NCBI GenBank assembly: GCA_964364265.1 | Contig: CAYILA010000005.1 | Span: forward strand, 6,418-70,417 | Length of the DNA stretch: 64,000 nucleotides | Reading direction: 5' to 3' | DNA from: an uncultured Candidatus Saccharibacteria bacterium | GTDB lineage: Bacteria; Patescibacteriota; UBA1384; XYA2-FULL-43-10; 1-14-0-10-43-13 | Shown here: positions 1 through 64,000 of the stretch, one piece after another | Layout of the letters: the number at the start of each line of letters is the position of its first letter | Position numbering within the stretch: position 1 is the stretch's first letter | Program-made: the position numbers and the translations under genes | The notes under the pieces: model-generated | What the model saw: only the letters and a program-made list of their open reading frames with translations | What the model was told of the DNA's origin: nothing | Databases searched by the model: none

Positions 1-1062
1 TCCGGTTCATCAGCCAATCTTTTGGCTTTTTCGGCTCTCTGCTCTCCGACGCTTGGAAAGAGGCAGATAAAGAAAGGGGACGAGGTCATCACGACCGCCG
101 CAGGATTCCCGACAACGGTCAACCCGATTATTCAAAACGGTTGTGTGCCGGTATTTGTCGATATTGACCTGGAAACTTATGAGATTGATGTTTTGGAACT
201 TAAAAAGGCGCTGTCGAAAAAAACCAAAGCGGTTATGGTCGCCCACACTCTTGGTAATCCCTTTAATCTTAAAGAGGTTTTAAAGTTTTGCCGCAAACAT
301 AAGCTTTGGTTGGTTGAGGACAATTGCGACGCTTTAGGCTCAAAATACGATGGCGAATATACCGGCACTTTTGGCGACATCGCCACCTTTTCCTTCTATC
401 CAGCCCATCACATTACCACAGCCGAGGGGGGCGCCGTTGCAACCAACGACCCGATTCTCTCAAAGATAGTCCGTTCAATTCGCGACTGGGGTCGGCACTG
501 TTGGTGTCCAACCGGCAAAGACAATACCTGCAAGAACCGTTTCAGATGGCGGTCGGGGGATTTACCGGAAGGATATGACCATAAGTATATTTATGGTGAA
601 CTCGGCTATAATTTAAAGTTAAGCGACCTCCACGCGGCCATTGGCGTTGCCCAGTTAGACAGATTGACGGGTTTCATTAAAAAACGGCAGGAAAATTTCC
701 AAAAATTATCAAGGGTTTTAAAAAAATATGACCAATACCTGACTTTGCCGAAGGCGACAAAAAATTCCGATCCGTCGTGGTTTGGTTTTATTCTTACCCT
801 TAGGGACGATCATATCAATCGCGAGGATTTTATGCGCTTTTTGCAAGACAAAAACATAGGTTCCCGGCTTCTTTTTGCCGGCAATATCACCAAACAGCCG
901 TATTTTCATGATAACAAAGAGATTAAATATCGAAAAATCGGGAAGCTTAAAAATACCGATCTTGTGATGAATAAAACTTTCTGGATCGGTCTTTTCCCGG
1001 CCATTACGGACAATATGATCAAAACAGTCGATAAAGCTTTTGGAGATTTTTTCAATGACTAA
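1..1062 (+). CDS. DegT/DnrJ/EryC1/StrS-family PLP-dependent sugar aminotransferase (5' end outside window)
   Basis: The ORF runs off the 5' edge. Translation has typical DegT-family blocks (NCDALGSKYDG, TFSFYPAHHITTAEGG, DWGRHCWCP). It sits first in a nucleotide-sugar gene cluster. Confidence 0.8.
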   Translation, partial: SGSSANLLAFSALCSPTLGKRQIKKGDEVITTAAGFPTTVNPIIQNGCVPVFVDIDLETYEIDVLELKKALSKKTKAVMVAHTLGNPFNLKEVLKFCRKHKLWLVEDNCDALGSKYDGEYTGTFGDIATFSFYPAHHITTAEGGAVATNDPILSKIVRSIRDWGRHCWCPTGKDNTCKNRFRWRSGDLPEGYDHKYIYGELGYNLKLSDLHAAIGVAQLDRLTGFIKKRQENFQKLSRVLKKYDQYLTLPKATKNSDPSWFGFILTLRDDHINREDFMRFLQDKNIGSRLLFAGNITKQPYFHDNKEIKYRKIGKLKNTDLVMNKTFWIGLFPAITDNMIKTVDKAFGDFFND

Positions 1063-1909
1063 AAAGATATTAATTGCCGGCGCCACCGGTTTTATCGGAT
1101 CCCGCTTGGTTCACGAATTGCTTGCTAATAAATTCGAGGTCGTAATTCTTAAAAGATCTATTGAGGATACTACCAGAATCAAAAAAGACCTGAAAAAGTT
1201 GAAGTTTTTCGACACGGACAAAACCGATTTTACCACGATATTTAACGAACAAAAGATAGATTTTGTGATTAATCTGGTGACCAATTTCGGCCGAGGAGAG
1301 GCAAATCAGCCGAGCCAGATTGCCGAAACAAATATTATCTACGGTTTAAAACTGATTGAAGCGTCCGTAGAAGGAGGAGCGGAGTGTTTTTTCAATGTTG
1401 ATTCAGCCCTAAATCCCGATGTAAATCTATACTCATACACCAAACGGGTTTTTCGGGATATCATCAAGAAACATTTTAAAAGACGGATCAAGATTTTTAA
1501 CTGCCGGCTGGAGCATGTTTATGGTGAAAACGACGATCTCTTTAAATTTATTCCGATGGCGGTTTCTAAGTTAAAGAAGAATGAAGACCTGGATATGACC
1601 GACGGTAAACAAAAACTCGATCTTATTTATGTTGGAGATTGCGTCAGCGCTTTCATTTTTCTAATCAACAACGCGGACAAATACAAGAGCTCATTTTCTA
1701 AATTTGAAATTGGTACCGGTAAAACGATCTCTTTGGGTCGTTTTATTAAAAAGATTAAGGAAAAATTGAACTCAAAGTCAAAGATCAATTTCGGGTCAGT
1801 CAAGTATCGGTCGGATGAACAAATGTACTCAAGAGCCGATATTAAAACTGTTGCAGGCTGGCGCCCCAAGTATGATTTTGAAAGGGGGATTCTTCAATTA
1901 ATTAAATAA
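1040..1909 (+). CDS. NAD-dependent epimerase/dehydratase (extended SDR)
   Basis: N-terminal Rossmann motif ILIAGATGFIGSRLV; ~289 aa. It overlaps the upstream gene, suggesting an operon. Confidence 0.7.
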   Translation: MEIFSMTKKILIAGATGFIGSRLVHELLANKFEVVILKRSIEDTTRIKKDLKKLKFFDTDKTDFTTIFNEQKIDFVINLVTNFGRGEANQPSQIAETNIIYGLKLIEASVEGGAECFFNVDSALNPDVNLYSYTKRVFRDIIKKHFKRRIKIFNCRLEHVYGENDDLFKFIPMAVSKLKKNEDLDMTDGKQKLDLIYVGDCVSAFIFLINNADKYKSSFSKFEIGTGKTISLGRFIKKIKEKLNSKSKINFGSVKYRSDEQMYSRADIKTVAGWRPKYDFERGILQLIK

Positions 1910-1921
1910 CGGGGCCTTCGT

Positions 1922-2935
1922 ATGAAAAGACCCACATTTTCTATTCTATTGCCGGTCTACAAGTCGGCCGACATAGTCAGCGAAACAATCGATAGTATAA
2001 GAAAACAGACCTTTTTGGATTATGAATTAATCATCATTGACGATAAATCGCCCGATGATACTTTTCTTGTTCTAAAAAAATACGCCGCCAAAGACAGCCG
2101 CATCAGACTGTCCGCTAATAGAAAAAATCTGGGTTATGCCGGCAATTTACAGAAATGCTTGGATAAAGCTGCCGGAGAATTTGTTTTTCTAATGGGTAAC
2201 GATGATATTCTTTCGCCGATCGCTCTTTCTAGGACATATAAAGCTTTTCAAATGGATCCCGATGTCGGTGTTGTGACCAGACCATTTTACTGTTTTGAAA
2301 ACAGGGACATCAATCATGCCGTTAGGGTATTTGGCAAACCCCTTGATCCATCAAAAGATCGGATTATTTCAATTTTTGATAGCAAAAAGAAATATCTAAG
2401 CGTCTATACCTCCATCGGCCAATTATCGGGACTGGCAATGCGCCGGCGTTGGATCGAAGCTCCGGTCAACCCCCATATTTTTCCGGCTCACGCATATCCT
2501 TTCTTCTCTATTTTCAGAAACCACAAGGTGGTCCATCTTAAGGACTATCTCTTGGCGGTCAGAATTTTTTCTAGCCAGACAAGATCAATGTCATCAATTT
2601 ACGATCCCTCTCCGACCTGGACTTGGATAAAGATGTTCCAAACACTTCTGCCGGGCAAGAAATATGAATTACCGAGGAATTGGGGCATCGATTTTATCGC
2701 AAGCGACTTTGTCGGTTTAATTCAAATTAAAAACTTTGGGAAATACCGGCAGCTTTTCCGTGAAATCGGAGTGTTGATAAAATACCGTCCCAAAAATTTG
2801 ATAAATCCTAAGTTTTGGTTTTATGCTATTGGCGTAATGCTGACACCGCGATTTATCTTAATTCCACTGGTTGATTGGTTCAAAAGAAGGGTTAAATCCC
2901 AGAAACTAAAAAATGTTAAGTTGAAGATGAGATGA
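1922..2935 (+). CDS. glycosyltransferase family 2
   Basis: [42 protein letters not shown] is a classic GT2 N-terminus with a DxD region. Confidence 0.75.
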
Positions 2936-3468
2936 GAATAATCAGAAACACAATCGGATATCTTATTTCCTTGCCGGCCCGTTTGAAGGGAATGAAATTC
3001 GGCCGGAATAGTTTTATTGCCCCCGGCTACGATTTTCTTTTTGAACAGCTCAAGAATATCTCGGTAGGGGATGATTGTTTAATTGGAAAAAATGCTTGGA
3101 TTCACACCATCGATAGAGGTGAAATTAGAATCGGTGATCAGACGATAATCGGTCGTCGTGTCACCATTGCGGCCAGAAATAAAATTAAAATAGGAAAAAA
3201 CTGTTTGATTTCATATGATGCCTCGTTCCTCGATCATGACCATAATTTTAAAAACAAAAAGTTATCTCCTGCCAAAAGCGGATTAACTTCAGGCTACGAG
3301 ATTGAAATTGGAGACGGTTGCTTTATCGGCGCACATTCATTTATCTTAAAAGGGGTTCGCTTGGGAAGAAATTGTGTTGTAGGAGCAAATAGCGTGGTTA
3401 CAAAGTCATTTCCCAATTATTCTATGATCGGGGGTAATCCTGCCAAACTTATTAAAAAGATTAAATAA
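2932..3468 (+). CDS. hexapeptide-repeat (LbH) sugar O-/N-acetyltransferase
   Basis: Repeated [LIV]-G-x-x-x-x hexapeptides ([31 protein letters not shown]). ATGA overlap with the upstream GT2. Confidence 0.7.
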
Positions 3469-3478
3469 GTAGAACCAT

Positions 3479-4501
3479 ATGGCCAAATCTCAAAAAAGGC
3501 AAAAAAAAATCAAATCCGATCAGTCAATATCGATCATCACCGTAACATATAATGCCAAGAATTTTATCAAAGATTATGTAAAATCAATTTTTTCCGGTGT
3601 CGCAAAACCAACCGAAGTATTGATATATGATAGCGGATCAACAGATGGTACGGTTGAACGGATTAAGAAGTATCAAAAATTGCATCCGGAAATACATTTA
3701 TTTGAAGGGGACGGTATTGGTTTTGCGGCAGGCAATAATTTTCTGGCGAAGAAAGCGACCGGTCATTTTTTGTTCATCTTGAATCCCGATACAAAAATCG
3801 ACCGCAATTGTTTATCTAATCTTGTCGCCAATCCTTTTCGCGAGGAAAAAATCTTGATGCCGAAAAGGTATCTTTTTGATGGCACTTTTTTGCATCACGG
3901 GATGGGATTGGATGTTTTTGGCTATCCGGCAGACGGCGAAATATTTTTTGTGGACGGGGCGGCAATCTTTTTAAAGACAAAAACATTTATCAATCTGGGT
4001 ATGTTTGATCCCGATTATTTTATGTTCCAAGAGGATGTTGATTTGTCCTGGAGAGCCCATCTTCGCGGTGTTGAGCTTGTAACAGCCGAAGACGCCTCAC
4101 TTTTTCATTACAGCGGTGGATCAACTCCAAGCGGAGGGATTAAAAAAGAAATAAAAAACTATACTACGAATACTTTCAAAAGGTATCTTGGCGAAAGGAA
4201 TACTTTACAAAACATCATTAAGAATTATTCATTTCCAACTTTGCTGATTATCATTCCGTCTGTTATTCTTTTTAGTTTACTTGAAATTATATTATTTACA
4301 GTTACACTTAACTTTAAATTCGTGGGTTGTTATCTGAAAGCTTATGGTTGGGTTATAATCAATATTAGAAAAATTTTAAAGAAAAGAAGGATTGTTCAGG
4401 CCAAAAGAAAGGTCAATGACTTTATGATACTGAAGAAGATGTATATCGGTAGTTCAAAAGTACAGTATTTCAAAAAATATGGCATTCCCAAGATAAGATG
4501 A
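3479..4501 (+). CDS. glycosyltransferase family 2
   Basis: ISIITVTYNAKNFIKDYVKSI ... GNNFLAKKATGHFLFILNPDTKID is a GT2 (rhamnosyltransferase-like) signature. The C-terminus is hydrophobic. Confidence 0.7.
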   Translation: MAKSQKRQKKIKSDQSISIITVTYNAKNFIKDYVKSIFSGVAKPTEVLIYDSGSTDGTVERIKKYQKLHPEIHLFEGDGIGFAAGNNFLAKKATGHFLFILNPDTKIDRNCLSNLVANPFREEKILMPKRYLFDGTFLHHGMGLDVFGYPADGEIFFVDGAAIFLKTKTFINLGMFDPDYFMFQEDVDLSWRAHLRGVELVTAEDASLFHYSGGSTPSGGIKKEIKNYTTNTFKRYLGERNTLQNIIKNYSFPTLLIIIPSVILFSLLEIILFTVTLNFKFVGCYLKAYGWVIINIRKILKKRRIVQAKRKVNDFMILKKMYIGSSKVQYFKKYGIPKIR

Positions 4502-5640
4502 ATAATAAAACAATACTTTATAATCTAAACACCTTTCCCGTGATCGGGAACACCGTTCCGTTGGTCAACAAAATGAGCTATTGGCAGAAATCCGGTTATT
4601 CTGTTACTGTTTTTGGGAGCCGAGCTTTGATTGGAAAAATTAAAAAAGAAAAATTTCTGCTTCCTTTCAAAGCAATCGAAATTGTCGGTAAGAGTGAATC
4701 TAACAACAAAATCAGATTTATGATTGAATGCTTGAGAAGAAATTTAATTTCATTGTCGTATTTGAAAAAAATTGAAGAGAGAAAATTCGCGGTTGTCTAC
4801 ACGATATCATCGGTTTTGGATCTGGTCTTTATCCCTTTCTTGTTAAAAGTTCGCAAGAACAAATTCCTTTGGTTGACTGTTTTTGACAATACGGTACCGT
4901 TCACCGGCGCAGGAAATAAGTTAATACGTTTCTTAAACTGGTTTTTCTTTAGCATCAGTATCCGGTTGATTAAAAAAGCAGACCGCGTCTTTGCTCCATC
5001 TGGTAATGTCCGTTCATATCTAGAGAGCAGACACTTTCCGGCTCAAAAAATCATACCAACTTGTGGCGGAATCGAAGTCGATCTGATTAAAAAGGCGAAG
5101 AAAATGAAAGGCATTAAAATCGATGCCTTATACATTGGCCGCATCAACGAAGCCAAAGGTATCTATGAATTACTCAATGTGCTCGCATTGGTCAAGAAAA
5201 AAATCCCGAATTTTCAGTTGGCGATCATGGGAAATGGCGAAGAGACCACGGTAATTAAATTTAAGGATAGGATACAGAAGATGGGATTATCTGATAATGT
5301 ATTCTTTTTGGGTTACAAAGAGGGACAAGAAAAATTCGACATTATCAAAAGTAGTAAATCCTTCTGGTTTTTTAGTGAAGCCGAGGGATTCCCGCAGGTT
5401 ATAATGGAGGCAGTCTCGTCCGGCCTTCGGTGTTTCGTTTATTGTCTACCGGCCTATGATTATTATAAGAATAATGAATTGATTATTTTTAAACAGAAAG
5501 ATTATAAATCAGTAGCTAAAGCGGTCATTGCTTTATTTAATAAAAAGGATTTTGAGAACAAGGCGGGCGCCGCCTTGCTGATGGATTTTTCCTGGAAAAG
5601 AATCGCCAAACTTGAACTTGAGTCAATAATAAACCGCTAA
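4498..5640 (+). CDS. glycosyltransferase family 1 (GT4-like)
   Basis: C-terminal EAEGFPQVIMEAVSSG motif typical of GT-B/GT4 enzymes. Confidence 0.6.
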   Translation: MNNKTILYNLNTFPVIGNTVPLVNKMSYWQKSGYSVTVFGSRALIGKIKKEKFLLPFKAIEIVGKSESNNKIRFMIECLRRNLISLSYLKKIEERKFAVVYTISSVLDLVFIPFLLKVRKNKFLWLTVFDNTVPFTGAGNKLIRFLNWFFFSISIRLIKKADRVFAPSGNVRSYLESRHFPAQKIIPTCGGIEVDLIKKAKKMKGIKIDALYIGRINEAKGIYELLNVLALVKKKIPNFQLAIMGNGEETTVIKFKDRIQKMGLSDNVFFLGYKEGQEKFDIIKSSKSFWFFSEAEGFPQVIMEAVSSGLRCFVYCLPAYDYYKNNELIIFKQKDYKSVAKAVIALFNKKDFENKAGAALLMDFSWKRIAKLELESIINR

Positions 5641-5649
5641 GACCCATTT

Positions 5650-8049
5650 ATGTCAAACAAATATTTAAAAATATTTATTAAAACCCTGCCTTTTTTATTT
5701 CTTATTCTTGTTTCTTTGATTCCCGTTTACTACACTCGGGGTAAATTGGCCATTGGCGGAGATACGATCTTACCGTTTAACCCGGAAGGGGTTCAAAAGT
5801 TTCTTTGGCAATGGTACGGAAGTGAAAACGGTCAATACTTTTCTCAGAATCTAGCGCCACTCTATTTGATTTATAAAATTGCCGCCTATTTTTCTTTGAG
5901 CTTAACGACAACCGCGGCCATTATTTTATTTACATTAAACTTTATCTCCGGTCTGGCAATTTATAAGCTTTGCAAATTGATTTATCAACCGGAAAATCCT
6001 CTCTACCTTTCTTTCCCGATTGTTTTTTATGTTATATCGCCGGCTTTATTGAATAGTTGGAGGTACTGTTTTATCTATGCCTTTGCGCCTTGGTTTGTTT
6101 ATTTTGTAATTAAGATATTGATTACCAGACGGATTACCATCCGAGATCTTGTCCTCTCGAATTTTGTCATCTTTTTTGCCTCGATCGATCTGCCAAATCC
6201 CAAGTATCTTTTCTTTTTATTTATATTTCTTTTTTCCGCGATGATTATGGCTTTGACTTTGAAAATAATTAATTTAAAGTCAATTGCCAGAAACTGGTGG
6301 AAAGCGGTCCTGTTTTCAGTGTATTTGTTTTACTTGATTATCCCATTGATTTTTTTCGCCTTGAGCTTTTCTCCCGGGAATTACAAAATACACATCAAGC
6401 AAAATTACAGCGACACAGGTCTTTTTATGGATGAAAACTCCTCGACTATTAACAGGATGGTCCAACTGCATCATAGCGGTCTCAACATTAACGCCAGGGA
6501 CAGGATCGCTTATAATGCTTCAAAGAAAGTCGTATTCGCCGGATCCGTGTTTTTTATTTGTATTTTACTGGGTCTATTATTCAAAAAGAAAAAACCTAAA
6601 TTTGAGATCGAGTTAATCTTTCTGGCACTGGTCTGTCTGTTCCTCTTCTTTGCCGTCGGCCCTAATCCGCCTTTCGGACAGATATACAAGACAATAGTCT
6701 CAAGAATAGGCGCCCTGGCCTTTTTGAGGACAACAGCCGGCGCAGTTTTTTTCCTCTCTATCTTTTATTCGGTGTTGTTATTTGGTTTTATCGAGAATTT
6801 CAAGGGCAAATCAAAACTGATAATTACGATTCTGCTAACCGTCGCGCTATTGGTATCGAGCTACCCTCTGATAAACGGTAAGTTCTATCAAAATCTGGAT
6901 GTGGTCGGAAATATGGCGATAGACACAAAAAGCCATGGGGTTAATCTGCCAAAGGAATATTTTGATATGAAGAAAGTGATTGATGAACAAAAAATCGACG
7001 GAAAACTCCTTAGTCTGAAAAATGATCTGGCCTATATGAATACAACCTGGGGTTATTTCGGACCAAGCGTTTATAATTTTATGTTTGATTATTACAACAT
7101 CGGTTATAACAACATATTTTCAACTCCAGAAAATCATAGCGTGGCCTATACGCTTGATGATAAGTCCCTAATAACCAATAAAAATGTTCCGTCCTTTAAG
7201 GTTGACAATACAACCAAAGTCCAAGAAAACAATCTTTTGATATTGAGTAGTGTCGCTTCAAACAGATATCTGCCTCATTTCTGGATTCCAAAGCAAACTT
7301 ATTCAAGCAACGAACCAATTGGAGATTTGATTCAAGATTCGAATCAAAATCAGTTTGGCAACGCTGTTTATCTGGTAGACCAGAACAAATCATCTCAAGA
7401 TATATTATCTGCCCTTCCAAAGACAACGGAAGATAAACCGACATTGGAGTATAAAAAAATCAATCCGACCAAATATCGAGTTATTGTTCATGGAGCAAAA
7501 AAGCCGTTTCCACTTATTTTTAATGAATCCTCGAATAAATACTGGAAGATATATTTAGAAAAGCATGTCCCAATCGATACTGAATCCCTAACCGAATCAT
7601 TAAGTCGCTATAATCAATTTAGGGGAGATGAAAACTTCCAAGCCACAAAAGAAGAGACAGGCAACTATATCCGGCAGGGTTTCATCTCTGAACTTAAATC
7701 AGGCGAAAGTTTAGATTTTATATCCAAAAATATGGCCGGTACTATTCAAAACAACAACCTGGATAATGGATCTTTTCTTGAAACTTGGTTTCAAAAATCG
7801 ATTCTTGATGATAAGCGACTGACTGCCAATGGCTATTCAAATTCCTGGTTGATGGATCCAAATACCATCTGCGGCCAATCAAACCTCTGCCAGATAAATT
7901 CCGATTCAAGCTTTGATTATGAAATAGTAGCCGAGTTTCTGCCTCAAAGAATATATTGGACCTCCCTCCTTGTGAGTATTTCCGCAGTATTCGTTAGCGT
8001 TATTTATCTCCTTGCGATAGGGCTAATAGCAATCTGGAAAAAGAGATGA
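5650..8049 (+). CDS. large polytopic membrane protein with extracytoplasmic C-terminal domain (putative GT-C-like glycosyltransferase)
   Basis: 799 aa. The N-terminal ~400 aa are strongly hydrophobic with many predicted TM helices, followed by a long soluble domain and a final TM helix. It lies in a glycan locus. No specific family could be recognised by eye. Confidence 0.4.
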   Translation: MSNKYLKIFIKTLPFLFLILVSLIPVYYTRGKLAIGGDTILPFNPEGVQKFLWQWYGSENGQYFSQNLAPLYLIYKIAAYFSLSLTTTAAIILFTLNFISGLAIYKLCKLIYQPENPLYLSFPIVFYVISPALLNSWRYCFIYAFAPWFVYFVIKILITRRITIRDLVLSNFVIFFASIDLPNPKYLFFLFIFLFSAMIMALTLKIINLKSIARNWWKAVLFSVYLFYLIIPLIFFALSFSPGNYKIHIKQNYSDTGLFMDENSSTINRMVQLHHSGLNINARDRIAYNASKKVVFAGSVFFICILLGLLFKKKKPKFEIELIFLALVCLFLFFAVGPNPPFGQIYKTIVSRIGALAFLRTTAGAVFFLSIFYSVLLFGFIENFKGKSKLIITILLTVALLVSSYPLINGKFYQNLDVVGNMAIDTKSHGVNLPKEYFDMKKVIDEQKIDGKLLSLKNDLAYMNTTWGYFGPSVYNFMFDYYNIGYNNIFSTPENHSVAYTLDDKSLITNKNVPSFKVDNTTKVQENNLLILSSVASNRYLPHFWIPKQTYSSNEPIGDLIQDSNQNQFGNAVYLVDQNKSSQDILSALPKTTEDKPTLEYKKINPTKYRVIVHGAKKPFPLIFNESSNKYWKIYLEKHVPIDTESLTESLSRYNQFRGDENFQATKEETGNYIRQGFISELKSGESLDFISKNMAGTIQNNNLDNGSFLETWFQKSILDDKRLTANGYSNSWLMDPNTICGQSNLCQINSDSSFDYEIVAEFLPQRIYWTSLLVSISAVFVSVIYLLAIGLIAIWKKR

Positions 8050-9575
8050 ATATTTATTTCCTTAAAAAAAATATCAAATATTTTATAGTTTTAATCTTTC
8101 TTAGTTCACTTTTCTTTTTGGGTCAGCGTTTTAATTCTGTTGATTACTCCACCGTGATGATCAAACTTCAACAGAAACAAACAGAAAAAATTAAAAAAGG
8201 TGTGTACGAGTCCAAATCTGGGAGTAAGCCGACGGAAATTGATCTTCCGGGCGATTACAAAAAAGGAGATTATATCCGTTTGCTCATTGATCTTGAAACC
8301 AAAAACGAACTCCTTTATCAAAATTATGAAAACCGGCCGATCGAATTTTCCATCTACGCCGCCTCTGAATATGGAAACGAGCAGTTGATCGGTCAATTCT
8401 CGCTAACCATACCCTCAAAAAGCAATTCCAGGGAATTGGCATTTAAATCGGAATTTAATATTGCGCGATTAATTATAAAGCGAACTGACACCAGGAAAAC
8501 AGGCGATCTTATTATAAGCAATACCAGAGTATATCGGTTGAATATTAGTGATAGTGGCTTAGGGGGTCTAAGGCCGACTATTATCGGCGGATATGAATCG
8601 GCCGGAATCGTGTTTCAGACATCAGCTGATCCCAGCGGCCGATACCCCTTCATTTTTAATCGAAAACAGGAGCTCTTCGGCCAAACATTTAAATCCGATA
8701 TTAAGCAAATTTCATCTGTCGATCTTGCTTTATTGTGGAAGGGGACCGGGGGATCGGGCGATTATATCATTGAATTAAAAGAAGTTCTTTCAGAGGGTGT
8801 TTATTCCGATTCGCTTGCTTATTACTACTTCAATAAGGAAGTGATGCAAGATAATTCACTTGGTAAAAGCGTCTACCGTATTCCACTGGCCGCCAACCTA
8901 TCTTTCGGTAAAACATATATTGTTACTATAAGTAACTATGGGGTTAAATTTAATTTATTTAATACTCTCAAAGTCGGAAGTCCGGAGATCGGAAACAACA
9001 AAACGCTTCCGGCAGTAACGAAAATAAGGGAAGGGAAAGTTAAATCGATCCCACCTTTGTTTATGAAGGTGAACGGAATCAAGTGTAGGGAATTCTTGGG
9101 CAGTTGTCTGCCGAACGGGGTTGTGGTTCAGGACTTGGGGGGTGGAAACGGACAGTATAATTATATGTCGGTTGGGGAGTCGACCGATATTCTTGATCTT
9201 TATAAATACGACCCGAGTACGGTGTATGATAATCTGGTGGGAGGTTTGATCGCGTCGGCGAAAGGAGAAACGAGTTTTTACTACAAATTTAATACAATCT
9301 ATACAATAAATGAGTTAAAAATTACCCTTGATCAAAGTCTCGCAAGTGCTGCCGACAATCGACTATTTTACTCTTTTGATGATAAAAACTGGCGGTCGAT
9401 AAGTCAAAACGAGGATGGCGATCCTATTTTCCAGCAAGTCGTAACTCCACCCTCAAACAATGAGAGAAATTTCTATCTTAAAATTACCTATGATCCAGAT
9501 GACGCCAGATATAAACACTCGATCTTCTTCGGTTTGGAAGGAATAAACATTGAAGCCTCACTTGTAGTAAAATAA
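8046..9575 (+). CDS. hypothetical membrane-anchored extracytoplasmic protein
   Basis: 509 aa. The N-terminus has a single TM/signal segment (YFIVLIFLSSLFFLG). The rest is soluble with no recognisable catalytic motif; the C-terminal part could be a beta-sandwich carbohydrate-binding-type domain (guess). Confidence 0.35.
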   Translation: MNIYFLKKNIKYFIVLIFLSSLFFLGQRFNSVDYSTVMIKLQQKQTEKIKKGVYESKSGSKPTEIDLPGDYKKGDYIRLLIDLETKNELLYQNYENRPIEFSIYAASEYGNEQLIGQFSLTIPSKSNSRELAFKSEFNIARLIIKRTDTRKTGDLIISNTRVYRLNISDSGLGGLRPTIIGGYESAGIVFQTSADPSGRYPFIFNRKQELFGQTFKSDIKQISSVDLALLWKGTGGSGDYIIELKEVLSEGVYSDSLAYYYFNKEVMQDNSLGKSVYRIPLAANLSFGKTYIVTISNYGVKFNLFNTLKVGSPEIGNNKTLPAVTKIREGKVKSIPPLFMKVNGIKCREFLGSCLPNGVVVQDLGGGNGQYNYMSVGESTDILDLYKYDPSTVYDNLVGGLIASAKGETSFYYKFNTIYTINELKITLDQSLASAADNRLFYSFDDKNWRSISQNEDGDPIFQQVVTPPSNNERNFYLKITYDPDDARYKHSIFFGLEGINIEASLVVK

Positions 9576-9597
9576 TTAAAATCGGACAGATGATAAA

Positions 9598-10014
9598 ATG
9601 AAAAAGAAAATTGTTATAAAAGAAATACCAAAACGATATATCGATTGGGGATTTACTCTTGTTGCGTTTGTTCTGGCGATTTATTTGAACTGGTCACTCA
9701 CAGTCGCTTTCATTCTGGGTTTGGCGGTTTATGGTTTCTTAAATGATTATCGGGCTGATTTCTACAAAATGATTGCAATTATTGCCGGGTTTGTATCGGC
9801 CTTCGCACTAGCTTTTAAAATTCAAGTAATCTCCAAGGAGTTGGGTATTCTTTCATTTTCCTCGCTGATAATATTATTGATTATGATTGTAATTGAAAAC
9901 AGAAAAGAAAAAGATGAAATAAATAAAAAACAGAGTGAAAAATTTACAACAGGAACAAATTCGCTTAAAAAAAGTTATTATCAAAAAACCATCGTCGGTG
10001 AAAAAAAATGGTAA
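9598..10014 (+). CDS. small integral membrane protein
   Basis: 138 aa with three hydrophobic segments and a basic C-terminus. Confidence 0.3.
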   Translation: MKKKIVIKEIPKRYIDWGFTLVAFVLAIYLNWSLTVAFILGLAVYGFLNDYRADFYKMIAIIAGFVSAFALAFKIQVISKELGILSFSSLIILLIMIVIENRKEKDEINKKQSEKFTTGTNSLKKSYYQKTIVGEKKW

Positions 10015-10853
10015 AAAACAGGAAGATTCTAATATTAGGAGGAGAGGGCTTCATCGGCAGGAACTTGTCTGATGTTCTATCGGCTGATTTTGATTGTTAT
10101 TCACTGGATCATCGGAAGTCACTTTTTCCCGGTAGTAAGACCCATTTCCTAAATATCGATCCATATAATAAAAGAATTAAAGATCATTATGATGTTGTGA
10201 TTGTTTTGATCGACAATCCCGTACCGCTCGAAGAAGTTGAAAAGACAGAACAAGGAATTTTAACAAATCTCGACTTGATATCTCCGGAGCAGATAATTGT
10301 GTTCTCTTCCGCTTCAACTTATGTCTTGCCGAATTCAGAATATGCAAAGCGTAAATTGTTGATTGAGGAAATTTATAAAAAATATGCAAAGAATAGGAAA
10401 GTCGGTCTTTCAATATTACGGCTTTTTAATATTTTTGGTCCTTATCAGATACCGGATAGAAAAGGCAGTTTGGTAGCCAACCTATTTTTCAAGTATTATG
10501 CGAAAGAGTCTGTTGAAATAAATGATTTTAGCGCCGAAAGAGACCTGATATACTCACCGGACATGGCCCAATGTGTCAAAGAGGTTATTAGAAAAAAGCT
10601 TTTTGGCACCGATGACTTGGCGACGAATGAGATGACCACGATAGAAGAACTGGTTGTAAAGATCAATCAATTTATACCGGATAAAATCAAAATTATTAAT
10701 AAAAATATAAAAGAAAAAGAAACCTCTCCCAGTGCGTCAAGTCATATTGTGAAACGAATCAAATTGACTCCAATGGCTCAATCACTAAAAAAGACGGCCG
10801 ATTTTTATCAAGAAAATTGGCGAATAATTAAAGAAAAAACAGGAAGATGTTAA
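10008..10853 (+). CDS. NAD-dependent epimerase/dehydratase family protein
   Basis: N-terminal ILILGGEGFIGRNLSDVL Rossmann motif; 281 aa. Confidence 0.6.
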   Translation: MVKNRKILILGGEGFIGRNLSDVLSADFDCYSLDHRKSLFPGSKTHFLNIDPYNKRIKDHYDVVIVLIDNPVPLEEVEKTEQGILTNLDLISPEQIIVFSSASTYVLPNSEYAKRKLLIEEIYKKYAKNRKVGLSILRLFNIFGPYQIPDRKGSLVANLFFKYYAKESVEINDFSAERDLIYSPDMAQCVKEVIRKKLFGTDDLATNEMTTIEELVVKINQFIPDKIKIINKNIKEKETSPSASSHIVKRIKLTPMAQSLKKTADFYQENWRIIKEKTGRC

Positions 10854-12253
10854 AAAGCAAAAGAATCATCATAATCGGGGCTGGTATCGCCGGACAATTG
10901 TTGGCCAGTAACATTAAAGAGCACCATCAAAAGATTAAGATCATCGGTTTTGTCGATGATGAAGATTACAAAGAAAGCAAGAATATTGGTAAAATTGCCG
11001 ATTTGCCCAAAATCGTCCGGAAGCATCGAGTCGAGGAATTAGTTATCGCCATTCCCTCCGCGAGCGGAGAATTAATCAGGAAGATATTACTGACAGTTAA
11101 AAACAGTACCGTGCCGATAAAGATTGTTCCCAGAGACCAGAGCGTGATCAGCTATGACAGAGTCGAATATTTTGATGTTAAAGATCTCGCCCAAGAAGAT
11201 TTTCTAGGCCGTCCCTTTATCAAGGGCGACATTCAGAAATTAAAATCTCATTTCCAAAATAAAACTATTTTGATTACCGGCGGCGCCGGCTCAATCGGAT
11301 CGGAAATAGTGCGTCAGCTTCTAAGTCTGGATGTCAAAAAAGTAGTAGTCTACGATAATTCAGAATTTCTGACTTTTAATCTGGATCAGAGTTTGCGTGA
11401 AAAGGAGATAAAGAAAGCCCGATACCATTTGATAATTGGTAATATTCTAGATGATGAAAAACTGGACAAAGTGGTAAAGACAGAGAAACCAGATCTCGTT
11501 TTTCATGCCGCCGCCTACAAACACGTCTATCTGATGGAGGACAATCCCGAGGAAGCGATTATGAATAATCTTGTCGGCACAAAGAGAGTCGTCGACATTG
11601 CGGTCAAAAATGAGGTCAAACATTTCGTTTTCATTTCAACTGATAAGGTTGTTAACCCCACCAGCATTATGGGCGCTACTAAAAAACTGGGAGAGTATTA
11701 TATCAAATTCGTCGAGAGGAAATCCAAAACAAAGTTTACTATTGTCCGGTTTGGAAATGTCATAAATTCAAACGGTTCGGTCCTGCCTCTTTTTGACCGA
11801 CAGATTCGAGAGAACGGTTATGTCACGGTGACGCATAAAGATATCAGAAGATATTTTATGTCTATCAGAGAGGCATCGCACTTGGTAATTACCAGCGCTT
11901 TCTATGACAAAAAGGGGAATGTCTACGTTCTTGATATGGGCGATCTGATTAATATCTACGAAGTGGCGAAGTGCTTGATTAGGAGCAAATCGCTAATTCC
12001 CGAAAAGGATATTGAAATCAGGTTTATTGGCCTTAAAAAAGGCGAGAAAATGATTGAAGAATTATTCACCAAAAAGGAGAGAGAAAATCTAGTCAAGACC
12101 GATATCGAGGATATTTTATGTTTGAAAAACTTTGGCGATTGTCCAAATAATATAGAACGGATTATTGCCAAACTGGAAAAGTTGATCTTCGGGAACAAAT
12201 CAAAAATCAGGTCATCCTTAATAAAAATATTTCCTTCATTATTGATTAAATAA
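10847..12253 (+). CDS. CapD/PglF/WbpM-type polysaccharide biosynthesis protein (UDP-sugar 4,6-dehydratase)
   Basis: ILITGGAGSIGSEIVRQLL ... FHAAAYKHVYLMEDNPEEAIMNNLVGTKRVVDIA ... FISTDKVVNPTSIMGATKKLGE are hallmark blocks of the FlaA1/CapD family. Confidence 0.8.
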   Translation: MLKSKRIIIIGAGIAGQLLASNIKEHHQKIKIIGFVDDEDYKESKNIGKIADLPKIVRKHRVEELVIAIPSASGELIRKILLTVKNSTVPIKIVPRDQSVISYDRVEYFDVKDLAQEDFLGRPFIKGDIQKLKSHFQNKTILITGGAGSIGSEIVRQLLSLDVKKVVVYDNSEFLTFNLDQSLREKEIKKARYHLIIGNILDDEKLDKVVKTEKPDLVFHAAAYKHVYLMEDNPEEAIMNNLVGTKRVVDIAVKNEVKHFVFISTDKVVNPTSIMGATKKLGEYYIKFVERKSKTKFTIVRFGNVINSNGSVLPLFDRQIRENGYVTVTHKDIRRYFMSIREASHLVITSAFYDKKGNVYVLDMGDLINIYEVAKCLIRSKSLIPEKDIEIRFIGLKKGEKMIEELFTKKERENLVKTDIEDILCLKNFGDCPNNIERIIAKLEKLIFGNKSKIRSSLIKIFPSLLIK

Positions 12254-12269
12254 CAAGAAAGGCGGGATA

Positions 12270-13589
12270 ATGATAAAGAAATTCTTAATAAAACAACTAG
12301 AGATATTGCCGTTCTGGATCTCGTTGCTAGTCATTATTCCAATTTCTTATTATACATTTCATTCCGATTTTATCATTCTCTCAAAACTAGCTCAAAAAAT
12401 AGCCGGCGGCAACCTTAACTTTTATGAAGATTTATATATTGGAGCGGCTAATTATCATGTCCCGATGCTGCCGCCCCTTCTTTGCCTAGTCGATGGTTTG
12501 GCCTACTATTTGGCTGAACGATTGGGATTAATAAACTTTGACTTTACCCTTATTTATCACACTCCCTTTATCCATTTATTACTGCTTAAAAGTCGTTATA
12601 TTATAATTTTTATTCTTTCATATTTTCTGGTTAATAAAGTCGCGCTTGTTTATACTAATCAAGATAAAAAGCTGTCGAGAAGGATCGCTAATTTATGGAT
12701 CGCCAGCCCAATACTGATTTATCTACCATTTGTTCAGGGTAACAATGATATTTATCCGGCGATTTTCAGTTTGATTTTTCTATTATTTGTTTTTCGCAAT
12801 AATTTTCTTCTGGCTATGATATTTCTTGGTTTAACAGCTGCCCTGAAAGGATATGCTCTTTTCCTGATTGTTCCGGTTGCTCTAATTCTGGCCGAAAAAA
12901 ATCTTAAAAAAACTTTACTTTATTGTCTAACTTCTGGACTAGCGTATTTTCTGCCAACTCTATTTTACCTTAAAGATGTTGTCTATTTTACTAGTGGAAA
13001 TAGTGAAAAATTTATGATGCTTAGCACCTCGATTCCTTCTTCTTTGGTATCATATTCAATATTTGCGATTGGTTATTTTCTTATTTTACTTTTTCTTTAT
13101 TATAATGATGAGAATATTGAAAATATAATTGATAACAAACACAAAACACTGTTGGTTTATTGTTTTCTTGTAATGTCACTTTTTTTTGTGACCGCTTTTT
13201 ATCCTCAATGGTTTCTTTGGATATTGCCCTTTTTTATTTTCTTAATTTATAAGAACAAAAAATTATACTCCATCTATATTCTGATTTGTTCAGCTTACCT
13301 TTCATTAACATACATAGGATATCCCGGTAATCTTGATATTTACCTTTGGAGAAAAATATTTCCATCAGGGCCAAAAGGCTATTATTTCCCCGTAGGAGCG
13401 GATGAAATTAAACAATTGTTGATGTTCAACGCCGGTCTTTTTATCTCCCTTTTGATCGCATTTATTTATTTTTTGTTAAAAGACAACAGAAAAGAAAAAA
13501 CAGATGATAAGTTTTCTGTGTATTTAAGCTATTTGCCAACGGCTATTCTTCTTTTAGCTATATATGCAGTCGCTTTGCTTTCCAAATAG
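12270..13589 (+). CDS. polytopic membrane protein (putative GT-C-fold glycosyltransferase)
   Basis: 439 aa, ~11-13 hydrophobic helices, no soluble domain. Glycan-locus context. Confidence 0.4.
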   Translation: MIKKFLIKQLEILPFWISLLVIIPISYYTFHSDFIILSKLAQKIAGGNLNFYEDLYIGAANYHVPMLPPLLCLVDGLAYYLAERLGLINFDFTLIYHTPFIHLLLLKSRYIIIFILSYFLVNKVALVYTNQDKKLSRRIANLWIASPILIYLPFVQGNNDIYPAIFSLIFLLFVFRNNFLLAMIFLGLTAALKGYALFLIVPVALILAEKNLKKTLLYCLTSGLAYFLPTLFYLKDVVYFTSGNSEKFMMLSTSIPSSLVSYSIFAIGYFLILLFLYYNDENIENIIDNKHKTLLVYCFLVMSLFFVTAFYPQWFLWILPFFIFLIYKNKKLYSIYILICSAYLSLTYIGYPGNLDIYLWRKIFPSGPKGYYFPVGADEIKQLLMFNAGLFISLLIAFIYFLLKDNRKEKTDDKFSVYLSYLPTAILLLAIYAVALLSK

Positions 13590-13670
13590 AGTTTGAATTT
13601 GAGTCAATACTTTGACCTTTTTGTGTGTTAGATTATATATGTCTGTTTACATTCCTTGAAAAAATAAAAA

Positions 13671-14972
13671 ATGGTAGCTAATATGCGAATATATTATTTA
13701 ATCGAAAGAATAATGTTTGTACAGGTGAAAAAAATAATCAAGTATGTATTTAGCAGGGAGATCAGAGTGCCAGTTCTGATTATTTTCATTGGTACAACAA
13801 TAAGAATTATTCTACTGCCTTTGGCGGCACATGGCGATACTTGGAGCGCTCTCCGCGGTGAGTATTACTGGATTAATTTTGGGATCTTTCGATTAAATCA
13901 ATTTCCAGAAGTTTTACAAGCGGTCTATTTGAGGCTAATTGATGCACCAATCCTACAATCAGCTCTCCCTTCTCTTTTCGATACCTTTTTCCCAATTCAG
14001 GGACTAGGAGGAGACGTACAAACGAAATTAGTTGCTAATCCGATGGCGATGAGGGTATTGTTTTTCTACAAGTTGCCTTATCTTTTATTCGATATGGGTT
14101 GTGTGTTTGTTTTATTCAAAATATTTACCCAAAAAAGAAACCGAATTATTGCGGCTTTATTGTGGGCATTAAATCCACTTGTTTTGCATTCTGTTTATAT
14201 GTGGGGACGCTATGAAATATTTTCGATACTATTTGTTTTGGTTGCGTTTTATTATGCTAAAGAAAACAAGGCGTTTTGGTCCGTACTATTGTTTGGATTG
14301 GCGGTGGCATTTAGGATGCCATTTATCTTAGTGTTGCCTTTACTGATAATTTATTTTAGTGACAATTGGAAAGATGGATTAAAGTATACAGTGCTGGGTT
14401 TACTACCACTTTTCATGGTTAACCAGTTAATGTCGTTTTTAGGACCGGATACCTCTGTATATTATAAGTCAGTGGGATTTTTTAATTTTTTTGCCTCTAC
14501 AGGACTTGTTGGTGATTTCGCCCCGGTGGGAATTAATTACCTAGTCTACCCGGTTATTATCTGTCTTTTTCTAAATGAAAAAAGAAAGGGAATTGGTTTT
14601 GTTAAATTAGTATATTTTGCTTTCACTATTTTCTTGACAACTTTCTCTTTTAGTTATTTCCATCCACAGTATGCAGCATGGTTGACTCCTTTTTTACTAA
14701 TCGCAGTAACTTTAAATCGAAAATTGATAATTCCATCAATTATATCTTTAATTTTACTCTATCTTTTAATTAATTACGGTCTGGGCGAGACGACCGGTCT
14801 CGGTCTTTTTTTGCCTTCAAGTGCGATAATTTCCCATTTGCCAAAATTTGAAGTATTGCCGTTTGACAACCAAATGAACACCACGGTAGTGTATAATCTT
14901 TTTATCATTGTCAATATGTATTTAATAGTAATGATGTATAAGGACAAAGACAGGAAAAACAGTGAAGTTTAA
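13671..14972 (+). CDS. polytopic membrane protein (putative GT-C-fold glycosyltransferase)
   Basis: 433 aa, many TM helices. Its architecture resembles the upstream gene. A candidate promoter (ttgacc-17nt-tatata-like) is upstream at ~13615-13650. Confidence 0.4.
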   Translation: MVANMRIYYLIERIMFVQVKKIIKYVFSREIRVPVLIIFIGTTIRIILLPLAAHGDTWSALRGEYYWINFGIFRLNQFPEVLQAVYLRLIDAPILQSALPSLFDTFFPIQGLGGDVQTKLVANPMAMRVLFFYKLPYLLFDMGCVFVLFKIFTQKRNRIIAALLWALNPLVLHSVYMWGRYEIFSILFVLVAFYYAKENKAFWSVLLFGLAVAFRMPFILVLPLLIIYFSDNWKDGLKYTVLGLLPLFMVNQLMSFLGPDTSVYYKSVGFFNFFASTGLVGDFAPVGINYLVYPVIICLFLNEKRKGIGFVKLVYFAFTIFLTTFSFSYFHPQYAAWLTPFLLIAVTLNRKLIIPSIISLILLYLLINYGLGETTGLGLFLPSSAIISHLPKFEVLPFDNQMNTTVVYNLFIIVNMYLIVMMYKDKDRKNSEV

Positions 14973-15627
14973 ACCACGCAATCTATTGATTTTATTTGCA
15001 GTCACATTACTATTGTGGCTTATTTACAATAAAGCAAGCTTCACGATGAAATTGAAAGACAACCCCGGTCGGACAATAAGTTCAGGAGATTTACTACAAC
15101 CTAACGGGGTAGATAGTATGGCTATTACCCCCCTTTATGATGGAATTGTAACTATGGTTTTTACACCTCATCGTCCTTATTACTTAAGAGGCGAGGACGA
15201 AAGTAAGCTGAATGTGGAAATGATATGCTATTCATCAGATAACAAAATTATTGATCAGTTCAATACCTCAATACCTGTAAGTAAGATAATAGCGACAGAA
15301 AATCAAAAATTGAAAACTGACACTATTTTAACCTATAAACTTAATATTGATCCCCAACTTGACTGTAAAGGGAAAGAGACGATTGTGAAATTTACTGCTA
15401 CTACACCAGGAACTGCCATAGCTCCTGATGAATACTTATCAGTATCCACAAGTGATAGTAATTTCCCTTTCTACTATAATCGTGTTTATTTGAAAGATAT
15501 ATTGCAAGAGATTAACCAGAACTTAAAAGGAGATAATAAATTCAGAGTACTATATTATTGGTCAGTCGTGATAAGTCTACTACCAATAATATTATTTTCT
15601 CTTTTTGAAACCAAGAAAATAGAATAA
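14962..15627 (+). CDS. hypothetical protein with N- and C-terminal TM anchors
   Basis: 221 aa with hydrophobic N- and C-termini and a soluble middle. Confidence 0.3.
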   Translation: MKFKPRNLLILFAVTLLLWLIYNKASFTMKLKDNPGRTISSGDLLQPNGVDSMAITPLYDGIVTMVFTPHRPYYLRGEDESKLNVEMICYSSDNKIIDQFNTSIPVSKIIATENQKLKTDTILTYKLNIDPQLDCKGKETIVKFTATTPGTAIAPDEYLSVSTSDSNFPFYYNRVYLKDILQEINQNLKGDNKFRVLYYWSVVISLLPIILFSLFETKKIE

Positions 15628-15684
15628 ACTATGTAGCGCGAAATCTTGTTCGATGAAAATTGAATGTTTTAATTTGTAATAATT

Positions 15685-16575
15685 ATGCCGAAGAAAAAAG
15701 TTAAGAGTAGCAAAATTAAAGTTGGAATATTGGGTACCGGCAATATTGGGACAGATCTTCTAGTCAAACTCCAGCGATCAAGAATTTTGGAGTGCGGTAT
15801 GTTCTCCGGACAAAACCCGGATTCTTCCGGTATTAAAAAAGCACGGTCAATGGGAGTTAAAACCTCCCTTGATTCAATCCAGGCCTTTGTAAATAAGCCA
15901 GATTGTTGTGAAATAGTGATTGACGCAACCTCGGCTCGAGCTCATTTTATTCACGCGCCTATCTTAAAAAAACTAAAGAAGTTTACTATTGATCTGACTC
16001 CTTCGCAAATCGGCAAGGCCTGCATTCCGGTCCTGAATATGAAGGAATGTTTAGAAGAGGATAATGTTAATCTAATTACATGCGGCGGTCAATGTGCGGT
16101 GCCGATTGCTTGCGCTATCACCCGAGTTCATCCGGAAATCGAATATATTGAAGTGGTGGCTTCTATCGCTTCTCTCTCTGCCGGTCGAGGAACCAGAGCC
16201 AATATTGATGAATTTACACAAGCCAGTAAGGACGCGATAAAAATATTTTCTGGTGTTTCGAGGGCCAAAGCGATTATCATATTAAATCCGGCCATCCCAC
16301 CGATTTTAATGCATAATACTGTTTATGCTTTAGTTAAAGAGCCAAAACTAAAGCAAATTAAGAAAGAGATTGATAAGATTACGAATTTGATTAAGGAATA
16401 TGTTCCCGGTTATACAATTACTTTAGGTCCGATTATGGAAAGCGGCCGATTGACAGTCATGATCGAGGTTACTGGCAAAGGCGATTTTTTGCCAAAATAC
16501 TCCGGAAATTTAGATATTGTGACCAGCGCCGCGATCAAGGTTGCCGAGGAGTATGCCAAAGCAAAGTTGATGTAA
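15685..16575 (+). CDS. acetaldehyde dehydrogenase (acetylating), DmpF/MhpF family
   Basis: KVGILGTGNIGTDLLVKL N-terminus and the CGGQCAVPIACAI catalytic-Cys region match DmpF-type enzymes; 296 aa. Confidence 0.8.
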   Translation: MPKKKVKSSKIKVGILGTGNIGTDLLVKLQRSRILECGMFSGQNPDSSGIKKARSMGVKTSLDSIQAFVNKPDCCEIVIDATSARAHFIHAPILKKLKKFTIDLTPSQIGKACIPVLNMKECLEEDNVNLITCGGQCAVPIACAITRVHPEIEYIEVVASIASLSAGRGTRANIDEFTQASKDAIKIFSGVSRAKAIIILNPAIPPILMHNTVYALVKEPKLKQIKKEIDKITNLIKEYVPGYTITLGPIMESGRLTVMIEVTGKGDFLPKYSGNLDIVTSAAIKVAEEYAKAKLM

Positions 16576-16673
16576 TATTGAAAAATATCCGCTAATTAAT
16601 CTTGCACCTGCCTTCGCCGGGATGACGCAGAAAAGGACAGAGATAGGGAGCGGCGGACGTAATAAAAACCATT

Positions 16674-17705
16674 ATGAAAACTAAACAAAATCAGAAATTA
16701 TTGTTCTTTGACTCCACTCTTCGTGACGGATCTCATGCTATTGCTCATCAATTAAGCCAGCAAAATATTCGTGACTACTGTAAAGTGATCGATCAAGCCG
16801 GTCTGGAGGTAGTGATAGTCGGTCACGGCAATGGACTAGGCGCTTCTTCGCTTCAGGTCGGACTGTCTGCTTTGACCGATCGCGTAATGTTGAAAACGGC
16901 TCGTCGCGAGCTTAAGCGAACCAAGTTGGGAGTATATTTAATTCCCGGTTTCGGGACAATAAAAGATGATCTTGACCCAGTTCTGAAGATTGGCGTGGAT
17001 TTAGTTTGTGTCGGTTGCCACTGTACCGAGGCCGATACAACCTATCAGCATATTGGTTATGTTCGAGCGGCCGGCAGGGAGGCCTACGGGGTCCTAATGA
17101 TGTATCATATGGTGACTAAGGAGGTAGTGCTAAAGGAAGCGCTAAAAATGCAGGAGTATGGAGCGCAAGGGGTTATCTTAATGGATTCAGCCGGCGCTTC
17201 TACTCCGCAAATGGTCAAAGAGACAGTTCAATTGCTGGTTGATAAGCTTAATGTGAGGGTAGGTTTTCATGCTCATAATAATCTAGCGCTAGCAGTTTCG
17301 AATTCAGTTCTTGCTTTAGAAGCCGGCGCAACTATAATTGATGGTACCGCTCGGGGTTTTGGCGCCGGCGCCGGCAATTGTCCGCAGGAGGTCTTGGTCG
17401 GCTTACTTACAAAAATTGGAATTAAAACCGGTCTTGACCTATATAAATTAATGGATGCCAGTGATCTCATTGCCACTATCCAACTTAAACCGCAAGAGAT
17501 ATCTTCAGAAAGCTTATCGAGCGGTTTGTCCGGAGTATTTTCGGCGTTTGGACCCCATGTTAAGCGAGCGGCGGAGAAATTTAAAGTCGATCCGCGAGAT
17601 ATTTTCGAAGAGCTTGGCCGTCGCAAAATGGTAGCCGGTCAAGAAGATTTTATAGTGGACATCGCCGTTAAACTGGCTAAACAACAGGGAAAACATCAAT
17701 CATGA
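16674..17705 (+). CDS. 4-hydroxy-2-oxovalerate aldolase-like (DmpG/MhpE, HMGL-like class II aldolase)
   Basis: FFDSTLRDGSHAIAHQLS and VIVGHGNGLGASS match the DmpG TLRDGxHA and HGxGL motifs. It is adjacent to its usual partner, the DmpF-like gene. Confidence 0.8.
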   Translation: MKTKQNQKLLFFDSTLRDGSHAIAHQLSQQNIRDYCKVIDQAGLEVVIVGHGNGLGASSLQVGLSALTDRVMLKTARRELKRTKLGVYLIPGFGTIKDDLDPVLKIGVDLVCVGCHCTEADTTYQHIGYVRAAGREAYGVLMMYHMVTKEVVLKEALKMQEYGAQGVILMDSAGASTPQMVKETVQLLVDKLNVRVGFHAHNNLALAVSNSVLALEAGATIIDGTARGFGAGAGNCPQEVLVGLLTKIGIKTGLDLYKLMDASDLIATIQLKPQEISSESLSSGLSGVFSAFGPHVKRAAEKFKVDPRDIFEELGRRKMVAGQEDFIVDIAVKLAKQQGKHQS

Positions 17706-19498
17706 ATATAGCGGATTTTATTTTTAAGTTTTTGACCGATAAAGGAGTTGACACTGTCTTTATGATTTCCGGTGGTCAGGCGATGTTTTTGAATGATGCG
17801 GTCTGTCGAAACAAAAAACTAAAGCAGGTAATCTGTAATCATCATGAGCAGGCTGCCGGTATGGCGGCCGATGCTTACGGCCGGATTACAGGAAAAGTTG
17901 CTGTGGCTTTAGTAACCGCCGGTCCCGGTTCGATTAATATTACCAATGGTTTGGTTGGCGGTTGGACAGATTCAGCCCCCATGATTGTCATCTCCGGACA
18001 ATCTAACTTATCGTGTGTTCAGTATCAAGAGAAAAACCCGATTAGGCAGTATGGTATTCAGGGAATAAATATTAGACCTTATGTCGAAAAAGCGACAAAA
18101 TTTTTTGCGACCGTCGATGATCCGAAAAAAATATTATATTATTTACAGAAGGCCTATCACCTCGCTTTGTCAGGTCGACCGGGTCCGGTTTGGCTTGATG
18201 TTCCGCTTGATATTCAAAAGATGGAGGTACAAAAGGGCCGACTCAAAGAATATATCATCCAAAATGACGAGATAAAGTCTGACCAACTTAAAAAAGAGGT
18301 AAGAGAAACCTTAAAACTTCTAAAATCGTCAAAGAGACCGATTTTATTGGTGGGACAGGGGGTTCGGTTGGCGGGAGCGGTGCCAGAGTTTGCAAAATGT
18401 GTCAAAAACCTAAATATTCCGGTTCTAACCTCGCGACTTGGAATCGATTTGATTAACAGCGATAATCCGCTCTATGTCGGCCGACCGGGAAATTATGGCG
18501 AACGCTCGGCCAATTTGGCAGTTCAAAATGCCGATTTAATCATTAGTGTCGGTTGCCGGTTAGCTTCAGCTTTAGTCGGTCATAATCCGAAAAGTTTTGG
18601 CAAACATGCTAAAAAGGTCGTTGTGGACGTTGACCAAGAAGAGCTCAACAAGCCGGGAGTGGAAATCGATTATAAAATTCGGTGCGACGCTAAACGATTT
18701 TTCGCCGAACTATTGAATCAGAGCGCGAAAGTATCAGGAAAAAACAACTCTAAGTGGATTTCAAAATGTAACGACTGGAAAAATCGTTATCCGGTAGTTC
18801 AAGCTGAATATAAAAACGAGAAGCCGGTTAACTCTTATTATTTTAGTGAAAAGCTTTCAAAACTGGCTGATAAAGACGATACGATAATCGTTGACACCGG
18901 CACCTGTTTTCATGTTGTTTGCCAGGTATGGAAGATTAAAAAGGGGCAGCGTTTCTTGACTACCGGCGGTTTATCGTCAATGGGCTGGTGGGTCGCGGGG
19001 ACGGGCGCTTGTTTGGCCAATAACAAAAAAAGGACGATTGTTGTGACTGGAGACGGTAGTTTACAAATGAATATACAGGAATTCGCGACCATAAAACATC
19101 ATAAACTTCCAATCAAAATTTTTATTTTTAATAATAACGGCTACCTTCTAATCCGGCATACCCAAAAAAACTTTTTAGATGGTCGATTATTTGCCGAGGG
19201 ACCAAAATCAGGTGTTTGGTGTCCCGATTCATTGAAGATTGCTAAAGCATACGGCATTAAAGGGGTTAGAATCAACTCGGTTAATGAAGTTGAGAGGAAA
19301 ATCAAAGAAGTGCTTGAGTATAATGGTCCGGTAATTTGTGATGTCATGACTCCGGAGTGGCAATTGATTATTCCTCGGGTTTCTTCAGATAAGTTGGCCG
19401 ACGGAACACTCGTCTCCAAACCGTATGAGGACATGTTTCCGTACTTGGATCGCAAGATTCTTAAAAAGGAGATGGTTGCTGAAATAGAAAAAGAGTAG
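17702..19498 (+). CDS. thiamine-diphosphate-dependent enzyme, acetolactate-synthase large-subunit-like (three-domain)
   Basis: N-terminal block HHEQAAGMAADAYGRITGKVAVALVTAGPGSINITNGLVGGWTDSAPMIVISGQ and C-terminal ThDP-binding block VVTGDGSLQMNIQEFATIKHHKLPIKIFIFNNNGY (GDG...NN motif). Confidence 0.8.
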   Translation: MNIADFIFKFLTDKGVDTVFMISGGQAMFLNDAVCRNKKLKQVICNHHEQAAGMAADAYGRITGKVAVALVTAGPGSINITNGLVGGWTDSAPMIVISGQSNLSCVQYQEKNPIRQYGIQGINIRPYVEKATKFFATVDDPKKILYYLQKAYHLALSGRPGPVWLDVPLDIQKMEVQKGRLKEYIIQNDEIKSDQLKKEVRETLKLLKSSKRPILLVGQGVRLAGAVPEFAKCVKNLNIPVLTSRLGIDLINSDNPLYVGRPGNYGERSANLAVQNADLIISVGCRLASALVGHNPKSFGKHAKKVVVDVDQEELNKPGVEIDYKIRCDAKRFFAELLNQSAKVSGKNNSKWISKCNDWKNRYPVVQAEYKNEKPVNSYYFSEKLSKLADKDDTIIVDTGTCFHVVCQVWKIKKGQRFLTTGGLSSMGWWVAGTGACLANNKKRTIVVTGDGSLQMNIQEFATIKHHKLPIKIFIFNNNGYLLIRHTQKNFLDGRLFAEGPKSGVWCPDSLKIAKAYGIKGVRINSVNEVERKIKEVLEYNGPVICDVMTPEWQLIIPRVSSDKLADGTLVSKPYEDMFPYLDRKILKKEMVAEIEKE

Positions 19499-19516
19499 GT
19501 TGTTAATCTCTAAAAT

Positions 19517-21043
19517 ATGCAAAGGAATACAATGTCGCAGGTATTAAAAAATATTTCCGCAAAGAAATTACTCAAGTTGGCTCTTAAACATCAGGAAGGT
19601 CGTATCTCTCAAACCGGAGCTTTAGTAGTGGAAACCGGAGTTTATACCGGCAGGTCGCCGAATGATCGGTTTATTGTTAAAAATCATCAAAGCCAGAAAG
19701 AAATCAACTGGGGCAAAGTAAATCAGCCAATTGCAAATTATGATTTTCAACGATTACATAGGAAGATTTTATCTTATTTGAAAAAACTTGAGCAAATTTA
19801 TCAGACCGATGGCTGGGTCTGCGCCGATCCTTCTGACCGAATATCGGTTCGGGTGATCTCGGAGTTTGCTTATCAAGCGCTATTTGCCCGTCATATTCTA
19901 AGGAACGGTCGAACAGAGGAGCTTTTGAACAGAAAGCCCGATCTAACGATTTTAGTTGCCCCGAATATCAAGGCCAATCCAAAGGCGAACGGGACAAACT
20001 CGGAGGCCTTTGTCATCATTAATCTGGAAAAGAAGTTAGTCATAATCGGCGGAACCAAATATGCCGGCGAGATTAAAAAATCAATTTTTTCATATCTCAA
20101 TTATGTTTTACCGCAAAAAAATGTCTTTCCAATGCACTGTTCGGCAAATATTGGCAAAGATGGCAGATCGGCTTTATTTTTCGGTCTGTCAGGCACTGGC
20201 AAAACCACTCTATCATCTGATTTGAATCGAAATTTAATTGGCGATGATGAGCATGGTTGGTCTAAGAAGGGTATTTATAATTTTGAGGGTGGTTGTTACG
20301 CAAAATGCATCAATTTGAGCAAGGAAAAAGAACCGCAGATTTTTAATGCAATCCGTGACGGCGCGGTGGTCGAAAATGTGGTTATGGACACCAAGGGGGA
20401 ACTTGATTTTGACGATGGCAGTTTAGCCGAGAATACTCGTGTTGCCTATCCATTAAACTATATTAGTAACTATCAACGCTCTGGCGCAGGAGGTCATCCT
20501 ACAAATATCATCTTCTTAACTGCTGACGCTACCGGGGTTCTTCCAGCCGTGGCTCGTCTAGATTACAACGAGGCAATCTATTATTTTCTTTCTGGTTATA
20601 CATCCAAGCTGGCCGGGACCGAGAGGGGGATTATCAAGCCGATACCAACTTTCTCTGCCTGTTTCGGCGCTCCTTTTATGCCGCTTAAACCCGAGGTTTA
20701 TGCCGAACTTCTAAAGAATAAATTGATTAAGCATCAGCCGAGTGTCTTTTTAGTCAATACCGGTTGGTTTGGCGGGCCTTACGGAATCGGCCAAAGAATC
20801 AGTATTCAAGAGACCAGAAGAATTGTATCAAAAATATTAGGCAACCGGCTCAATAATCTAGTCTTTGAGAAAGAGCCGATATTTGGCTTAAGTGTGCCAA
20901 CAAAAATTGAGAAAATAGATGAAAAGCTATTAAAACCGCGATTCGGTTGGAGTGATCCGCCGGCATATGACCGGCAGGCGAAGAAGCTCAAAAAATTATT
21001 TGTCGAAAACGCCAAACCATTTAATCAATTTGGTCAAAAATGA
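19517..21043 (+). CDS. pckA: phosphoenolpyruvate carboxykinase (ATP)
   Basis: TGRSPNDRFIV, FFGLSGTGKTTLS (kinase-1a) and GDDEHGW motifs of ATP-type PEPCK. The real start is probably MSQVLK at ~19532. Confidence 0.8.
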   Translation: MQRNTMSQVLKNISAKKLLKLALKHQEGRISQTGALVVETGVYTGRSPNDRFIVKNHQSQKEINWGKVNQPIANYDFQRLHRKILSYLKKLEQIYQTDGWVCADPSDRISVRVISEFAYQALFARHILRNGRTEELLNRKPDLTILVAPNIKANPKANGTNSEAFVIINLEKKLVIIGGTKYAGEIKKSIFSYLNYVLPQKNVFPMHCSANIGKDGRSALFFGLSGTGKTTLSSDLNRNLIGDDEHGWSKKGIYNFEGGCYAKCINLSKEKEPQIFNAIRDGAVVENVVMDTKGELDFDDGSLAENTRVAYPLNYISNYQRSGAGGHPTNIIFLTADATGVLPAVARLDYNEAIYYFLSGYTSKLAGTERGIIKPIPTFSACFGAPFMPLKPEVYAELLKNKLIKHQPSVFLVNTGWFGGPYGIGQRISIQETRRIVSKILGNRLNNLVFEKEPIFGLSVPTKIEKIDEKLLKPRFGWSDPPAYDRQAKKLKKLFVENAKPFNQFGQK

Positions 21044-22080
21044 ATAAGATTATTGAAGAAGATATCCACAATATTTTAAAAACATCCATCAAATGGGAAT
21101 TGTTTAGAGGTAGTACGGTTCTGATTTCAGGTGCTTCTGGTTGCCTCCCCGGTTATTTGGTTGAGACACTCTTAAAATTGGATGCTCAAGGATTCAATAT
21201 TAAGGTCTTGGCACTTGTTAGGAACAGAGGGAAAGCCAGGGCACGTTTTAAAAATTATTTAAATAATAAAAATTTATTTTTTATTAATCAAGATGTGACT
21301 TTGCCGGTAAAATATCATGGGAAGATTGACTACATTATTCATGCTGCGAGTCAGGCCAGCCCAAAATACTACCAGGTAGATCCAGTTGGTACACTAACAT
21401 CTAACACTATGGGAACTTATCAATTACTTCAGCTAGCGGTTGCCAAAAAAGTGAAAGTTTTTTTATTTTTCAGTAGCGGTGAAGTTTATGGTCGGGAAGA
21501 TCAAAAAAGAACCAAGGAAACTGACTACGGTTATTTAGATCCATTAGATGTTCGTTCCTGCTATGCCGAGAGCAAACGGGCTGGCGAGACTATGTGTATC
21601 AGTTTTTTGGCCCAGTATAAAGTTCCGGTTAAGATTATTCGTCCCTTTCACACTTTTGGCCCAGGTATCGGGCTAAATGATGGCCGAGTTTTTGCTGATT
21701 TTATCGCAAATATTATTCGAAATGAAAACATTGTTATGAAAAGTGATGGTTTGTCGGAACGCTCATTTTGCTATTTGGCAGATGCTACAGTTGCTTTTTT
21801 CCTGGTATTGCTTGAGGGTAAAATAGGAGAAGCATATAATGTGGGTAGGGAAAAACCGATTTCAATTATTGAATTAGCCAAATTGGTAGTCGGATTATTT
21901 CCCGAGAAGGGGCTTAAGGTAATAAGTAGAAAAAGAGTAGAGTCTGATCGATATATCGAGAGTCGTTTTTTGCATATTGCGCCAGACATTTCTAAAATTA
22001 AAATGCTAGGTTGGCAGCCAAAATATTCGATCTCTGAAGCATTTAAAAGAACAATATTAAGTTTTGGGGAACAAAAATGA
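21040..22080 (+). CDS. NAD-dependent epimerase/dehydratase (UDP-glucuronate decarboxylase / dTDP-glucose 4,6-dehydratase-like SDR)
   Basis: VLISGASGCLPGYLVETLL Rossmann motif and YAESKRAGE catalytic YxxxK. Confidence 0.7.
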   Translation: MNKIIEEDIHNILKTSIKWELFRGSTVLISGASGCLPGYLVETLLKLDAQGFNIKVLALVRNRGKARARFKNYLNNKNLFFINQDVTLPVKYHGKIDYIIHAASQASPKYYQVDPVGTLTSNTMGTYQLLQLAVAKKVKVFLFFSSGEVYGREDQKRTKETDYGYLDPLDVRSCYAESKRAGETMCISFLAQYKVPVKIIRPFHTFGPGIGLNDGRVFADFIANIIRNENIVMKSDGLSERSFCYLADATVAFFLVLLEGKIGEAYNVGREKPISIIELAKLVVGLFPEKGLKVISRKRVESDRYIESRFLHIAPDISKIKMLGWQPKYSISEAFKRTILSFGEQK

Positions 22081-23021
22081 CAAAACGAAAAACGATCTCT
22101 GTCCTAACGCCTTGCTATAATGAGGCGGAAAATGTTGAGAACTTGTATTTGGCGGTCAAAAAAATCTTTCAAGATATCGGCAGGTATGATTATGAGCATA
22201 TTTTTATTGATAATTGTTCAACTGACCGAACAGTCCCAATACTCAAGACACTGGCTTCAAAAGATAAAAATCTAAAAATCATCGTTAATATTCGGGATTT
22301 TGGTCAAGTGAAATCACCGGTTTATGGTTTAATGCAAACCTCGGGCGATGCAGCTATTTATTTGGTATCAGATTTTCAGGATCCGTTAGAATTAATTAAC
22401 CAATTTGTAAAGAAATGGGAAGAGGGTTTTGATATTGTCATCGGCATAAAGAAAAAAAGCGCAGAAAACCCAATATTGTTTCTCTTTCGCCAATTTTACT
22501 ATAATCTTCTTAAAAAATTATCAGAAACGGATCATATTAAGAATTTCACCGGTTTTGGTCTTTATGACCGAAAATTTATTAATATTCTCCGCCGCCTTGA
22601 TGATCCTGTTCCATATTTTCGTGGTTTAGTTGCTGAACTCGGTTTTAACCGTGTAGAGATTGAATACAACCAACCAAAGCGACGCGCTGGGAAAACCCAA
22701 AATAATTTTTATACTCTTTATGATATAGCCATGCTGGGTTTTGTCAATCACACCAAAATACCCTTAAGACTGGCCAGCTTTGTCGGCTTTACTATCGCCA
22801 CCGGCAATTTAATTGCGGCCTTTGTCTATCTCATATTTAAATTGATCTATTGGAATGAATTCGATGTTGGCATGGCACCATTGGTAATCGGAGTATTCTT
22901 CTTCTCGGCGGTCCAGTTATTTTTCATCGGCATAATCGGTGAATACATCGGCGCCATCTACACGCAGGTAAAGCGCCGGCCTCTAGTAATTGAAAAAGAG
23001 AGAATCAATTTTGATAAATAA
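22077..23021 (+). CDS. GT2 polyprenyl-phosphate glycosyltransferase (GtrB/DPM1/ArnC-like) with C-terminal TM helices
   Basis: ISVLTPCYNEAENV ... IFIDNCSTDRT at the N-terminus. Two C-terminal TM helices as in GtrB. The last ~47 aa are identical to the paralog at 23931-24893. Confidence 0.75.
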   Translation: MTKRKTISVLTPCYNEAENVENLYLAVKKIFQDIGRYDYEHIFIDNCSTDRTVPILKTLASKDKNLKIIVNIRDFGQVKSPVYGLMQTSGDAAIYLVSDFQDPLELINQFVKKWEEGFDIVIGIKKKSAENPILFLFRQFYYNLLKKLSETDHIKNFTGFGLYDRKFINILRRLDDPVPYFRGLVAELGFNRVEIEYNQPKRRAGKTQNNFYTLYDIAMLGFVNHTKIPLRLASFVGFTIATGNLIAAFVYLIFKLIYWNEFDVGMAPLVIGVFFFSAVQLFFIGIIGEYIGAIYTQVKRRPLVIEKERINFDK

Positions 23022-23031
23022 TCGATTGAAA
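22881..23031 (+). repeat. ~150-bp direct repeat (copy 1) spanning the 3' end of the GtrB-like GT2 and the start of the downstream gene
   Basis: ~95% identical to 24753-24904. The last ~80 bp (gaatacatcggcgccatctacacgcaggtaaagcgccggcctctagtaattgaaaaagagagaatcaattttgataaata) are identical in both copies. Confidence 0.85.
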
Positions 23032-23958
23032 ATCGCAATTTTAGGTGCGACCGGGCATATTGCTAAAGGGTTGGTTGAGAATTTCATAACAAATACCAAT
23101 CATCAACTTTTCCTCTATTCTCGCTCGATTGATTCATTCAAGAACTATCCGGTAAAACTTCCGCAAAAGCGGGCAACGACCCTGATGAATGATTCGTTCA
23201 AGCAATATCGGTACGACGCAATTGTTAATTGTGTAGGAGTCGGCGATCCACAAAAGGTTAAAGAATCGGGTGGACGAATTTTCTTGATAACCGAGGAATT
23301 TGATCAATTGGTTATGAATTATTTATACGAATATCCGAAGTGCAAATATATCAACTTCAGCAGCGGTGCTGTTTATGGCAAGGAACTAAATGGTATTGTT
23401 TCCCTGGAATCAGAGTTTAAATTGGCGGTAAATAATATTAGCGACAAAGATTATTATGCCATCGCCAAATTAAATTCCGAAGCCAAGCATCGAAGTTTTG
23501 GAGAGTTAAATATCATTGATATTAGAGTGTTTTCATATTTTAGCCGCTATATTAATCTTAAGACAAAGTACTTGATAACTGAAATACTGGATAGTATATT
23601 GCATGGAAAAACTTTTGTTACCGATTCAAACGATATCGTTCGAGATTACATCGGGCCGAAAGATCTTTTTAACCTGGTGGATCATTGTCTTAAATATCCG
23701 AATCATTTAAATCTAGCTATTGATGTTTATAGCAAAGAGCCGGTCAAAAAAACGCAGATTCTTAAATTTTTTACTTCAAATTTTCAGTTGAAATGGCGAG
23801 TCGAATCCGGCCTAAAAATCTTAAACGCTACCGGAATGAAATCTCAATATTATTCGACTAACAAAACAGCAGAGATTGTCGGATATAAGCCTGCTTCGAC
23901 ATCGTTGGAAATACTGGGCGGCGAAGCAAAATGTATTTTAAAAAAAAGGAAACAATGA
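22990..23958 (+). CDS. NAD(P)-binding Rossmann-fold protein (SDR-like epimerase/reductase); real start probably TTG near 23026
   Basis: LKIAILGATGHIAKGLVENF glycine-rich motif. The ORF-track start (TTG at 22990) lies in the repeated segment shared with 24862 and overlaps the upstream gene. Confidence 0.45.
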   Translation: MKKRESILINNRLKIAILGATGHIAKGLVENFITNTNHQLFLYSRSIDSFKNYPVKLPQKRATTLMNDSFKQYRYDAIVNCVGVGDPQKVKESGGRIFLITEEFDQLVMNYLYEYPKCKYINFSSGAVYGKELNGIVSLESEFKLAVNNISDKDYYAIAKLNSEAKHRSFGELNIIDIRVFSYFSRYINLKTKYLITEILDSILHGKTFVTDSNDIVRDYIGPKDLFNLVDHCLKYPNHLNLAIDVYSKEPVKKTQILKFFTSNFQLKWRVESGLKILNATGMKSQYYSTNKTAEIVGYKPASTSLEILGGEAKCILKKRKQ

Positions 23959-24893
23959 AAACCTTAATCTCAATAGTTACCCCCTGTTATAATGAAGAGG
24001 AAAATATTCAGGAACTGCGAAAACAGGTTTTGGAAGTGGTCTCAAAAATTCAGGGTTATGAATTCGAGCATATTTTTATTGATAACGCTTCTACCGACCG
24101 AACCCAGCAGATACTCCGACAGATGGCCAAAGAGGATAACAGTGTCAAAGTCATCTTAAATCTGAAAAATTTTGGCCACATTCGCTCGCCTTACTACGCT
24201 CTTCTACAAGCTAATGGATCAGCGGTTATCCAAATCGTTTCCGATCTTCAGGATCCTCCGAAAATGATCAAGGACTTTGTACGAGAATGGGAAGCCGGTC
24301 ATCAGATAGTTATTGGGGTTAAGAAAAAGAGTGAAGAAAACCGATTATTGTTTGCGATTCGATGTTTATATTATCGTTTGCTTAAAAAGATGTCGGAGAC
24401 GGAACAGATAGAGAACTTTACCGGTTTTGGTTTGTATGATCGTTCATTTTTGGATATTATTCGTCAAATCACTGAACCCTACCCTTATCTTCGGGGGTTA
24501 GTTGCAGAATACGGTGTCAACCGGTTAGAAATTGAGTATGTCCAACCGCGCCGAAAAAAGGGCAAAACAAATAATAATTTTTATACTCTTTATGATATGG
24601 CGATGACCGGCTTTGTTAACCACTCCAAGGTTCCCTTGAGATTGGCAAGTTTTATCGGTTTTAGTGTTGCAATTTTAAGCCTGATGGTGGCTATAATTTA
24701 TTTTATTATTAAATTAATTCATTGGGATGAATTTAATGCCGGTATTGCTCCTCTGGTAATCGGAGTATTCTTCTTCTCGGCGGTTCAATTATTCTTTATC
24801 GGGATAATCGGGGAATACATCGGCGCCATCTACACGCAGGTAAAGCGCCGGCCTCTAGTAATTGAAAAAGAGAGAATCAATTTTGATAAATAA
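23931..24893 (+). CDS. GT2 polyprenyl-phosphate glycosyltransferase (GtrB/DPM1-like), paralog of 22077-23021
   Basis: LISIVTPCYNEEENIQEL ... IFIDNASTDRT. Roughly 60% identical to the upstream paralog, with the C-terminal 47 aa 100% identical (inference). The real start is probably MKTLIS at ~23955. Confidence 0.75.
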   Translation: MYFKKKETMKTLISIVTPCYNEEENIQELRKQVLEVVSKIQGYEFEHIFIDNASTDRTQQILRQMAKEDNSVKVILNLKNFGHIRSPYYALLQANGSAVIQIVSDLQDPPKMIKDFVREWEAGHQIVIGVKKKSEENRLLFAIRCLYYRLLKKMSETEQIENFTGFGLYDRSFLDIIRQITEPYPYLRGLVAEYGVNRLEIEYVQPRRKKGKTNNNFYTLYDMAMTGFVNHSKVPLRLASFIGFSVAILSLMVAIIYFIIKLIHWDEFNAGIAPLVIGVFFFSAVQLFFIGIIGEYIGAIYTQVKRRPLVIEKERINFDK

Positions 24894-24904
24894 GCGATTG
24901 AAAA
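24753..24904 (+). repeat. ~150-bp direct repeat (copy 2)
   Basis: See copy 1 at 22881-23031. Confidence 0.85.
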
Positions 24905-27123
24905 AATACCGGGTTGTTTTACTCTATCTTTTTCTTTCACTCATTTTTTTGGCTCCGATATTAACCGGAAATGGTCTACCGTTTCGTTATGACTGGGTCT
25001 GGCCGATCTTTAATACGGGGCAGTTTTGGGATGGTCTAACGACAGGCAATTCACTTGGTGTTTTTTCAGCTCTATCAAAAAACGGACCGGCGGTTCTAGG
25101 AGTATTGGGAATGACTTATCTTCCGCCCTTATATTTGTTTAAAATATTTATCTTTTTGATCCATTTTGTAGCCGGATATGGATTTTACCGGTTTATCAGA
25201 GAGAGGGTACAGTCAGAAACGGTAGCAATCGTTTCCGGTTTGGCCTACGCTTTGACGCCCTATATATTCATAAGAACTATCATCGGTTTTGTCTGGTCGA
25301 TGCTGGCTTATGCGCTACTGCCGGTTTTTTTATTAAAATATTTCGAAGCTAAGAAAAAAATCTTTGACTATCTGATTATTGGTTTTCTTTTCTCTTTGAT
25401 ATTCGGCCAAATCCAAGCCGGTCTTTTAACCTTTTTAATCATTTCGATTTATTCGGTTTTGTCTCTATTTACTACGGATTCTAAAAAAGCGGTCAAAAAT
25501 TATATTTTTACCCTTATCTCCCTCTTTGTTTTCGCCTTGCCATGGCTATCGGTTATTTTTTTTAAGAAACAAACTTTAGCCACTGTTTCCGGCGGAGCTG
25601 CCACAACCCTGGATTTTATTTCCTCCCTCCCTCACAGTTACCGCAACTTCATAATGCTTTCAGATCATCATATAACCTCGGATTTTTTCAATTCTTTGGG
25701 GCGGGATAAACTATTTCTAGCCGGTTGGCTGGTCGTCTGGTTCGTGTCTGCCTGCGTCGTATTTAATAAAAAAAATAGAACATTGGCGCTGACATTTTTG
25801 GTTTCCTCATTATTGGTTTTGCCTTTCATTAAAGGTCCGCTTGGAGTTTTCGGACATTTTTATATCTGGTTTTATGATCGAGTACCTCAAATTGCTGTTT
25901 TTAGGGAAACCTATCATTTTGAATTTTTATTCGCCATCTCTATTTCTGTTTTGTTTGCTCTGGGACTCGATTGGCTTTGGCAAAAGATTGATAATCAAAA
26001 AAAAATAACCCTGCCTCGCCGACAGGCGGGCAAGATACAAGGTTCAGACGGACTTATTAGCTTACTGCTTACCGGCTTAAAAGCTATTTCAGCCGGCAGT
26101 ATTATCTTCATCATCTCGCCTTATCTGACATTTGATTATGCCGGTTATCTAAAACTTCAAAAAATTCCCGCTGAATATAATCAGCTAAATATTTTTCTAA
26201 AAGAAAATAAAAATTACTGTCAGAAGATTTACTACCCTCCCGGACTGGGTTTTCTTTATTTTAAAAACGATAATTTAAAAGGCGCCTCAAATGCCGACAC
26301 CTTTGCTTCCTCAGTCGGTATTCCGCATCTGACCGATGGCGCTTCCGTTTTGAGTGTGCCAAGCGAAGAGATGTTTTATCGAAACGAGATCGTATCCCAG
26401 TTTTATGAAAGGTCTGATGACGGCCGGTTTGTAGATTTGCTGAATGAGGGTGGCGTTGACTGCCTAATATTGCGCTTGAATATGGAAACGAGATATGATC
26501 AGGCCTCAAACCTTTGGCGAGAGAAAGATCCAGTCATCCTAAAGAAATGGAACAATATCGACCTCCTTTCTTTAGCCAAAACGAAAAAGGGGATGAAACT
26601 GGAGAAGCAATTCGGAGAAAATATTTTCATTTATAAGATCGACTCAAACAAAGTTCAGGATCCGGGACTCGGGACTCGGGACTCGGGACTGAATAATCTG
26701 GAACCGGTGGCCTGGAACCAGAGACCTAGGACGTATCTGCCGCTAACCGATTGGGCGAATAATTTTGCTTACTATAGGGATGGTTGGAGCCGAGGCCGAT
26801 ATGACTTTTGGCGCAAACACCTCTTCACACAACTGCGACAGGATTTTATCTATACCGATAAGCCTGACTCAACTTTGACTGGAAAAATTTCGGAAAACGG
26901 ATCCTATGAGCTCTGGGTGCGGTATCTAGACGGCGGAGGAGCAGGCAGATTTAAGATTATTGTTAATAATATGGAATTTGTGGTACAAAAGGAGGCAGGC
27001 GCGGAGAGATTCGCTTGGAAGATATTAAATGAAGTTAAAATTAATGGAAACGCTTCCTTTGAAATTACCAATCTTAGCGGCGAGAATGCCATATCGGATC
27101 TTGTTTTGATAAAAAACGATTGA
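24862..27123 (+). CDS. large polytopic membrane protein with C-terminal soluble domain (putative GtrC-like/GT-C glycosyltransferase partner of the GtrB-like GT2)
   Basis: 753 aa. The N-terminal ~420 aa are multi-TM and the C-terminal ~330 aa are soluble. It contains a 4x heptanucleotide tract (26663-26690). The ORF-track TTG start is inside the duplicated segment; the real start is probably ~24898. Confidence 0.4.
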   Translation: MKKRESILINKRLKKYRVVLLYLFLSLIFLAPILTGNGLPFRYDWVWPIFNTGQFWDGLTTGNSLGVFSALSKNGPAVLGVLGMTYLPPLYLFKIFIFLIHFVAGYGFYRFIRERVQSETVAIVSGLAYALTPYIFIRTIIGFVWSMLAYALLPVFLLKYFEAKKKIFDYLIIGFLFSLIFGQIQAGLLTFLIISIYSVLSLFTTDSKKAVKNYIFTLISLFVFALPWLSVIFFKKQTLATVSGGAATTLDFISSLPHSYRNFIMLSDHHITSDFFNSLGRDKLFLAGWLVVWFVSACVVFNKKNRTLALTFLVSSLLVLPFIKGPLGVFGHFYIWFYDRVPQIAVFRETYHFEFLFAISISVLFALGLDWLWQKIDNQKKITLPRRQAGKIQGSDGLISLLLTGLKAISAGSIIFIISPYLTFDYAGYLKLQKIPAEYNQLNIFLKENKNYCQKIYYPPGLGFLYFKNDNLKGASNADTFASSVGIPHLTDGASVLSVPSEEMFYRNEIVSQFYERSDDGRFVDLLNEGGVDCLILRLNMETRYDQASNLWREKDPVILKKWNNIDLLSLAKTKKGMKLEKQFGENIFIYKIDSNKVQDPGLGTRDSGLNNLEPVAWNQRPRTYLPLTDWANNFAYYRDGWSRGRYDFWRKHLFTQLRQDFIYTDKPDSTLTGKISENGSYELWVRYLDGGGAGRFKIIVNNMEFVVQKEAGAERFAWKILNEVKINGNASFEITNLSGENAISDLVLIKND
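26663..26690 (+). repeat. heptanucleotide tandem repeat (cgggact)x4 inside the CDS at 24862-27123
   Basis: cgggactcgggactcgggactcgggact encodes GLGTRDSGL. Unit length is not a multiple of 3. Confidence 0.8.
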
Positions 27124-27127
27124 TATT

Positions 27128-28171
27128 ATGTCCCCCAAAAAAGATAAAACATTATTGACAGGAAACGAGGCGGCGGTTTTAGGGGCGATTGATGCCGGTG
27201 CCACGATTATGTATGGCTACCCGATCACTCCGGCCACCGAAATATTGGAGGGTTGGATTGCTACCGCTGAAAAAAATAGAGATCTAAAATATCTTCAGAC
27301 CGAAGATGAAATAGCGGCTGGTTTTGGAGTAATCGGTTCCGTTTTGGCGGGAGTAAAATCCTTCACCGCCTCGGCCGGACCGGGCCATGTCCTGCTACAA
27401 GACGCAATTTCGATGGCTGAAAATTTAAGATTGCCCTTTGTTGGGATTATGATGCAAAGGGGCGGCCCCTCCACCGGTACTGTCAATTACTCTCAACAGG
27501 AAGTCAATCTGGCCGCCTTTGGCGGCAATGGCGATGGATTAAGGATTGTTTATTCGGCTTCCTCGGTTCCTGAAATGTATGAGCTGACTATAAAATCATT
27601 CCAGTCGGCTTGGAAATACCGTTTTCCGACGATTCTTTTGGGAGACGGCTATCTGGGCAAGATGAAAACTACGATAAAGTTAAAAGATAAAAGAGAAAAG
27701 ATAAAAGTAGACAGCAAACCGATTCTGGCGGAAGATTCCAAACATCCGGTCAATTTGCGCAACTGTTACAGTTCGGAGGAAATTTTCGGAAGTTATCTGG
27801 CAAAAAATATTAAAGATTGGAAAAAATATTCCGGAAAAATTGCCGAGTCCGAAAGTTTTAAGGTTAAAGATGCCGATATGGTTCTTATCGCTCACGGCTT
27901 GGTTGCCAGCGCCGCCAAAGAAGCGGTCTTGGAACTTCGGAAAAAGAACAAGAAAATCGGACTGTTTCGGCCGATAACCCTAAATCCTTTTGATGCCGAA
28001 ACCCTAATAAAATGCCGAGCCAAGAAATTGATAATCATCGAATCAGCCAAGGACCAACTTGCCAGAATCGTAAAATATGAAATGTCAGGTCAAAATCGCC
28101 AAATTATCGAGATTTCTAAACCAGCCGAGGGCTTTACGTCTGATGAAATCATTCAGAAAATCAAATTATGA
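27128..28171 (+). CDS. 2-oxoacid:ferredoxin oxidoreductase, alpha subunit (PorA/KorA/VorA-like)
   Basis: LLTGNEAAVLGAIDAGATIMYGYPITPATEILE N-terminus is typical of OFOR alpha subunits. Confidence 0.8.
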   Translation: MSPKKDKTLLTGNEAAVLGAIDAGATIMYGYPITPATEILEGWIATAEKNRDLKYLQTEDEIAAGFGVIGSVLAGVKSFTASAGPGHVLLQDAISMAENLRLPFVGIMMQRGGPSTGTVNYSQQEVNLAAFGGNGDGLRIVYSASSVPEMYELTIKSFQSAWKYRFPTILLGDGYLGKMKTTIKLKDKREKIKVDSKPILAEDSKHPVNLRNCYSSEEIFGSYLAKNIKDWKKYSGKIAESESFKVKDADMVLIAHGLVASAAKEAVLELRKKNKKIGLFRPITLNPFDAETLIKCRAKKLIIIESAKDQLARIVKYEMSGQNRQIIEISKPAEGFTSDEIIQKIKL

Positions 28172-28884
28172 ACATTGAACCGAAAAGTTGGAAAAAATCA
28201 TCGAAGCCGCATCTTTTCTGCCCCGGATGCGGACATGGAATAGTTTTAAAACAGATTGGTTTTTTGATTGATGAGATGAAAATTCAAAACAAGGTTACCT
28301 TTGGTATTGATATCGGTTGTTCGCTATTGGCTTGGGATTTTTTTGATATTGACACCATCCAAACCCATCATGGCCGGACGGTGCCGGTGATGACGGGGTA
28401 CAAAATGGCCAAGCCCAAAAGAATTACCCTGGCTTACATGGGCGACGGCGGAGCATATGCCATCGGTTTGCAATCATTGATTCATGCCGCGGTACGCAAT
28501 GATCCGATTACAGTTATTGTTATCAATAACCAAAATTATGCCATGACTGGCGGCCAAATGTCGCCTACGACCTTGATTGGAGCCAAGACGACAACCTCGC
28601 CTTCGGGCAAGAAAAAACTTTTCGGCGAGGGTTTTTTGGGCCCGGAGTTGCTAAGGAATATTGTCGCCGAGAAGGCCTTCATCGCTCGCGCTTCGGTCTC
28701 CAACCCGATCCTTTTGAAAAATCTACTCAAGAAGGCGATATTGAATCAATTGGAAAACGATTCCTTCTCCTTCGTCGAAATCATCTCGACCTGCCCGATA
28801 AATTGGAAAACGGATGCCAGAGGTTCGCTCGAGAAAATAAGTAAGCTAGAGAAGTATTATGAAGTGGGGGAAATTAAGACATGA
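28168..28884 (+). CDS. 2-oxoacid:ferredoxin oxidoreductase, beta subunit (ThDP-binding)
   Basis: CPGCGHG N-terminal Cys motif and GDGG...N ThDP region. ATGA overlap with the alpha subunit gene. Confidence 0.8.
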   Translation: MNIEPKSWKKSSKPHLFCPGCGHGIVLKQIGFLIDEMKIQNKVTFGIDIGCSLLAWDFFDIDTIQTHHGRTVPVMTGYKMAKPKRITLAYMGDGGAYAIGLQSLIHAAVRNDPITVIVINNQNYAMTGGQMSPTTLIGAKTTTSPSGKKKLFGEGFLGPELLRNIVAEKAFIARASVSNPILLKNLLKKAILNQLENDSFSFVEIISTCPINWKTDARGSLEKISKLEKYYEVGEIKT

Positions 28885-29693
28885 AAAAGAATCCGACAAG
28901 AATAGTATTGGCCGGCGAAGGCGGACAGGGGATTCAGACCATTGCCAAGGTTATCGCTTCGTCCGCCTCAAAAACTGGTTATGAAGTTACCTATCTGCCG
29001 TCCTTCGGCGTGGAACAGCGGGGAACGCCCTCTGTCGCTTATTTAATTATATCTCGCCATAAAATACTCTATCCTCGTTTTGAAACGGCCGATTATGCCG
29101 TCGTCCTTTCCAAGCGGGCAGTTCAAACCTTAGAAAAAAATATCGGCAATCATACCGCAGTGGTTTTTAACAGCTCGATAATCAATGAAAAGAGCTTCAA
29201 GATTGGCAAACTGCTTGGTCTTGCCGCCACAGAATTGGCTTCGACTGTCTCACCCCGGTCTTTCAATGTCTTAATCGCCGCCAAGATATGCCAGATATTA
29301 TCGCTTGATAAAATAACTTCATGGAAATCGGTATTAGAGATACTTGAACATAAATTAAAAAGCAAAGAGATCGTAAATAATAATCAAAAAGTTTTTGACC
29401 TCGGCTGGGAGACGGATTTAGAGAACAAAATCTTTTCAAAACAAACCTTCAAACCGGTCAATGGTATTTCTGAACACAAAAACAAAAAAAGGATCGCTAA
29501 GGTCTTCAATGAAAGATGCAAGGGTTGTGGACTCTGTGTTGAGATTTGTCCGGTCAGGGCAATAAGATTCGGATCAAAAATCGGGATTTACGGGAATTTT
29601 CTACCTGAAATTGATATTGAAAAATGTATCGGTTGCGGCAAGTGTTTCGAAATATGCCCCGATGTGGCGATCAAAGTATCCAACTTAAAATAA
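28881..29693 (+). CDS. 2-oxoacid:ferredoxin oxidoreductase gamma subunit fused to delta (2x[4Fe-4S] ferredoxin) domain
   Basis: N-terminal gamma-like domain (RIVLAGEGGQGIQT). C-terminus carries two CxxCxxCxxxCP motifs (CKGCGLCVEICP, CIGCGKCFEICP). Confidence 0.7.
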   Translation: MKKNPTRIVLAGEGGQGIQTIAKVIASSASKTGYEVTYLPSFGVEQRGTPSVAYLIISRHKILYPRFETADYAVVLSKRAVQTLEKNIGNHTAVVFNSSIINEKSFKIGKLLGLAATELASTVSPRSFNVLIAAKICQILSLDKITSWKSVLEILEHKLKSKEIVNNNQKVFDLGWETDLENKIFSKQTFKPVNGISEHKNKKRIAKVFNERCKGCGLCVEICPVRAIRFGSKIGIYGNFLPEIDIEKCIGCGKCFEICPDVAIKVSNLK

Positions 29694-30464
29694 ACGGTAA
29701 AAGAAGCGAAGAGATTTCATCACTAATGTTGCGACTTCGCCGTTGTGTTTTTTCCAATATAAATCCTGACTTTTGTAATAAAAGTTTTTTTTATCTTTGT
29801 CGGTGGAACTTTTGCCCTCAAGATGGATGATTTTAGCAGTATTCAAAACAGCGTTTTTATAACCGGCATCTACCAACCGTTTACATAGATCATCATCCTC
29901 TAAATACATAAAGAAACGCTCATCAAAACCGTCAATTTTATCAAAAATTTCTTTTTTAATCATTAGAGCCGCCCCGGTTACGATATCGGTATAGACAAAT
30001 TCCTTGTCAGGATCAATTCTTGGGTGGTTGTGTCGTCTGATCGTCAAACCGGATAAAGATTGAAATCGGCCCAAAAAACTTTTTTGCAGTGAATCTTTGT
30101 CTGGACCAAGCAGACATGTCAGAGCGCCGACTTCAGTATGACTTGTGATAAAATGAAGCATTTTATCAATCGAATTATCAGGGACAATAGTATCGGGGTT
30201 TAAGAGAAGGAGATATTCGCCCTCTGCCTTTCTCGCTCCTAAATTGTTGGCTCCGCCAAAGCCGAGGTTTTTATCTAGCCGGATCGCTTTGATTCTCTTG
30301 TCGACTTTTTCGTATTCCTTGGTATGGTCTTTAGTGGAATTATTATCAATAATAATAACTTCGAAATCAAGTTTTGAATTAGAGATTATTGAGTTCAAAC
30401 AGGCCAAAAGATATTGGTCGCTATTGTAGTCAACAATAATAATCGAGAGCTCCGGATTGTTCAT
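29685..30464 (-). CDS. glycosyltransferase family 2
   Basis: LSIIIVDYNSDQYLLACLNSI ... EVIIIDNNS and LGFGGANNLG are GT2 motifs. Confidence 0.7.
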   Translation of the reverse strand: MNNPELSIIIVDYNSDQYLLACLNSIISNSKLDFEVIIIDNNSTKDHTKEYEKVDKRIKAIRLDKNLGFGGANNLGARKAEGEYLLLLNPDTIVPDNSIDKMLHFITSHTEVGALTCLLGPDKDSLQKSFLGRFQSLSGLTIRRHNHPRIDPDKEFVYTDIVTGAALMIKKEIFDKIDGFDERFFMYLEDDDLCKRLVDAGYKNAVLNTAKIIHLEGKSSTDKDKKNFYYKSQDLYWKKHNGEVATLVMKSLRFFYRLF

Positions 30465-31717
30465 CTAATTGATTGTTTTCTTCTTTTAATTAACTGCCAG
30501 ATTTGCAGACCCAATAGTATCAAAAGCAAAGATCCAAGTATAATCGCAATCGTTTTGTAATTTATTGATTTGGTATTGGAGACGACGGTTTTGGCCACGG
30601 ACTCCCGGGAATCCTTGTCTGTTAAGATATGAATCGCTCCGCCGTTGAATTGCGAAATCTCAAAAGTTGTGGTATCGGAAACCGGAGTTAAAACCTTTAG
30701 AAGTTGTCCTTGGATGGAGAGCGTGTATCGGCCGGCAGGGATCGGGAAGTCGATATTGAACTCAAAATTCCCCGAAGAATCGGCGAGAGCCGTCAGCGTC
30801 TTGCCTTCAGGCAAAGTTATTGTCGGTTTCAAAGTTAAATTTGCGGTGTAGCCGGCTTCGGTCTGGCCTGAAATCTTGATGCCGACAACCGTGCCGTCGG
30901 TGATATTATTTTCAAAAGCAGAGGATTTTTTGATTTGAATATCGGAGGGTTTGGAGAGGGTTTCATCGACTTTGGCGTCCGGTTCTTTGATCGTAATTTT
31001 AAAGTGGGTGACTCCGCCCCAACCGTCTCCATTTTGAGCTTTGATGTGGAAATAATAGACGCCGACCGCTTGATTTGGGTAACTTGCCGTGGTGTCGGTA
31101 GAGGTTACTTTGCTTCCGGGATCAGTAGTTGGGTTATGATCGAAAGCGTGGGCAAAACCGGTCACGCCGCTCTCCTTGTTCCAGCTCAAGGCGACGGTCG
31201 TGGCTTCATACGGAGTGTTTTGGTCGGGGTGAGTGGAGGAGGTGACAGTTGGAGATCCAGGCAGGGAAAGGGCGCGGTTGATTGTAAAACTGCTTCCGCC
31301 GGCCCCGGTTGCAACGACAACACCGGCATTTTGAAGGGCAACTCCGGAAACATTAACAGCTCCGCTCCCGACCCCGGTTGCTTTAAGTTTGATCGTTGCT
31401 ACGGTGAAAGAGGTCTTTTTCTCACCAAGAAAGGCGCCAGTGAAAGTGGCCCCGTTAGCGGGCGCCACAATCCAGGTGGCGCTTCCGGCTGAAAATGAGG
31501 TGATCGAAACATTGCCTGAAACCGAAATGTATCCTTTGACCGTATCAAAAGTAGCGCCGCTTGCCACTACCGAGATAGTTACAGATTGTCCGACAGTAAT
31601 CGTTTTGCCGCCGGAGGCGTAGATTCCACCAGCCGCAAGAGCACGGGGGATATTCAGCACCAATAGTGTTAATAAGATTATTACTGTAAAAAATCTTTTC
31701 ATTCCACTCCTTAACAA
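30461..31717 (-). CDS. cell-surface protein: signal peptide, cohesin-like beta-sandwich domain, Ig/Fn3-like domains, C-terminal TM anchor
   Basis: Signal peptide (LLTLLVLNIPRALAA). The N-terminal ~140 aa (TITVGQSVTISVVASGATFDTVKGYISVSG...TVATIKLKATGVGSGAVNVSGVAL) resemble type-I cohesin modules. The C-terminus is IAIILGSLLLILLGLQIWQLIKRRK, a TM segment plus basic stop-transfer. Confidence 0.45.
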   Translation of the reverse strand: MLRSGMKRFFTVIILLTLLVLNIPRALAAGGIYASGGKTITVGQSVTISVVASGATFDTVKGYISVSGNVSITSFSAGSATWIVAPANGATFTGAFLGEKKTSFTVATIKLKATGVGSGAVNVSGVALQNAGVVVATGAGGSSFTINRALSLPGSPTVTSSTHPDQNTPYEATTVALSWNKESGVTGFAHAFDHNPTTDPGSKVTSTDTTASYPNQAVGVYYFHIKAQNGDGWGGVTHFKITIKEPDAKVDETLSKPSDIQIKKSSAFENNITDGTVVGIKISGQTEAGYTANLTLKPTITLPEGKTLTALADSSGNFEFNIDFPIPAGRYTLSIQGQLLKVLTPVSDTTTFEISQFNGGAIHILTDKDSRESVAKTVVSNTKSINYKTIAIILGSLLLILLGLQIWQLIKRRKQSIR

Positions 31718-31794
31718 TTAATTGTTCGATTGTCCAATTGTTCGATTGTTGGGAAGCGGCAACAATTGAGCAATGAAACAATTGAGCAATTGAG

Positions 31795-32796
31795 TTATTT
31801 GCCCCACATGTCGGCTAGAATCGAAAGATCGGTGCTATCAACATAACCGTCCCCGTTAAAATCAGCTCCGGTGTTGGCGGTTATATTTTTGTTCCATTGA
31901 TCTGCTAAAACTGAAAGATCGGTGCTATCAATAATGACATCGCTGTTAACATCGCCGGCCTTTCTGGGTGGAGGAGGCGCCGGCGCGGCCGGAGCGACAT
32001 AAATCATCGGATAAGGAGTGCTGATATAAGCTGGAATAGTATAATTTGCCAACCAACCGCCTCTGCCAACTAAGAAAGTATTAATTTCATCAGCCGTCAT
32101 CGGCGAATTATTCAAAAAGTTCGCGTCCGATATTATATTATTTTGGGCGTACTCCCCGCCGTTAGGGGTTGCGCCCCACCAGCTGACCCAGTTTGTATAG
32201 AAAGCTGAATTTGTATCATAGGAAACCAGGTGGGGAGTGTAGGCATACAGAACACGGGTGGCGATGTTGGCGCAGGTAATTATTTGGCCGTCGACAGTAA
32301 TCGGGTCGGCATAAGTGGTGGCGTAGGTTTTGTATAAAATTTGAAAATTGTAGCTTGAATAGGCGATTTGCTGGCCGACACCGCCGAAATTGTAGGAGCG
32401 GAAATAGTAGTTGCTCTCACCGTATCTTGTATCATTACACATAGATTCATCACCGTTCAAACAACCGGCCATTCGCTCATCATACATATAAAACATCGGC
32501 CAGGCGGCAGTAGTTTGGCTCGATGGAGTTGCGCTGGTAACAGCCGAGCTTTCGCGTTGCAGGATTGTTAAAATTAATCTAGGGTTAATATTATGGCCGG
32601 GGGAAGCTTGAGCCGATTCTTCGGCTATCAGGGTTGCTACCGTTTTATTATAAAAAATAGTACTGCCGTTTAGTGCCTGCCAGGCGTCAACATAACCCAA
32701 GACAACTGCGGCCGAGACCCTCAAAGGACCAGAAAAGATCAATCCCAGAAGCATTGTGCTAAAAACGATCGATTGAATTATTCCGGTCTTTTTCAT
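31795..32796 (-). CDS. secreted protein with C-terminal dockerin domain (two Ca-binding repeats)
   Basis: Signal peptide. The C-terminal GDVNSDVIIDSTDLSVLADQW and ADFNGDGYVDSTDLSILADMWGK are canonical dockerin type-I repeats. The encoding DNA also shows the internal duplication (gaaagatcggtgctatcaa twice). The N-terminal domain is unassigned; it contains an LILTILQRESS motif, possibly glycoside-hydrolase or transglycosylase-like. Confidence 0.6.
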   Translation of the reverse strand: MKKTGIIQSIVFSTMLLGLIFSGPLRVSAAVVLGYVDAWQALNGSTIFYNKTVATLIAEESAQASPGHNINPRLILTILQRESSAVTSATPSSQTTAAWPMFYMYDERMAGCLNGDESMCNDTRYGESNYYFRSYNFGGVGQQIAYSSYNFQILYKTYATTYADPITVDGQIITCANIATRVLYAYTPHLVSYDTNSAFYTNWVSWWGATPNGGEYAQNNIISDANFLNNSPMTADEINTFLVGRGGWLANYTIPAYISTPYPMIYVAPAAPAPPPPRKAGDVNSDVIIDSTDLSVLADQWNKNITANTGADFNGDGYVDSTDLSILADMWGK

Positions 32797-33236
32797 TACT
32801 CCCTTCCTCCGGAGGCGTCATTATTGTTGAAAGTATTCTTTTCTAATACGTCCAACTTGCTCTTTAATAGCTCATTTTCAGGATCGACTTTCAGTCCTTC
32901 GTTCACGGTAGCGATTGCGGCCGTTTTGTCACCGCTCAAATATTCGGCCTCGGCTTTCATGGAATAATAATCGGTGGTGTAAGGGTCTTCGGCGATAGCG
33001 TTGTTCATAGTACTGATAGCGTCATCGTAATTCTTGTTGGCGATATCACTGGCTGAATCGGCGATAGGGTCGTTCCGGGAAATTTCAGTGAAACTTTTTT
33101 CTTTCTTGAGCGCGGAAATATATTTATTAAATATAAAATACTCAACACCAATACATGCTAATATAACCACCAACAGAACAAGAACCTTCCTGTTCTTAAA
33201 ATGTAAGGCACTCCGCACAAAAAACTGTCCGGGCAT
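32796..33236 (-). CDS. membrane-anchored tetratricopeptide-repeat (TPR) protein
   Basis: N-terminal TM segment followed by TPR-like helices (AEYLSGDKTAAIATVNEGLKVDPENE). Confidence 0.5.
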   Translation of the reverse strand: MPGQFFVRSALHFKNRKVLVLLVVILACIGVEYFIFNKYISALKKEKSFTEISRNDPIADSASDIANKNYDDAISTMNNAIAEDPYTTDYYSMKAEAEYLSGDKTAAIATVNEGLKVDPENELLKSKLDVLEKNTFNNNDASGGRE

Positions 33237-33310
33237 ATGTTCCTCTCCTAGATTAACCCTATTGTATCACAAAAAAACCATTATTTAACTTAACTAGTTC
33301 AAAATACATT

Positions 33311-34621
33311 CTAGCCGCTCTTTTTAGGATACAATTTTTTCAGAAGGCCGTAGTAGTAAAACTTTGAAGAGTAGGAATGAAATTGGCCCTTCTTAATTTT
33401 TATAATTGGGATTTTGTCCTCTTCAATCAAGAGAGCCAATTTGGTCAGTAAATTATCCCAGATGAATTCTGATTTGACTGCGGCGATATTCTTCCTAAAC
33501 TTTTCTGATAATTTTTTATCGTTAGCCAGTTTTAAGATAGCGGCTTCGATTTCATCTGGTTTTTCATAATCAACCACAATTCCAAGTTGGTTTTCCTCTA
33601 CAAATTCAGCCAGGCAGTCGCCTTTGGTTAAAATCATCGGTTTTTCGGCCCACAAATAGTCCAAAATCCTGGTTCGGAAGGAAAAGAAGGTTTCAATGTT
33701 GTCGAAATGGGTTGAGACACAAGCATCGGTGCGACAGAGGAAGCCGACTCTTTTTTGGTAGGGTGTCCAATCAAAATTGAAAAATACCGACTCATCAAGG
33801 AGATTTTTATCCTTAGTATATTCCAATGATTTGGCCGCCATCTCCATTTCTTTTACTTTTGGATTGGGGTGACGCATTCCCAGAAAGAAAAGCTTAATAT
33901 CGTTCCTTCGTTTTGCGATTTTCTCAACCGATTTGATAACAGAGAGGGGATCAAACCAATTCCAAACTCCGCCGCCCCAATAGAGGACAAAATCACTCTT
34001 TTTGATCTGGGGAAATCTCTCTTCCATTATCCGGATATTACTCGGCTTGGGATTTTCTTTTGGAAAACCGAAGGGAAGAAGGGAAATTGTACTGTCAAGA
34101 TCAAGACCGTTCTGCCAGGACAGCTTCTTAATTCCATATTGTGCCATCAGATCAAGATAAAGCTCGCGTTGTCGTTCCGAGGCGCAGAGTATATGGTCGG
34201 AAGCCGAGAGTTGAAGAAGAAGGAGATAAAATTGAAAATTATAGACGATATTTCGATAGGCCGGCCGGTCGTATTTCAAGTACTCCATCACCTCGATAAT
34301 CAGAGGGTCATAGAGATCGGCGATAAATTTAATTCCGGCTCGTTTGACTTTCCAGAGTAGAAACGGGCGGAGCGATTGGGCGACGACATAATCGCAGCCG
34401 CTCAAATTCGGAAAAATAGTACTGGTCGACTTGGAGGAATCATAAGTCCTGAAATTGATTTCCGGATGATTGCCAGCCAAGTCGGATGATTCAGGGACAA
34501 GAAGTATGACATCGTAATTCCTTGAGAGGACCTTCGCCATCTCGAAATAACGGATTCCCGGTCCGGCCATGCTTTTACCGACTTTGTCGTTGCAGATGAG
34601 AGCTATCCTTTTTTTCGGCAT
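33311..34621 (-). CDS. glycosyltransferase family 1 (GT4-like)
   Basis: 436 aa. N-terminal RIALICNDKVGKSMAGPGIRYFEMAKVL and the overall GT-B layout (weak). Confidence 0.55.
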   Translation of the reverse strand: MPKKRIALICNDKVGKSMAGPGIRYFEMAKVLSRNYDVILLVPESSDLAGNHPEINFRTYDSSKSTSTIFPNLSGCDYVVAQSLRPFLLWKVKRAGIKFIADLYDPLIIEVMEYLKYDRPAYRNIVYNFQFYLLLLQLSASDHILCASERQRELYLDLMAQYGIKKLSWQNGLDLDSTISLLPFGFPKENPKPSNIRIMEERFPQIKKSDFVLYWGGGVWNWFDPLSVIKSVEKIAKRRNDIKLFFLGMRHPNPKVKEMEMAAKSLEYTKDKNLLDESVFFNFDWTPYQKRVGFLCRTDACVSTHFDNIETFFSFRTRILDYLWAEKPMILTKGDCLAEFVEENQLGIVVDYEKPDEIEAAILKLANDKKLSEKFRKNIAAVKSEFIWDNLLTKLALLIEEDKIPIIKIKKGQFHSYSSKFYYYGLLKKLYPKKSG

Positions 34622-36039
34622 TAGTTGCTCCTTAGGACTTCTTTCAAAGTCGAGATTTTGATAATACCAAAAACGGCAAACAGCAAGGCTTGTATCAGTA
34701 AAGAGAGTAAGATTAGGATGATGAAATTTATCTCGAGTGATTTGAGCGCTATCCCGATGAAGTAGGCGGCGCCGCTGGAGAGAAGGATCAGGAAGACTTT
34801 TCCGAAATCAATTTTATAAGGAATGATTTTCTTAGTGAAATGCAGATTGATGATCAGCAGCAAGAGTTCCGAGAGCAAGGTCACTGTTGCTGCGCCCATG
34901 AATGAATACCGCGGGATCAGTATCAGGTTTAAAATCAGATTGAAGGAGAGTATGAAGGCAGCGACTTTCATCAGGAGGCGCCGTTCATCATTCGCAACTA
35001 AAATTTCACCTAAGAGAGTATCTAGGTAAATCAATGGCAGAGTCGAACCTAACAAGATTAAAGCCGGCGCGCCGGCGGTAAAGCTTTCGTTACTTAAAAA
35101 ATTTATGATCTCACGCGGGAAAAGGGCGCTGATCAATGAGACTGGAACCGAGAGTATCAGCATTATCAGAAAAGATTTCGAAATGAGGTTGGCCATAAAC
35201 TCTTTGTTGCCGATATTGCGGGAGATGACCGGTTTTAAGGAACTGGCGAAATAAGACCCGATGAAGACGGAGACTTCCAGTACCTTGTAAGCGACTGTGT
35301 AGATACCAACTTCGACTGCGCCCTTGACGATGAAGAGGATTAGGGTGTCAATCTTGAAGTAGAGGTTGTTTAAGATGAAGACGATACCCATCGGCCAGGC
35401 CATGTTGAATACCCATTTGGAAACTTTTGCGTTATAGGCCGGAGAGAATTTGATGAACTTCCCTGAAAAGTACCACTTGATTAAGAAAATGACGACTGCA
35501 TAGAGAGGGATTGTTGCGACGATCAGCAGGAAATCACCCGACAACCTGATTATGACAAACAAAGCGGCAATGGAAACCAGTTTGCTAATAAATTCAGCTA
35601 GAGCGGAGAATTGCATCTTGAGCCGGGTCTGCAGGACCATATCGTAAACCGATGACATCAGGTTGAAAAGGACATAAACCGATGCGACCAGCGTACCCAG
35701 CTTAATATGGGGGTCGTAATCGGTAAAATAGACTATTAAGACCGAGCTGACCGCTGCGATCAAAGCGGTGATGAAACGAAGATAGAAAACATTTGAGATT
35801 ATTCTTTTTTCGTCTTGGGGATTTTTCGCAATTTCGCGGACAGTTACCGAGAATAGGCCCAGGTCGGCTATGACGATGAAGAAATTTATATAAGTCGTGA
35901 TGGTGTTGTACTCGCCGGTACCGGCCGGTCCTAGAAAGTTTGTGATCAGTTTGACCGAAACCAAAGTAAAAATGAGCGTTACAAAACGCACTAAAACTTG
36001 GGAAACAGTATTTAAAAAAATGTCTCTCTTTTCGCTCAT
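34621..36039 (-). CDS. wzx: oligosaccharide/polysaccharide flippase (Wzx, MOP superfamily)
   Basis: 472 aa, ~12-14 TM helices, N-terminal architecture typical of Polysacc_synt/MATE-like flippases. Confidence 0.7.
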   Translation of the reverse strand: MSEKRDIFLNTVSQVLVRFVTLIFTLVSVKLITNFLGPAGTGEYNTITTYINFFIVIADLGLFSVTVREIAKNPQDEKRIISNVFYLRFITALIAAVSSVLIVYFTDYDPHIKLGTLVASVYVLFNLMSSVYDMVLQTRLKMQFSALAEFISKLVSIAALFVIIRLSGDFLLIVATIPLYAVVIFLIKWYFSGKFIKFSPAYNAKVSKWVFNMAWPMGIVFILNNLYFKIDTLILFIVKGAVEVGIYTVAYKVLEVSVFIGSYFASSLKPVISRNIGNKEFMANLISKSFLIMLILSVPVSLISALFPREIINFLSNESFTAGAPALILLGSTLPLIYLDTLLGEILVANDERRLLMKVAAFILSFNLILNLILIPRYSFMGAATVTLLSELLLLIINLHFTKKIIPYKIDFGKVFLILLSSGAAYFIGIALKSLEINFIILILLSLLIQALLFAVFGIIKISTLKEVLRSN

Positions 36040-36140
36040 TTTAACCTATCAATTTTGATGTTATTGTACCTGAAAAATACCTATTCGCCAAGCGCTTGGA
36101 ATAAGTTGCAAGAAAGAATATAATAAGGAGCGAATATTAA

Positions 36141-37442
36141 TTGTACCGGGATTTTATGTTGGGGAAAATCGCACTAATCAAAGAAACTTACCTTCTGTAT
36201 TTAATCATAGCGTTGTTTTTCTTGTTGCCATATGAGCGGATTCCCAGCTATGAATTGGCAGGGTATACTATTAAACTTAGTTATATTGTTGCCCTTATTT
36301 TAATTCTTGTTTCTTTGCCGCGCTTTATTTCCGTATTTTCTAAATTGAAACTTGGTACTAGCGACAAGGCGCTATTATCCTTTTGGCTGGCGGGCTTGTT
36401 TTCGATACAATTTTCCCCGGATCCCGGAAAATCATTTGTGGTTCTTGCCCTATGGCTTTTTATGATTATTTTGTATCTCTTGATTTCGCGGTATTTGAGC
36501 GACAGGATAGTCAGGGAAAAAGCGATTACCGCTCTTCTGATTACAACAGCTATCGTGATTGTCTTCGGTCTCTATCAATTTATCGGCGATTCTTTGGGTC
36601 TTCCTCAAAATCTTACCGGTCTTCGAAATGAATACCTAAAAACAATTTTTGGTTTTCCCAGAATCCAATCTGTTAATCTTGAACCTCTTTATTTCGGTAA
36701 CTTTCTGTTTGTTCCGTTTTTTTTGGCCGCTTCCCGCTATGTCGAACAGAAGAAACCTATTGGGGCTTATTGGTGGCTGTTGGTCGGTATATTAATAAAT
36801 GTTATCCTGGGAATTTCTCGCGGTGTCTATCTGGCCCTAGCCGTTTCCTTGGTCGCGTATCTTGTCATTTTGATACGAAGATTCAAGGCCGGACGCCAGG
36901 TGACTGGAATTATACTAGCTGTCGTGGCCGCTGTTGCAATCTCACTTTCTTTGATTGCTGGTTTGGATGGCAAAGCGGCTCTCCGCAACTTTCTTGGACA
37001 CGCCCAAGTCAATGATGTTAGTACTGGCGAGTCGATTCCTTCCCGGGTCAACAACTACGAGATTGCCGGTCAGTTAATCGTTTTAAAACCTATCTTTGGT
37101 CACGGACCGGGTTCATATGCCGTCAAAGCGCCGCAAATTTCAAATTTTCCCTGGCTTAGCAAAATAGTAAACAACGAATATTTTGAATTAATAGTTGAGA
37201 CCGGATTTATCGGCCTCTTCCTCTTTCTGCTTTTTATACTCACCGCTTTCAATGAGGTCGCCACAAGATACCGGATAACAAAAAACCAAGAAAATAAGGG
37301 TACAATCCTGGCCTTGATTTGTGGAGCGGCAGCTATACTGATTCAATATAATTTCTTTTCCACTCTCTACATTATTTATATTTGGGTTTTTTGGGCTTTA
37401 ATGAAATCATTTGCCGTGACCGGAGAATCGCTCGATGAATAG
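36141..37442 (+). CDS. O-antigen ligase/polymerase family membrane protein (Wzy/WaaL-like)
   Basis: Multi-TM with a periplasmic loop bearing IFGHGPGSY, typical of the O-antigen ligase (Wzy_C) family. Confidence 0.55.
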   Translation: MYRDFMLGKIALIKETYLLYLIIALFFLLPYERIPSYELAGYTIKLSYIVALILILVSLPRFISVFSKLKLGTSDKALLSFWLAGLFSIQFSPDPGKSFVVLALWLFMIILYLLISRYLSDRIVREKAITALLITTAIVIVFGLYQFIGDSLGLPQNLTGLRNEYLKTIFGFPRIQSVNLEPLYFGNFLFVPFFLAASRYVEQKKPIGAYWWLLVGILINVILGISRGVYLALAVSLVAYLVILIRRFKAGRQVTGIILAVVAAVAISLSLIAGLDGKAALRNFLGHAQVNDVSTGESIPSRVNNYEIAGQLIVLKPIFGHGPGSYAVKAPQISNFPWLSKIVNNEYFELIVETGFIGLFLFLLFILTAFNEVATRYRITKNQENKGTILALICGAAAILIQYNFFSTLYIIYIWVFWALMKSFAVTGESLDE

Positions 37443-38940
37443 ATTAAACAAATATCTCCCAGCAGTTTTTGTGATAGGGATTACTCTTGTTTTTCTATTT
37501 TTAAATCTTATCTGGCAAGAAATGGACGCCCGGCCTCCTCATTGGGATATGGGACGACATCTTTACACTAGTTTGAGATATAGGGAATTGTTAACCGGTC
37601 TTCATCTCAAGACCTTTCTGCTAGGTTATTTTTACTATCCACCGTTATATTACTGGGTTTCCATACCAGTGTTTGGGATTTTTGGATTTTCACTTTCTTC
37701 GGCCGTATTTACAAATCTGTTTTTCATGCTGATTTTATCCCTCTCGACTTTTTTTGCAACGAAGAAGCTGTTTAATCAAAATTGGGGGATGTTAGCTTCG
37801 ATTATGATCCTGACCTTGCCCATGCTCTCCGGTCAGTTCAAAGAGTTTCAATTGGACGCCCCCTTGTCGGCCATAGCCGCCTTGGTTCTGGCTCTCACAA
37901 TCTACAATCCTAATTTCTCGAATCGGAAACTCTCAATTTGGCTCGGCCTGTCGGTTGGTTTCGGGATGTTGCTCAAATGGACATTCATCGCTTTTTCCGG
38001 TCCGCTTTTGATTTATCAGATAGTTATTACTATAAAGAATAAATCAAGAAATTGGTCTAATCTACTTTTATCAATCATCACTACCGCAATCATCTCGGCG
38101 CCATGGTATCTCCACAATTTCAGGCAACTCGGACATGATATTAAAATGGGTGGAATTGGTTCAGCCGTAGCTGAAGGCGATCCGACCGGTTTTGCTTGGA
38201 TGGCATTTACTTGGTATTTTAAGACCTTTTTCGAACTTCATCTTTGGTTTTTGGGAACGGCATTGGCTGCCATTTCGATAATTTTTGTACTCTACAAAAA
38301 AGATTTGAGAAGCAGATTATCACCCTACCTGATATCCGGCGCTTTCGGCTATCTGGCTTTCTTTGTTTTCGCCAATAAAGATGCGCGTTACATTATGCCG
38401 ATTCTGCCGGCTATCGTTATGATTGAAATCGGTTTCCTAAGTTCACTATCCTATTCTTGGCGAAAATTGTTGATACCGTTGATAATAATTTTTAGTTTAT
38501 TTACTTTTTCTGAAACTTCTTTCGGTTGGCCCGTTAATAAATCGGTTGGCTTCAATATCGAAAACTATCATACCAATTTATTTACCGCCGGCAGCTACAC
38601 CGTTTCACCTCCCGATCCGGCCCCATGGTTTTACGACGATATCGTAGCAAAAGCGAAATCGGATGGCGGAGAGGGCAAGTCGATACAGTTCTTAGGGTCC
38701 GATACGATGAACTTCAACCGTTGGGATGTGGCTTATCTTGCCCAAGCCAACGGTCTTATTTGGCCGGGGGAGAATCTGGAACAGATTGATTATGATTACC
38801 TCGTCTATCGTCAAAGTGGTGCGGCAAAATTAGCCGACGAGGTTAGCAAATTGCAACAGTCGGGCTATAATAGTGAAGTAATAGGGAATTGGAGTTTGCC
38901 TGATAAATCAGACGTGTTTCTATTGAAAATAAAAAAATGA
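37435..38940 (+). CDS. GT-C family glycosyltransferase (ArnT/PMT-like, GT39/GT83-like)
   Basis: First loop DARPPHWDMGRHLYTSLRY (DxD/E + R/H motif of ArnT/PMT enzymes), ~11 TM helices and a C-terminal soluble domain. Confidence 0.5.
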   Translation: MNRLNKYLPAVFVIGITLVFLFLNLIWQEMDARPPHWDMGRHLYTSLRYRELLTGLHLKTFLLGYFYYPPLYYWVSIPVFGIFGFSLSSAVFTNLFFMLILSLSTFFATKKLFNQNWGMLASIMILTLPMLSGQFKEFQLDAPLSAIAALVLALTIYNPNFSNRKLSIWLGLSVGFGMLLKWTFIAFSGPLLIYQIVITIKNKSRNWSNLLLSIITTAIISAPWYLHNFRQLGHDIKMGGIGSAVAEGDPTGFAWMAFTWYFKTFFELHLWFLGTALAAISIIFVLYKKDLRSRLSPYLISGAFGYLAFFVFANKDARYIMPILPAIVMIEIGFLSSLSYSWRKLLIPLIIIFSLFTFSETSFGWPVNKSVGFNIENYHTNLFTAGSYTVSPPDPAPWFYDDIVAKAKSDGGEGKSIQFLGSDTMNFNRWDVAYLAQANGLIWPGENLEQIDYDYLVYRQSGAAKLADEVSKLQQSGYNSEVIGNWSLPDKSDVFLLKIKK

Positions 38941-40208
38941 TCAATAAAATCGAAAAAATCTGCGTGCTCATCACCGTCTTCCTGATCCCTTTTTATATAT
39001 TCCGTTTTAATTTCCTTGGAATTCCGTCAAATATTTTTGAGCTCATGGTGGCTGTCTCTGTGGCAATTACTGCCTACAATAAATTCACAAAAACATATAA
39101 TCTGGATTTCAGTTTCCGGTGGGGCAGAATCTGGCCATACCTTTTTATCCTTACCGCTTTGTTTGGGGTCCTAATCGCAGACGACAAAGCAACCGCACTC
39201 GGAATATTGAAGGGCTGGTTCATAATTCCCGTTGCTCTCTATTGGCTGATTCTGAACAATTTTAAGTCAAAAGAGTTGCCTCAGATCTCATTATCATTAT
39301 TCTTATCCGTCATAATCATTTCGGTTTGGGCGATCTTGCAGCGGTCCGGCCTGATAACAACCCTCTTCTACCAAGCGAACGATGCCAATTTCAATCAATA
39401 CCTAGCTCCGACCAATTTCCGTGTTTTCGGACCTTTCGAGTCGCCGAATTATTTGGCGATGTTCTTGGCTCCGGCGCTTACGCTCTCCCTGCCTTCTTTG
39501 CTCCTATTGCGCAAAACGGTGGGCAAGATATTCCTGGTCTTGCTATTCATCCTGCCGCTCTTGGCGATTTATTTTTCGGCTTCGCGGGGAGGGTTGATCG
39601 CCCTGGCCGTAGTTTTGGTCGTAGCATTGTTGCTCTTCTCCGTGAAAAGTTATCTCGGACGGGTTGGCAGGATAGAAGCGAAGCTTATCTTGGGTTTGAG
39701 TTATTCCGTGAAGGCATTACTCACTTTAGGATTTGTCGGGGTTCTTGCAAAGATAATGATGGGTTCTCCCTTCAGCCGTCCCGTATTGGGGACGGATCAA
39801 TCAAGGACGGAGATTTACAAGCAGTCCCTCTTGATGTTGAAAGAGAATTATCTGACAGGTATCGGATTGGGCGGATTCAGGGACAAGATCGAAGTTGCCA
39901 CAGAGAACATGGTTTCATTCCGACAGTTCCTGCTTCCTTACGCGCTCCACCCGCATAATCTCTATTTAGCACTTTGGCTGAATTTGGGTTTGGCCGGAAT
40001 CATCATATTCACCATAATTCTGTACCGTTTTGCGAAGGATGTCCGGAAAATTTCCGGATTGATGCGGTTAGGGTTGATTCTTGCGATGCTTGCGATTTTG
40101 ACTCATGGGATCGTCGATACCACATATTTCAAAAATGATTTGTCGGCGATCTTCTTTCTGACGATCGCCTTATCGCAGGTAGCGGGGAGGGAGAATGAAA
40201 AGGCCTAA
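38937..40208 (+). CDS. O-antigen ligase/polymerase family membrane protein
   Basis: LHPHNLYLALWLNLGLAGIIIF (conserved H..HN.YL motif of the Wzy_C/O-antigen ligase domain) plus multi-TM. Confidence 0.6.
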   Translation: MINKIEKICVLITVFLIPFYIFRFNFLGIPSNIFELMVAVSVAITAYNKFTKTYNLDFSFRWGRIWPYLFILTALFGVLIADDKATALGILKGWFIIPVALYWLILNNFKSKELPQISLSLFLSVIIISVWAILQRSGLITTLFYQANDANFNQYLAPTNFRVFGPFESPNYLAMFLAPALTLSLPSLLLLRKTVGKIFLVLLFILPLLAIYFSASRGGLIALAVVLVVALLLFSVKSYLGRVGRIEAKLILGLSYSVKALLTLGFVGVLAKIMMGSPFSRPVLGTDQSRTEIYKQSLLMLKENYLTGIGLGGFRDKIEVATENMVSFRQFLLPYALHPHNLYLALWLNLGLAGIIIFTIILYRFAKDVRKISGLMRLGLILAMLAILTHGIVDTTYFKNDLSAIFFLTIALSQVAGRENEKA

Positions 40209-41415
40209 CAGCTTACCGGTCTATTTTGTCTGTGCCCTTGTGTTGTTCCTGCCCTTCAGTTCATGGCTGGTCAGTTATTTTGGGAATACTAACTTAAGTT
40301 TAGGACGCGATGTCCTGATTTTCTTAATCCTGTTTTCCTCATTGATTACCAAACGGTTTCAATTCAACAAAACCGCAACCGTGTATCTTGCGCTTGCTTT
40401 TATTATCTGGGCTGTTGCCACATTTTTCTGGCGGGAAGCGAGTGTCGAACAATGGTTGAGAGGGATGCGGTTCGACCTTGGTCCGATTGTTTTCTTCCTG
40501 TCTTTGGCGAACTTGAGATTAAAAAAGGGAGAGTTAAGGTCAATTATAGTTTCGGTGATATTGAGCTTCATCGTAATATCGATTTTTGCGATTTTAGAGA
40601 TCCTAAATGTCCCGGTTCCGTTGACCAGCAGTCATTCAGGGAGTGGTTCCCTTACTAGATTGTTCTATATCGAAGGGGATAATTGGCGTCGCATACAAGC
40701 GATTTTAGCCGGTCCGAACGCCCTGGGTTTATTCCTATTGGTTTCCGCCGCTTACATTGCCGGCGCTTTTCGAGCGGTGAACAAAAATCTCAAATACCTG
40801 ATGATAATAGTGGTCCCTTTGGTCGTCTTCACTTACTCAAGAAGCGCTCTACTCGGTTTGCTGCTAGTCCTTTTTATCCTGTTCTATCGCTTCATCGACC
40901 GGAAATTTGGCCGGCTGAATGCCGTCTTCGTCATTGTCCTTTTGTTTGTGGCACTGGGATTTTTCGTCCAATATCTTCGGATTACCCCGAAATATGAGGA
41001 TTTGATTACCCATAAAGCTTCATCGAGCCTTAGGGTGGAGCAGTATGAACGGATTTGGGAGACTCGCGCCGATTTTGAGATCAAAGGCCGCGGTGCCGGA
41101 GCGGCCGGACCATCGAGCCAAAACCGCATTGACGGAGGTCCGAATGTCTGGACGGAAAACGTTTATCTGGACATTTTTGAGACCTACGGGATTGTCGGTC
41201 TGGTCTTGTACCTTGCGATTCTGATACTGCTTGTGGTAAATAATTGGCGTATTAGAAATGACTACAACCGGACGGCGTTATTGGCTCTAGCCGGTTTTTC
41301 ATTCACCGGAATATTCATCAATTATTACACCGGACAGGTCGGAATTTACTTATTCTGGCTTGCTCTTGCTTTGACTTTGCAGGATAATCTATCCAATGAA
41401 AAAAATACTAATTGA
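40195..41415 (+). CDS. O-antigen ligase/polymerase family membrane protein (third copy)
   Basis: Multi-TM with a large periplasmic loop and NVYLDIFETYGIVGLVLYL, analogous to the upstream gene. Confidence 0.55.
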   Translation: MKRPNSLPVYFVCALVLFLPFSSWLVSYFGNTNLSLGRDVLIFLILFSSLITKRFQFNKTATVYLALAFIIWAVATFFWREASVEQWLRGMRFDLGPIVFFLSLANLRLKKGELRSIIVSVILSFIVISIFAILEILNVPVPLTSSHSGSGSLTRLFYIEGDNWRRIQAILAGPNALGLFLLVSAAYIAGAFRAVNKNLKYLMIIVVPLVVFTYSRSALLGLLLVLFILFYRFIDRKFGRLNAVFVIVLLFVALGFFVQYLRITPKYEDLITHKASSSLRVEQYERIWETRADFEIKGRGAGAAGPSSQNRIDGGPNVWTENVYLDIFETYGIVGLVLYLAILILLVVNNWRIRNDYNRTALLALAGFSFTGIFINYYTGQVGIYLFWLALALTLQDNLSNEKNTN

Positions 41416-42649
41416 CGGACGATTTGTCGGAATAGGCGAGTCGATGACACGCTATACCTTGGAGATTCTGCGGGGTATTTTGAAATTGGACCGAGAGAAT
41501 CAATACACTCTCCTGATAAGACCGTGCGGCCGTAAATCGCTGGATGATTATTTTGCGGTCATTCCCGCGGAAGCGGGAATCCAGGGGATGGATCCTCGGA
41601 TCAAGTCCGAGGATGATAATAGGGGTAAACTAATAATTCAACAATATAACAATTTGACAATTGAATTGTTGGACATACCTCACTATTCAATTAACGAACA
41701 ATTGAAATTATTGAAGTACTTGAACCGGAAGAATTTTGATCTGGTACATTTTATCCAGTTCAACCACCCGATCCGTTATAAGGGCAGTTTCGTAGTAACG
41801 GTCCATGACATGACGATGGTTGGCTATCTGCGCCGCGCCAACCCGATTCGCCGGATTGCTTTTACGAAAGTTATGGAATCGGCTGTTGCAAACTCCAAAA
41901 AAATCATCACTGTTTCAAACACGGCTAAAAAAGAGATCGTTGATTTTTATAAAATAAATCCGGAGAAGGTTGAGGTCGTCTACAATGGTTTGAATCATGA
42001 AAGTTATAACTCCAGAGTCAGGGAAAAGAGTACTGAAATTAAAAAAGTCCTGGAAAAGTTCAATATCGACAAAGAATACATTCTCTACACCGGAATGTGG
42101 AAGGAGCACAAGAATATTTTACGGTTAGTGTATGCCTTTGAAAAATTCTCTGAAATGCGTCTTCCTGATCCAAAATCGCGGATTATAAAACTGGTTTTGG
42201 CCGGAAAAGCGGACAAAGATGAGAAGGAAATACTTACCGAACTCGGCCGGATCAACCAATCCTTAAATATGAAATACAATGTCCGCGAGGCGATTATCAC
42301 GCCGGGATATATCGAAGAGTCAGAGCTTCCCTTGCTTTACAGCGGAGCAACCGCCTATGTCTTTGCCTCGCTCTCCGAGGGATTCGGCATGCCGCCGCTC
42401 GAATCAATGGCTTGCGGCACGCCCGTAATAGCTTCGGAGGTTTCAGCCATGCCGGAGGTATTGGGGGAGGCCGCCATTTACTTTGATCCGCTGGACTCGA
42501 CCAATATTGCCGAGGCGATGGAGGAAGTAACCGAGAACAAAAATGAGAGAGTTGAGATAATTAAAAAGGGCTACGACCAGGTTAAAAAGTACGATTGGTC
42601 AAAAACTGCCGAGGAAACGCTCAAGGTTTACAAGGATATTCTTAAGTAA
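41396..42649 (+). CDS. glycosyltransferase family 1 (GT4)
   Basis: [20 protein letters not shown] is a canonical GT4 E-x7-E region. Confidence 0.75.
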
Positions 42650-42667
42650 AAAGTCCATAATGTAAGT

Positions 42668-42745
42668 TTGTCATCCTAACGCTTTTATTCTTGTCATCCC
42701 GACCAACGCGGAGGGATCTTTAAAAAGATTCCTCGATTCGTTTCA
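42668..42745. repeat. palindromic repeat family 1 copy (gtcatcccga...gagggatc core), partial
   Basis: gtcatcctaacgc...gtcatcccgaccaacgcggagggatctttaaaaagattcctcgattcg shares the arms of the other family-1 copies. Confidence 0.6.
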
Positions 42746-42882
42746 TCAGCCCAAAGGGTCCCCTTAGGGGGAAATCAGCCAATCAGCAACGCCCTTAAGC
42801 ACTGATTGAGTGTAAATGGGTGTAAATACGAGAGACCCGCACCACTAAAGTAAAGGTGCGGGTCTCGGTAAACCACCCCGAT

Positions 42883-43287
42883 TTATCGGGGTGGCGGAAA
42901 AAGGTGGATGATTAGCGGTGATTTTTTCACCGCTAATTTCGTTGTCCCCAAAGAGCGATTCCTGTCCCAGAGGCAGAAGTCATACTTCCTTCCCGAGACA
43001 AGCTCTACATCTCCCTCAAAGAAGGGGTAGTGCACTCTGCGCGCCAGGATAACGCTGCCGTAGTGGTAACTTCCTGACGCAAAACAGAGTTCCCCTCTCT
43101 TAATTCCCTCGGAAACGCCCGGGACGACGATCCGGACATGAATTGACCAGGTATTGATAGGTTTCAGTACCAGGATTTCGACCTCGTCGTTAGCCGGCGC
43201 GCTCCAGAGCGTCGGGAGCAGGCCGCAAACAACCGCGGCCCCGATGATGACCATGATCCAAAGGAGAAATACCTTGACCATTTTCAT
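42883..43287 (-). CDS. small secreted hypothetical protein (GC-rich, atypical composition)
   Basis: 134 aa with a signal/TM N-terminus. Strong RBS (aggagagg) 7 nt upstream. Noticeably higher GC than neighbouring genes. It abuts a palindromic repeat (43304-43366). Confidence 0.35.
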   Translation of the reverse strand: MKMVKVFLLWIMVIIGAAVVCGLLPTLWSAPANDEVEILVLKPINTWSIHVRIVVPGVSEGIKRGELCFASGSYHYGSVILARRVHYPFFEGDVELVSGRKYDFCLWDRNRSLGTTKLAVKKSPLIIHLFPPPR

Positions 43288-43303
43288 TTTATTCCTCTCC
43301 TAA

Positions 43304-43366
43304 CCGCGGAGTTAGTCAAAACACACGCTGCAGCGTATGTTTTGACACAGTTTTCATGCTCCGCGG
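43304..43366. repeat. long inverted repeat containing perfect 32-bp palindrome gtcaaaacacacgctgcagcgtatgttttgac (copy 1 of 2)
   Basis: The palindrome is centred on CTGCAG and flanked by ccgcggag/ctccgcgg. It shares ~55 bp with the second copy at 47203-47258. Confidence 0.8.
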
Positions 43367-43575
43367 AATTTGGTCGTTGAGCGTATAATAGCAGGAAATA
43401 GTAATAAGTCAATATTGAAGAGAATAATCAAATCTGTTAAATTGTAGGCGTTGAATTTTACTATTATTCAAGCTGAATCTAATTCAGTTGGCCCCGGCAC
43501 CAGAACCCGATGAACGGGTACGGTGCGGGGTTAATTTTCTTGAAAGGACCGGGTAGTGAAATTTCGAAAGCGATT

Positions 43576-43836
43576 ATGCATTACGTATACTTAATAAGAA
43601 GCGAAGCAAACGACCAATTGTATATTGGTTATACAACAAATATTAAACGAAGGATTTTGGAGCATAATCGCGGCGAAAACCAGTCAACGAAACATTATAA
43701 ACCATGGAAATTAATATTCGCCGAAATCTATATTGAAGAGATGGATGCGAAGCGTCGAGAACAATATTTAAAAACTAATCAAGGGAGTAGGTTGTTGAAG
43801 AGAATGCTAAAGGAATATTTCTACAGGCATCCATAA
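43576..43836 (+). CDS. GIY-YIG nuclease domain protein
   Basis: HYVYLIRSEANDQLYIGYTTNIKRRILEHNRG matches the GIY-YIG motif (YVY...YIGxT...R..EH). The start is probably ATG at 43576 rather than the ORF-track 43510. Confidence 0.7.
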   Translation: MHYVYLIRSEANDQLYIGYTTNIKRRILEHNRGENQSTKHYKPWKLIFAEIYIEEMDAKRREQYLKTNQGSRLLKRMLKEYFYRHP

Positions 43837-43863
43837 TCGAAATTCTACTACCCGGGGAGATAT

Positions 43864-45978
43864 ATGGTAACAAACGCCATGATCATCGCTTTTGGGGCAT
43901 CGGCGCTGGCTCTTATCTATGGAATCTTGCTGATCACAATCATCAACAAGAAACCGGCCGGGAACAAGAGAATGACCGATATCGCCAAGGCAATCTCAGA
44001 GGGTGCTTCCGCTTTTCTAAACCGCCAGTACACGACTGTGGCGGCTGTGGCGGCGGTACTATTCGTAATTTTGCTCTACGCCTTTAACTGGCAGACGGCA
44101 GTCGGTTTTATCACCGGTGCAATTCTCTCGGCATTGGCCGGATACATCGGCATGAACATCTCGGTTCGGGCCAATGTCCGCACCGCCGAGGCCTCCAAAG
44201 ACGGAGTTGGCGCCGGTATGGGCGTGGCATTCAAGGCCGGAACAGTTACCGGTATGTTTGTAGTCGGGCTCTCGCTCCTAGCTGTGACTTTGTTCTATTA
44301 CATTTTTAGAAATACGACCGCTCTGATCGGATTCGGATTCGGCGGTTCACTGATCTCAATCTTTGCCCGTCTTGGCGGGGGAATCTTCACCAAAGGCGCC
44401 GATGTCGGGGCCGACTTGGTCGGCAAGGTGGAAGCCGGTATTCCGGAAGACGACCCACGCAACCCGGCTGTAATCGCCGATAATGTCGGGGACAATGTCG
44501 GCGACTGCGCCGGTATGGCCGCCGATTTATTCGAAACCTATTCAGTCACCACCGTGGCGGCAATGCTTCTGGGATCTCTGATGTTTATCAGTTTTGAAAA
44601 CGCAATCGTTTATCCGCTCGTCTTGGGCGGTATCTCAATTGTGGCTTCTATTTTGGGCACATTTTTCGTCAGATTATCCAAGAATTCAAAAAATATTATG
44701 GGCGCGCTTTACAAAGGTCTGATCGCCTCCGGCGTCTTGGCTGGCGGCGCCTTCTATTTTGCAACCAAGTGGTTAATGGAAGGAAACGGACTTTATTCCG
44801 TCAACAACCTTTACTATGCATCATTGTTAGGCCTATTAGTCACAGCTCTGATGGTTGTCATCACCGAGTACTTTACCTCGACCAAATACAATCCGGTCAA
44901 GTCAATCGCCGACGCTTCAACCACAGGGCACGGCACCAATGTGATCGCCGGCCTTGCTGTTTCGATGCGTTCGACTGCCGCACCGGTTATCGTCATTGCC
45001 GCCGCCATTCTTGGCGCATTCCAATTAGCCGATCTTTACGGCGTAGCAATTGCCGTTGTTTCAATGCTTTCAATGGCCGGAATTGTGGTCGCCATCGACG
45101 CTTTCGGTCCGGTTGTCGATAACGCCGGCGGTATCGCCGAAATGGCCGAGCTTCCGGAAAGTGTTCGCGTCCACACCGACGCCCTCGATGCGGTTGGAAA
45201 TACAACCAAAGCGGTTACCAAGGGTTACGCTATCGCTTCTGCCGGATTGGCCGCCGTGGTACTTTTCGCGGCATATATTCAGGAACTTGCCAATGCCGGC
45301 AAGATCTTAAGTTTTGATCTGGCCGATCCGAAAGTAATTGTCGGCCTATTCATCGGCGGACTCTTACCTTATTACTTCGGTTCGCTGGCCATGGAAGCGG
45401 TTGGAAAAGCAGGAAGCGCAGTTGTGATTGAAGTTAGACGCCAGTTCCGCGAGATTAAGGGAATTATGGAGGGCAAAGCCAAGCCGGATTATAAAAAAGC
45501 GGTTGATATCGTAACTCGAGCCGCTCTTCGCGAGATGATTTTGCCGACATTCGTGGCTGTTGCCTCACCACTACTGGTCGGTTTTCTCTTGGGTCCGGTC
45601 GCCCTTGGTGGATTCCTAGTTGGTACAATCATCACCGGTATTTTCATCGCAATCTCAATGACCTCCGGCGGCGGAGCTTGGGACAACGCCAAAAAATATA
45701 TTGAGAGCGGTGCGCATGGCGGAAAGGGTTCCTTGGCCCATCAGGCCGCTGTTACCGGCGATACAGTCGGCGATCCATACAAGGACACCGCCGGCCCGGC
45801 TATTAACCCGATTATTAAAGTTGTAAATATTATCGCCCTGATGATCGCCCCGATGTTGGCAAAATCCGAGGGGTCGCTGACGATGAAAGTGGTGGTTGTC
45901 GGTATAGTCGTGATTGCTTTTGCCGCTTACGCATTATTCGGCACCAAGAAATCTGTCTCGCCTAAAGCCGGTAATTAA
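43864..45978 (+). CDS. hppA: membrane-bound H+/Na+-translocating pyrophosphatase
   Basis: [18 protein letters not shown] and [10 protein letters not shown] motifs; 704 aa multi-TM. Confidence 0.9.
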
Positions 45979-46209
45979 ATGAAAAAAGATCATTCAAATG
46001 AGGTTGCGGTATCTCTTGACCGGTTTGAAGGAAATAAAGCGGTCTTGATTCTGGATGGCGAGGAAATAAATATTCCCAAAAAATATTTAAAAGATGCCAA
46101 AGAGGGGGATCAGGTTGTGATGATCTTGACCACTGACGAGGAGCTTAGGAAACAGAAAGAGGAGCGCGCCAAGAAGCTCCTAAACGAAATCCTCAAAGAG
46201 GGAAAGTAA
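45979..46209 (+). CDS. small hypothetical protein (DUF3006-like)
   Basis: 76 aa (LDRFEGNKAVLILDGEEINIPKKYL). ATGA-type junction with hppA. Followed by a terminator. Confidence 0.4.
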   Translation: MKKDHSNEVAVSLDRFEGNKAVLILDGEEINIPKKYLKDAKEGDQVVMILTTDEELRKQKEERAKKLLNEILKEGK

Positions 46210-46235
46210 AATAAGATAAAATATTGAATAAATGA

Positions 46236-46263
46236 AAAGCCCCAGTTTTCCGGGGCTTTTCTG
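46236..46263 (+). terminator. rho-independent terminator
   Basis: aaaagccccagttttccggggctttt: GC stem (gcccc/ggggc) followed by a T-run, immediately after the hppA-DUF3006 pair. Confidence 0.6.
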
Positions 46264-46494
46264 ATTATAAAACCGCTATTGCCAGAATATCTTAGTATGT
46301 GGTAGATAAATAGTTTCTCGCCCAAGGCGAGTAGGCCTGCTTTCAGGCCACAATGCCCGGATTTCTCTTTCTTCGGGAAGGGGAACGAACGAGTGGAAGC
46401 ACACCAGGTCGATCAAACCGCTTTGCGCGGTAATCTCACCCAAGGTGAAGAGGGCTGCTGTCAGCCCACCCGGTCTTCCTGGAGGAGGAAAAAG

Positions 46495-47128
46495 GATGAA
46501 AACTGATTCGTGGCGGCAGGGCGGTAAGACTCGGTATTACCGGGTTGAGATCGGAGCTGATAAGCCGCTTTCTGTTGGAGTGGTTTGGGAGTATGACTTT
46601 GAACCGGCGTTCAAGTTCGTATCTTTCGATGATTACAATCCCATCAGCGGTCAGCGGAAAACCAGGGTCATCGGTCAACCAAACAAGCCGATGAAAGCGA
46701 TCCACAAGGACTTCGTCAAGTATCTGCGGAGGCAGGAAATGCTGGAAAACCGGTATTTTCTCAGAGTTATTTTCCAGTGTATGGTTTACGACAACGATGA
46801 GCGTCATCGCCCGCCTGTCGTAATACGACCAATCCTCTGTTTCGAGGTCGAGATTGCCTCGGAAGTATACAATGGTATCGAGTCGAAAACACTTGCGCTC
46901 GGCATTGGCTGGCTCGAGGGTACTGTCGAAAATGTGCCCAGCATCCAGTTTTCCAGGAGGCAGTTCGAGATCAAGGATGGATTAATTTGCTGTTTTCTGG
47001 AGTACTCGGCAGACCTCAATCTCCACAACCTCGAGGCCTTTGAATTTGCTATGGTTGCAAGTGGATGGGCTCGTTCCGAGCCCCTCTTATCGGATGTTGC
47101 TGGAGTATACCGACAGGATGGCACATAA
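46495..47128 (+). CDS. hypothetical protein in GC-rich island (no recognisable domain)
   Basis: Strong RBS ggaggagg before the ATG at 46495 (the ORF-track start at 46445 is probably too early). GC ~50% versus ~40% for neighbours. Followed by a palindromic repeat at 47203-47258. Confidence 0.35.
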
Positions 47129-47202
47129 AATGTGCCACAGAGTATATCCCCGTGATGGTTCGCCGCCACGGGGATTTTCGTATCTTGGTGCCCTCTACAA
47201 TT

Positions 47203-47258
47203 CCTAATTGCGGAGTTGGTCAAAACATACGCTGCAGCGTATATTTTGACACAGTTAA
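47203..47258. repeat. palindromic repeat gtcaaaacatacgctgcagcgtatattttgac with shared left flank (copy 2 of 2)
   Basis: cctaattgcggagttggtcaaaacatacgctgcagcgtatattttgacacagtt is ~90% identical to 43296-43350. Confidence 0.8.
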
Positions 47259-47368
47259 TTTGTCATGTCTGTATTGGTTTATAACCCTAGTCTAACAAAC
47301 CAGTCTGTTGTAGTGGGGGGTGAAGAGTAGGAGTGGTGAATGTTCGCTAATTGTGCTAATTTGAGTGT

Positions 47369-48952
47369 ATGAACATTCACGAACTACAAGAAAAAATATC
47401 AGAGAAAGAGTTTGATTTTGTGCGCGGGATATTAAACATAACTCCGAATGTGCGGGTATTTCTGGTCGGGGGAATCGTCCGCGACGCCTTACTCGGCCGG
47501 GAGAATCCGGATTATGATTTTGTGGTTGAAAACATTGAAATCGATAAGTTGGTCGAGATATTAAAGGGTTACGGCAGGGTAACTGATGTTTCCGGACGCA
47601 ATTTCGGGGTGATTAAATTCACTCCGGAGGGGGAAAAACGGCAGTTTGACCTCTCCATACCACGAACGGAGAGGTATCAGAGCGGAAAGCGAAGGTCTGA
47701 CGCAGAGGTCAAGACCGATAAAGTGACTCTGAAAGACGATTTCATGCGCCGTGACTTTACGGTAAATGCAATCGCAATTCCATTGAATAAAGTCATTTCT
47801 ACAAAATCAGATCCATTGTCATCCCGAGCGACCGGAAGGGAGTCGAGGGATCTTTTAGAAGATTCCTCCGCTTCGGTCGGAATGACAGGAAACGACGGGT
47901 TGATGGAAATCTACGACCTCTTCGGTGGGGTTGAAGACATTCAAAACAAGATTATCCGGGCGGTTGGTGATCCGGAGGAAAGATTCGAAGAAGACCCGAC
48001 AAGGATCCTACGGGCCGTCAGATTTGCCTGCCGGCTTGATTTTGAAATTGAGCCAGAAACATTTTCGGCAATGAAAAAATTAAAAGGGGAGATATTAAAA
48101 ACATTTGAAAAAGAGGACGGAACCAAACTTCAAAGAGTGTCGAATGAGATGATTGGAATTGAAATCGCCAAGGCAATCGAAGGAAATCCGATTAAATTTT
48201 TAAGTCTTTTCGACGATTTGGGCTTACTTCCGGAGTTATTGCCGGAAATCGAAAAGTTAAAGGGTGTAGAACAGCCGATCGAGTGGCACAGTGAGGGTGA
48301 CGCCTTTGTCCATACTAAATTGGTGGTTTCAAATATTCCGGCCGATTCGTCGCTCGAACTAAAATTAGCGGCATTATTCCACGACATTGGAAAATATGAC
48401 ACGAGGGAACCCAAAACAGTAAATCAGCTAATCAGTAAATCAGCTAATCAGCAAACAATTCACTTTTATGGGCATGACAAGGTTTCGGTTGAAAAAGCGA
48501 GGCTAATACTAAATAGATACAGGTTCAAAAAAGATCTTATCGAAAATGTCTCTTGGTTGATCGAAAACCATATGAGGATTATGTCATTCCCGCAGATGAG
48601 AATATTTAAACAAAAAGATATGGCGCGCCATCCGCAATTTTTAAATCTGATCAAATTATCGGAGGCTGATGATGCGGCGACTATTCCGACCACGGCCAAA
48701 AAGTCGGTTTTTCTGCCGACGGTACGGGAAATCGTAAAACAGCTTGAGGAAGAAGAGAAAGCCGGCAAACCACGCCAGATATTGAACGGTAATGAAATCA
48801 TAGAACTATTAAAACGGGAAAAGCCGGGTTTTGATATTAAAAGTGAGGGAAAACTGATTGGAGAACTTAAGAGAAAAGTGAACGAAGAGTATGACGAAGG
48901 TCTTATTAAAAGCAAAAACGAAGCCCTTGATTGGCTTCGTTCCAATGTCTGA
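47369..48952 (+). CDS. cca: CCA-adding tRNA nucleotidyltransferase with HD domain, carrying an in-frame repeat-element insertion
   Basis: LVGGIVRDALLG, RRDFTVNAIAI, GDPEERFEEDPTRILRAVRF (head domain) and LAALFHDIGK (HD). Residues SSRATGRESRDLLEDSSASVGMT are encoded by a copy of the family-1 palindromic repeat (47818-47887). Confidence 0.8.
   Translation: MNIHELQEKISEKEFDFVRGILNITPNVRVFLVGGIVRDALLGRENPDYDFVVENIEIDKLVEILKGYGRVTDVSGRNFGVIKFTPEGEKRQFDLSIPRTERYQSGKRRSDAEVKTDKVTLKDDFMRRDFTVNAIAIPLNKVISTKSDPLSSRATGRESRDLLEDSSASVGMTGNDGLMEIYDLFGGVEDIQNKIIRAVGDPEERFEEDPTRILRAVRFACRLDFEIEPETFSAMKKLKGEILKTFEKEDGTKLQRVSNEMIGIEIAKAIEGNPIKFLSLFDDLGLLPELLPEIEKLKGVEQPIEWHSEGDAFVHTKLVVSNIPADSSLELKLAALFHDIGKYDTREPKTVNQLISKSANQQTIHFYGHDKVSVEKARLILNRYRFKKDLIENVSWLIENHMRIMSFPQMRIFKQKDMARHPQFLNLIKLSEADDAATIPTTAKKSVFLPTVREIVKQLEEEEKAGKPRQILNGNEIIELLKREKPGFDIKSEGKLIGELKRKVNEEYDEGLIKSKNEALDWLRSNV
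47818..47887. repeat. palindromic repeat family 1 copy, inserted in-frame in cca
   Basis: gtcatcccgagcgaccggaagggagtcgagggatcttttagaagattcctccgcttcggtcggaatgac is nearly the reverse complement of the copy at 60776-60876. Confidence 0.75.
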
Positions 48953-49006
48953 AAGATTAATTTGTTGAAATCAAGAAATTAGGTATAATGGAATTGAATT
49001 GTCGTA

Positions 49007-50890
49007 ATGGTCGAGAAAAATAATTACAAATTGCCGAAACTGAATAAGGCAAGAGTAAAACACCTATCAAAATTCGGGTTGCTAGGCATAACCGGCTTGA
49101 TAGTTGTTTTCTTGCTCTCTTTTGGCAGTTACTCGATTGTATTTTCAAACCGCGTTTTTGCCCGCCAGTTCATCGGGGATGAAAATTTCTCCTATATGAC
49201 TAGAGACCAAGTCAGAGGGATTATCGCAAAAAAATCAGCCGATCTGGCCGAAGCTGAAATAAAATTGATTTATGAATATGAAGCCGGCAACAAAGAGTAT
49301 ATTTTTAAGCCGAGCGATGTCGGAATCAACTATGATGTTGAGAAAACAGTAGATAGAATCTGGAATGTCGGTCGAAACGAGAACATCCAAAGGTCTTTTT
49401 GGAATCAATTGGTATCGGTCTTTGTTCCGACCAAACATAAGGCAGTCGTTTCATTTAATCAAGAGGTAATGAATAGCAAGATTGCCGAAATCGGTCAGGA
49501 AATCGACCAGCCCGAAAAAGATTTTTCACTCCAGTTCACCGGCGGGGAATTCGTCTTAACCTCCGACCGCGCCGCCGGCAAAAGAATCGATCAGAAAAAG
49601 ATTATCGAGTCTTTAAAAAATCAATTTTTGGTCTATAAAACTACCGAAATCAGTTTCGCTTCTGCCGTTTTCAAGCCGCAGGTTTCGCCGGAGAAAGCCG
49701 AGAGCCGTCTTAATGAGGCGAATAAAATTATCAGCAAGGGCGAGCTGGTTTTGTCATACGACAATCAGACCACGAAACTGGATGTAAATACAATCGGGGC
49801 GGTTATTAAATCAAAAACGAGCGGGGATGACCTTGAATTGGTATTTGACGATGCCCGCTTGAACCAATATCTTGATTCTTTGGCTCAACTAATCAATATT
49901 GAGCCGGTCAACGCCCGACTTCAGATTGTGAACGGTAAGGTTACTGCCTTTGATATCGCCCGGATTGGAAAAACCTTGCTCAAGGATCAGAGCCGGGAAA
50001 ATATTAAACAGGGTTTAATCTCGCGTATCAGCGATAGTGACACACCCACGGTTGTGCTGGCGATAGAAACAAAGAATCCGGATATTACCGAATCAAGTAT
50101 TTCCAGTTTGGGAATCGGCGAATTGATCGGCACCGGCACAACCCAATTCAAAAACTCTCCCGCTAATCGTGTACATAATATTCAAACCGGGGCTGCCGCC
50201 TTAAACGGCGTTTTGATTAAACCGGGAGAAGTTTTCTCGACAGTCGGCCGGCTGGGAGCAATCAACGACAAATCCGGCTATCTGCCGGAGCTGGTTATTA
50301 AAGAAAATTCTACTGTTCCGGAATATGGCGGGGGATTGTGCCAGGTTTCAACCACGCTTTTCCGGGCGGCGCTCAACGCCGGAATGGAGATAGTCGACCG
50401 GACCAACCACAGTTACCGCGTCAGTTACTACGAACCGCCGATCGGCATGGACGCCACCATCTACGATCCGGCGCCTGATTTCAAATTCAAAAATAATTAC
50501 GCCAGTTATGTCCTGGTTCAGGCAACAGTGTCGGGTTATTCTATTAAATTTGATTTCTATGGGACGAAGGATACTCGTGTTATAGAGATTGGGACCCCTT
50601 CGACTTGGGATCCGGTTGATCCGGTACCGAGAGTTAATGTTGAAACGGATACACTCCAACCGGGCGAGGAAAAACAGATTGAGAAAGCCCACCAAGGTAT
50701 TTCGGCTAAGTTTCATTACAAGGTGACCAAGGACGGCCAGGTTTTACAGGAGAGAGAATTCGTCTCCAAATATGTTCCCTGGCCGGAAAAATGGCTGGTC
50801 GGCAAACAACCGACTCCGGCGCCAGTTGATCCGGCCGCGATCCCCGTCCCGACACCCGTACCCGATCCGGCTGCAACACCGGCGACCTAG
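49007..50890 (+). CDS. VanW-family protein with N-terminal TM anchor and Pro-rich C-terminal tail
   Basis: YGGGLCQVSTTLFRAALNAGMEIVDRTNHSYRVSYYEPPIGMDATIY matches the VanW domain. N-terminal TM. C-terminal PTPAPVDPAAIPVPTPVPDPAATPAT. Confidence 0.7.
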   Translation: MVEKNNYKLPKLNKARVKHLSKFGLLGITGLIVVFLLSFGSYSIVFSNRVFARQFIGDENFSYMTRDQVRGIIAKKSADLAEAEIKLIYEYEAGNKEYIFKPSDVGINYDVEKTVDRIWNVGRNENIQRSFWNQLVSVFVPTKHKAVVSFNQEVMNSKIAEIGQEIDQPEKDFSLQFTGGEFVLTSDRAAGKRIDQKKIIESLKNQFLVYKTTEISFASAVFKPQVSPEKAESRLNEANKIISKGELVLSYDNQTTKLDVNTIGAVIKSKTSGDDLELVFDDARLNQYLDSLAQLINIEPVNARLQIVNGKVTAFDIARIGKTLLKDQSRENIKQGLISRISDSDTPTVVLAIETKNPDITESSISSLGIGELIGTGTTQFKNSPANRVHNIQTGAAALNGVLIKPGEVFSTVGRLGAINDKSGYLPELVIKENSTVPEYGGGLCQVSTTLFRAALNAGMEIVDRTNHSYRVSYYEPPIGMDATIYDPAPDFKFKNNYASYVLVQATVSGYSIKFDFYGTKDTRVIEIGTPSTWDPVDPVPRVNVETDTLQPGEEKQIEKAHQGISAKFHYKVTKDGQVLQEREFVSKYVPWPEKWLVGKQPTPAPVDPAAIPVPTPVPDPAATPAT

Positions 50891-50899
50891 GGAAGCGAA

Positions 50900-51010
50900 T
50901 AAATCCGAAATCCTAATTTCTAAATTCTAAACAAATTCTAATTTTTAAAATTTAGATATTTAGATTTCGACATTGTTTCGGATTTAGGATTTAGAGTTTT
51001 TTAATTTGTG
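50900..51010. repeat. palindromic repeat family 2 copy (cctaaatcctaaa / ttgtttcggatttaggattt TIR-like arms)
   Basis: aaatccgaaatcctaatttctaaattctaaacaa...ttgtttcggatttaggatttagag. Intergenic between the VanW-like gene and the P-type ATPase. Confidence 0.7.
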
Positions 51011-51019
51011 GGGCTTTAC

Positions 51020-53605
51020 ATGGAGGGGAATAAGTATTACCAGTGGACGGTAGATGAACTTTGCCGTCATTTCGAGGTTGACAAAGACGAGGGTCTTACC
51101 GAGAAGAAGGCCCATTCTTTGTTGGAAAAATACGGTCCTAATGTTCTGGAGGTGGTTGAAAAGAAAAGTTTCTGGGTGATTCTGGGTCGGCAGTTCTCCA
51201 ATTTCTTCGTCTGGCTCCTTCTGATTGCGGCGATTATCTCATATTTCGTTGACGGTCCGGTTCAGGCCGGGATATTAATATTGATTGTGGCCCTAAATGT
51301 CTTATTCGGATTTTTTCAGGAGAATAAAGCCGAAACCGCTATTTCTGATTTGAAAAAATCTTTCAAGTTAAGCTGTAAGGTAATCCGGGAGGGGAAACTT
51401 TCGGTGATTGAAAGCTCCGATCTGGTTGTCGGCGATATTGTATATCTTGATACCGGTGACCGGGTGCCAGCTGATATGAGGGTGATTGAAAGTGAATCAA
51501 TGCACGCCGATGAATCAATTTTGACCGGGGAATCTCTGCCGGTCGGTAAAAAAACTGATGGGCTGAAAGAGAGGACAGCTCTTGCCGATCAGAAAAACAT
51601 GCTTTTTGCTTCCACCATTGTCGTATCGGGACGCGGCAAGGGTTTGGTGGTTGAGACCGGTTCAAAAACGGAACTGGGGAAGATCGCCGGTTTGGTGAAC
51701 ACGATCGAATCGACCACCCCGCTTGGAAAAGAGATCGATTATCTGGGCGAGCTTCTGACCATCGTTTCGACTTTTGCGGCTGCCTTGGTATTTGTCCTGG
51801 GTTACTACCGCGATTACGAAATCTGGCCGCTTCTCACATTTTCAATCGCTCTCTTGGTGGCGGCGGTGCCGGAATCCCTGCCAACCATTATAACGCTCTC
51901 ATTGGCGATCGGGACTTCCAAAATGGCTAAGAAAAAAGCGATTGTCCGGCGCTTGGGGGTAATCGAATCGCTTGGTTCTATTAATGTAATCGTGACCGAT
52001 AAAACCGGAACTTTGACTGACAACAAGCTTTCAATCGGTTTGGTTGCCCTGAAAAAAAAGAAGGATTTTGAAATTATTGATGTGAATCGCGATCTGCATT
52101 ATCTGAAAGGAAAAAAGCAGGAGTTAAAAAGGATTTTATTGCCGGCGCTGATCTGTTCGAATATTGAAGATGACGAGGAGGGTGGTTGGATTGGCGACCC
52201 AATCGAGTCGGCAATCGCCAAAAAAGCGGTTGAGCTAAAGGCCGATATATTGCCAGAAGCCGGAAAATTTCAGCGGGAGATGGAGGTGCCTTTTGATTCC
52301 GATAAAAAATATATGGCGGTTTACGGCAAAGCTTATGGAAGAAAGATATTGATAGTTAAAGGTGCGGCCGAAGTGATAACTCGGTTCTGCCGGTTGTCCG
52401 AAACGGAGCGAGAAGAGATTAAAAACGAGGTCGCCGATTTGAGCTCAAAGGGATATAAAGTTATCGCGGTAGCGCAGTCCAGCCACTCGGCCTTAAAAAA
52501 TATGGATTTTTACGGGCTTATCGCCGTTATCGACGAACCTTCAGTTGGCGTGGCGGATGCCATTTCTCGGACAATTTCGGCCGGAATTCGGCCGATAATG
52601 GTAACCGGCGACCATCCCGAAACGGCCCGCTTTATTGGCGAGAAAGTTGGTTTGGAGGCGCAGGATTACGAAGTCGCAACCGGCCGGGAGATTGAAGAGA
52701 TGACCGAAAAGGCGCTGGAAAGTTTTCTAAAAGATGCTAAAATCATCGCTCGGGTGACGCCGGAGGGAAAGATGCGGATTGTCCTGACCCTGCAGAAAAT
52801 GGGCGCAAAAGTAGCGGTGATGGGCGACGGGGTAAACGACGCGCCGGCTCTGAAAGAGGCGAGCGTCGGCATCGCTATGGGTAAAAAGGGCACCGATGTC
52901 GTCCGCGACACCGCCGACATAGTTCTGACAAACGATAAATATTCCACGGTTGTTACCGCCATCGAATACGGTCGGACAATTTACGACAACATCCGCAACG
53001 CCTTTATTTTCTTATTGTCGAGTAACTTCGGCGAGATATCTTTGGTCACGACCGCTTTCTTGTTGAATTGGCCGATACCGTTTACCACTTTGCAAATATT
53101 GTGGATCAATATGGTCACCGACGCCCTGCCGGCTCTCTCTTTCGCTTTTGAAAAACCGCATTCTTCGGTTCTGGCCAGCGGGCCTCGAAAAAGCGAAAAC
53201 AACGGTCAACGGCAGATGCTTGCATTTGCTTTTTCCTTATCCTTAATTCAAACGGTTGTCGGGATGTTGCTTTACAGATGGGCTTTGGGAAGAGGCGTGG
53301 CCGAAGCTCAAACTCTGGTTTTTACCTATATCGTATTTTCGGCGGTGATAATCGCATTTTCAATCCGTTCGAAAGAGAGAATCTGGCAGAATTTTAGGTC
53401 GTTTTTCGCCAATAAAATCCTTCTTTACGCCGTCGGCTTGGCTTTCCTTTTGCAAGCACTCTTATTTATCGAGCCATTGAGCGGGATTTTTAAGATAACG
53501 CCGCTTGACGCGGTTGAAATTATCGTTCTCTTGCTGTCAGTTCTAATCTCTTTTGCTCTGGCCGAAATCATCAGGTTTATATTTGATAGAAAAATATCGG
53601 AGTAG
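51020..53605 (+). CDS. cation-transporting P-type ATPase (P2-type, Ca2+/Mg2+-ATPase-like)
   Basis: DKTGTLT phosphorylation motif, TGES, MVTGDHPETA, GDGVNDAPAL, and N-terminal cation-ATPase-N block (TVDELCRHFEVD). The start is probably ATG at 51020. Confidence 0.85.
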   Translation: MEGNKYYQWTVDELCRHFEVDKDEGLTEKKAHSLLEKYGPNVLEVVEKKSFWVILGRQFSNFFVWLLLIAAIISYFVDGPVQAGILILIVALNVLFGFFQENKAETAISDLKKSFKLSCKVIREGKLSVIESSDLVVGDIVYLDTGDRVPADMRVIESESMHADESILTGESLPVGKKTDGLKERTALADQKNMLFASTIVVSGRGKGLVVETGSKTELGKIAGLVNTIESTTPLGKEIDYLGELLTIVSTFAAALVFVLGYYRDYEIWPLLTFSIALLVAAVPESLPTIITLSLAIGTSKMAKKKAIVRRLGVIESLGSINVIVTDKTGTLTDNKLSIGLVALKKKKDFEIIDVNRDLHYLKGKKQELKRILLPALICSNIEDDEEGGWIGDPIESAIAKKAVELKADILPEAGKFQREMEVPFDSDKKYMAVYGKAYGRKILIVKGAAEVITRFCRLSETEREEIKNEVADLSSKGYKVIAVAQSSHSALKNMDFYGLIAVIDEPSVGVADAISRTISAGIRPIMVTGDHPETARFIGEKVGLEAQDYEVATGREIEEMTEKALESFLKDAKIIARVTPEGKMRIVLTLQKMGAKVAVMGDGVNDAPALKEASVGIAMGKKGTDVVRDTADIVLTNDKYSTVVTAIEYGRTIYDNIRNAFIFLLSSNFGEISLVTTAFLLNWPIPFTTLQILWINMVTDALPALSFAFEKPHSSVLASGPRKSENNGQRQMLAFAFSLSLIQTVVGMLLYRWALGRGVAEAQTLVFTYIVFSAVIIAFSIRSKERIWQNFRSFFANKILLYAVGLAFLLQALLFIEPLSGIFKITPLDAVEIIVLLLSVLISFALAEIIRFIFDRKISE

Positions 53606-53655
53606 CGTTATGTTTCAATAGTTTGGAAACACCCTCTTGCATATTTGATTATTAC

Positions 53656-53689
53656 CCCCGCTATAACAAACCAGTTTGTTATAGCGGGG
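53656..53689. terminator. bidirectional hairpin between convergent P-type ATPase and pyrG
   Basis: Perfect palindrome ccccgctataacaaac-ca-gtttgttatagcgggg (16-bp arms). A related hairpin lies at 47285-47318. Confidence 0.5.
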
Positions 53690-53724
53690 TTAAATGTTGT
53701 GTAATAATCGTAAATAATTTAGAA

Positions 53725-55449
53725 CTATGACTTATTGCCGGCCGCTTTAATGAAGGCCATAAAGAGAGGATGCGGGCGGAGAGGACGGGATTGGAATTCG
53801 GGATGGAATTGTGTTCCGACAAAGAAGGGGTGATTCTTAACTTCGACAATTTCGACCAGATCCCTTTCCGGATTGACACCGGCAACCACCAACCCGCATT
53901 TTTCCAACTGTTTTCTGTACTTATTATTCAATTCGAAACGGTGTCGGTGACGCTCTACCACGACTCCGTCGTGGAAATCCGAATATCTAATATCTAAATT
54001 CGAAACATATTTTGAATTTTCTTTTTTAGAATTTTCGATTTGTTTAGGATTTAGGATTTCTGATTTAGGATTTCTGTAAGCTTCGTATGAAATAGTTCCT
54101 TCTTTTAGCTTACAGCTATATCCGCCCAAACGCATCGAACCGCCGTAATCTTTCTCTTCCAGTTTTTTCTTCTGATCCGGCATTATATGGATGACCGGAT
54201 ACGGAGTTTTCGGATCGATCTCCTCGGTATGCGCCCCTTTCAGCCCGCAGACATTGCGGGCGAATTCAATGGTAGCGATTTGCATACCATAGCAGAGACC
54301 GAAGTAAGGAATCTTCTGTTCGCGGCAATACTTGGCGGTCAAAACTTTGCCTTCAATGCCGCGGGAACCGAATCCGCCCGGCACGATGATACCGTTATAC
54401 TGGTCAAGCTCTTTTAATTTCTTGGGATCTTTTTCAAATTCTTCGGCGTTGATCCAAGTCATTTTTGGACGAAGTTCCTGTGTCCAGGCGGCGTGTTTGA
54501 CCGACTCGATTATCGAAATGTAGGAATCTGCCAGGACATAATCGCCGGTGCCGAAATATTTGCCGACAAACCCGATTTTAACTTCTTTTCGGCCGTTCTT
54601 GGCGTGCCGGGCGAATTCTTCCCATTTCGAAAGATCGGATTTTTTTGGTCGCAATCCAAATAGTTTTAAAATTTTGTTGCCGAAATCCTCTTTTTCAAAA
54701 TTAATCGGAACATCATAAATTGAATCGACATCGGGGGCGGAGATGGCATTTTCCGGTTTGATTGAACAAAAAGTGGCCAGCTTTTCGCGGCGTTTGGCGT
54801 CAATCGGTTTTTCGGCGCGGCAGAGGATAAAATCGGCCTGTATGCCGCAGGAGTTTAATTCCCGCGAGGCATATTGTGTCGGTTTGGTTTTCATTTCGCC
54901 GACCGTGCCGGGAATTGGGAGATAAGAGACCAAGATGAAAATGACATCGGCCGGTCTTTTCATTTTCATCATTCTGGCCGCTTCTAAAAAGAGCAGATTT
55001 TCATATTCACCGACTGTTCCGCCGATCTCGACGATGGTGAAATCGGCCTTGGCCGCCTTGCCGGCTTCTAAAATTCTTCGTTCAATTTCCTCCGGGATGT
55101 GGGGCACGACTTGGACACATTTTCCACCGTAGTCCAAGTTTCTTTCTTTATGTATGACGGTCTCATAAATCCGGCCGGTGGTCATGTAATTAATTTTTTT
55201 GATTTCTTCGTCTAAAAATCTTTCGTAGTTGCCGCAGTCCTGATCGGTTTCGTCGCCGTCAATGGTTACAAAAACCTCGCCGTGTTCAGTCGGGTTCATA
55301 GTGCCGGCGTCGACATTTATATAGGGATCGGCCTTAATGGCGGTAACGCCATAGCCCTTGCTTTTTAAAATAGTGCCGATCGAAGCGGCAGCTATTCCTT
55401 TTCCAACCGATGACATTACTCCGCCAACCACAAAGATAAACTTGGACAT
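53725..55449 (-). CDS. pyrG: CTP synthase, carrying an in-frame repeat-element insertion
   Basis: N-terminal KFIFVVGGVMSSVGKGI, the GATase domain with GLCYGMQ and ERHRHRFE. The extra segment RNPKSEILNPKQIENSKKENSKYVSNLDIRYSDF before ERHRHR is encoded by a family-2 repeat copy (~53978-54078). Confidence 0.9.
   Translation of the reverse strand: MSKFIFVVGGVMSSVGKGIAAASIGTILKSKGYGVTAIKADPYINVDAGTMNPTEHGEVFVTIDGDETDQDCGNYERFLDEEIKKINYMTTGRIYETVIHKERNLDYGGKCVQVVPHIPEEIERRILEAGKAAKADFTIVEIGGTVGEYENLLFLEAARMMKMKRPADVIFILVSYLPIPGTVGEMKTKPTQYASRELNSCGIQADFILCRAEKPIDAKRREKLATFCSIKPENAISAPDVDSIYDVPINFEKEDFGNKILKLFGLRPKKSDLSKWEEFARHAKNGRKEVKIGFVGKYFGTGDYVLADSYISIIESVKHAAWTQELRPKMTWINAEEFEKDPKKLKELDQYNGIIVPGGFGSRGIEGKVLTAKYCREQKIPYFGLCYGMQIATIEFARNVCGLKGAHTEEIDPKTPYPVIHIMPDQKKKLEEKDYGGSMRLGGYSCKLKEGTISYEAYRNPKSEILNPKQIENSKKENSKYVSNLDIRYSDFHDGVVVERHRHRFELNNKYRKQLEKCGLVVAGVNPERDLVEIVEVKNHPFFVGTQFHPEFQSRPLRPHPLFMAFIKAAGNKS
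53978..54078. repeat. palindromic repeat family 2 copy inserted in-frame in pyrG
   Basis: gaaatccgaatatctaatatctaaattcgaaaca...tcgatttgtttaggatttaggatttctgatttaggatttctg. Translated on the minus strand as part of PyrG. Confidence 0.7.
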
Positions 55450-55497
55450 ATTTTTCCTCCGGAAAATGACTTTACATAAATAAAAACAGACTCACTT

Positions 55498-55565
55498 GTC
55501 ATCCCGAGCGAGCGTAGCGAGTCGAGGGATCTCTCCATTCTCGAAATCTCACCAGTCGAGACAAC
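55498..55565. repeat. palindromic repeat family 1 copy (half element)
   Basis: gtcatcccgagcgagcgtagcgagtcgagggatctctcc..., intergenic between pyrG and the NTase gene. Confidence 0.6.
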
Positions 55566-55664
55566 AAAAATCTTTTGATTTTTGTTGGTTTTTGTTTTCA
55601 TTCTAATAATAATTTAGAAACTTGGCAAGTGAATGTTGTGGACATTGTGATATATTAAAAATTA

Positions 55665-56366
55665 ATGAAAGCAGGGGATAAAAAGGCGGCCGAAAAATAT
55701 TTAAAAAAGGCAAGATTGCTTTCGATATTTTTGCAATGGGCGCCGTTTCTGCGTTGTATAATCTTAAACGGTTCATTGGCAGCCGGAACGGCAAAAGAAT
55801 CATCCGATATCGACATTCTAATCATCGCCAGGCGGGGTCGGATTTACACCGTCCGTTTTTGTGTCAATTCCTTCGCCGCAATCCTTGGCATTAAAAGATC
55901 GAATGATAATAAATCGCATGCCGGGAAATTTTGCTTCAATTATTTTCTAACCGATAATTTTCTGACCGTTCCGATCCGCCGCGGACGGAAAGTCGACCGG
56001 TATTGCGCCGATAATTATAGCAGAAGCGTTTTGGTCTGGGGGAAACAAACCGTATTCGACCGGTTTATGGAGGAGAACGAGGAGCTGTTTAGGAAAGCGA
56101 CGACCGACGACCGACGACCCGCCTACCGGCGAGGCAAGCCGCCGACCGAGGTTGCACTCCCTATGAAAATATTCCATCCCGTATTTGTTATAGGGAGAAT
56201 ATTAGAATTTTTCCTCAACGGCTGGTTGGGAAAGAGGATGGAGAATGTTTTGAAAAGATATCAGATTAGAAAAATCGAAAAAGATGAAAGAACTAAAAAA
56301 TATCCCGACTTTATCGTTTATTCCGACCGAGAGTTGCGCTTCCACCCGCCGAAAAGGGTCAATTGA
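55665..56366 (+). CDS. nucleotidyltransferase-domain protein (Pol-beta-like minimal NTase)
   Basis: GSLAAGTAKESSDIDILII matches the G[SG]x9-13Dx[DE] NTase motif. Contains a 3x gacgacc heptamer tract (56099-56119). Confidence 0.5.
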   Translation: MKAGDKKAAEKYLKKARLLSIFLQWAPFLRCIILNGSLAAGTAKESSDIDILIIARRGRIYTVRFCVNSFAAILGIKRSNDNKSHAGKFCFNYFLTDNFLTVPIRRGRKVDRYCADNYSRSVLVWGKQTVFDRFMEENEELFRKATTDDRRPAYRRGKPPTEVALPMKIFHPVFVIGRILEFFLNGWLGKRMENVLKRYQIRKIEKDERTKKYPDFIVYSDRELRFHPPKRVN

Positions 56367-56455
56367 CAATGGGCTCTCTTTCCGCTATCATTTTTCTTGG
56401 CGAGGCCATTTACCCCCTTATGGTCCTCGCCAATTTTCAAAGATTTATAAGGGGA

Positions 56456-56479
56456 AAGAGAGGGAAATCTCTCTTTTTT
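56456..56479 (+). terminator. rho-independent terminator after the NTase gene
   Basis: aagagag-ggaaat-ctctctt followed by ttttt. Confidence 0.5.
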
Positions 56480-56590
56480 AGTTCTCCCCCTAGAGTAGGG
56501 GGAGTAAGTGGGGGTAGAAAAGGCAGCATGGTTAAGTAATTACTATCATGCTACCACCCCTAACCCCTCCTAATCTAGGAGTGGAACCGC

Positions 56591-56621
56591 TTGACAAAAT
56601 GTAAAACATACTTTACATTTT
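56591..56621 (+). promoter_or_regulatory. putative groESL promoter (-35 TTGACA) overlapped by a 10-bp perfect inverted-repeat operator
   Basis: ttgaca at 56591-56596. The inverted repeat aaaatgtaaa-acatac-tttacatttt (56596-56621) covers the spacer and -10 region. It lies 55-85 bp upstream of the groES start. No CIRCE consensus is present. Confidence 0.45.
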
Positions 56622-56674
56622 CTAATGTATAGCAAGCTCGCACATAAATTATTAATTAAATGCTGGGAGGCAAA

Positions 56675-56953
56675 ATGTTTAAACCATTAGCTGATCGGGT
56701 TCTGGTCAAACCGCTGGAAGCCGAGCAAATCACAAAAGGCGGAATCGTCATTCCCGACACCGCCAAAGAAGCGCCGGCCGAAGGCGAAATCGTCGCCCTT
56801 GGCGACGGCAAGATGAAAGATGGCAAGAGCTATCAATTTTCAGTCAAAAAAGGGGACAAAGTAGTTTATTCAAAATACGCCGGCGATGAATTAAAAGTTG
56901 ATGGCAAGGAATATAAAGTGATGAAAGAGGAAGACATACTCGGGATTTTATAA
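56675..56953 (+). CDS. groES: co-chaperonin GroES
   Basis: MFKPLADRVLVKPLEAE...GGIVIPDTAKE...GEIVALGDG. RBS gggagg. Confidence 0.9.
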   Translation: MFKPLADRVLVKPLEAEQITKGGIVIPDTAKEAPAEGEIVALGDGKMKDGKSYQFSVKKGDKVVYSKYAGDELKVDGKEYKVMKEEDILGIL

Positions 56954-56988
56954 GTCAAAAGGCAAAAGTCTATAAAGTGACACAGTAG

Positions 56989-57085
56989 TGTCATCCCGAC
57001 TGAGCGGAGCGAACGGAGGGATCCCTCGGCTCGTTGTACTCGCTCGGGATGACATTCGCCACTTTCACCTTTATGGACTTTCGAC
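56989..57085. repeat. palindromic repeat family 1 copy (full hairpin) between groES and groEL
   Basis: gtcatcccgactgagcggagcgaacggagggatccctcggctcgttgtactcgctcgggatgac plus the cattcgccactttcac...ctttcgact tail shared with the 60776 copy. Confidence 0.75.
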
Positions 57086-57088
57086 TAG

Positions 57089-58738
<1,650 letters not shown>

Positions 58739-58851
58739 TAGAATCGTATTAAGTATCTAGTATTAAGTATTCCGATTGATTTCAAAAAAGAAGGCGTCCG
58801 TAGGATGTCTTCTTTTGCTTAATACATAATACATTATACTGGATACTTGTC

Positions 58852-59367
58852 TTAAACCATTTCCGCTTCGATGGCGGAGGTTTTGACATCGAGCGTGTCG
58901 TAATCGTTGTTAACCGTGATATGCTTTCCTTCAATCTTAGTGATGGCGGAGGTTGGAATTATTCTCTCTGAAACCAAGCTTTTGACATAAATCTTGGTGA
59001 TTGAAAGGTCGGTTGCTCGGACTAAATAGTCGAATACTTTGCCCAAATTTTTACCTGATTTTGAACGGACATGCTGGTTGATTCCATGCAACTTGTGATG
59101 ATAGGCCTCTTTGAGACGAACCGAATCATCAAAATTAGTGATCGCATCTTCGTCTTGGATGATAACGCCGTCGTGGCCAATCTCTAAAATATCGGTTTCG
59201 GTAATCACTTTCATTTTAGCGAAGGGGAGTATTGAGGTTCTAACGACCAGACCATAGATCGAGATGTCGCTTTTCTTGATTATTATATCCATAACATAAC
59301 CGGCCTTTGTTTGAGTCTTCATCTCAAACACCGGAGTCCCCATCAGCTTTGTGTATGGAATTATCAT
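58852..59367 (-). CDS. PRC-barrel-like domain protein (tentative)
   Basis: 171 aa with two ~80-aa repeats of beta-rich sequence (LMGTPVFEMKTQTKAGYVMDI / KSGKNLGKVFDYLVRATDLSI), reminiscent of PRC-barrel/YlmC-type proteins. Low certainty. Confidence 0.35.
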   Translation of the reverse strand: MIIPYTKLMGTPVFEMKTQTKAGYVMDIIIKKSDISIYGLVVRTSILPFAKMKVITETDILEIGHDGVIIQDEDAITNFDDSVRLKEAYHHKLHGINQHVRSKSGKNLGKVFDYLVRATDLSITKIYVKSLVSERIIPTSAITKIEGKHITVNNDYDTLDVKTSAIEAEMV

Positions 59368-59478
59368 TATTTAAAATTATACCATAAAAAAATTGATGCC
59401 ATATTTGACATTAGATTTTTCAAGTTCTACAATGTAAGAAAGCTCGGAAAGAGCCAAGTTATAATGTTGGAGGAAAAT

Positions 59479-60171
59479 ATGGTAGATACAAATCTTGGAA
59501 CAACAAGCGCGCCCGAAACAGGAATTCCGCCGGTTGATACTAAGGCGGAGGCACCGGCCGAAGCGGAAACCAAACCCGGTGATAGTATTGAATTTGGTTT
59601 TGATCCAAAAAAAGAGGAAGTTACGGCTGAAAAGGTCACTGCCGAAGCGCCGGATCTGACGGTACCGAATACTGAACCGAATCCGATTGCTAGCGGTGTA
59701 GATGATGCCGTCAAAAGCGAGCCGGTGTTGCCAGTCGCAGAGCCTGCTGCCCCGACAAATCCCGAGAATTCTGATCTGATAAATAGTCCGGCAGACAAGA
59801 TGGAGGAGATTAGAAGCACTATTGCGGGTATGCCCGATACACCACCAACCGCCGATCCAACCGCGCCGGAAACTACAGCGCCTGTGGCCCCGCCGGTTGA
59901 GGCGGCAGTCGGCGCACAGCCAGAAACAACAGGTGCGTCGGCAAGCACCGATCCGGAAGATCATTGGAGCGTAGGTCAAGCTCCCCCAGAAAATCCCGCT
60001 GCTTCGCCGTTTGTCGAACAGACAGCTTCTTTGGGATCAGATAAAAAAACCGGTGACGATAAGAATGTCGTCGAGAACAAACCAGAGGTTAAGAGAAGCT
60101 GGTTTCAAAAACTCTTTGGCATTGGGAATAATACGAAAGAAACCGGCCAGAATCCTGAAGACACTAAGTAA
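59479..60171 (+). CDS. acidic low-complexity (Pro/Ala/Thr/Glu-rich) hypothetical protein
   Basis: RBS ggagg before the ATG at 59479. Protein is compositionally biased (PETGIPPVDTKAEAPAEAETKPGD...) with no domain. Confidence 0.35.
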   Translation: MVDTNLGTTSAPETGIPPVDTKAEAPAEAETKPGDSIEFGFDPKKEEVTAEKVTAEAPDLTVPNTEPNPIASGVDDAVKSEPVLPVAEPAAPTNPENSDLINSPADKMEEIRSTIAGMPDTPPTADPTAPETTAPVAPPVEAAVGAQPETTGASASTDPEDHWSVGQAPPENPAASPFVEQTASLGSDKKTGDDKNVVENKPEVKRSWFQKLFGIGNNTKETGQNPEDTK

Positions 60172-60172
60172 T

Positions 60173-60730
60173 TTATGCCCGCTCGACATAGGAACCGTCG
60201 CGAGTGTCGATAAGAATTTTGTCGTTTTCTTTAATAAAAAGAGGGGCATCAACCAGGACGCCGGTCTCGATCGTGACTCTCTTGTTTACTGTGCCGGCCG
60301 AGTTGCCTCTAATTCCGGGAGGAGCGGAGGTGACGGCGAAAGCCATTTTAATCGGCAGTTCAATGTTAATCGGCTCGTTCTCGAAATAGAGAATATCAGT
60401 CGAGGCGCCCTCGACCAGGTATCTTTTGCTGTCGGCCACTTTTGAAATCGGGATCTCAAACTGGTCATAAGTTGCATTATTCATAAAGTAGGCGTTTGCC
60501 TCATCGGAATATAAATAAGTAGCGGTCTTTTTGGCCAGAGTAGCGTTGTCTAGTTTGTCGTTTCCCTGAAAGGTCTTGTCAATAACGCCGCCGGTTCGCA
60601 AATTCTTCAACTTGGTTTTGACAATCGCCCCGCCCCGCCCCATTTTGGAATGAGAATAAGACAAAACGATGTAAGGATCGCCTTCGTAAGTAATTTTTGT
60701 GCCGGTTTTTAGATCTGTGATTCCAAGCAT
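60173..60730 (-). CDS. efp: translation elongation factor P
   Basis: MLGITDLKTGTKITYEGDPYIVLSYSHSKMGRGGAIVKTKLKNLRTG matches the EF-P KOW/OB architecture; 185 aa. Confidence 0.85.
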   Translation of the reverse strand: MLGITDLKTGTKITYEGDPYIVLSYSHSKMGRGGAIVKTKLKNLRTGGVIDKTFQGNDKLDNATLAKKTATYLYSDEANAYFMNNATYDQFEIPISKVADSKRYLVEGASTDILYFENEPINIELPIKMAFAVTSAPPGIRGNSAGTVNKRVTIETGVLVDAPLFIKENDKILIDTRDGSYVERA

Positions 60731-60775
60731 GAAACCTCCGGTTTCTAGTCAAAGGGTCTTATAGATACACTATTG

Positions 60776-60876
60776 TGTCATTCCGACCGACCGAAGGGAG
60801 CGGAGGAATCTTTCAAAAGATCCCTCAACTCGCTATGCTCGCTCGGGATGACATTCGTCACTTTCGACTTTCGACT
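60776..60876. repeat. palindromic repeat family 1 copy (full element) between efp and rpsR
   Basis: gtcattccgaccgaccgaagggagcggaggaatctttcaaaagatccctcaactcgctatgctcgctcgggatgacattcgtcactttcgactttcgact. Confidence 0.75.
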
Positions 60877-60881
60877 CTTCG

Positions 60882-61121
60882 TTATTTGATTACGAATGGC
60901 AAAAGAGCCAAGTGTCTAGCCTGTTTGATTGCCCGCGCCAGTTCGCGCTGGTGACGGCGGCAGGTTCCGCTGCGCTGGGCGCTGTCGATTTGGTTCCAGC
61001 GGTTTAGGTAACGGGTGAGCATGGTGACATTTTTGTAATCAAGCTCGTTTACCTTTGCCTTGCAAAACAAGCATTTCTTAATCCTTGGCGTAAAACTTTC
61101 TTCTCTTTTTTGATAATACAT
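60882..61121 (-). CDS. rpsR: 30S ribosomal protein S18
   Basis: CLFCKAKVNELDYKNVTMLTRYLNRWNQIDSAQRSGTCRRHQRELARAIKQARHLALLPF. Confidence 0.85.
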   Translation of the reverse strand: MYYQKREESFTPRIKKCLFCKAKVNELDYKNVTMLTRYLNRWNQIDSAQRSGTCRRHQRELARAIKQARHLALLPFVIK

Positions 61122-61134
61122 ATGGCTCCTTCGG

Positions 61135-61300
61135 AGTAAATTCTAAATTCTAATATCGAAATCCTAAACAATTTCTAAATCCAAATTATCAAAATTGAAA
61201 TATTTTAGTCATTCGATTTTTTGATTTCTAATTTGTTTCGGATTTAGGATTTAGCATTTCGGATTTCCTTTCTAAACTTTCGGTTTAGAAAGGTATTTCG
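61135..61300. repeat. palindromic repeat family 2 copy between rpsR and ssb
   Basis: ttctaaattctaatatcgaaatcctaaacaatttctaaatcc...atttgtttcggatttaggatttagcatttcggatttcc. Confidence 0.7.
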
Positions 61301-61812
61301 TCTATATCGATCTCATCCTCGGTTTTTTCAGCCTTTTCAGCTTTTTTTGGGTCGGCCACTTCCGATTCGGAGGCGATCTTTTCAACCGGATTTTCCGACC
61401 CGCCTGCTCCTCGAGACTGAGCGACCTCGGAGTCGATGGCCGGCGAGGCAGGTTTGCTTTCGCCATATGATCCTCCGCCGCGATTTCCCAGAACATTAAC
61501 CATCTCGGCGACAATCTCGGTTTTGTATCTTTTGACTCCGTCCTGGCCTTCCCAGTTTCTGGTCTGGATCCGTCCTTCGACATAAACCGGCGTCCCTTTT
61601 CTTAACATCGGGGTGACATTTTCGGCCTGCTGACCCCAAACCACGACATCGTGATACTCGACCGCCTCGCCGCCCTCGCCGCCGTCCCGTCCTTTCCACT
61701 TACGGTTGGTGGCGACCGAAAACGATGTTACGGCTTGGCCGTTTGGGGTGTAACGCATCTCGGCGTCTTTGGTTGTGTTTCCCAATATCTGCGCTCGATT
61801 TAAACTTAACAT
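61285..61812 (-). CDS. ssb: single-stranded DNA-binding protein
   Basis: LNRAQILGNTTKDAEMRYTPNGQAVTSFSVATNRKWK OB-fold, Gly-rich linker, acidic C-terminal tail DEIDIDEIPF. Confidence 0.85.
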   Translation of the reverse strand: MLSLNRAQILGNTTKDAEMRYTPNGQAVTSFSVATNRKWKGRDGGEGGEAVEYHDVVVWGQQAENVTPMLRKGTPVYVEGRIQTRNWEGQDGVKRYKTEIVAEMVNVLGNRGGGSYGESKPASPAIDSEVAQSRGAGGSENPVEKIASESEVADPKKAEKAEKTEDEIDIDEIPF

Positions 61813-61862
61813 TTTGCCCTCAATTCTTTATTAATTATCAGTTCCTCATTTGTACCATACTA

Positions 61863-62594
61863 TTAAAGGTCATCTTTTAATAGATTGTCGAGCTCTTCAT
61901 CAAGTTTAGCCAATCTTTCGGCTTCGGATGAGACAACCGGCTTGGTTCTCTTTCTGGTTGGCTTCTCAGGTTTTTCTGTTTTCTCTTCAGCAACTGCCTC
62001 GAATTCCTTGGTTTCGGATTCGGTTACTTCTTCTTTAACTTCATCAACCTTCTTAGCTCTTGGTTTCTTGACTTTCGGCTCCTCTGCGTCCGGTACCTCG
62101 ATTTCAACTTGTGGTTCAGCTGACTTGCTTACTAGCTTACTTGCTGACTCACTTGTTTCTTCTTCCTGTTCTCTCTTGGCCATCAGATTTCTGGATTCCT
62201 CGGTCTCGCCAAGGACGGCCTCAAAGCTCTTCTCTCCGCCGATTGCGGCTTCGATATCTTCGGTGCCGACAATCTCTTCGGAGGTTAAAGTCAATTTCTC
62301 TTCGCCCATCTCACGCAAAATCAAAAGGTGGCGGATGATTTGGGAAGTGATTTTCAAATCGTGCTCCATTTCACGGACTTTTTCGGCCGCGATCTCAAAA
62401 TTAAGAGTGACATAGGTGGCAAATTCCTGTTTGTTAATCGGGTAGGCCAGTTTGCGTCTCTTCCAGATTTCCTCTTTCAGAACTTTGCCTTCGGCGTCAA
62501 CAACAAAACCGCCGACTTTGCCGGTTATTTTATTCAGGTCGCTCTCCGCGACTTTATCAGAAACGAGATAAGTGAGTTCGTATTGTCTCATCAA
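61863..62594 (-). CDS. rpsF: 30S ribosomal protein S6 with long acidic C-terminal extension
   Basis: MRQYELTYLVSDKV... S6 core (~100 aa) followed by a ~140-aa Glu/Lys-rich tail. Confidence 0.8.
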   Translation of the reverse strand: MMRQYELTYLVSDKVAESDLNKITGKVGGFVVDAEGKVLKEEIWKRRKLAYPINKQEFATYVTLNFEIAAEKVREMEHDLKITSQIIRHLLILREMGEEKLTLTSEEIVGTEDIEAAIGGEKSFEAVLGETEESRNLMAKREQEEETSESASKLVSKSAEPQVEIEVPDAEEPKVKKPRAKKVDEVKEEVTESETKEFEAVAEEKTEKPEKPTRKRTKPVVSSEAERLAKLDEELDNLLKDDL

Positions 62595-62782
62595 TATCCT
62601 TTCTATGGCTATGCCAATCCCGCGTAGCCCCTTTGGGGCGAAGTGGGATGGAAACTCTCGGTCTTTCAGACGAGAGAAAAAGGTTAATTAAATTGTAGGA
62701 TTACTTTAGCATAAGTTCATATAAAACACAAGCTTTTTGGGATAGAATAAATTAGTGTGATTGGGGGGATTTGGGGAGATAA

Positions 62783-63349
62783 ATGGCTGAATCAGGCTAT
62801 CACTATTTAAAGACATATATGTTGGCGACGGTCGTTTACGATTTGACAGTCGAATTTTGTGATAAATTTTTGCCTGGTCGGGAATATTTAAGGATGAGGG
62901 AACAGATGATTCACGCAGGAAGGAGCGGCCGGCAAAATATCGCTGAAGGTTACGAGGAAAAAAGTTTACAAAGCTATATTAAACTATTGGGTGTGGCTGA
63001 TGCTTCACTTGAAGAATTGTTGCTTGATTTTTAAGACTATCTTCGTCAGCGCAAATTGCCGTTATGGGAGAAGGACGACCCAAGGGTTAGGGCGTTTCGG
63101 GAGTTTCGGGTTGTTTGGGTAGATAATAATACCCTAAATACCCTAACGCTCCCAAATGATCCGGTTGAGGCGGCCAATTTGATGATCACCTTGATTTCAA
63201 TGACCACTTTTCTATTATCAAAGCAGATGACCAAATTGGAAGAGAAATTCGTAACTGAAGGCGGTTACAGAGAGAAGATGTTTAAAAAACGGGTGGAGTA
63301 TCGCCAGCATAATTACCCCAAATACCCTAATCTCCCTAATAATCAATGA
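62783..63349 (+). pseudogene. four-helix-bundle (23S rRNA IVS-protein-like) gene interrupted by in-frame TAA and a degenerate repeat insertion
   Basis: 62783-63034 encodes the N-terminal 4HB-family block (NIAEGYEEKSLQSYIKLLGVADASLEELLL). The same frame continues after the TAA at 63032-63034 into 63056-63349. The downstream part contains ccctaaataccctaa / gtttcgggagtttcggg motifs. Confidence 0.4.
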
Positions 63350-63350
63350 G

Positions 63351-64000
63351 TTATACATTAAACCTGAAAATAACAACATCACCATCTTGAAAGATGTATG
63401 TTTTACCTTCTGTTCTTACCATCCCGTGTGCTTTGGCGCCGGACCAGCCGCCCTGGGCGTAGAAATCCTGCCAGGGGATGACCTCGGCGGCGATGAAACC
63501 TTTTTGGAAATCAGTATGGATCGCTCCGGCCGCTTCCGGCGCGGTGGCGCCTTTTTTCACCGTCCAAGCCCGCGTTTCCTTCTCACCGGAGGTGAAGAAA
63601 GTAATCAATCCAAGTGTTTCGTAGGCTTTTTTAATCAATGAATCTAAACCGGTTTCAGATAAACCTAGGGTCTCAAGGTATTCCTTCTTCTCTTCATCTG
63701 TTAATTCGTTTAGGTCGGATTCAATCTTCGCGCTGATGGGAATGATGTGCCGTTTGATGTCATCCTGAGCGTTAGCGAAGGATCTGGGCGCCAGCCGCAT
63801 TATCGCTTCGCTGGATTCTTCACTTCGTTCAGAATGACTAACAGAAGCCAGTTGCTCTTCCGAAACGTTAGCGACATAGATGACCGGTTTCATGGTCAGA
63901 AGCGCCAAGCCCTTGAGTAATTCTTCCTCCCGTTCGTCCAGTTTCGCCTCGCGGGCGTTCTTGCCCTCATATAAGACATCTTTGATCTTCTGTAATCCCG
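63351..64000 (-). CDS. ychF: ribosome-binding ATPase YchF (C-terminal part; 5' end outside window)
   Basis: C-terminal TGS-domain sequence (TRAWTVKKGATAPEAAGAIHTDFQKGFIAAEVI...GDVVIFRFNV). The minus-strand frame stays open to the window edge (VIYVANVSEEQL coiled-coil region). Confidence 0.8.
   Translation of the reverse strand, partial: GLQKIKDVLYEGKNAREAKLDEREEELLKGLALLTMKPVIYVANVSEEQLASVSHSERSEESSEAIMRLAPRSFANAQDDIKRHIIPISAKIESDLNELTDEEKKEYLETLGLSETGLDSLIKKAYETLGLITFFTSGEKETRAWTVKKGATAPEAAGAIHTDFQKGFIAAEVIPWQDFYAQGGWSGAKAHGMVRTEGKTYIFQDGDVVIFRFNV

Follow-up and report, generated by a model that had tools for sequence, protein, structure and literature searches.

The closest described counterpart of the locus considered here is the erwiniose module of Pectobacterium atrosepticum SCRI1043, ErwJ/ErwI/ErwE/ErwF (Steitz et al. 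2022; PMC9306805), in which a ThDP enzyme (ErwE), a reductase (ErwF), a BphI-like aldolase (ErwI) and a BphJ-like dehydrogenase (ErwJ) are encoded beside the genes for CDP-4-keto-3,6-dideoxyglucose. In the published scheme, acetyl-CoA is converted to acetaldehyde, which is joined to pyruvate to give 4-hydroxy-2-oxopentanoate; the ThDP enzyme then places a C4 acyl branch on CDP-4-keto-3,6-dideoxyglucose, and an SDR reduces the branch (PMC9306805). In vitro, ErwE used 4-hydroxy-2-oxopentanoate and rejected pyruvate, which is the donor of YerE (PMC9306805). YerE and YerF of Yersinia pseudotuberculosis, which make yersiniose A, likewise attach an acyl anion equivalent at the C4 ketone of CDP-4-keto-3,6-dideoxyglucose before reduction, but with pyruvate as donor (giving a C2 branch) and without DmpFG partners. 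JanthE from Janthinobacterium sp. HH01 (8rph/8rpi/8rpj) has been reported to take 4-hydroxy-2-oxovalerate as a donor and is promiscuous, accepting pyruvate as well as longer donors (PMC12188165).

We analysed a 64,000-nucleotide stretch of DNA (the window) from an uncultivated, Berkelbacteria-like groundwater member of the Patescibacteria, in which a cell-surface glycan locus extends over more than 40 kb. Four co-oriented ORFs on the plus strand, at 15685-16575, 16674-17705, 17702-19498 and 19517-21043, encode a DmpF-like dehydrogenase, a DmpG-like aldolase, a ThDP enzyme and PckA. Their coordinates match the original prediction exactly, and the flanks that it described, GT-C/membrane genes upstream and SDR/GT2 genes downstream, were borne out by ORF positions, domain matches and TM prediction: the upstream side encodes GT2, GT1 and CapD proteins as well as polytopic membrane or GT-C-like proteins, for each of which 8-12 TM helices are predicted, and the downstream side consists of SDR/GT2 pairs. 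The ThDP gene overlaps the DmpG gene by 4 nt and is separated by 18 nt from the PckA gene, which in turn overlaps the downstream SDR gene by 4 nt. By analogy with the erwiniose module, the first three genes (15685-19498) very probably form a side-chain module for an erwiniose-type acyl-branched sugar, of which PckA is not a conserved component.

The first gene encodes a DmpF/BphJ/ErwJ-type acetylating acetaldehyde dehydrogenase that passes the NCBIfam equivalog model TIGR03215 (370 bits, cut-off 282); its top PDB matches are 7z3s, 4jn6_B and 1nvm_B, and the cysteine of the ITCGGQ motif is kept. Its neighbor, a DmpG/BphI/ErwI-type class II pyruvate aldolase, scores 375 bits against TIGR03217 (4-hydroxy-2-oxovalerate aldolase; cut-off 286), finds 8ih7, 1nvm_A and 4jn6_A as top PDB matches, and retains both the DmpG_comm communication domain and the LRDG.HA and HAHNNL motifs. 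In passing these models, in its top structural matches (1nvm, 4jn6, 8ih7), and in its communication domain and catalytic motifs, the pair resembles the DmpFG, BphIJ and HsaFG complexes of aromatic and steroid meta-cleavage. Those complexes, however, are catabolic, whereas the window pair stands in a biosynthetic context, with no hydratase or meta-cleavage genes seen near it, a setting from which we infer that the pair would run in the reverse (condensing) direction.

The ThDP protein has the TPP_enzyme_N, _M and _C domains of a YerE/ErwE/JanthE-like carboligase, the three-domain fold family to which YerE and PpYerE also belong. Acetolactate synthase (ALS, TIGR00118) is its top NCBIfam model, but the score of 376 bits is under the 538 cut-off, and the protein falls under every other ALS cut-off as well. 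Among solved structures, JanthE (8rph) is the best match, at 434 bits and 37% identity, with an alignment that runs end to end and includes the C-terminal extension; PpYerE (5ahk) scores 237 bits (29% identity), barely over AHAS at about 227 bits. The ThDP motif is CDG in JanthE and the canonical GDG (residues 450-452) in the window protein. These comparisons support a YerE-like enzyme rather than an ALS, and not the firm grouping with anabolic ALS and a regulatory partner that had been named as contrary to a role in sugar tailoring. As JanthE also takes pyruvate, the donor specificity of the window enzyme is not readable from homology. Two related loci (L039 and L062) carry an extra, PpYerE-like ThDP paralog.

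A genome scan recovered 80 loci with a ThDP enzyme at 60-76% identity, and the full comparison set comprised 82 loci carrying a related ThDP enzyme, 76 of which have room upstream for DmpG; the ThDP family spans more than ten phyla at 60-83% identity. Cultivable carriers of the cassette include Lachnotalea glycerini DSM 28816 and Clostridium gasigenes DSM 12272. Wherever upstream sequence exists, the order and strand of DmpF-DmpG-ThDP are kept, with DmpG directly 5' of ThDP in 76/76 loci and DmpF adjoining both in 70. Unbiased ORF clustering of the 82 neighborhoods found RfbH in 63, a 4,6-dehydratase in 52, a nucleotidyltransferase in 48 and a PgfS-like GT2 in 38, along with SDR families (69 occurrences in total) and GtrA-domain ORFs (20 occurrences, two families). 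The usual company of the trio across phyla is RfbF/RfbG/RfbH, SDR, PgfS/ArnC-like GT2 and GtrA. Locus L081, the closest relative with extended context (ThDP 83% identical), reads RfbF-RfbG-RfbH-DmpF-DmpG-ThDP-SDR-FkbM-GT2, without PckA. In the 82 loci the trio is associated with CDP-3,6-dideoxyhexose genes, SDRs and GT2s, and relatives with the trio in central-metabolism contexts away from glycan genes, the other finding that had been named as contrary, were not among them.

The window matches the erwiniose module in its gene set: both combine an acetaldehyde dehydrogenase, a pyruvate aldolase, a YerE-like carboligase, a reductase, dideoxyglucose genes and a glycosyltransferase, and the logic proposed for both is that a hydroxy-keto acid made by the aldolase serves as the ThDP donor. 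The window differs from the module in its host, a CPR/Patescibacteria cell without LPS; in its predicted delivery, which would use PgfS/ArnC-like GT2s together with GT-C-like membrane proteins instead of an O-antigen glycosyltransferase; in lacking a visible E3 reductase; in its tandem pair of SDR-GT2 modules; and in the insertion of PckA between the ThDP and SDR genes. The original prediction had placed none of the four genes in canonical polysaccharide pathways and proposed an undescribed route; this is outdated for the first three, since a trio of this kind was published in 2022 as the erwiniose O-antigen side-chain module, with the ErwJ/ErwI/ErwE scheme as the route (PMC9306805). Its proposal of a two-carbon branch from pyruvate also gives way, since the donor in that scheme is 4-hydroxy-2-oxopentanoate made by the DmpFG-type pair (PMC9306805).

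The genes for the sugar acceptor lie at, and just past, the left window edge. RfbH/E1 (CDP-6-deoxy-4-hexulose 3-dehydrase; 1-1062, plus strand) is cut by the window start and still scores 576 bits against NF011936 (cut-off 423); the full-length protein, encoded on an overlapping contig (L091), reaches 656 bits, and a CDP-glucose 4,6-dehydratase (RfbG; TIGR02622, 394 bits, cut-off 278) is encoded there immediately 5' of it. RfbH has the hallmarks of E1, namely the Fe-S motif C180-x57-C238-x-C240-x7-C248 and a His at the position of the Schiff-base Lys, and its predicted product is the acceptor CDP-4-keto-3,6-dideoxyglucose. The relevant acceptor route is thus CDP-glucose through RfbG to RfbH(E1), and not the CapD dehydratase to which the required chemistry had been attributed. 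An E3 reductase (AscD/RfbI-type) was not found in the window or in the 82 related loci; with the E1 Fe-S motif kept, 3-deoxygenation would here proceed without its classical partner. Directly 3' of RfbH, an extended SDR (1040-1909, plus strand; Pfam Epimerase, 104 bits) is a candidate nucleotide-sugar reductase; it matches no NCBIfam equivalog, and only weak homologs (28-38% identity) adjoin RfbH in L006, L016 and L040. RfbH and DmpF are 14.6 kb apart in the window, with other glycan genes between them; this distance, the missing E3 and the low identities to JanthE and PpYerE count against the erwiniose-type reading.

Downstream of PckA, all on the plus strand, two SDR-GT2 modules precede a large membrane protein. 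The first SDR (21040-22080; Pfam Epimerase/GDP_Man_Dehyd) is UDP-xylose synthase-like in sequence (top PDB match UXS1, 156 bits), and its homologs lie directly 3' of the ThDP gene in L081 (77% identity), L010, L029, L032, L037 and L079, and 3' of PckA in L083 and L085 (79-81% identity), making it a candidate ErwF/YerF-type reductase for the branch carbonyl. The second SDR (22990-23958; Pfam Epimerase, 49 bits) matches no PDB or NCBIfam entry and is an alternative reductase type, found 3' of the ThDP gene in many relatives: homologs (38-45% identity) lie directly 3' of ThDP in 11 related loci, and a 65%-identical copy lies 3' of PckA in L084. Both GT2s have the GtrB/ArnC topology, with two predicted C-terminal TM helices. 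The first (22077-23021; Glycos_transf_2) is PgfS/ArnC/GtrB-like, with PgfS (182 bits) and ArnC (113 bits) as top NCBIfam models, both under cut-off, and has homologs at 50-80% identity in many related loci; the PgfS/ArnC-like second (23931-24893), paired with the second SDR, scores 180 bits against PgfS, also under cut-off, and has 50-81%-identical homologs near the cassette in many loci. The 753-aa polytopic protein that follows (24862-27123; 11 predicted TM helices) has no Pfam match; a 59%-identical homolog lies 3' of the GT2 in L083, and YfhO GT-C genes are present in the related locus L081. We consider it a candidate transferase of the GT-C type, which would pass a lipid-linked sugar to a surface acceptor.

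By analogy with ErwJ, ErwI and ErwE, the pathway would begin with the NADH-dependent reduction of acetyl-CoA to acetaldehyde by the DmpF-like enzyme, and the DmpG-like aldolase, which probably forms a complex with DmpF via the communication domain, would join acetaldehyde and pyruvate into 4-hydroxy-2-oxopentanoate. The ThDP enzyme would decarboxylate this acid to a 3-hydroxybutanoyl carbanion equivalent and add the four-carbon acyl unit to the C4 ketone of CDP-4-keto-3,6-dideoxy-D-glucose, supplied by glucose-1-P cytidylyltransferase, CDP-glucose 4,6-dehydratase and RfbH/E1. Either of the two downstream SDRs may reduce the branch carbonyl. A PgfS/ArnC-like GT2, presumably the first, would then move the completed sugar from its CDP carrier onto polyprenyl phosphate; once flipped, it may be linked by a GT-C-type membrane protein to a polymer or protein at the surface.

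Might the ThDP enzyme instead be a classical YerE, adding a yersiniose-type C2 acetyl branch from pyruvate, with DmpFG extending the branch afterwards or removing acetaldehyde? The use of pyruvate by YerE (PMC9306805) and by JanthE, the nearest solved relative, is consistent with this, as are the additional PpYerE-like paralogs in L039 and L062. Steitz et al., however, put the branch-first order to the test with ErwE and discarded it, as the enzyme did not take pyruvate (PMC9306805). The strict DmpF-DmpG-ThDP adjacency (76/76) fits a channelled donor supply, and the active-site motifs and communication domain of DmpG are those of a free keto-acid aldolase, so that we regard the pyruvate-first reading as improbable. 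It is far less credible still that the whole set of four belongs to fermentation or central metabolism and merely resides here, with a catabolic DmpFG and an acetolactate synthase. DmpF and DmpG do pass equivalog models trained on catabolic enzymes, ALS is the top model for the ThDP protein, and PckA and the 2-oxoacid:ferredoxin oxidoreductase (OFOR) at 27128-29693 are true central-metabolism enzymes; yet the ThDP protein lies under every ALS cut-off, neither an ALS small subunit nor meta-cleavage genes were seen among the annotated neighbors in the window or among the families conserved in the 82 loci, and across phyla the trio is accompanied by RfbFGH, SDR, GT2 and GtrA. For the trio, then, the neighborhoods contradict residence and favor the sugar-tailoring half of the original prediction, given a YerE-like ThDP enzyme and DmpFG linked to CDP-3,6-dideoxyhexose genes in 82 loci; for PckA alone, residence is the better reading, with the caveat of its constant position in its own clade.

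PckA (19517-21043; TIGR00224, 667 bits, cut-off 590) is a canonical ATP-dependent PEP carboxykinase with intact motifs and no sign of neofunctionalization. Membership of the module, as originally proposed, is contradicted by its occurrence in 0/82 ThDP-related loci of other lineages, including L081; outside the window, the only loci with PckA at the ThDP-SDR junction are L083, L084 and L085/L086 (PckA 68-72% identical). A functional part in this lineage is an alternative: PckA would convert amino-acid-derived oxaloacetate to PEP, feeding pyruvate for the aldolase and the ThDP donor, acetyl-CoA through the nearby OFOR and gluconeogenic hexose-phosphate for CDP-glucose, and co-transcription would tie the supply of precursors to glycan synthesis in a CPR cell of reduced metabolism. 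The tight spacing on both sides of PckA, seen also in L083 and L085, the OFOR genes within the same glycan locus, and the ThDP (YerE-like)-PckA-SDR order in each of the four contexts that could be recovered for the PckA clade (68-100% identity) speak for it; two of these contexts have a different ThDP paralog (45% identity), and either SDR type may follow. Cassette swapping beside a stable resident, however, would yield a replaced ThDP gene and a conserved PckA-SDR pair, and in streamlined CPR genomes unrelated genes often share one transcription unit. Moreover, the next PckA relatives in CPR genomes lie in housekeeping contexts, and homologs at or below 64% identity have ThDP/SDR-type cassette neighbors in 0/84 loci, lying in housekeeping or unrelated contexts instead. 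We therefore hold a functional part to be rather unlikely.

The situation recalls gnd beside the E. coli O-antigen cluster, a housekeeping gene at a hypervariable glycan locus: PckA is conserved while the glycan cassette beside it is exchanged, with different ThDP paralogs upstream of PckA-SDR, but PckA differs from gnd in lying inside the operon, between two pathway genes, and not at its edge. The constancy of the ThDP-PckA-SDR position in all four contexts is a little surprising if PckA is only a passive resident. Overall, PckA appears operonic but outside the conserved cassette, and looks like an ordinary central-metabolism enzyme resident in one small lineage; its role is probably passive, contributing at most precursors (PEP, pyruvate, hexose) from oxaloacetate. 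The three genes before it are a known kind of module, one for a four-carbon side chain on a cell-surface deoxysugar, here found in a Patescibacteria genome.

The four co-oriented open reading frames named in the original prediction were recovered at exactly the coordinates proposed, as were their flanks, which on the upstream side hold GT2, GT1, acetyltransferase, CapD and SDR genes along with genes for polytopic membrane proteins, and on the downstream side two pairs of SDR and GT2 genes. Using Pfam and NCBIfam cut-offs, we assigned the first gene (15685-16575) to an acetylating acetaldehyde dehydrogenase (DmpF-like; TIGR03215, 370 bits, cut-off 282) and the second (16674-17705) to a 4-hydroxy-2-oxovalerate aldolase (DmpG-like; TIGR03217, 375 bits, cut-off 286) that carries the DmpG communication domain (PF07836, 92.5 bits). 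The third (17702-19498) encodes a three-domain ThDP enzyme in which PF02776, PF00205 and PF02775 all score above cut-off, and the fourth (19517-21043) an ATP-dependent PEP carboxykinase, PckA (TIGR00224, 667 bits, cut-off 590). The dehydrogenase retains ITCGGQ, including the cysteine, when aligned to 7z3s, and the aldolase retains LRDGsHA and HAHNNL when aligned to 8ih7; in DmpFG, these motifs provide the catalytic and metal-binding residues. The genes are tightly packed: those for the aldolase and the ThDP enzyme overlap by 4 nt, pckA follows after 18 nt, and its end shares 4 nt with the SDR gene that comes next. A 98-bp gap (16576-16673) separates the DmpF-like and DmpG-like genes, the distance in relatives being about 5-190 bp and mostly 10-35 bp. 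This gap holds no convincing promoter or terminator signal, nor did a scan for promoters and terminators turn up informative intergenic signals across the four genes; Rfam returned no RNA families anywhere in the window.

Routine annotation labels the ThDP enzyme, wrongly, as 'acetolactate synthase'. Its placement relative to ALS, Xsc and Oxc was based on the ranking of PDB bit scores together with NCBIfam cut-offs. By far the best PDB match was JanthE (8rph; 434 bits, 37% identity, full-length alignment), and the lower matches were 5ahk (237 bits), which we take to be PpYerE, yeast and plant AHAS (about 227), Gcl (at most 164) and Oxc (at most 113), as well as pyruvate oxidase. PpYerE shares only 29% identity with the window enzyme, and its score barely exceeds that of AHAS. 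The top NCBIfam model, biosynthetic ALS (TIGR00118), reached 376 bits against a cut-off of 538, every specific ALS model fell far below its cut-off, and neither the annotated genes around it in the window nor the neighbour families conserved in related loci include an ALS small subunit; on these two counts, a biosynthetic AHAS/IlvB identity was rejected. Judged by its scores, the nearest characterised relative of the enzyme is a YerE-like enzyme, and not AHAS or another ThDP family. The cofactor motif G450-D451-G452, invariant in the family alignment, is the canonical GDG, whereas JanthE has CDG. Structures of both PpYerE and JanthE exist, according to a published review, and JanthE, a YerE-like carboligase that makes tertiary alcohols, accepts 4-hydroxy-2-oxovalerate among its donors (PMC12188165).

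Additional YerE-like genes were observed in the related loci recovered by our homologue scans. In six of these (L015, L016, L017, L018, L062 and L071), from Patescibacteria and Melainabacteria, the DmpFG-ThDP cassette is accompanied, within about 12 kb, by two or three YerE-like ThDP paralogues that share 33-46% identity with the enzyme of the window (e.g., at 10001-11764, 11786-13558 and 20046-21761 in L016), and a PpYerE-like copy, about 40% identical to 5ahk, is additionally present in L039 and L062. Such multiple paralogues may serve several different branched sugars, or stepwise building of a chain.

The gene content of the DmpF-DmpG-ThDP trio is exactly that of ErwJ/ErwI/ErwE in the erwiniose cluster of Pectobacterium atrosepticum, which encodes a YerE-like ThDP enzyme (ErwE), a reductase (ErwF), a BphI/DmpG-like aldolase (ErwI) and a BphJ/DmpF-like dehydrogenase (ErwJ), and in which the genes for CDP-4-keto-3,6-dideoxyglucose adjoin the erw genes (Steitz et al. 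2022, PMC9306805). In the published scheme, ErwJ converts acetyl-CoA to acetaldehyde, ErwI, with pyruvate, yields 4-hydroxy-2-oxopentanoate, ErwE places the decarboxylated C4 unit onto the keto sugar, and ErwF then reduces the branch; in vitro, the hydroxy-keto acid was taken by ErwE when paired with a ketone analogue, and pyruvate was not (PMC9306805). The same logic applies to caryophyllose (M. marinum) and gastriose (M. gastri). By its domain architecture, its scores against curated cut-offs, the closest relative that has been characterised and the strong conservation of its gene linkage, the trio most probably belongs to the ErwJ/ErwI/ErwE type of acyl-branched sugar module, and we consider it likely that it constitutes an erwiniose-type side-chain module of the glycan locus. 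The original prediction of a sugar-tailoring module is thus upheld in substance for three of its genes, but not in its claim of an undescribed route, the ErwJ/ErwI/ErwE scheme having been published in 2022 (PMC9306805); what is new here is the phylum and, probably, a different delivery route. A phosphonate pathway, involving PEP mutase or a RhiG-like aldolase, was also considered and rejected, as there is no PEP mutase and the CDP-dideoxyhexose linkage accounts for the aldolase.

To assess conservation of the cassette, we scanned a genome set with a single representative per species, using aligned ThDP homologues as the query; this yielded 80 loci whose ThDP enzymes are 60-76% identical. The hosts include Elusimicrobiota, Firestonebacteria, Omnitrophota, many Patescibacteria, Clostridia and Lachnospiraceae, gammaproteobacterial MAGs, Lentisphaerae, Melainabacteria, Fibrobacter and others, with the isolates Lachnotalea glycerini DSM 28816 and Clostridium gasigenes DSM 12272 among the carriers. 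When the window proteins were compared with these loci by tblastn, DmpF, DmpG and the ThDP enzyme were found in the same order and on the same strand wherever upstream sequence exists: DmpG lies directly 5' of the ThDP gene in all 76 loci with room for it, and 70 loci have DmpF. When every ORF of 82 loci was clustered without bias and the clusters were annotated with Pfam, the recurrent partners were RfbH (63 loci), a 4,6-dehydratase-type SDR (52), a nucleotidyltransferase (48), a PgfS-like GT2 (38), four SDR families (24, 19, 13 and 13 loci, one of them directly 3' of the ThDP gene in 43), two families of GtrA-domain ORFs (10 loci each) and an FkbM methyltransferase (8). Comparison of gene neighbourhoods, the check proposed with the original prediction, thus showed that the trio travels with RfbH, SDR, GT2 and GtrA genes; these recurrent partners are those of a sugar pathway, not of catabolism. 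The best named matches of the GroEL encoded in the window are 'Patescibacteria group' and 'Candidatus Berkelbacteria' (78-81% identity), and the nearest named relatives of the ThDP cassette are from Elusimicrobiota, Firestonebacteria and Omnitrophota. This discordance between the distribution of the cassette and organismal relationships suggests horizontal spread. In L081, the closest relative with extended context, AbiEii/AbiEi toxin-antitoxin-type genes (15466-17703) directly follow the cassette, consistent with a mobile or variable region.

The acceptor pathway is indicated by genes at and beyond the edge of the window. The ORF at 1-1062, which is cut by the window start, is RfbH/E1 (NF011936, 576 bits, cut-off 423). 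An overlapping contig of the same population (L091; Hainich groundwater sample, 0.1 µm fraction) carries the complete RfbH (656 bits with the same model) and, directly 5' of it, a CDP-glucose 4,6-dehydratase (RfbG; TIGR02622, 394 bits, cut-off 278). E1 enzymes are defined by the [2Fe-2S] cysteine motif C-x57-C-x-C-x7-C and by a histidine in place of the Schiff-base PLP lysine; RfbH has both, as C180-x57-C238-x-C240-x7-C248 and the His in FYPAHH, and the cysteine motif is kept in 51 of 55 full-length RfbH homologues from related loci. In L081, whose ThDP enzyme is 83% identical, the order is glucose-1-P cytidylyltransferase (TIGR02623, 384 bits, cut-off 300), CDP-glucose 4,6-dehydratase, RfbH, DmpF, DmpG, ThDP, SDR, FkbM, GT2, so that RfbF, RfbG and RfbH are adjacent. 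From RfbH at the start of the window, RfbG just 5' of it and the gene order in L081, the predicted acceptor is CDP-4-keto-3,6-dideoxyhexose, as for yersiniose and erwiniose. The original prediction had drawn the acceptor from CapD (10847-12253), a source we discarded because the conserved partners are RfbF, RfbG and RfbH instead. No ORF with plant-type 2Fe-2S and RxYS motifs, as expected for the AscD/RfbI-type reductase E3, was found by a crude regex search of the first 30 kb of the window and the 82 loci, nor was any of the conserved neighbour families in those loci an E3-type Fe-S flavoprotein reductase; E3 may be encoded elsewhere.

Downstream of the four genes, the SDR at 21040-22080 is similar to extended SDRs of the UDP-xylose synthase type and lies directly 3' of the ThDP gene in L081 and several other loci, and the SDR at 22990-23958 lacks a solved or curated relative and has homologues 3' of the ThDP gene in 11 loci. 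Either could be the branch reductase of the ErwF/YerF type. The GT2s at 22077-23021 and 23931-24893 each combine a GT2 domain with two C-terminal TM helices, the topology of polyprenyl-phosphate glycosyltransferases; their best models, PgfS (180-182 bits, cut-off 500) and ArnC (113-117 bits, cut-off 529), both fell below cut-off. Membrane proteins with 8-12 TM helices are encoded at 5650-8049, 12270-13589, 13671-14972 and 24862-27123, and a small one with 3-4 TM helices at 9598-10014; GtrA and YfhO genes occur in related loci. The predicted membrane proteins, with the GtrA and YfhO of relatives, would fit lipid-carrier delivery to an extracytoplasmic acceptor, and such delivery suits a Patescibacteria cell, which is without LPS. 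In the region 21040-24893, two modules of an SDR plus a PgfS-like GT2 stand in tandem. Related loci have one or the other, the first type being found in L083 and the second in L084; the modules seem to be interchangeable, and might specify two final sugars that are epimers or differ in some other way.

PckA is a canonical enzyme, with intact GLSGTGKT, EGGCYAK, HCSAN and FLSGYT motifs, and none of the 82 cassette loci has it; in L081, one of these, the stop codon of the ThDP gene overlaps the start of the SDR gene. Its four closest contexts are the window, L083, L084 and L085/L086, and in all of them it lies between a YerE-like ThDP gene and an SDR: L083 has DmpF-DmpG-ThDP (81%)-PckA (72%)-SDR (79%)-GT2 (79%), L084 a ThDP paralogue (45%)-PckA (68%)-second-type SDR (65%)-GT2 (81%), and L085/L086 a ThDP paralogue (45%)-PckA (70%)-SDR (81%). 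The next homologues (59-61% identical; Roizmanbacteria and other CPR) are in housekeeping contexts, one with Obg, a sigma factor and the mevalonate pathway, the other with tRNA synthetases and an aminotransferase, and cassette genes were near PckA in none of 84 loci at 47-64% identity. A metagenome scan with PckA, a negative control, added no close-clade member (best match 62-64% identical), and a search of the literature on PckA within glycan loci of Patescibacteria returned nothing relevant. With only the four close contexts excepted, PckA was rejected as a member of the conserved cassette. A role in precursor supply, from oxaloacetate to PEP and on to pyruvate or hexose, has some support from synteny, and we regard it as unlikely; on the simplest interpretation, a housekeeping pckA settled at the ThDP-SDR junction in one CPR lineage and kept this place during exchange of the cassette 5' of it. 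For this gene, the alternative offered originally, a central-metabolism gene that resides in the locus, fits best.

A three-subunit 2-oxoacid:ferredoxin oxidoreductase (OFOR) is encoded at 27128-29693 (+). The best models for its alpha subunit are OFOR/VorB-like and below cut-off, its beta subunit matches TPP_enzyme_C, and its gamma subunit carries a fused ferredoxin domain of the 2x[4Fe-4S] type. The enzyme is encoded among glycan genes, with a polytopic membrane protein 5' and an opposite-strand GT2 3', and has no homologue in the 80 cassette loci. One could postulate that in this CPR lineage the branched-sugar operon recruited both PckA and OFOR as dedicated helpers: PckA may feed oxaloacetate-derived PEP and pyruvate into the side chain, and OFOR may provide acetyl-CoA for the DmpF-like enzyme along with reduced ferredoxin, which would replace E3 as the electron donor of E1. 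If true, anaerobes would have a way to 3,6-dideoxy sugars that is driven by ferredoxin and needs no E3, and this would explain why an E3 gene is absent beside the cassette in 82 loci of many phyla; we consider this combination improbable.

The glycan locus (1-42650) is far larger than the four-gene finding. Other members are a Wzx-type flippase (34621-36039, -), two Wzy_C/O-antigen-ligase-like proteins (36141-37442 and 38937-40208), a PMT_2 GT-C (37435-38940), further GT1 and GT2 genes, and the CapD/PseB-like dehydratase (10847-12253) with its own SDR (10008-10853), which suggests at least two nucleotide-sugar pathways. A 333-aa protein (31795-32796, -) ends in a C-terminal type I dockerin domain (PF00404, E = 2e-7). 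A few kb from the locus are a membrane H+-pyrophosphatase (43864-45978, +) and the CTP synthase PyrG (53725-55449, -); CDP-sugar synthesis uses CTP and releases pyrophosphate, and this closeness is probably coincidental.

An apparent oddity, 'catabolic' DmpFG and an 'ALS' within a glycan locus, is thereby turned into a specific, testable prediction: a surface 3,6-dideoxyhexose with a four-carbon hydroxylated branch, erwiniose-like, in an uncultivated Patescibacteria bacterium. The absent E3 partner of E1 and the clade-specific insertion of PckA are small but real points. The cassette is highly conserved (60-83% identity) across Elusimicrobiota, Omnitrophota, many Patescibacteria, Clostridia, Lentisphaerae, Melainabacteria and others, and given this spread, acyl-branched sugars probably occur much more widely than the handful of LPS and LOS examples on record would suggest. 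For the biology of the CPR, such unusual sugars on the cell surface are candidate determinants of recognition by host or phage.

Follow-up and report, generated by a model that had tools for sequence, protein, structure and literature searches.

The window analysed here is a 64-kb stretch of DNA in which a 55-nt direct repeat occurs as two copies, 91% identical to each other. A sequence-only reading had noticed these near-identical repeats of ~55 bp, placed ~3.9 kb apart, with coordinates that were off by 1-2 nt. No third copy was found in the 64-kb window, the chance expectation being 0 matches. Each copy contains a 32-bp palindrome centred on CTGCAG (P1 and P2, respectively). The palindromes had been described as perfect, but each carries one mismatch (C.A on the plus strand, G.U on the minus strand), and therefore neither is. 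The features of the region are as follows.

42832-42866, minus strand: terminator-like hairpin GAGACCCGCACC...GGTGCGGGTCTC, an inverted repeat 3' of the 134-aa ORF (read from sequence)
42883-43287, minus strand: orphan ORF of 134 aa, hydrophobic at its N-terminus (GC 52.8%, GC3 64.4%)
43298-43352, no strand: 55-nt repeat copy 1, with P1 at 43315-43346 (GTCAAAACACACGCTGCAGCGTATGTTTTGAC, one mismatch)
43385-43412, minus strand: promoter-like site of the 134-aa gene, TTGACT-16-(TGc)TATTAT, the best promoter match of the region (10/12 plus TG)
43415-43443, plus strand: conserved promoter-like site of hppA, TTGAAG-17-TAAATT (read from sequence)
43549-43855, plus strand: GIY-YIG gene (43576-43836, 86 aa; profile match) with a bracketing 19-nt inverted repeat (43549-43567 and 43837-43855)
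43864-46209, plus strand: hppA, encoding a 704-aa H+/Na+ pyrophosphatase, together with a DUF3006 gene, both native and syntenic
46234-46261, plus strand: intrinsic-terminator-like hairpin after the DUF3006 gene (terminator scan)
46290-46495, plus strand: leader of the RT-derived ORF, structured and GC-rich (folding)
46496-47128, plus strand: 210-aa ORF derived from a retron-type RT, residues 33-105 being homologous
46731-46780, no strand: polymorphic patch, 6 SNPs in 3 haplotypes among replicate assemblies
47148-47186, plus strand: terminator-like hairpin CCCCGTG...CACGGGG with a T-rich tail, 3' of the RT-derived ORF (read from sequence; its loop is too long for detection by the terminator scan)
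47202-47256, no strand: 55-nt repeat copy 2, with P2 at 47219-47250 (GTCAAAACATACGCTGCAGCGTATATTTTGAC, one mismatch)
47274-47318, no strand: degenerate copy (76%) of a strong hairpin at 53645-53689 (sequence comparison)
47369-48952, plus strand: cca (CCA-adding enzyme/poly(A) polymerase family), 3' of repeat copy 2

Both repeats adjoin lineage-specific DNA: an orphan secreted-protein gene in one case and a dead retron-type RT gene in the other. The RBS of the 134-aa ORF (GGAGAGGAA) abuts copy 1, and P1 corresponds to about +32..+63 of the predicted transcript, that is, to 5'-UTR DNA. Equivalents of the promoter-like site of this gene (TTGACT/TTGACA-17-TATAAT/TATAAA) are present at the same place in the relatives L038 and L034. 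The minus-strand -35 stands back-to-back with the hppA promoter-like site, and the motif that they form, AGTCAAnATTGAA, is conserved in L038/L039, L034 and L036. The 134-aa protein itself remained a cluster of 1 in the homologue search, and in each relative its slot is occupied by a different, unrelated GC-rich minus-strand gene for a secreted protein. Copy 2 belongs to a lineage-specific insertion of 1.16 kb that separates the DUF3006 gene from cca; in L038, where the cca ortholog is 44% identical, these two genes overlap. The strong hairpin that has a degenerate copy downstream of copy 2 sits between convergent genes.

The ORF to the left of copy 2 had been given a length of 227 aa, which results from taking a GTG at 46445 as the start; the strong RBS precedes an ATG at 46496, and with this start the ORF encodes 210 aa. 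The earlier statement that the two flanking ORFs have no recognisable domain holds insofar as neither matched Pfam, NCBIfam or PADLOC, but residues 33-105 of the 210-aa ORF (46592-46810) correspond to the N-terminus of a retron-type RT, matching profile positions 10-84 of 301. Judged by this homology, the ORF is a decayed retron-type RT, in which only residues 33-105 are clearly homologous. The YxDD (YLDD), the core of motif B, palm motifs C-E and the thumb were not found in it, it is otherwise an orphan, and no other RT fragment was found in the 64-kb window. A single-sequence AF2 model was poor (pLDDT 34). One haplotype of the polymorphic patch contains a TAA stop at codon 84, indicating that a nonsense allele is segregating, and the patch coincides with a quasi-palindrome (arms 46739-46749 and 46770-46780). 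A diversity-generating retroelement was considered and rejected, as the window holds no second copy of 46650-46850 and the RT is truncated.

The hairpin-rich character of the leader was confirmed by folding (MFE z = -2.4). A twin-hairpin module is present twice in it (46316-46351 and 46434-46469); the copies are 81% identical and show compensatory changes in both stems. An Rfam scan of the leader matched no family, and a covariance model of the module retrieved no other copy. The RT homologues are ~300-aa proteins that PADLOC scores as retron RTs (RT_II-A, RT_X, RT_VI; E 1e-20 to 1e-33), and at their loci elsewhere the RT gene is preceded by a non-coding stretch of 400-690 nt. The structured non-coding leader directly 5' of our ORF resembles this arrangement, and it is possible that it is a former retron-type ncRNA. 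An a1/a2 search at the leader gave only an 8-nt candidate pair (46243-46250 and 46498-46505); in the homologue L041 the candidate pair is 13 nt long. Unlike a retron, the locus combines an RT without catalytic YxDD, palm C-E motifs and thumb, and with a segregating nonsense allele, with the absence of an effector gene and a leader that cannot be aligned to those of the homologues.

The palindrome is not confined to the window. A metagenome-wide scan with a strict pattern, which would miss variants such as P4 and P5 below, found a third, perfect copy only in contig L040, from the same sample and at the same coverage. L040 and the window contig belong to the same assembly, with coverage 7 each and no physical link between them, and their tetranucleotide usage correlates with r = 0.95, inside the window's own self-range. 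We infer that L040 comes from the same population or genome. It contains three sites: P3 (7658-7689), P4 (8455-8486) and P5 (10511-10542). There are thus at least five copies in ~78 kb (window plus L040), all intergenic; P1, P3 and P5 are placed between divergent gene starts, and P2 and P4 lie 3' of gene ends. All five are 16+16-bp palindromes with 0-2 mismatches. Positions 1-7 (GTCAAAA) and 11-16 (ACGCTG) are invariant in 10/10 half-sites, the substitutions being confined to positions 8-10. Compared to P3, P4 shows a symmetric double change, in which AT>TC is mirrored by AT>GA.

P3 separates a gene for a regulator with PaaX_M and Cas2-like domains from a divergently oriented 230-aa gene. In two other species the same place is occupied by palindromes that share this design and differ in sequence. 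In L045, where the regulator shows 59% identity, GTCATTATCATCGCAC|GTGCGATTATTTTGAC (32 bp) is accompanied by TTGACT-17-TAAAAT-6-ATG, and there is a second site behind the orthologous 225-aa gene, which matches the placement of P4 in L040. In L049 (61% identity), GTCATTTTCACGCTA|TAGCGTTGATTTGAC lies 5' of the regulator gene, with TTGACA-17-TATTAT. The predicted -35 of the PaaX-like gene is built into the palindrome in all three species, and across sites and species dyad symmetry is kept in 92.7% of the cells (7 sites).

The regulator of L040 is a protein of ~195 aa (Pfam PaaX_M, 3.8e-21), composed of an N-terminal winged helix and a Cas2-like middle domain. A PDB sequence search with it gave no match. 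Its AF2 model (pLDDT 81.6) was compared with the PDB using Foldseek, and the top match was E. coli PaaX (8a39, E 1.2e-4 over 143 columns), followed by Cas2 proteins. It shares with PaaX of the E. coli/Pseudomonas phenylacetate regulon (PDB 8a39, 3l09) the central Cas2-like domain (Pfam PF20803) and a putative DNA site in the form of a long dyad overlapping the regulator's own promoter. E. coli PaaX recognizes the dyad TGATTC-N27-GAATCA and represses its own promoter Px by steric hindrance (PMC9493321). By contrast, the L040 protein lacks the C-terminal (effector) domain of PaaX, no paa genes are present nearby, and the site here is a contiguous 32-bp palindrome, GTCAAAA-N3-ACGCTGCAGCGT-N3-TTTTGAC.

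We consider it fairly probable that the 32-bp palindromes are operators of this PaaX-like repressor, encoded elsewhere in the same genome. P1 and P2 would most likely be extra operator sites in a groundwater Patescibacteria genome, and they are not the boundaries of a mobile hppA cassette. On the regulator's strand P3 reads TTGACA-18-TACAAT-6-ATG, a consensus match to a promoter, with the outer TTGACA of the perfect palindrome as the predicted -35. Repressor bound at P3 would therefore occlude RNA polymerase and silence the regulator's own gene, as E. coli PaaX is reported to do at Px. At copy 1, placed downstream of the conserved minus-strand promoter and upstream of the RBS of the 134-aa gene, bound repressor may block or roadblock the transcript. 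Copy 2 has no obvious target; as a 55-bp duplicate of the 5'-UTR region of copy 1, situated in a patchwork insertion with the dead RT gene, it could represent a relic or else serve as an auxiliary or looping site. Classical promoter overlap was seen for P3 only: a good -10 at 16-18 nt from the TTGAC ends was not found by reading the sequence at P1, P2, P4 and P5, and P2 and P4 adjoin no recognisable promoter. Binding alone leaves unexplained why P1 and P2 share 55 bp rather than 32 bp.

The palindromes could instead be a structural hairpin repeat, either of the REP/REPIN type or acting in UTRs as an RNA stem-loop, which spreads or is kept as a hairpin; any factor that recognises it would not be the PaaX-like protein. 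We find this unlikely, although several observations speak for it. As with REP/REPIN elements and their RAYT transposases, short palindromes, some of them imperfect and some paired, recur in intergenic DNA, here in five copies, and P1 falls in a predicted 5' UTR. Since the single mismatch of P1 and of P2 is a G.U pair on the minus strand, the 5' UTR of the 134-aa gene may form an RNA hairpin. Fold z-scores are -6.7 for P1 and -3.6 for P2, and P1, but not P2, has an additional outer 8-bp stem (CCGCGGAG/CTCCGCGG, 43304-43311 and 43360-43367). The fully compensated double change of P4 would be expected from hairpin selection or a palindrome-copying mechanism more than from a dimer site. However, substitutions in only 3/16 stem positions, the 3-bp spacer between two invariant blocks, point to sequence recognition and not mere pairing, and P5 has its wobble on the opposite strand from P1 and P2, plus an A.A mismatch. 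P3 sits between divergent promoters, and species-specific versions of one design at orthologous places beside a regulator gene are unexpected for a spreading repeat. The copies seen are few for REP/REPIN, and no RAYT-like gene was seen among the called neighbours in the window and L040, or elsewhere in the DNA fetched. That a different regulator owns the sites is quite improbable. The candidate would be a member of the PadR family, whose gene lies on L040 at 1.4 kb from P3 and is also kept beside the equivalent sites in L045; P4 and the second L045 site adjoin the end of the PadR operon. Against this, the PaaX-like gene of L049 has the palindrome in front of it, and the 5 kb fetched upstream contain no PadR gene (the contig ends just past the regulator gene), and in 3/3 species it is the PaaX-like promoter that has its -35 inside the palindrome. 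A generic bidirectional transcription terminator is highly improbable. A strong hairpin is predicted and P2 and P4 come after gene ends, but neither strand shows a T-run behind the palindrome, whose outer stem is rich in A and T. Three of the five copies are placed between genes that start divergently, the genuine terminator-like hairpins of the window have another appearance, and the terminator scan of the region did not report the palindromes. The earlier proposal of a shared regulatory/terminator element thus survives in its regulatory half, given the recurrence at the PaaX-like promoter and at two further intergenic sites, and fails in the other.

Two further readings treat the repeats as ends of a segment. 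With two ~13-bp arms and a symmetric CTGCAG spacer the palindromes resemble lox/dif-type sites, and as core sites of a site-specific recombinase they could serve for deletion or inversion of the segments that they flank (3.9 kb for P1-P2, 0.8 kb for P3-P4) or for capture of foreign DNA; such pairing would fit, and so would the fact that both window copies have GC-rich, lineage-specific DNA next to them on one and the same side. Yet no recombinase gene was called near any palindrome, the order and orientation of the segment are those of relatives without the sites, all replicate assemblies show one single arrangement, and the gene flanked by P3 and P4 has a conserved ortholog at the same place in L045, which makes this reading very unlikely. 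The sequence-only reading had favoured a 3.9-kb mobile cassette, with the palindromes as ends or targets and the GIY-YIG nuclease as mobilising enzyme. The direct repeats at both ends and a lineage-specific GIY-YIG gene with its inverted repeat speak for it, and the genes named (GIY-YIG, H+-PPase, DUF3006) do lie between the copies, but synteny contradicts the proposal and we give it almost no credence. The relatives L034-L039 have hppA-DUF3006 between the same neighbours (Wzy_C, GT4 on one side; cca/VanW, cation ATPase on the other; HppA 79-83% identical), with no empty site, and the three relatives in which both flanks are syntenic lack the repeat and the GIY-YIG gene. The nearest HppA homologues are all from Patescibacteria (76-84% identity), the genes called in 36.9-53.1 kb of the window (~6 kb around) include neither an integrase nor a transposase, and further palindrome copies lie at unrelated loci. 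By synteny, the segment between the repeats is ancestral chromosome (hppA-DUF3006) with a later GIY-YIG insertion, and not a mobile unit.

That insertion lies in the hppA 5' UTR, between promoter and RBS, where relatives have no such gene, and the 19-nt inverted repeat brackets the gene exactly. The protein (86 aa, or 108 aa from an upstream ATG) has the GIY-YIG catalytic domain (PF01541, 2.6e-18), and reaches 20.8 bits against TIGR01453, for which the cut-off is 56. An I-TevI-type homing endonuclease was rejected because the additional DNA-binding/target-recognition domain is absent; the homing type assumed before gives way to a stand-alone UPF0213/YhbQ-type domain. UPF0213 proteins are also its closest solved structures, and it shares the single ~90-aa domain with the stand-alone UPF0213/YhbQ-type proteins (PDB 1zg2, 1ywl) and the SLX1 nuclease domain. 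Unlike them, it is encoded by a lineage-specific insertion in a 5' UTR, bracketed by an inverted repeat.

The earlier suggestion that the two GC-rich flanking genes were horizontally acquired comes close to the view that we favour, both ORFs being lineage-specific. Their GC content (52.8% for the 134-aa ORF, 49.8-50.6% for the 210/227-aa ORF, 53.9% for the leader) is indeed elevated against the mean of the window genes (42.3%, sd 4.9), but the trait is not special to them, since native hppA has 52.0%. In the relatives L035 and L036 hppA is likewise GC-rich relative to its own locus. The GIY-YIG gene has a GC content of 34.5%.

The 55-nt sequence at 43298-43352 recurs in direct orientation at 47202-47256, 3904 nt away and with 91% identity, which bears out the two-copy direct repeat described in the sequence-only reading. 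Its 32-bp core, at up to three mismatches, occurs in two places in the whole 64-kb window, where none would be expected by chance. The two palindromes had been called perfect; the core of each in fact contains one mismatch. The metagenome collection was scanned for the palindrome with a transition-tolerant pattern, and one other contig matched: L040, from the same assembly and with the same coverage as the window. Tetranucleotide usage of the non-rRNA part of L040 correlates with that of the window at r = 0.95, against 0.88-0.97 for the window's own 7-kb chunks and 0.66-0.88 for relatives. The 23S rRNA gene of L040 (2046-6532) holds a group I intron and a LAGLIDADG gene (4176-4427, 5244-5921), and a 5S rRNA lies at 6795-6911. 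A looser pattern revealed three sites on L040 (P3, P4 and P5), and a DNA-pattern search of the genome collection gave zero matches. The five palindromes and the regulator gene found beside P3 are:

P1, in repeat copy 1 (43298-43352): halves GTCAAAACACACGCTG and CAGCGTATGTTTTGAC, one mismatch
P2, in repeat copy 2 (47202-47256): halves GTCAAAACATACGCTG and CAGCGTATATTTTGAC, one mismatch
P3, on L040: perfect, extends to 36 bp, between the divergent genes of a PaaX_M/Cas2-like regulator and a 230-aa protein
P4, on L040: perfect, extends to 40 bp, directly past the end of the 230-aa gene
P5, on L040: between a C39-like peptidase gene and fpg
L040 7042-7626, minus strand: PaaX-like regulator gene, 194 aa

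A less likely reading is that the palindromes act as RNA hairpins. In agreement with this, the mismatches of P1 and P2 would be G.U pairs on the minus strand, P1 has an additional outer stem, and P4 carries a symmetric, hairpin-like double change. By contrast, the wobble in P5 falls on the opposite strand and is joined by an A.A mismatch. In the ten half-sites, GTCAAAA (positions 1-7) and ACGCTG (positions 11-16) are invariant and substitutions are confined to positions 8-10, giving the motif GTCAAAA-N3-ACGCTGCAGCGT-N3-TTTTGAC. Because the blocks are constant and only the spacer is tolerant, this pattern indicates a putative target of sequence-specific recognition, more than base pairing alone. 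A protein-binding site is also what the surroundings of P3 suggest. The regulator's strand reads TTGACA-18-TACAAT-6-ATG there, which places the -35 box of the predicted regulator promoter inside the palindrome. The TTGAC ends of P1, P2, P4 and P5 were considered as -35 boxes as well and rejected, since no acceptable -10 lies at 16-18 nt; the regulator's own promoter is the exception.

Homologues of the regulator, ~195 aa long, number several hundred (311 at E <= 1e-5); their named sources are Patescibacteria, or they carry the labels Cas2/PaaX. At L045, a locus of another species with a 59% identical regulator, the order of regulator, divergent 225-aa gene, PadR and fpg is kept, and the 225-aa gene is the ortholog of the 230-aa gene of L040 (43% identity). 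The position of P3 is occupied there by a 32-bp palindrome of the same design and other sequence (GTCATTATCATCGCAC and GTGCGATTATTTTGAC), with a predicted regulator promoter TTGACT-17-TAAAAT-6-ATG, and a second palindrome stands at the position of P4. At L049, where the regulator is 61% identical, the halves GTCATTTTCACGCTA and TAGCGTTGATTTGAC are found with TTGACA-17-TATTAT upstream of the regulator gene; no PadR gene was found in the fetched upstream DNA of this locus. Dyad symmetry holds in 92.7% of cells; at six pairs, both arms have changed. Modelled with AF2 (pLDDT 81.6), the regulator finds its closest PDB structure in E. coli PaaX (8a39), and Cas2 proteins come next. The binding site of E. 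coli PaaX is itself a long dyad (TGATTC-N27-GAATCA), and this repressor acts on its own promoter through steric hindrance (PMC9493321). The site pattern, the comparative test, the PaaX-like model and the E. coli precedent together make it reasonably probable that the palindrome is the operator of the PaaX-like protein. The earlier suggestion of a shared regulatory element beside acquired genes was broadly right, and is hereby made specific.

What is new here is a candidate repressor operator for short PaaX-like proteins of CPR bacteria, a family that has received little study; our literature search found no paper on CPR PaaX-like regulators. To our knowledge, transcription control in Patescibacteria/CPR is almost uncharted. 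A regulator family often labelled "Cas2" or "PaaX" in databases can now be paired with a testable candidate 32-bp operator, the first candidate targets being the regulator's own gene, the conserved 230-aa partner gene, fpg/C39 peptidase and the orphan secreted protein encoded beside P1. The 230-aa gene (L040 7729-8421) and its 225-aa ortholog (L045 3221-3898) are conserved, without a Pfam domain, and their products have a Cys-rich N-terminus (YNYCDRWCxKCxKTxKC). This gene is always divergent from the regulator gene and, since palindromes lie on both its flanks in two species, it is a likely primary target of the regulator.

We then considered the DNA around the repeats in the window, whose source population is Patescibacteria from Hainich groundwater (well H51, 0.1 um). 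The relevant features are:

42883-43287, minus strand: 134-aa ORF, in the slot between the GT4 gene and hppA
L035 8693-9643, L036 8748-9476 and L038 9138-9812, minus strand: genes in the same slot of three relatives
43576-43836, plus strand: GIY-YIG gene, between the repeats (PF01541, 2.6e-18)
Between the repeats: hppA (PF03030, 2e-266)
Between the repeats: DUF3006 gene
46290-46495: leader of the 210-aa ORF
46496-47128, plus strand: 210-aa ORF

The nearest HppA homologues are all from Patescibacteria (76-84% identity), and the three closest hppA loci, L034/35, L036/37 and L038/39, were used to compare synteny. Each shows the order Wzy_C, Wzy_C, GT4 glycosyltransferase, one minus-strand gene without Pfam, hppA and DUF3006, followed on the right by cca and/or VanW and then a cation ATPase. 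This is the gene order of the window, so hppA-DUF3006 stands at its ancestral position. The palindrome, the GIY-YIG gene and the 210-aa ORF are all absent from the three loci. A cca search of the genome collection was useless for synteny, since it returned only unrelated organisms at 25-33% identity. With hppA-DUF3006 syntenic in relatives and no integrase or transposase among the called genes within ~6 kb, the proposal of a mobile cassette or homing element is not supported. The locus reveals no new kind of mobile element; it shows lineage-specific DNA building up within an otherwise syntenic CPR chromosome, in the form of a promoter-proximal variable slot, a dead retron-type RT and a tiny GIY-YIG insertion. 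The GC contrast that had been noted for the two orphan ORFs proved real on computation, at 52.8% (GC3 64.4%) for the 134-aa ORF and 49.8% for the 210-aa ORF against a mean of 42.3% (sd 4.9) for the window genes, but they are not alone in it: hppA has 52.0%. The GIY-YIG gene has 34.5%.

The 134-aa ORF is a complete unit with a conserved promoter, an RBS and a terminator-like hairpin, and is a singleton among 15 billion proteins. PADLOC and NCBIfam gave no match for either orphan ORF, and BLASTP detected no similarity between the 134-aa ORF and the slot genes of the three relatives. In GC content the latter exceed even the 134-aa ORF (66.5%, 66.3% and 53.9%, their loci having 45-52%), and the N-terminus is lipoprotein-like in two of them. 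In all four genomes the slot gene is preceded by the conserved back-to-back promoter motif AGTCAAnATTGAA, whose -35 boxes lie between the 134-aa gene and hppA in the window and are kept in L038/39, L034 and L036. The slot behind this conserved promoter is a hotspot of gene turnover. The minus-strand match, TTGACT-16-TGcTATTAT (43412-43385), is the best of the region and has counterparts in L038 and L034 (TTGACT/TTGACA-17-TATAAT/TATAAA); the plus-strand match, TTGAAG-17-TAAATT, was assigned to hppA. P1 follows the minus-strand promoter and precedes the 134-aa gene's RBS, covering about +32 to +63, and a repressor bound there could stop the 134-aa transcript. A separate palindrome with 12-bp arms, ATTAGCGGTGATTTTTTCACCGCTAAT, lies within the 3' end of the ORF (42911-42937).

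DUF3006 and cca overlap in L038, which defines 46210-47368 of the window as a lineage-specific insertion of 1.16 kb. It contains a terminator, the leader, the 210-aa ORF, a second terminator-like hairpin, repeat copy 2 and a degenerate hairpin copy. This last, at 47274-47318 and adjoining repeat copy 2, belongs to a 45-nt repeat (76% identity) whose other copy, at 53645-53689, is a strong hairpin with 20-bp arms between convergent genes. The degenerate state of the copy beside repeat 2 suggests that the insertion was pieced together from short copies. No promoter stands out as a partner for P2. Its flank is common to P1 over 17 + 6 nt, including the start of P1's RBS (TTAGGA), so P2 looks like P1's 5'-UTR region copied in part, and may serve as an auxiliary site or be no more than a relic. 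Homology of P1 and P2 beyond 55 nt emerged only under permissive gap settings and was judged unconvincing.

The 210-aa ORF, which would encode 227 aa if started at an upstream GTG, follows a GC-rich leader and gave only a self-match in a word-indexed database. With exhaustive phmmer, its residues 30-93 matched the N-termini of ~300-aa proteins; these are RVT_1 reverse transcriptases, which PADLOC scores as retron RTs (E 1e-20 to 1e-33). Against a profile of nine RTs, residues 33-105 aligned to positions 10-84 of 301 with 67.9 bits. YxDD, an intact motif B and the thumb are absent from the ORF in the RT alignment, and the window holds no further RT fragments. The AF2 model of the ORF, made without an alignment, was unusable (pLDDT 34). 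Each of the RT homologues examined stands alone amid housekeeping genes, preceded by 400-690 nt of non-coding DNA. Upstream of one, L041, lies a perfect 13-nt inverted repeat, AATTTGGGAGTTG and CAACTCCCAAATT (3706-3718 and 3957-3969), with ~240 nt between its arms, like the a1/a2 of a retron ncRNA. The leader of the 210-aa ORF folds well and contains two 36-nt twin-hairpin modules, at 46316-46351 and 46434-46469 (CUCGCC-CAA-GGCGAG / GGCCUG-CUUU-CAGGCC), with compensatory changes between them (G-C to A-U, C-G to G-C). The Rfam check proposed for 46290-46490 matched no family, and the matches returned for the whole window (gathering threshold) and for 42600-47500 (E-value) amounted to noise beside the DUF3006 terminator. 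When aligned to the non-coding DNA preceding the RT homologues, the leader showed no credible similarity, and a covariance model of the module, with only two input copies, found no other place in the fetched DNA. The most fitting description of the 210-aa ORF is a retron-type RT in decay, accompanied by its putative former ncRNA region. No paper on CPR retrons was found in the literature.

The window is matched at 99.9-100% identity by replicate assemblies of the same sample. Six of the seven differences between the window and the replicate contig L001 over 12.3 kb fall within 46731-46780, where the window, L001, L002 and L007 present three haplotypes, one of them interrupted by TAA at codon 84. 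In the R2 assembly there is a break here (L004 ends at 46782, L007 starts at 46716). The patch is an 11-bp quasi-palindrome with arms at 46739-46749 and 46770-46780. Haplotypes H1 (that of the window) and H3 differ at four positions, all in the right arm; in H1 all four are complementary to the left arm, giving 9 Watson-Crick and 2 G.T pairs, while the arms of H3 have 3 mismatches. The right-arm pattern of H1 is what a single template-switch mutation would produce. A DGR reading was rejected, the window containing no template-repeat-like copy. The tolerated stop codon and radical replacements support weak or absent selection on the 210-aa ORF. The variable slot, the dead retron RT and the template-switch patch have some value for understanding CPR genome evolution.

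The 86-aa GIY-YIG protein has as its nearest solved structures the UPF0213 proteins BH0048 and EF2693, and SLX1; its score against a group I intron endonuclease model is far under the cut-off. The gene lies within the hppA 5' UTR, after the conserved promoter and before the RBS of hppA, and is absent there in relatives: it is a small lineage-specific insertion. It is bracketed exactly by a 19-nt inverted repeat (43549-43567 and 43837-43855), unique in the window; in the mRNA, pairing of its arms would leave the ORF as a loop (fold z = -4.1). One exact 19-mer of the flank in viral contigs lies inside an unrelated phage ORF and was taken as chance. No link between this gene and the palindromes was found. 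It is tempting to speculate, at long odds, that the palindromes and the short PaaX/Cas2-like protein make up a control circuit peculiar to Patescibacteria, governing DNA that is newly acquired or turns over fast (the secreted-protein gene of the variable slot, the retron remnant) as well as DNA-repair genes (fpg, the GIY-YIG gene upstream of hppA), or else that the palindromes are landing or recombination points that swap unrelated GC-rich genes behind conserved promoters.

A further palindromic repeat family, TGTCATCCCGA...TCGGGATGACA, is present at 42691-42734, 55497-55540, 56989-57054, 60776-60853 and, inside cca, 47816-47880. The L038 ortholog of cca lacks a 37-aa insertion, KVISTKSDPLSSRATGRESRDLLEDSSASVGMTGNDG, with which the in-frame copy of the repeat coincides.

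Follow-up and report, generated by a model that had tools for sequence, protein, structure and literature searches.

The cca gene of a groundwater Patescibacteria (CPR) bacterium carries a 69-nt segment that is most likely a head-to-head dimer of TGTC-tagged REP-like units, a variant of the CGTC-tagged REP/SRM repeats that has no gene of its own, depends on a nuclease, and is tolerated by the enzyme that contains it. The segment was analyzed within a window of 64,000 nt (the whole stretch of DNA under study), in which the host gene and the inserted dimer occupy the following positions:

47369-48952, forward strand: cca, the host gene of the palindrome, whose product of 527 aa is a class II CCA-adding enzyme containing an HD domain.
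47817-47887, forward strand: A arm and B arm forming a head-to-head dimer within cca, defined by repeat finding, BLAST, alignment, and folding.

An earlier reading made from the letters alone (the sequence-only reading) had placed a palindromic element at 47818, and its sequence was found exactly at 47818-47886. The A arm of this copy spans 47818-47852 (GTCATCCCGAGCGACCGGAAGGGAGTCGAGGGATC) and the B arm spans 47861-47886 in the reverse-complement sense (GTCATTCCGACCGAAGCGGAGGAATC). From GTCAT to ATGAC the copy comprises 69 nt, or 23 codons, and it is read in-frame as SSRATGRESRDLLEDSSASVGMT, the translation that had been proposed. The segment is a true in-frame insertion relative to orthologues. 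Alignment with a syntenic homologue (P0002, 55% identical) revealed approximately 37 additional residues in the cca product, and the segment suspected of being an insertion was indeed absent from the orthologues, its DNA being the same repeat as that of the intergenic copies. The host gene is intact: the ORF is uninterrupted, all residues that are invariant in 118 homologues are kept, and the product contains the Pfam domains PolyA_pol and HD. Its AlphaFold2 model (mean pLDDT of 91.4) matched CCA-adding enzymes in Foldseek (E ~1e-15). In this model, residues 141-180 form a low-confidence loop (pLDDT of 53-67 vs. 91 overall), and the solved CCA enzyme PDB 6ibp has 2 residues where the cca product has residues 139-178 (~40). 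Alignment also showed unrelated inserts of 8-20 residues at the same loop position in four other homologues (P0003, P0004, P0005, and P0012). The identical cca protein is present in two independent assemblies. An empty cca site was not found in a close relative, the nearest available homologue being 55% identical, and a protein search with a 41-residue query spanning the 23-residue module returned no candidate. The tryptic peptides predicted from the inserts are ESRDLLEDSSASVGMTGNDGLMEIYDLFGGVEDIQNK for cca and SEESSEAIMR for the ychF copy described below.

The same arm is repeated in the window. An arm of 25-35 nt starting with TGTCATyCy occurs in ten copies, which make up four complete palindromes and two single or decayed arms (42692 and 55497); all ten are located within 42.6-63.9 kb and the first 42 kb has none. 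The sequence GTCATCCCGAGCG, with at most 2 mismatches, was found 11 times in the window against 1.03 expected, a count that was reached in 0 of 100 shuffles. Besides the cca copy, these elements are:

42692-42745, forward strand: decayed copy after the GT4 gene, with an intact left arm (42693-42718) and only the inner half of the right arm (GATTCCTCG); repeat finding, BLAST, and alignment.
55497-55532, forward strand: singleton unit, consisting of one arm, in the gap that separates pyrG from the divergently oriented nucleotidyltransferase gene; repeat finding, BLAST, and alignment.
56989-57054, no strand assigned: complete head-to-head dimer, 64 nt from GTCAT to ATGAC, in the groES-groEL gap; -38.5 kcal/mol, z of -5.5.
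60776-60853, no strand assigned: complete head-to-head dimer, 76 nt, with arm B followed by arm A, in the rpsR-efp gap; -39.4 kcal/mol, z of -6.2.
63758-63840, reverse strand: complete 81-nt dimer built from arms of a sister type, occupying 27 in-frame codons of ychF with the translation SVSHSERSEESSEAIMRLAPRSFANAQDD.

Folding energies of the complete copies range from -33 to -39 kcal/mol (z = -3.4 to -6.2). The two coding copies measure 69 and 81 nt, and the complete intergenic ones 64 and 76 nt. All four complete copies have their tags outward and two of them are in-frame in genes. The groES and groEL genes that flank the 56989 copy run in the same direction, and rpsR (60882-61121) and efp are both on the reverse strand. 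The copies do align with each other by repeat finding, BLAST, and alignment, and those at 47818 and 60776 are reverse complements, as had been noted, with 84% identity over 44 nt and the arm orders A-B and B-A. The census of the sequence-only reading was partly retained. Its four intergenic sites (pyrG-NTase, groES-groEL, efp-rpsR, and after GT4) hold, and three of its five copies (47818, 56989, and 60776) are complete; however, the one at 55498 is a single arm, the one at 42668 is merely a degenerate extra head (TGTCATCCTAACGC at 42669) near the decayed copy whose arm is at 42692, and the divergent full copy in-frame in ychF at 63758-63840 had been missed. The fragment that it reported at ~16636 is a match of approximately 15 nt (CTTCGCCGGGATGAC), which alone is not significant. 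A search for target-site duplications, which it had proposed, revealed none and no flanking direct repeats at any of the six window copies. No consistent outer element was found around the copies in the window beyond the core, and only the groESL and efp copies share a further ~18 nt downstream. No Rfam family reached the gathering score in the whole window, only chance-level matches to eukaryotic miRNA and snoRNA were obtained at E up to 1 in 55.4-61.0 kb, and a tRNA scan of the window found none. Intrinsic terminators were also considered as a reading of these elements and were rejected, none of the copies being called a terminator.

Each arm is an independent hairpin, and the element is a head-to-head dimer of tagged REP-like units. 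The closing stem ATyCy/rGrAT covaries within an arm and not between arms, and therefore the element is a head-to-head dimer rather than a MITE with terminal inverted repeats. The outer Y and inner R were concordant in 222 of 224 arms (Fisher p of 8e-55 for this analysis). Two covarying positions agreed in 270 of 274 arms, among them arms whose outer heads were not constrained by the search pattern. Among the heterodimers that could be parsed, 17 of 18 had each arm internally concordant while the two arms differed. Across all loci, the stem triplets were perfectly complementary in 157 of 164 arms, AT...AT closing pairs and GTC before the stem were present in all arms, and C directly followed the stem in 162 of 164. 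The tag in these 164 arms was TGTC (142), CGTC (18), or AGTC (4); in the window, nine of ten arms start with TGTC and the right arm of the ychF copy with AGTC. Of the 164 tails, 136 had the form CTN and 24 the form CCN, only the first C being conserved. The stems of the ychF copy are ATCCT/AGGAT and ATTCT/AGAAT, and at one locus (L248) another stem, ATTGC/GCAAT, encloses the same GAGCGCAGCGA interior. In window arms the stem has five continuous Watson-Crick pairs, followed by G.A/A.G mismatches, 2-3 further pairs, and an apical loop of 3-4 nt, or by an interior of 11-20 nt of AGCG repeats, the 20-nt interior being found in 34-nt arms. Single arms fold weakly (-3 to -5 kcal/mol), not better than shuffles. 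Comparison across loci showed that the repeat ends are conserved and the center is variable. The arm sequence is conserved across many phyla, and the same arm is nearly base-for-base identical in at least ten of them. A unit consists of an unpaired TGTC tag, a stem AT-NNN/N'N'N'-AT, a conserved purine-rich AGCG interior (GAGCG-N-AGCGA, longer in arms of 34 nt), and a C that follows the stem; the palindrome of 64-83 bp results from two inverted units with tags outward and a spacer of 4-30 nt.

The closest described repeats are the CGTC-tagged REPs (Di Nocera, De Gregorio, and Rocco, 2013, BMC Genomics 14:522; PMC3733652), whose families CGTC-1 to CGTC-4 have a stem of 8-9 bp, a loop of 4-5 nt, and a 3-nt tail with the consensus CCA, and include Neisseria dRS3 (CGTC-1) and Rickettsia conorii RPE-6 (CGTC-1) and RPE-4 (CGTC-4). 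These share with the window arms an unpaired end tag (CGTC, TGTC, or CCTC in the CGTC superfamily) and a stem that opens with A-T and T-A. In both, dimers are mostly head-to-head with tags outward, spacers are variable, heterodimers are frequent, and several phyla are involved; in-frame copies encode 20-30 residues, and the host genes overlap (QueA, PBP1, UvrD, and aminoacyl-tRNA synthetases). In contrast, the window arms lack a continuous stem and a loop of those lengths, their tail is C-T-N instead of CCA, and their Patescibacteria host was outside the 2013 survey. A canonical CGTC-1 unit from a relative folds as 8 bp plus 4 nt.

The sequence-only reading had likened the element to the Rickettsia palindromic elements (RPEs; Ogata et al., 2000, Science 290:347, as cited in PMC10969869), and this core reading, a repeated palindrome in-frame in an essential gene, is supported. 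The resemblance is more than an analogy: RPE-6 and RPE-4 are equated with CGTC-1 and CGTC-4 in the 2013 work, and the window elements share with that superfamily the tag, a stem starting with AT, and the layout of head-to-head dimers. In the window cca and ychF genes alike, the insertion is in-frame and the host ORF is intact. RPEs, as presented in that citing source, are likewise palindromes in-frame in unrelated essential genes of a small-genome bacterium, with a peptide that is compatible with protein function; however, those of the RPE-1 type are ~100-150 bp long and specific to Rickettsia, whereas the window elements measure 64-83 bp. Similarity between RPEs and window arms is confined to the tagged head, through the equation of RPE-4 and RPE-6 with CGTC-4 and CGTC-1 (PMC3733652). 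In-frame insertion, called the hallmark of RPEs in the sequence-only reading, is not unique to Rickettsia, in-frame intragenic copies having been tabulated for several phyla already in 2013 (PMC3733652). The statement that it is undescribed for CPR-like bacteria stands within a literature search of limited coverage, in which no such report was found; that search also returned no relevant paper on the arm sequence itself.

The arrangement seen in cca and ychF recurs in other genes. Of 125 dimers at metagenome loci, 31 were inside ORFs with at least 40 aa on either side, against a chance expectation of ~1-2 of 125, which is our own rough estimate (~0.055 stops per codon, ~110 codons, six frames). 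Recognizable enzymes accounted for 17 of the 20 dimer-bearing ORFs that were tested; the dimer-bearing ORFs include tRNA synthetases of the isoleucyl/valyl type, CysRS, GatB, QueA, UvrD, PBP1, a Mur ligase, and TatD. Other cca and ychF genes of the Patescibacteria type contained textbook CGTC-1 units in-frame, and the peptides encoded by CGTC-1 units in relatives of the window genes include VIPAKAGI, SFLRKQES, and CHSREGGN. The YchF loop after NVSEEQL has been subject to repeated insertion by different repeat families. Length modulo 3 followed no rule across the 125 metagenome copies, the coding copies numbering 15, 11, and 5 for residues 2, 0, and 1, respectively. Phage carriage was without support, with 0 matches to the two-arm pattern in viral contigs.

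A possible enzymatic partner of the repeats is encoded in the window:

43576-43836, forward strand: gene for a small single-domain GIY-YIG nuclease (86 aa; PF01541, E of 6.7e-18), a candidate Ssn-like partner.

No arms flanking this gene were found within the window. Over 71 aa, its product shares 42% identity with the GIY-YIG proteins of arm-flanked genes, and only 27 aa could be aligned with a Neisseria SsnA homologue; NCBIfam contained no informative family for the small GIY-YIG proteins. At other loci, GIY-YIG ORFs lie between inverted arms of the window type (L217, L156, and L174/L200) or between other tagged arms of sister types (L195, L228, and L131), and sister-type repeats flank small GIY-YIG genes at L249-L256. 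In an independent set of plasmid and chromid loci, chosen solely by GIY-YIG protein similarity, CGTC/TGTC units were located within ~150 nt of the GIY-YIG gene in 8 of 8 loci, with one unit abutting the gene on each side in four of them. In full-length relatives, a single-domain GIY-YIG gene (~90-105 aa) lies between the two units. The best reading of the short palindromes is accordingly that they are derivatives without a gene, which would rely on a GIY-YIG nuclease in trans.

The association of repeats with GIY-YIG genes is already published. Ssn proteins are small GIY-YIG ssDNA nucleases that recognize SRM, with the layout SRM-ssn-SRM, and the work on Ssn nucleases and NTS/SRM repeats establishes no more than cleavage and an influence on transformation (Chenal et al., 2025, Nat Commun 16:2388; PMC11893778); its main text mentions neither Patescibacteria nor in-frame insertions. 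Window arms and SRM have in common oriented hairpins, an HGTC tag, a C after the stem, and three conserved bases 5' of the stem. Small single-domain GIY-YIG genes flanked on both sides are also a common feature, found for window-type arms at the L217, L156, and L174/L200 loci, and the window itself encodes a small GIY-YIG protein. On the other hand, the window gene, a candidate member of the Ssn clade (cd10448), is unflanked, and ~25% of the sampled copies are intragenic, compared with just 2% of NTS in N. meningitidis (PMC11893778). Furthermore, the published SRM pattern HGTCWYN(0-2)YYVSBRHN(0-5)WNVSBRGN(0-2)RNCYNB matches NTS, but none of the ten window arms and not the cross-phylum consensus arm.

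By analogy with N. meningitidis SsnA, mobilization could be accomplished by a GIY-YIG enzyme that would bind the hairpin in ssDNA and cut a few nt 5' of the tag on one strand only. In a dimer with tags outward, one cut would then fall just beyond each end, on opposite strands, and this geometry would suit excision or copying without a fixed target duplication. Ssn enzymes are not known to carry out transposition. In cca, the dimer would have landed at the tip of a β-hairpin right after the RRDFTxNA motif of the head domain, keeping the reading frame with no stop in that frame, and would persist as a tolerated surface loop of 23 residues that is probably translated, disordered, and neutral.

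Other origins of the palindromes were weighed against this one. A classical MITE, in which an internal deletion of a DDE-transposase IS leaves terminal inverted repeats of 25-35 bp (TGT...ACA) as transposase sites, would account for the conserved ends and variable center. Termini of the form 5'-TG/CA-3' are common among DDE elements, and TGTCAT...ATGACA fits this rule. However, stem covariation is intra-arm rather than inter-arm, heterodimers are common, and a single arm exists at 55497. Target-site duplications are lacking at the six window copies, the gene tables for window positions 1-58,950 contain no transposase, and the genes found between arms encode GIY-YIG nucleases rather than transposases. 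The MITE label of the sequence-only reading is dropped here, given independent hairpins and the absence of visible duplications, and such an origin appears quite unlikely. A REPIN moved by an IS200/IS605-type enzyme of the RAYT class (REP-associated tyrosine transposases; HUH, Y1) would explain the architecture of two inverted REP hairpins without target duplication, and recognition of ssDNA hairpins is the established mode of RAYTs (PMC3116915, PMC3479197). In REPINs (Bertels and Rainey, 2011; PMC3116915), the doublet of inverted hairpins is the unit that replicates; it is non-autonomous, produces no target duplication, and is served by a single-copy ssDNA-hairpin enzyme. The REPIN-RAYT system nevertheless differs in its tag (GTAG vs. 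TGTC/CGTC) and in its HUH tyrosine transposase, where the gene nested between arms here encodes a GIY-YIG nuclease. REPIN families are lineage-specific, whereas the window arm is near-identical across many phyla. No RAYT was linked to CGTC repeats in the 2013 survey (PMC3733652), and tblastn with an IS200 TnpA query, a weak test, gave no match in 1.74 Mb of repeat-bearing loci. A RAYT origin is thus regarded as unlikely.

The repeats might instead be primarily sites selected by the host for mRNA stabilization or processing, recombination, or control of incoming DNA, as has been proposed for NTS in Neisseria, with the cca copy as a by-product or a regulatory element. The genes next to three intergenic copies (groES-groEL, rpsR-efp, and after GT4) are co-directional or convergent, similar to those next to transcribed REPs (PMC3733652), SsnA/NTS modulates Neisseria transformation (PMC11893778), and the conservation of the arm across many phyla points in the same direction. 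This is nonetheless improbable as the primary explanation, as no copy is followed by a T-run or called an intrinsic terminator, no Rfam family matches, and SsnA does not bind RNA (PMC11893778). A hairpin of -33 kcal/mol and 23 residues in an essential enzyme is simpler as a tolerated insertion; host selection also leaves the copying to new sites unexplained, and it is compatible with the dimer explanation rather than an alternative to it. The variability of the cca loop, with its unrelated inserts in other homologues, could suggest an ordinary lineage-specific loop, or an assembly artifact, whose likeness to the repeats is a coincidence. Such a coincidence is hardly credible and is refuted by the fact that the segment and the other copies are the same at the nucleotide level: each of its arms has the complete repeat of 26-35 nt and a concordant stem, 13-mer matches are far above chance in the window, and independent assemblies of two samples gave the identical protein.

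A dimer of TGTC-tagged units with a nuclease-dependent origin is therefore preferred for the cca segment. Several features appear to be new, namely an arm family that is missed by the published search pattern, the occurrence of such arms in Patescibacteria, the in-frame location of ~25% of the sampled copies within housekeeping genes, and the repeated striking of the same YchF loop. A broader proposal is put forward tentatively: pattern-missed repeats of the Ssn type (TGTC-AT-NNN-GAGCGnAGCGA-N'N'N'-AT-C) could be a major recurrent source of in-frame peptide insertions in essential translation, replication, and cell-wall enzymes of Patescibacteria and other low-GC uncultured bacteria.

Rickettsia is the best-known case of selfish DNA within coding genes; the reduced genomes of Patescibacteria are subject to it as well, with core enzymes among its targets (the CCA-adding enzyme, YchF, aminoacyl-tRNA synthetases, and GatB, for example), and these in-gene insertions are tied to the recently characterized Ssn ssDNA nuclease system. 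Since the published SRM pattern misses this arm family, surveys of Ssn/SRM and searches for nuclease specificities for biotechnology may undercount it. Genome annotation should distinguish inserts of 20-30 residues of this kind from frameshifts, inteins, and functional loops specific to a lineage. The recurrent sites in YchF and cca constitute a natural experiment on the tolerance of proteins to insertions. If the broader proposal is true, the independent hitting of shared loops would mean either that the ssDNA nuclease machinery prefers certain targets or that permissive sites are few, and the repeats would be a general contributor to lineage-specific insertions in CPR proteins.

The palindromic element that the sequence-only reading had placed in-frame in the CCA-adding enzyme gene (cca) and likened to Rickettsia palindromic elements (RPEs) is real, and that reading was correct in outline. 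The 69-nt sequence GTCATCCCGAGCG...CGGTCGGAATGAC was present at 47818-47886, and its 13-mer head, with up to two mismatches allowed, gave 11 matches in the window where 1.03 were expected (0 of 100 shuffles reached 11). All five copies named earlier were recovered by repeat finding, BLAST, and alignment, but one of these proved to be a single arm, that is, one TGTC-tagged hairpin unit, and another had lost the integrity of its right arm. The earlier list omitted the copy in ychF, and its "fragment" at ~16636 covers ~15 nt and is not significant alone.

Copies of the palindromic repeat, and the GIY-YIG gene, in the window
42692-42745, partly decayed copy, left arm intact and right arm decayed
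43576-43836, + strand, single-domain GIY-YIG gene (86 aa; PF01541, E 6.7e-18)
47817-47887, full copy within the 527-aa ORF 47369-48952 (cca)
55497-55532, lone arm
56989-57054, full copy, groES-groEL intergenic
60776-60853, full copy between rpsR (60882-61121) and efp
63758-63840, - strand, full but more divergent copy of a sister arm type, in-frame in ychF (81 nt, 27 codons)

The full copies folded at -33 to -39 kcal/mol (z -3.4 to -6.2), far more strongly than shuffled sequence. All ten arms in the window lay within its last 22 kb, and the first 42 kb, densely packed with genes of a polysaccharide-synthesis cluster, had none. A tandem duplication in the polysaccharide cluster (22185-23034 and 24057-24906; spacing 1872 nt, identity 77-92%) spans a glycosyltransferase-2 and epimerase gene pair (families D1, D3, D6, and D10). 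AT-rich intergenic repeats of GGATTTAGGATTT-like units in both orientations (50901-51000, 53973-54074, and 61200-61268; families D2, I1, and I5) bear no relation to the TGTC arms. The groES-groEL and rpsR-efp copies had ~18 nt in common past the palindrome (ATTCGyCACTTTCrmCTTT; 57054-57072 and 60853-60871), a flank found at none of the other window copies; one of the two may derive from the other, flank included.

Each arm is composed of a TGTC tag, a closing stem AT-NNN/N'N'N'-AT, an AGCG-repeat interior, and then C. The palindrome consists of two such independent hairpin units with tags outward, and not of terminal inverted repeats. A genome scan with one genome per species and both termini fixed gave more than 120 loci among the matches listed, including Planctomycetota, Gemmatimonadota, Acidobacteriota, Verrucomicrobiota, Alpha- and Gammaproteobacteria, Bacteroidota, Omnitrophota, Patescibacteria, and others. 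Among these listed matches, the 25-nt arms (GTCATyCCGAGCGnAGCGAGGrATC) were near-invariant around a variable centre, 222 of 224 arms had a Y in ATyCC that agreed with the R in their own GGrAT, and 17 of 18 parsed heterodimers had arms that were each concordant inside while differing from one another. In metagenome loci two positions covaried in 270 of 274 arms, outer heads left free by the search pattern included. The three-base stems paired fully in 157 of 164 arms. The interior GAGCGCAGCGA recurred unchanged with a fifth stem variant (ATTGC/GCAAT), and the window by itself held four stem variants, concordant in every case. Because the stem positions covary inside the arm, each arm is a hairpin of its own. 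The cca and rpsR-efp copies are heterodimers of an A and a B arm. Lone arms folded weakly by nearest-neighbour energies, so the argument for the stem rests on covariation. No target-site duplication was found at any window copy.

That the cca copy is an insertion was borne out both by alignment to orthologs and by comparison with PDB 6ibp. Between RRDFTVNAIAI and YDLFGG the product has ~37 residues more than its nearest homologue, P0002 (55% identical), whose contig is syntenic (H+-PPase and DUF3006 genes upstream) and contains no TGTCAT head in 8.8 kb; query residues 139-178 stand where 6ibp has two. Deleting the 69 nt G47818-C47886 gives ...CCA TTA GGA AAC... with the frame kept. The host gene is intact: its product combines a PolyA_pol head domain with an HD domain, keeps all residues invariant over 118 homologues, and yielded an AlphaFold2 model (mean pLDDT 91.4) that matches solved class II CCA-adding enzymes. 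In this model the inserted stretch (pLDDT 53-67) is for the most part coil flanked by two strands, and is predicted to form the tip of a beta-hairpin after the RRD motif. The loop was probably permissive beforehand, since three other homologues (P0003-P0005) have unrelated loops of 12-20 residues there. The protein was assembled identically from two separate Hainich groundwater samples, and the closest named homologues of cca and ychF belong to Patescibacteria (Uhrbacteria, Berkelbacteria, "Patescibacteria group"), which gives the placement in the CPR good, though indirect, support.

Two other cca homologues, P0012 and P0009, bear in-frame dimers at a second site, P0012 with a CGTC-1 unit of textbook form, TGTC-ATTCCCGC-GAAG-GCGGGAAT-CCA. 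Two contigs carrying cca homologues are rich in TGTC-tagged units (L121: 190, 1032-1116, 2012-2070, and 3997-4087; L122: 706-788 and 1473-1603). Two same-type copies on L121 differ in their stems by a compensatory change (ATTCCCGC/GCGGGAAT vs. ATTCCTGC/GCAGGAAT).

The ychF copy is read in-frame as SVSHSERSEESSEAIMRLAPRSFANAQDD. Most Patescibacteria YchF orthologues are without this insertion; in most, NVSEEQL and IPISAK stand just 12-20 residues apart. At the loop after NVSEEQL, at least 11 YchF homologues from different Patescibacteria (P0122, P0135, P0235, P0151, P0169, P0227, P0222, P0238, P0131, P0153, and P0236; loci L247 and L248) carried in-frame peptides derived from repeats of three or more arm families, and two of these cases were checked at the DNA level. 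The first family gives CHSERSEES...RSFANAQDD, the second VIPAKAGI, SFLRKQES, and SREGGN, and the third VIASAAKQS...GLAMT. This recurrence suggests either a hot spot for insertion or a loop that tolerates insertions unusually well. When metagenomes were scanned for the A/B heterodimer, 119 loci with 125 dimers were recovered, and 31 of the dimers lay inside ORFs reaching at least 40 residues to each side (24 of 101 in mostly low-GC loci), whereas chance spanning was roughly estimated at ~1-2 of 125 (~0.055 stop per codon, ~110 codons, six frames). Recognisable enzymes were encoded by 17 of 20 tested host ORFs, namely isoleucyl/valyl-type tRNA synthetases (three), CysRS (two), GatB, QueA, UvrD, TatD, a class A penicillin-binding protein, a Mur ligase, a Wzy-type protein, GT4 glycosyltransferases (two), a prepilin peptidase, an IscS-like aminotransferase, and a radical SAM protein. 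If compact genomes of this sort are taken to be roughly 90% coding, the 25% of copies in genes is, as a rough comparison, far below that expected of random unselected insertion.

GIY-YIG domains are encoded by small ORFs placed exactly between a pair of inverted arms, including at loci with window-type A/B arms (L217, L156, and L174/L200). In an independent set from complete plasmids and chromids, picked by protein similarity alone, CGTC/TGTC units occurred within ~150 nt of the GIY-YIG gene in 8 of 8 cases. One unit adjoined the gene on each side in Rhizobium, Sinorhizobium, Sphingobium, and Novosphingobium. On Azospirillum lipoferum 4B plasmid AZO_p3 (L250, 255118-256178) the gene had a complete CGTC-1 head-to-head dimer on either side, and the whole separated sufB from sufC, apparently as an insertion into an operon. 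The window gene, with a hypothetical and an H+-pyrophosphatase gene as neighbours, encodes a protein that shares 42% identity with arm-flanked homologues over 71 residues; only 27 residues align with a Neisseria SsnA homologue, and no arms were found around the gene. It is a candidate for the cognate enzyme of the repeats. A different repeat of 55 nt has two copies (43298-43352 and 47202-47256, 91% identity), one ~230 nt upstream of the start codon of this gene and the other ~120 nt ahead of cca. Its core of 32 nt, GTCAAAACAyACGCTGCAGCGTATrTTTTGAC, is an almost perfect palindrome. The repeat is not an SRM-type arm and may be an operator or belong to a second repeat family.

The association of such repeats with GIY-YIG genes is already published. 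Ssn are single-domain GIY-YIG nucleases that bind their cognate hairpin (NTS or SRM) solely as single-stranded DNA and cleave a few nucleotides upstream of it, on a single strand only; ssn genes typically have the motif on both sides (SRM-ssn-SRM), an arrangement called IS-like, and just 2% of NTS copies in N. meningitidis are intragenic (Chenal et al., 2025; PMC11893778). Neither Patescibacteria nor in-frame insertions come up in the main text of that paper. Its degenerate SRM pattern fits NTS, but none of the ten window arms and not the cross-phylum consensus arm. CGTC-tagged REPs occur in several phyla, in the majority as head-to-head dimers with tags outside and frequently as heterodimers, "apparently lack a dedicated transposase," and encode 20-30 residues where intragenic and in-frame; R. 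conorii CGTC-1 and CGTC-4 are RPE-6 and RPE-4, and Neisseria CGTC-1 is dRS3 (Di Nocera et al., 2013; PMC3733652). A stem of 8-9 bp, a loop of 4-5 nt, and a CCA tail characterise these families but not the window arms.

The two-arm pattern had no match in 2.9 million viral contigs, whereas it is frequent in bacterial genomes. We infer that the repeats may be mobilised by an Ssn-like enzyme, which would recognise each unit in single-stranded DNA and make its cut immediately 5' of the tag. With the tags of a dimer facing outward, the cuts would fall just outside either end, on opposite strands, an arrangement suited to excision or copying that would also account for the ill-defined element boundaries. 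Most genic insertions would be lost, and in-frame copies in permissive loops would outlive selection. The window element belongs to a known kind and represents a variant of it in a new host lineage.
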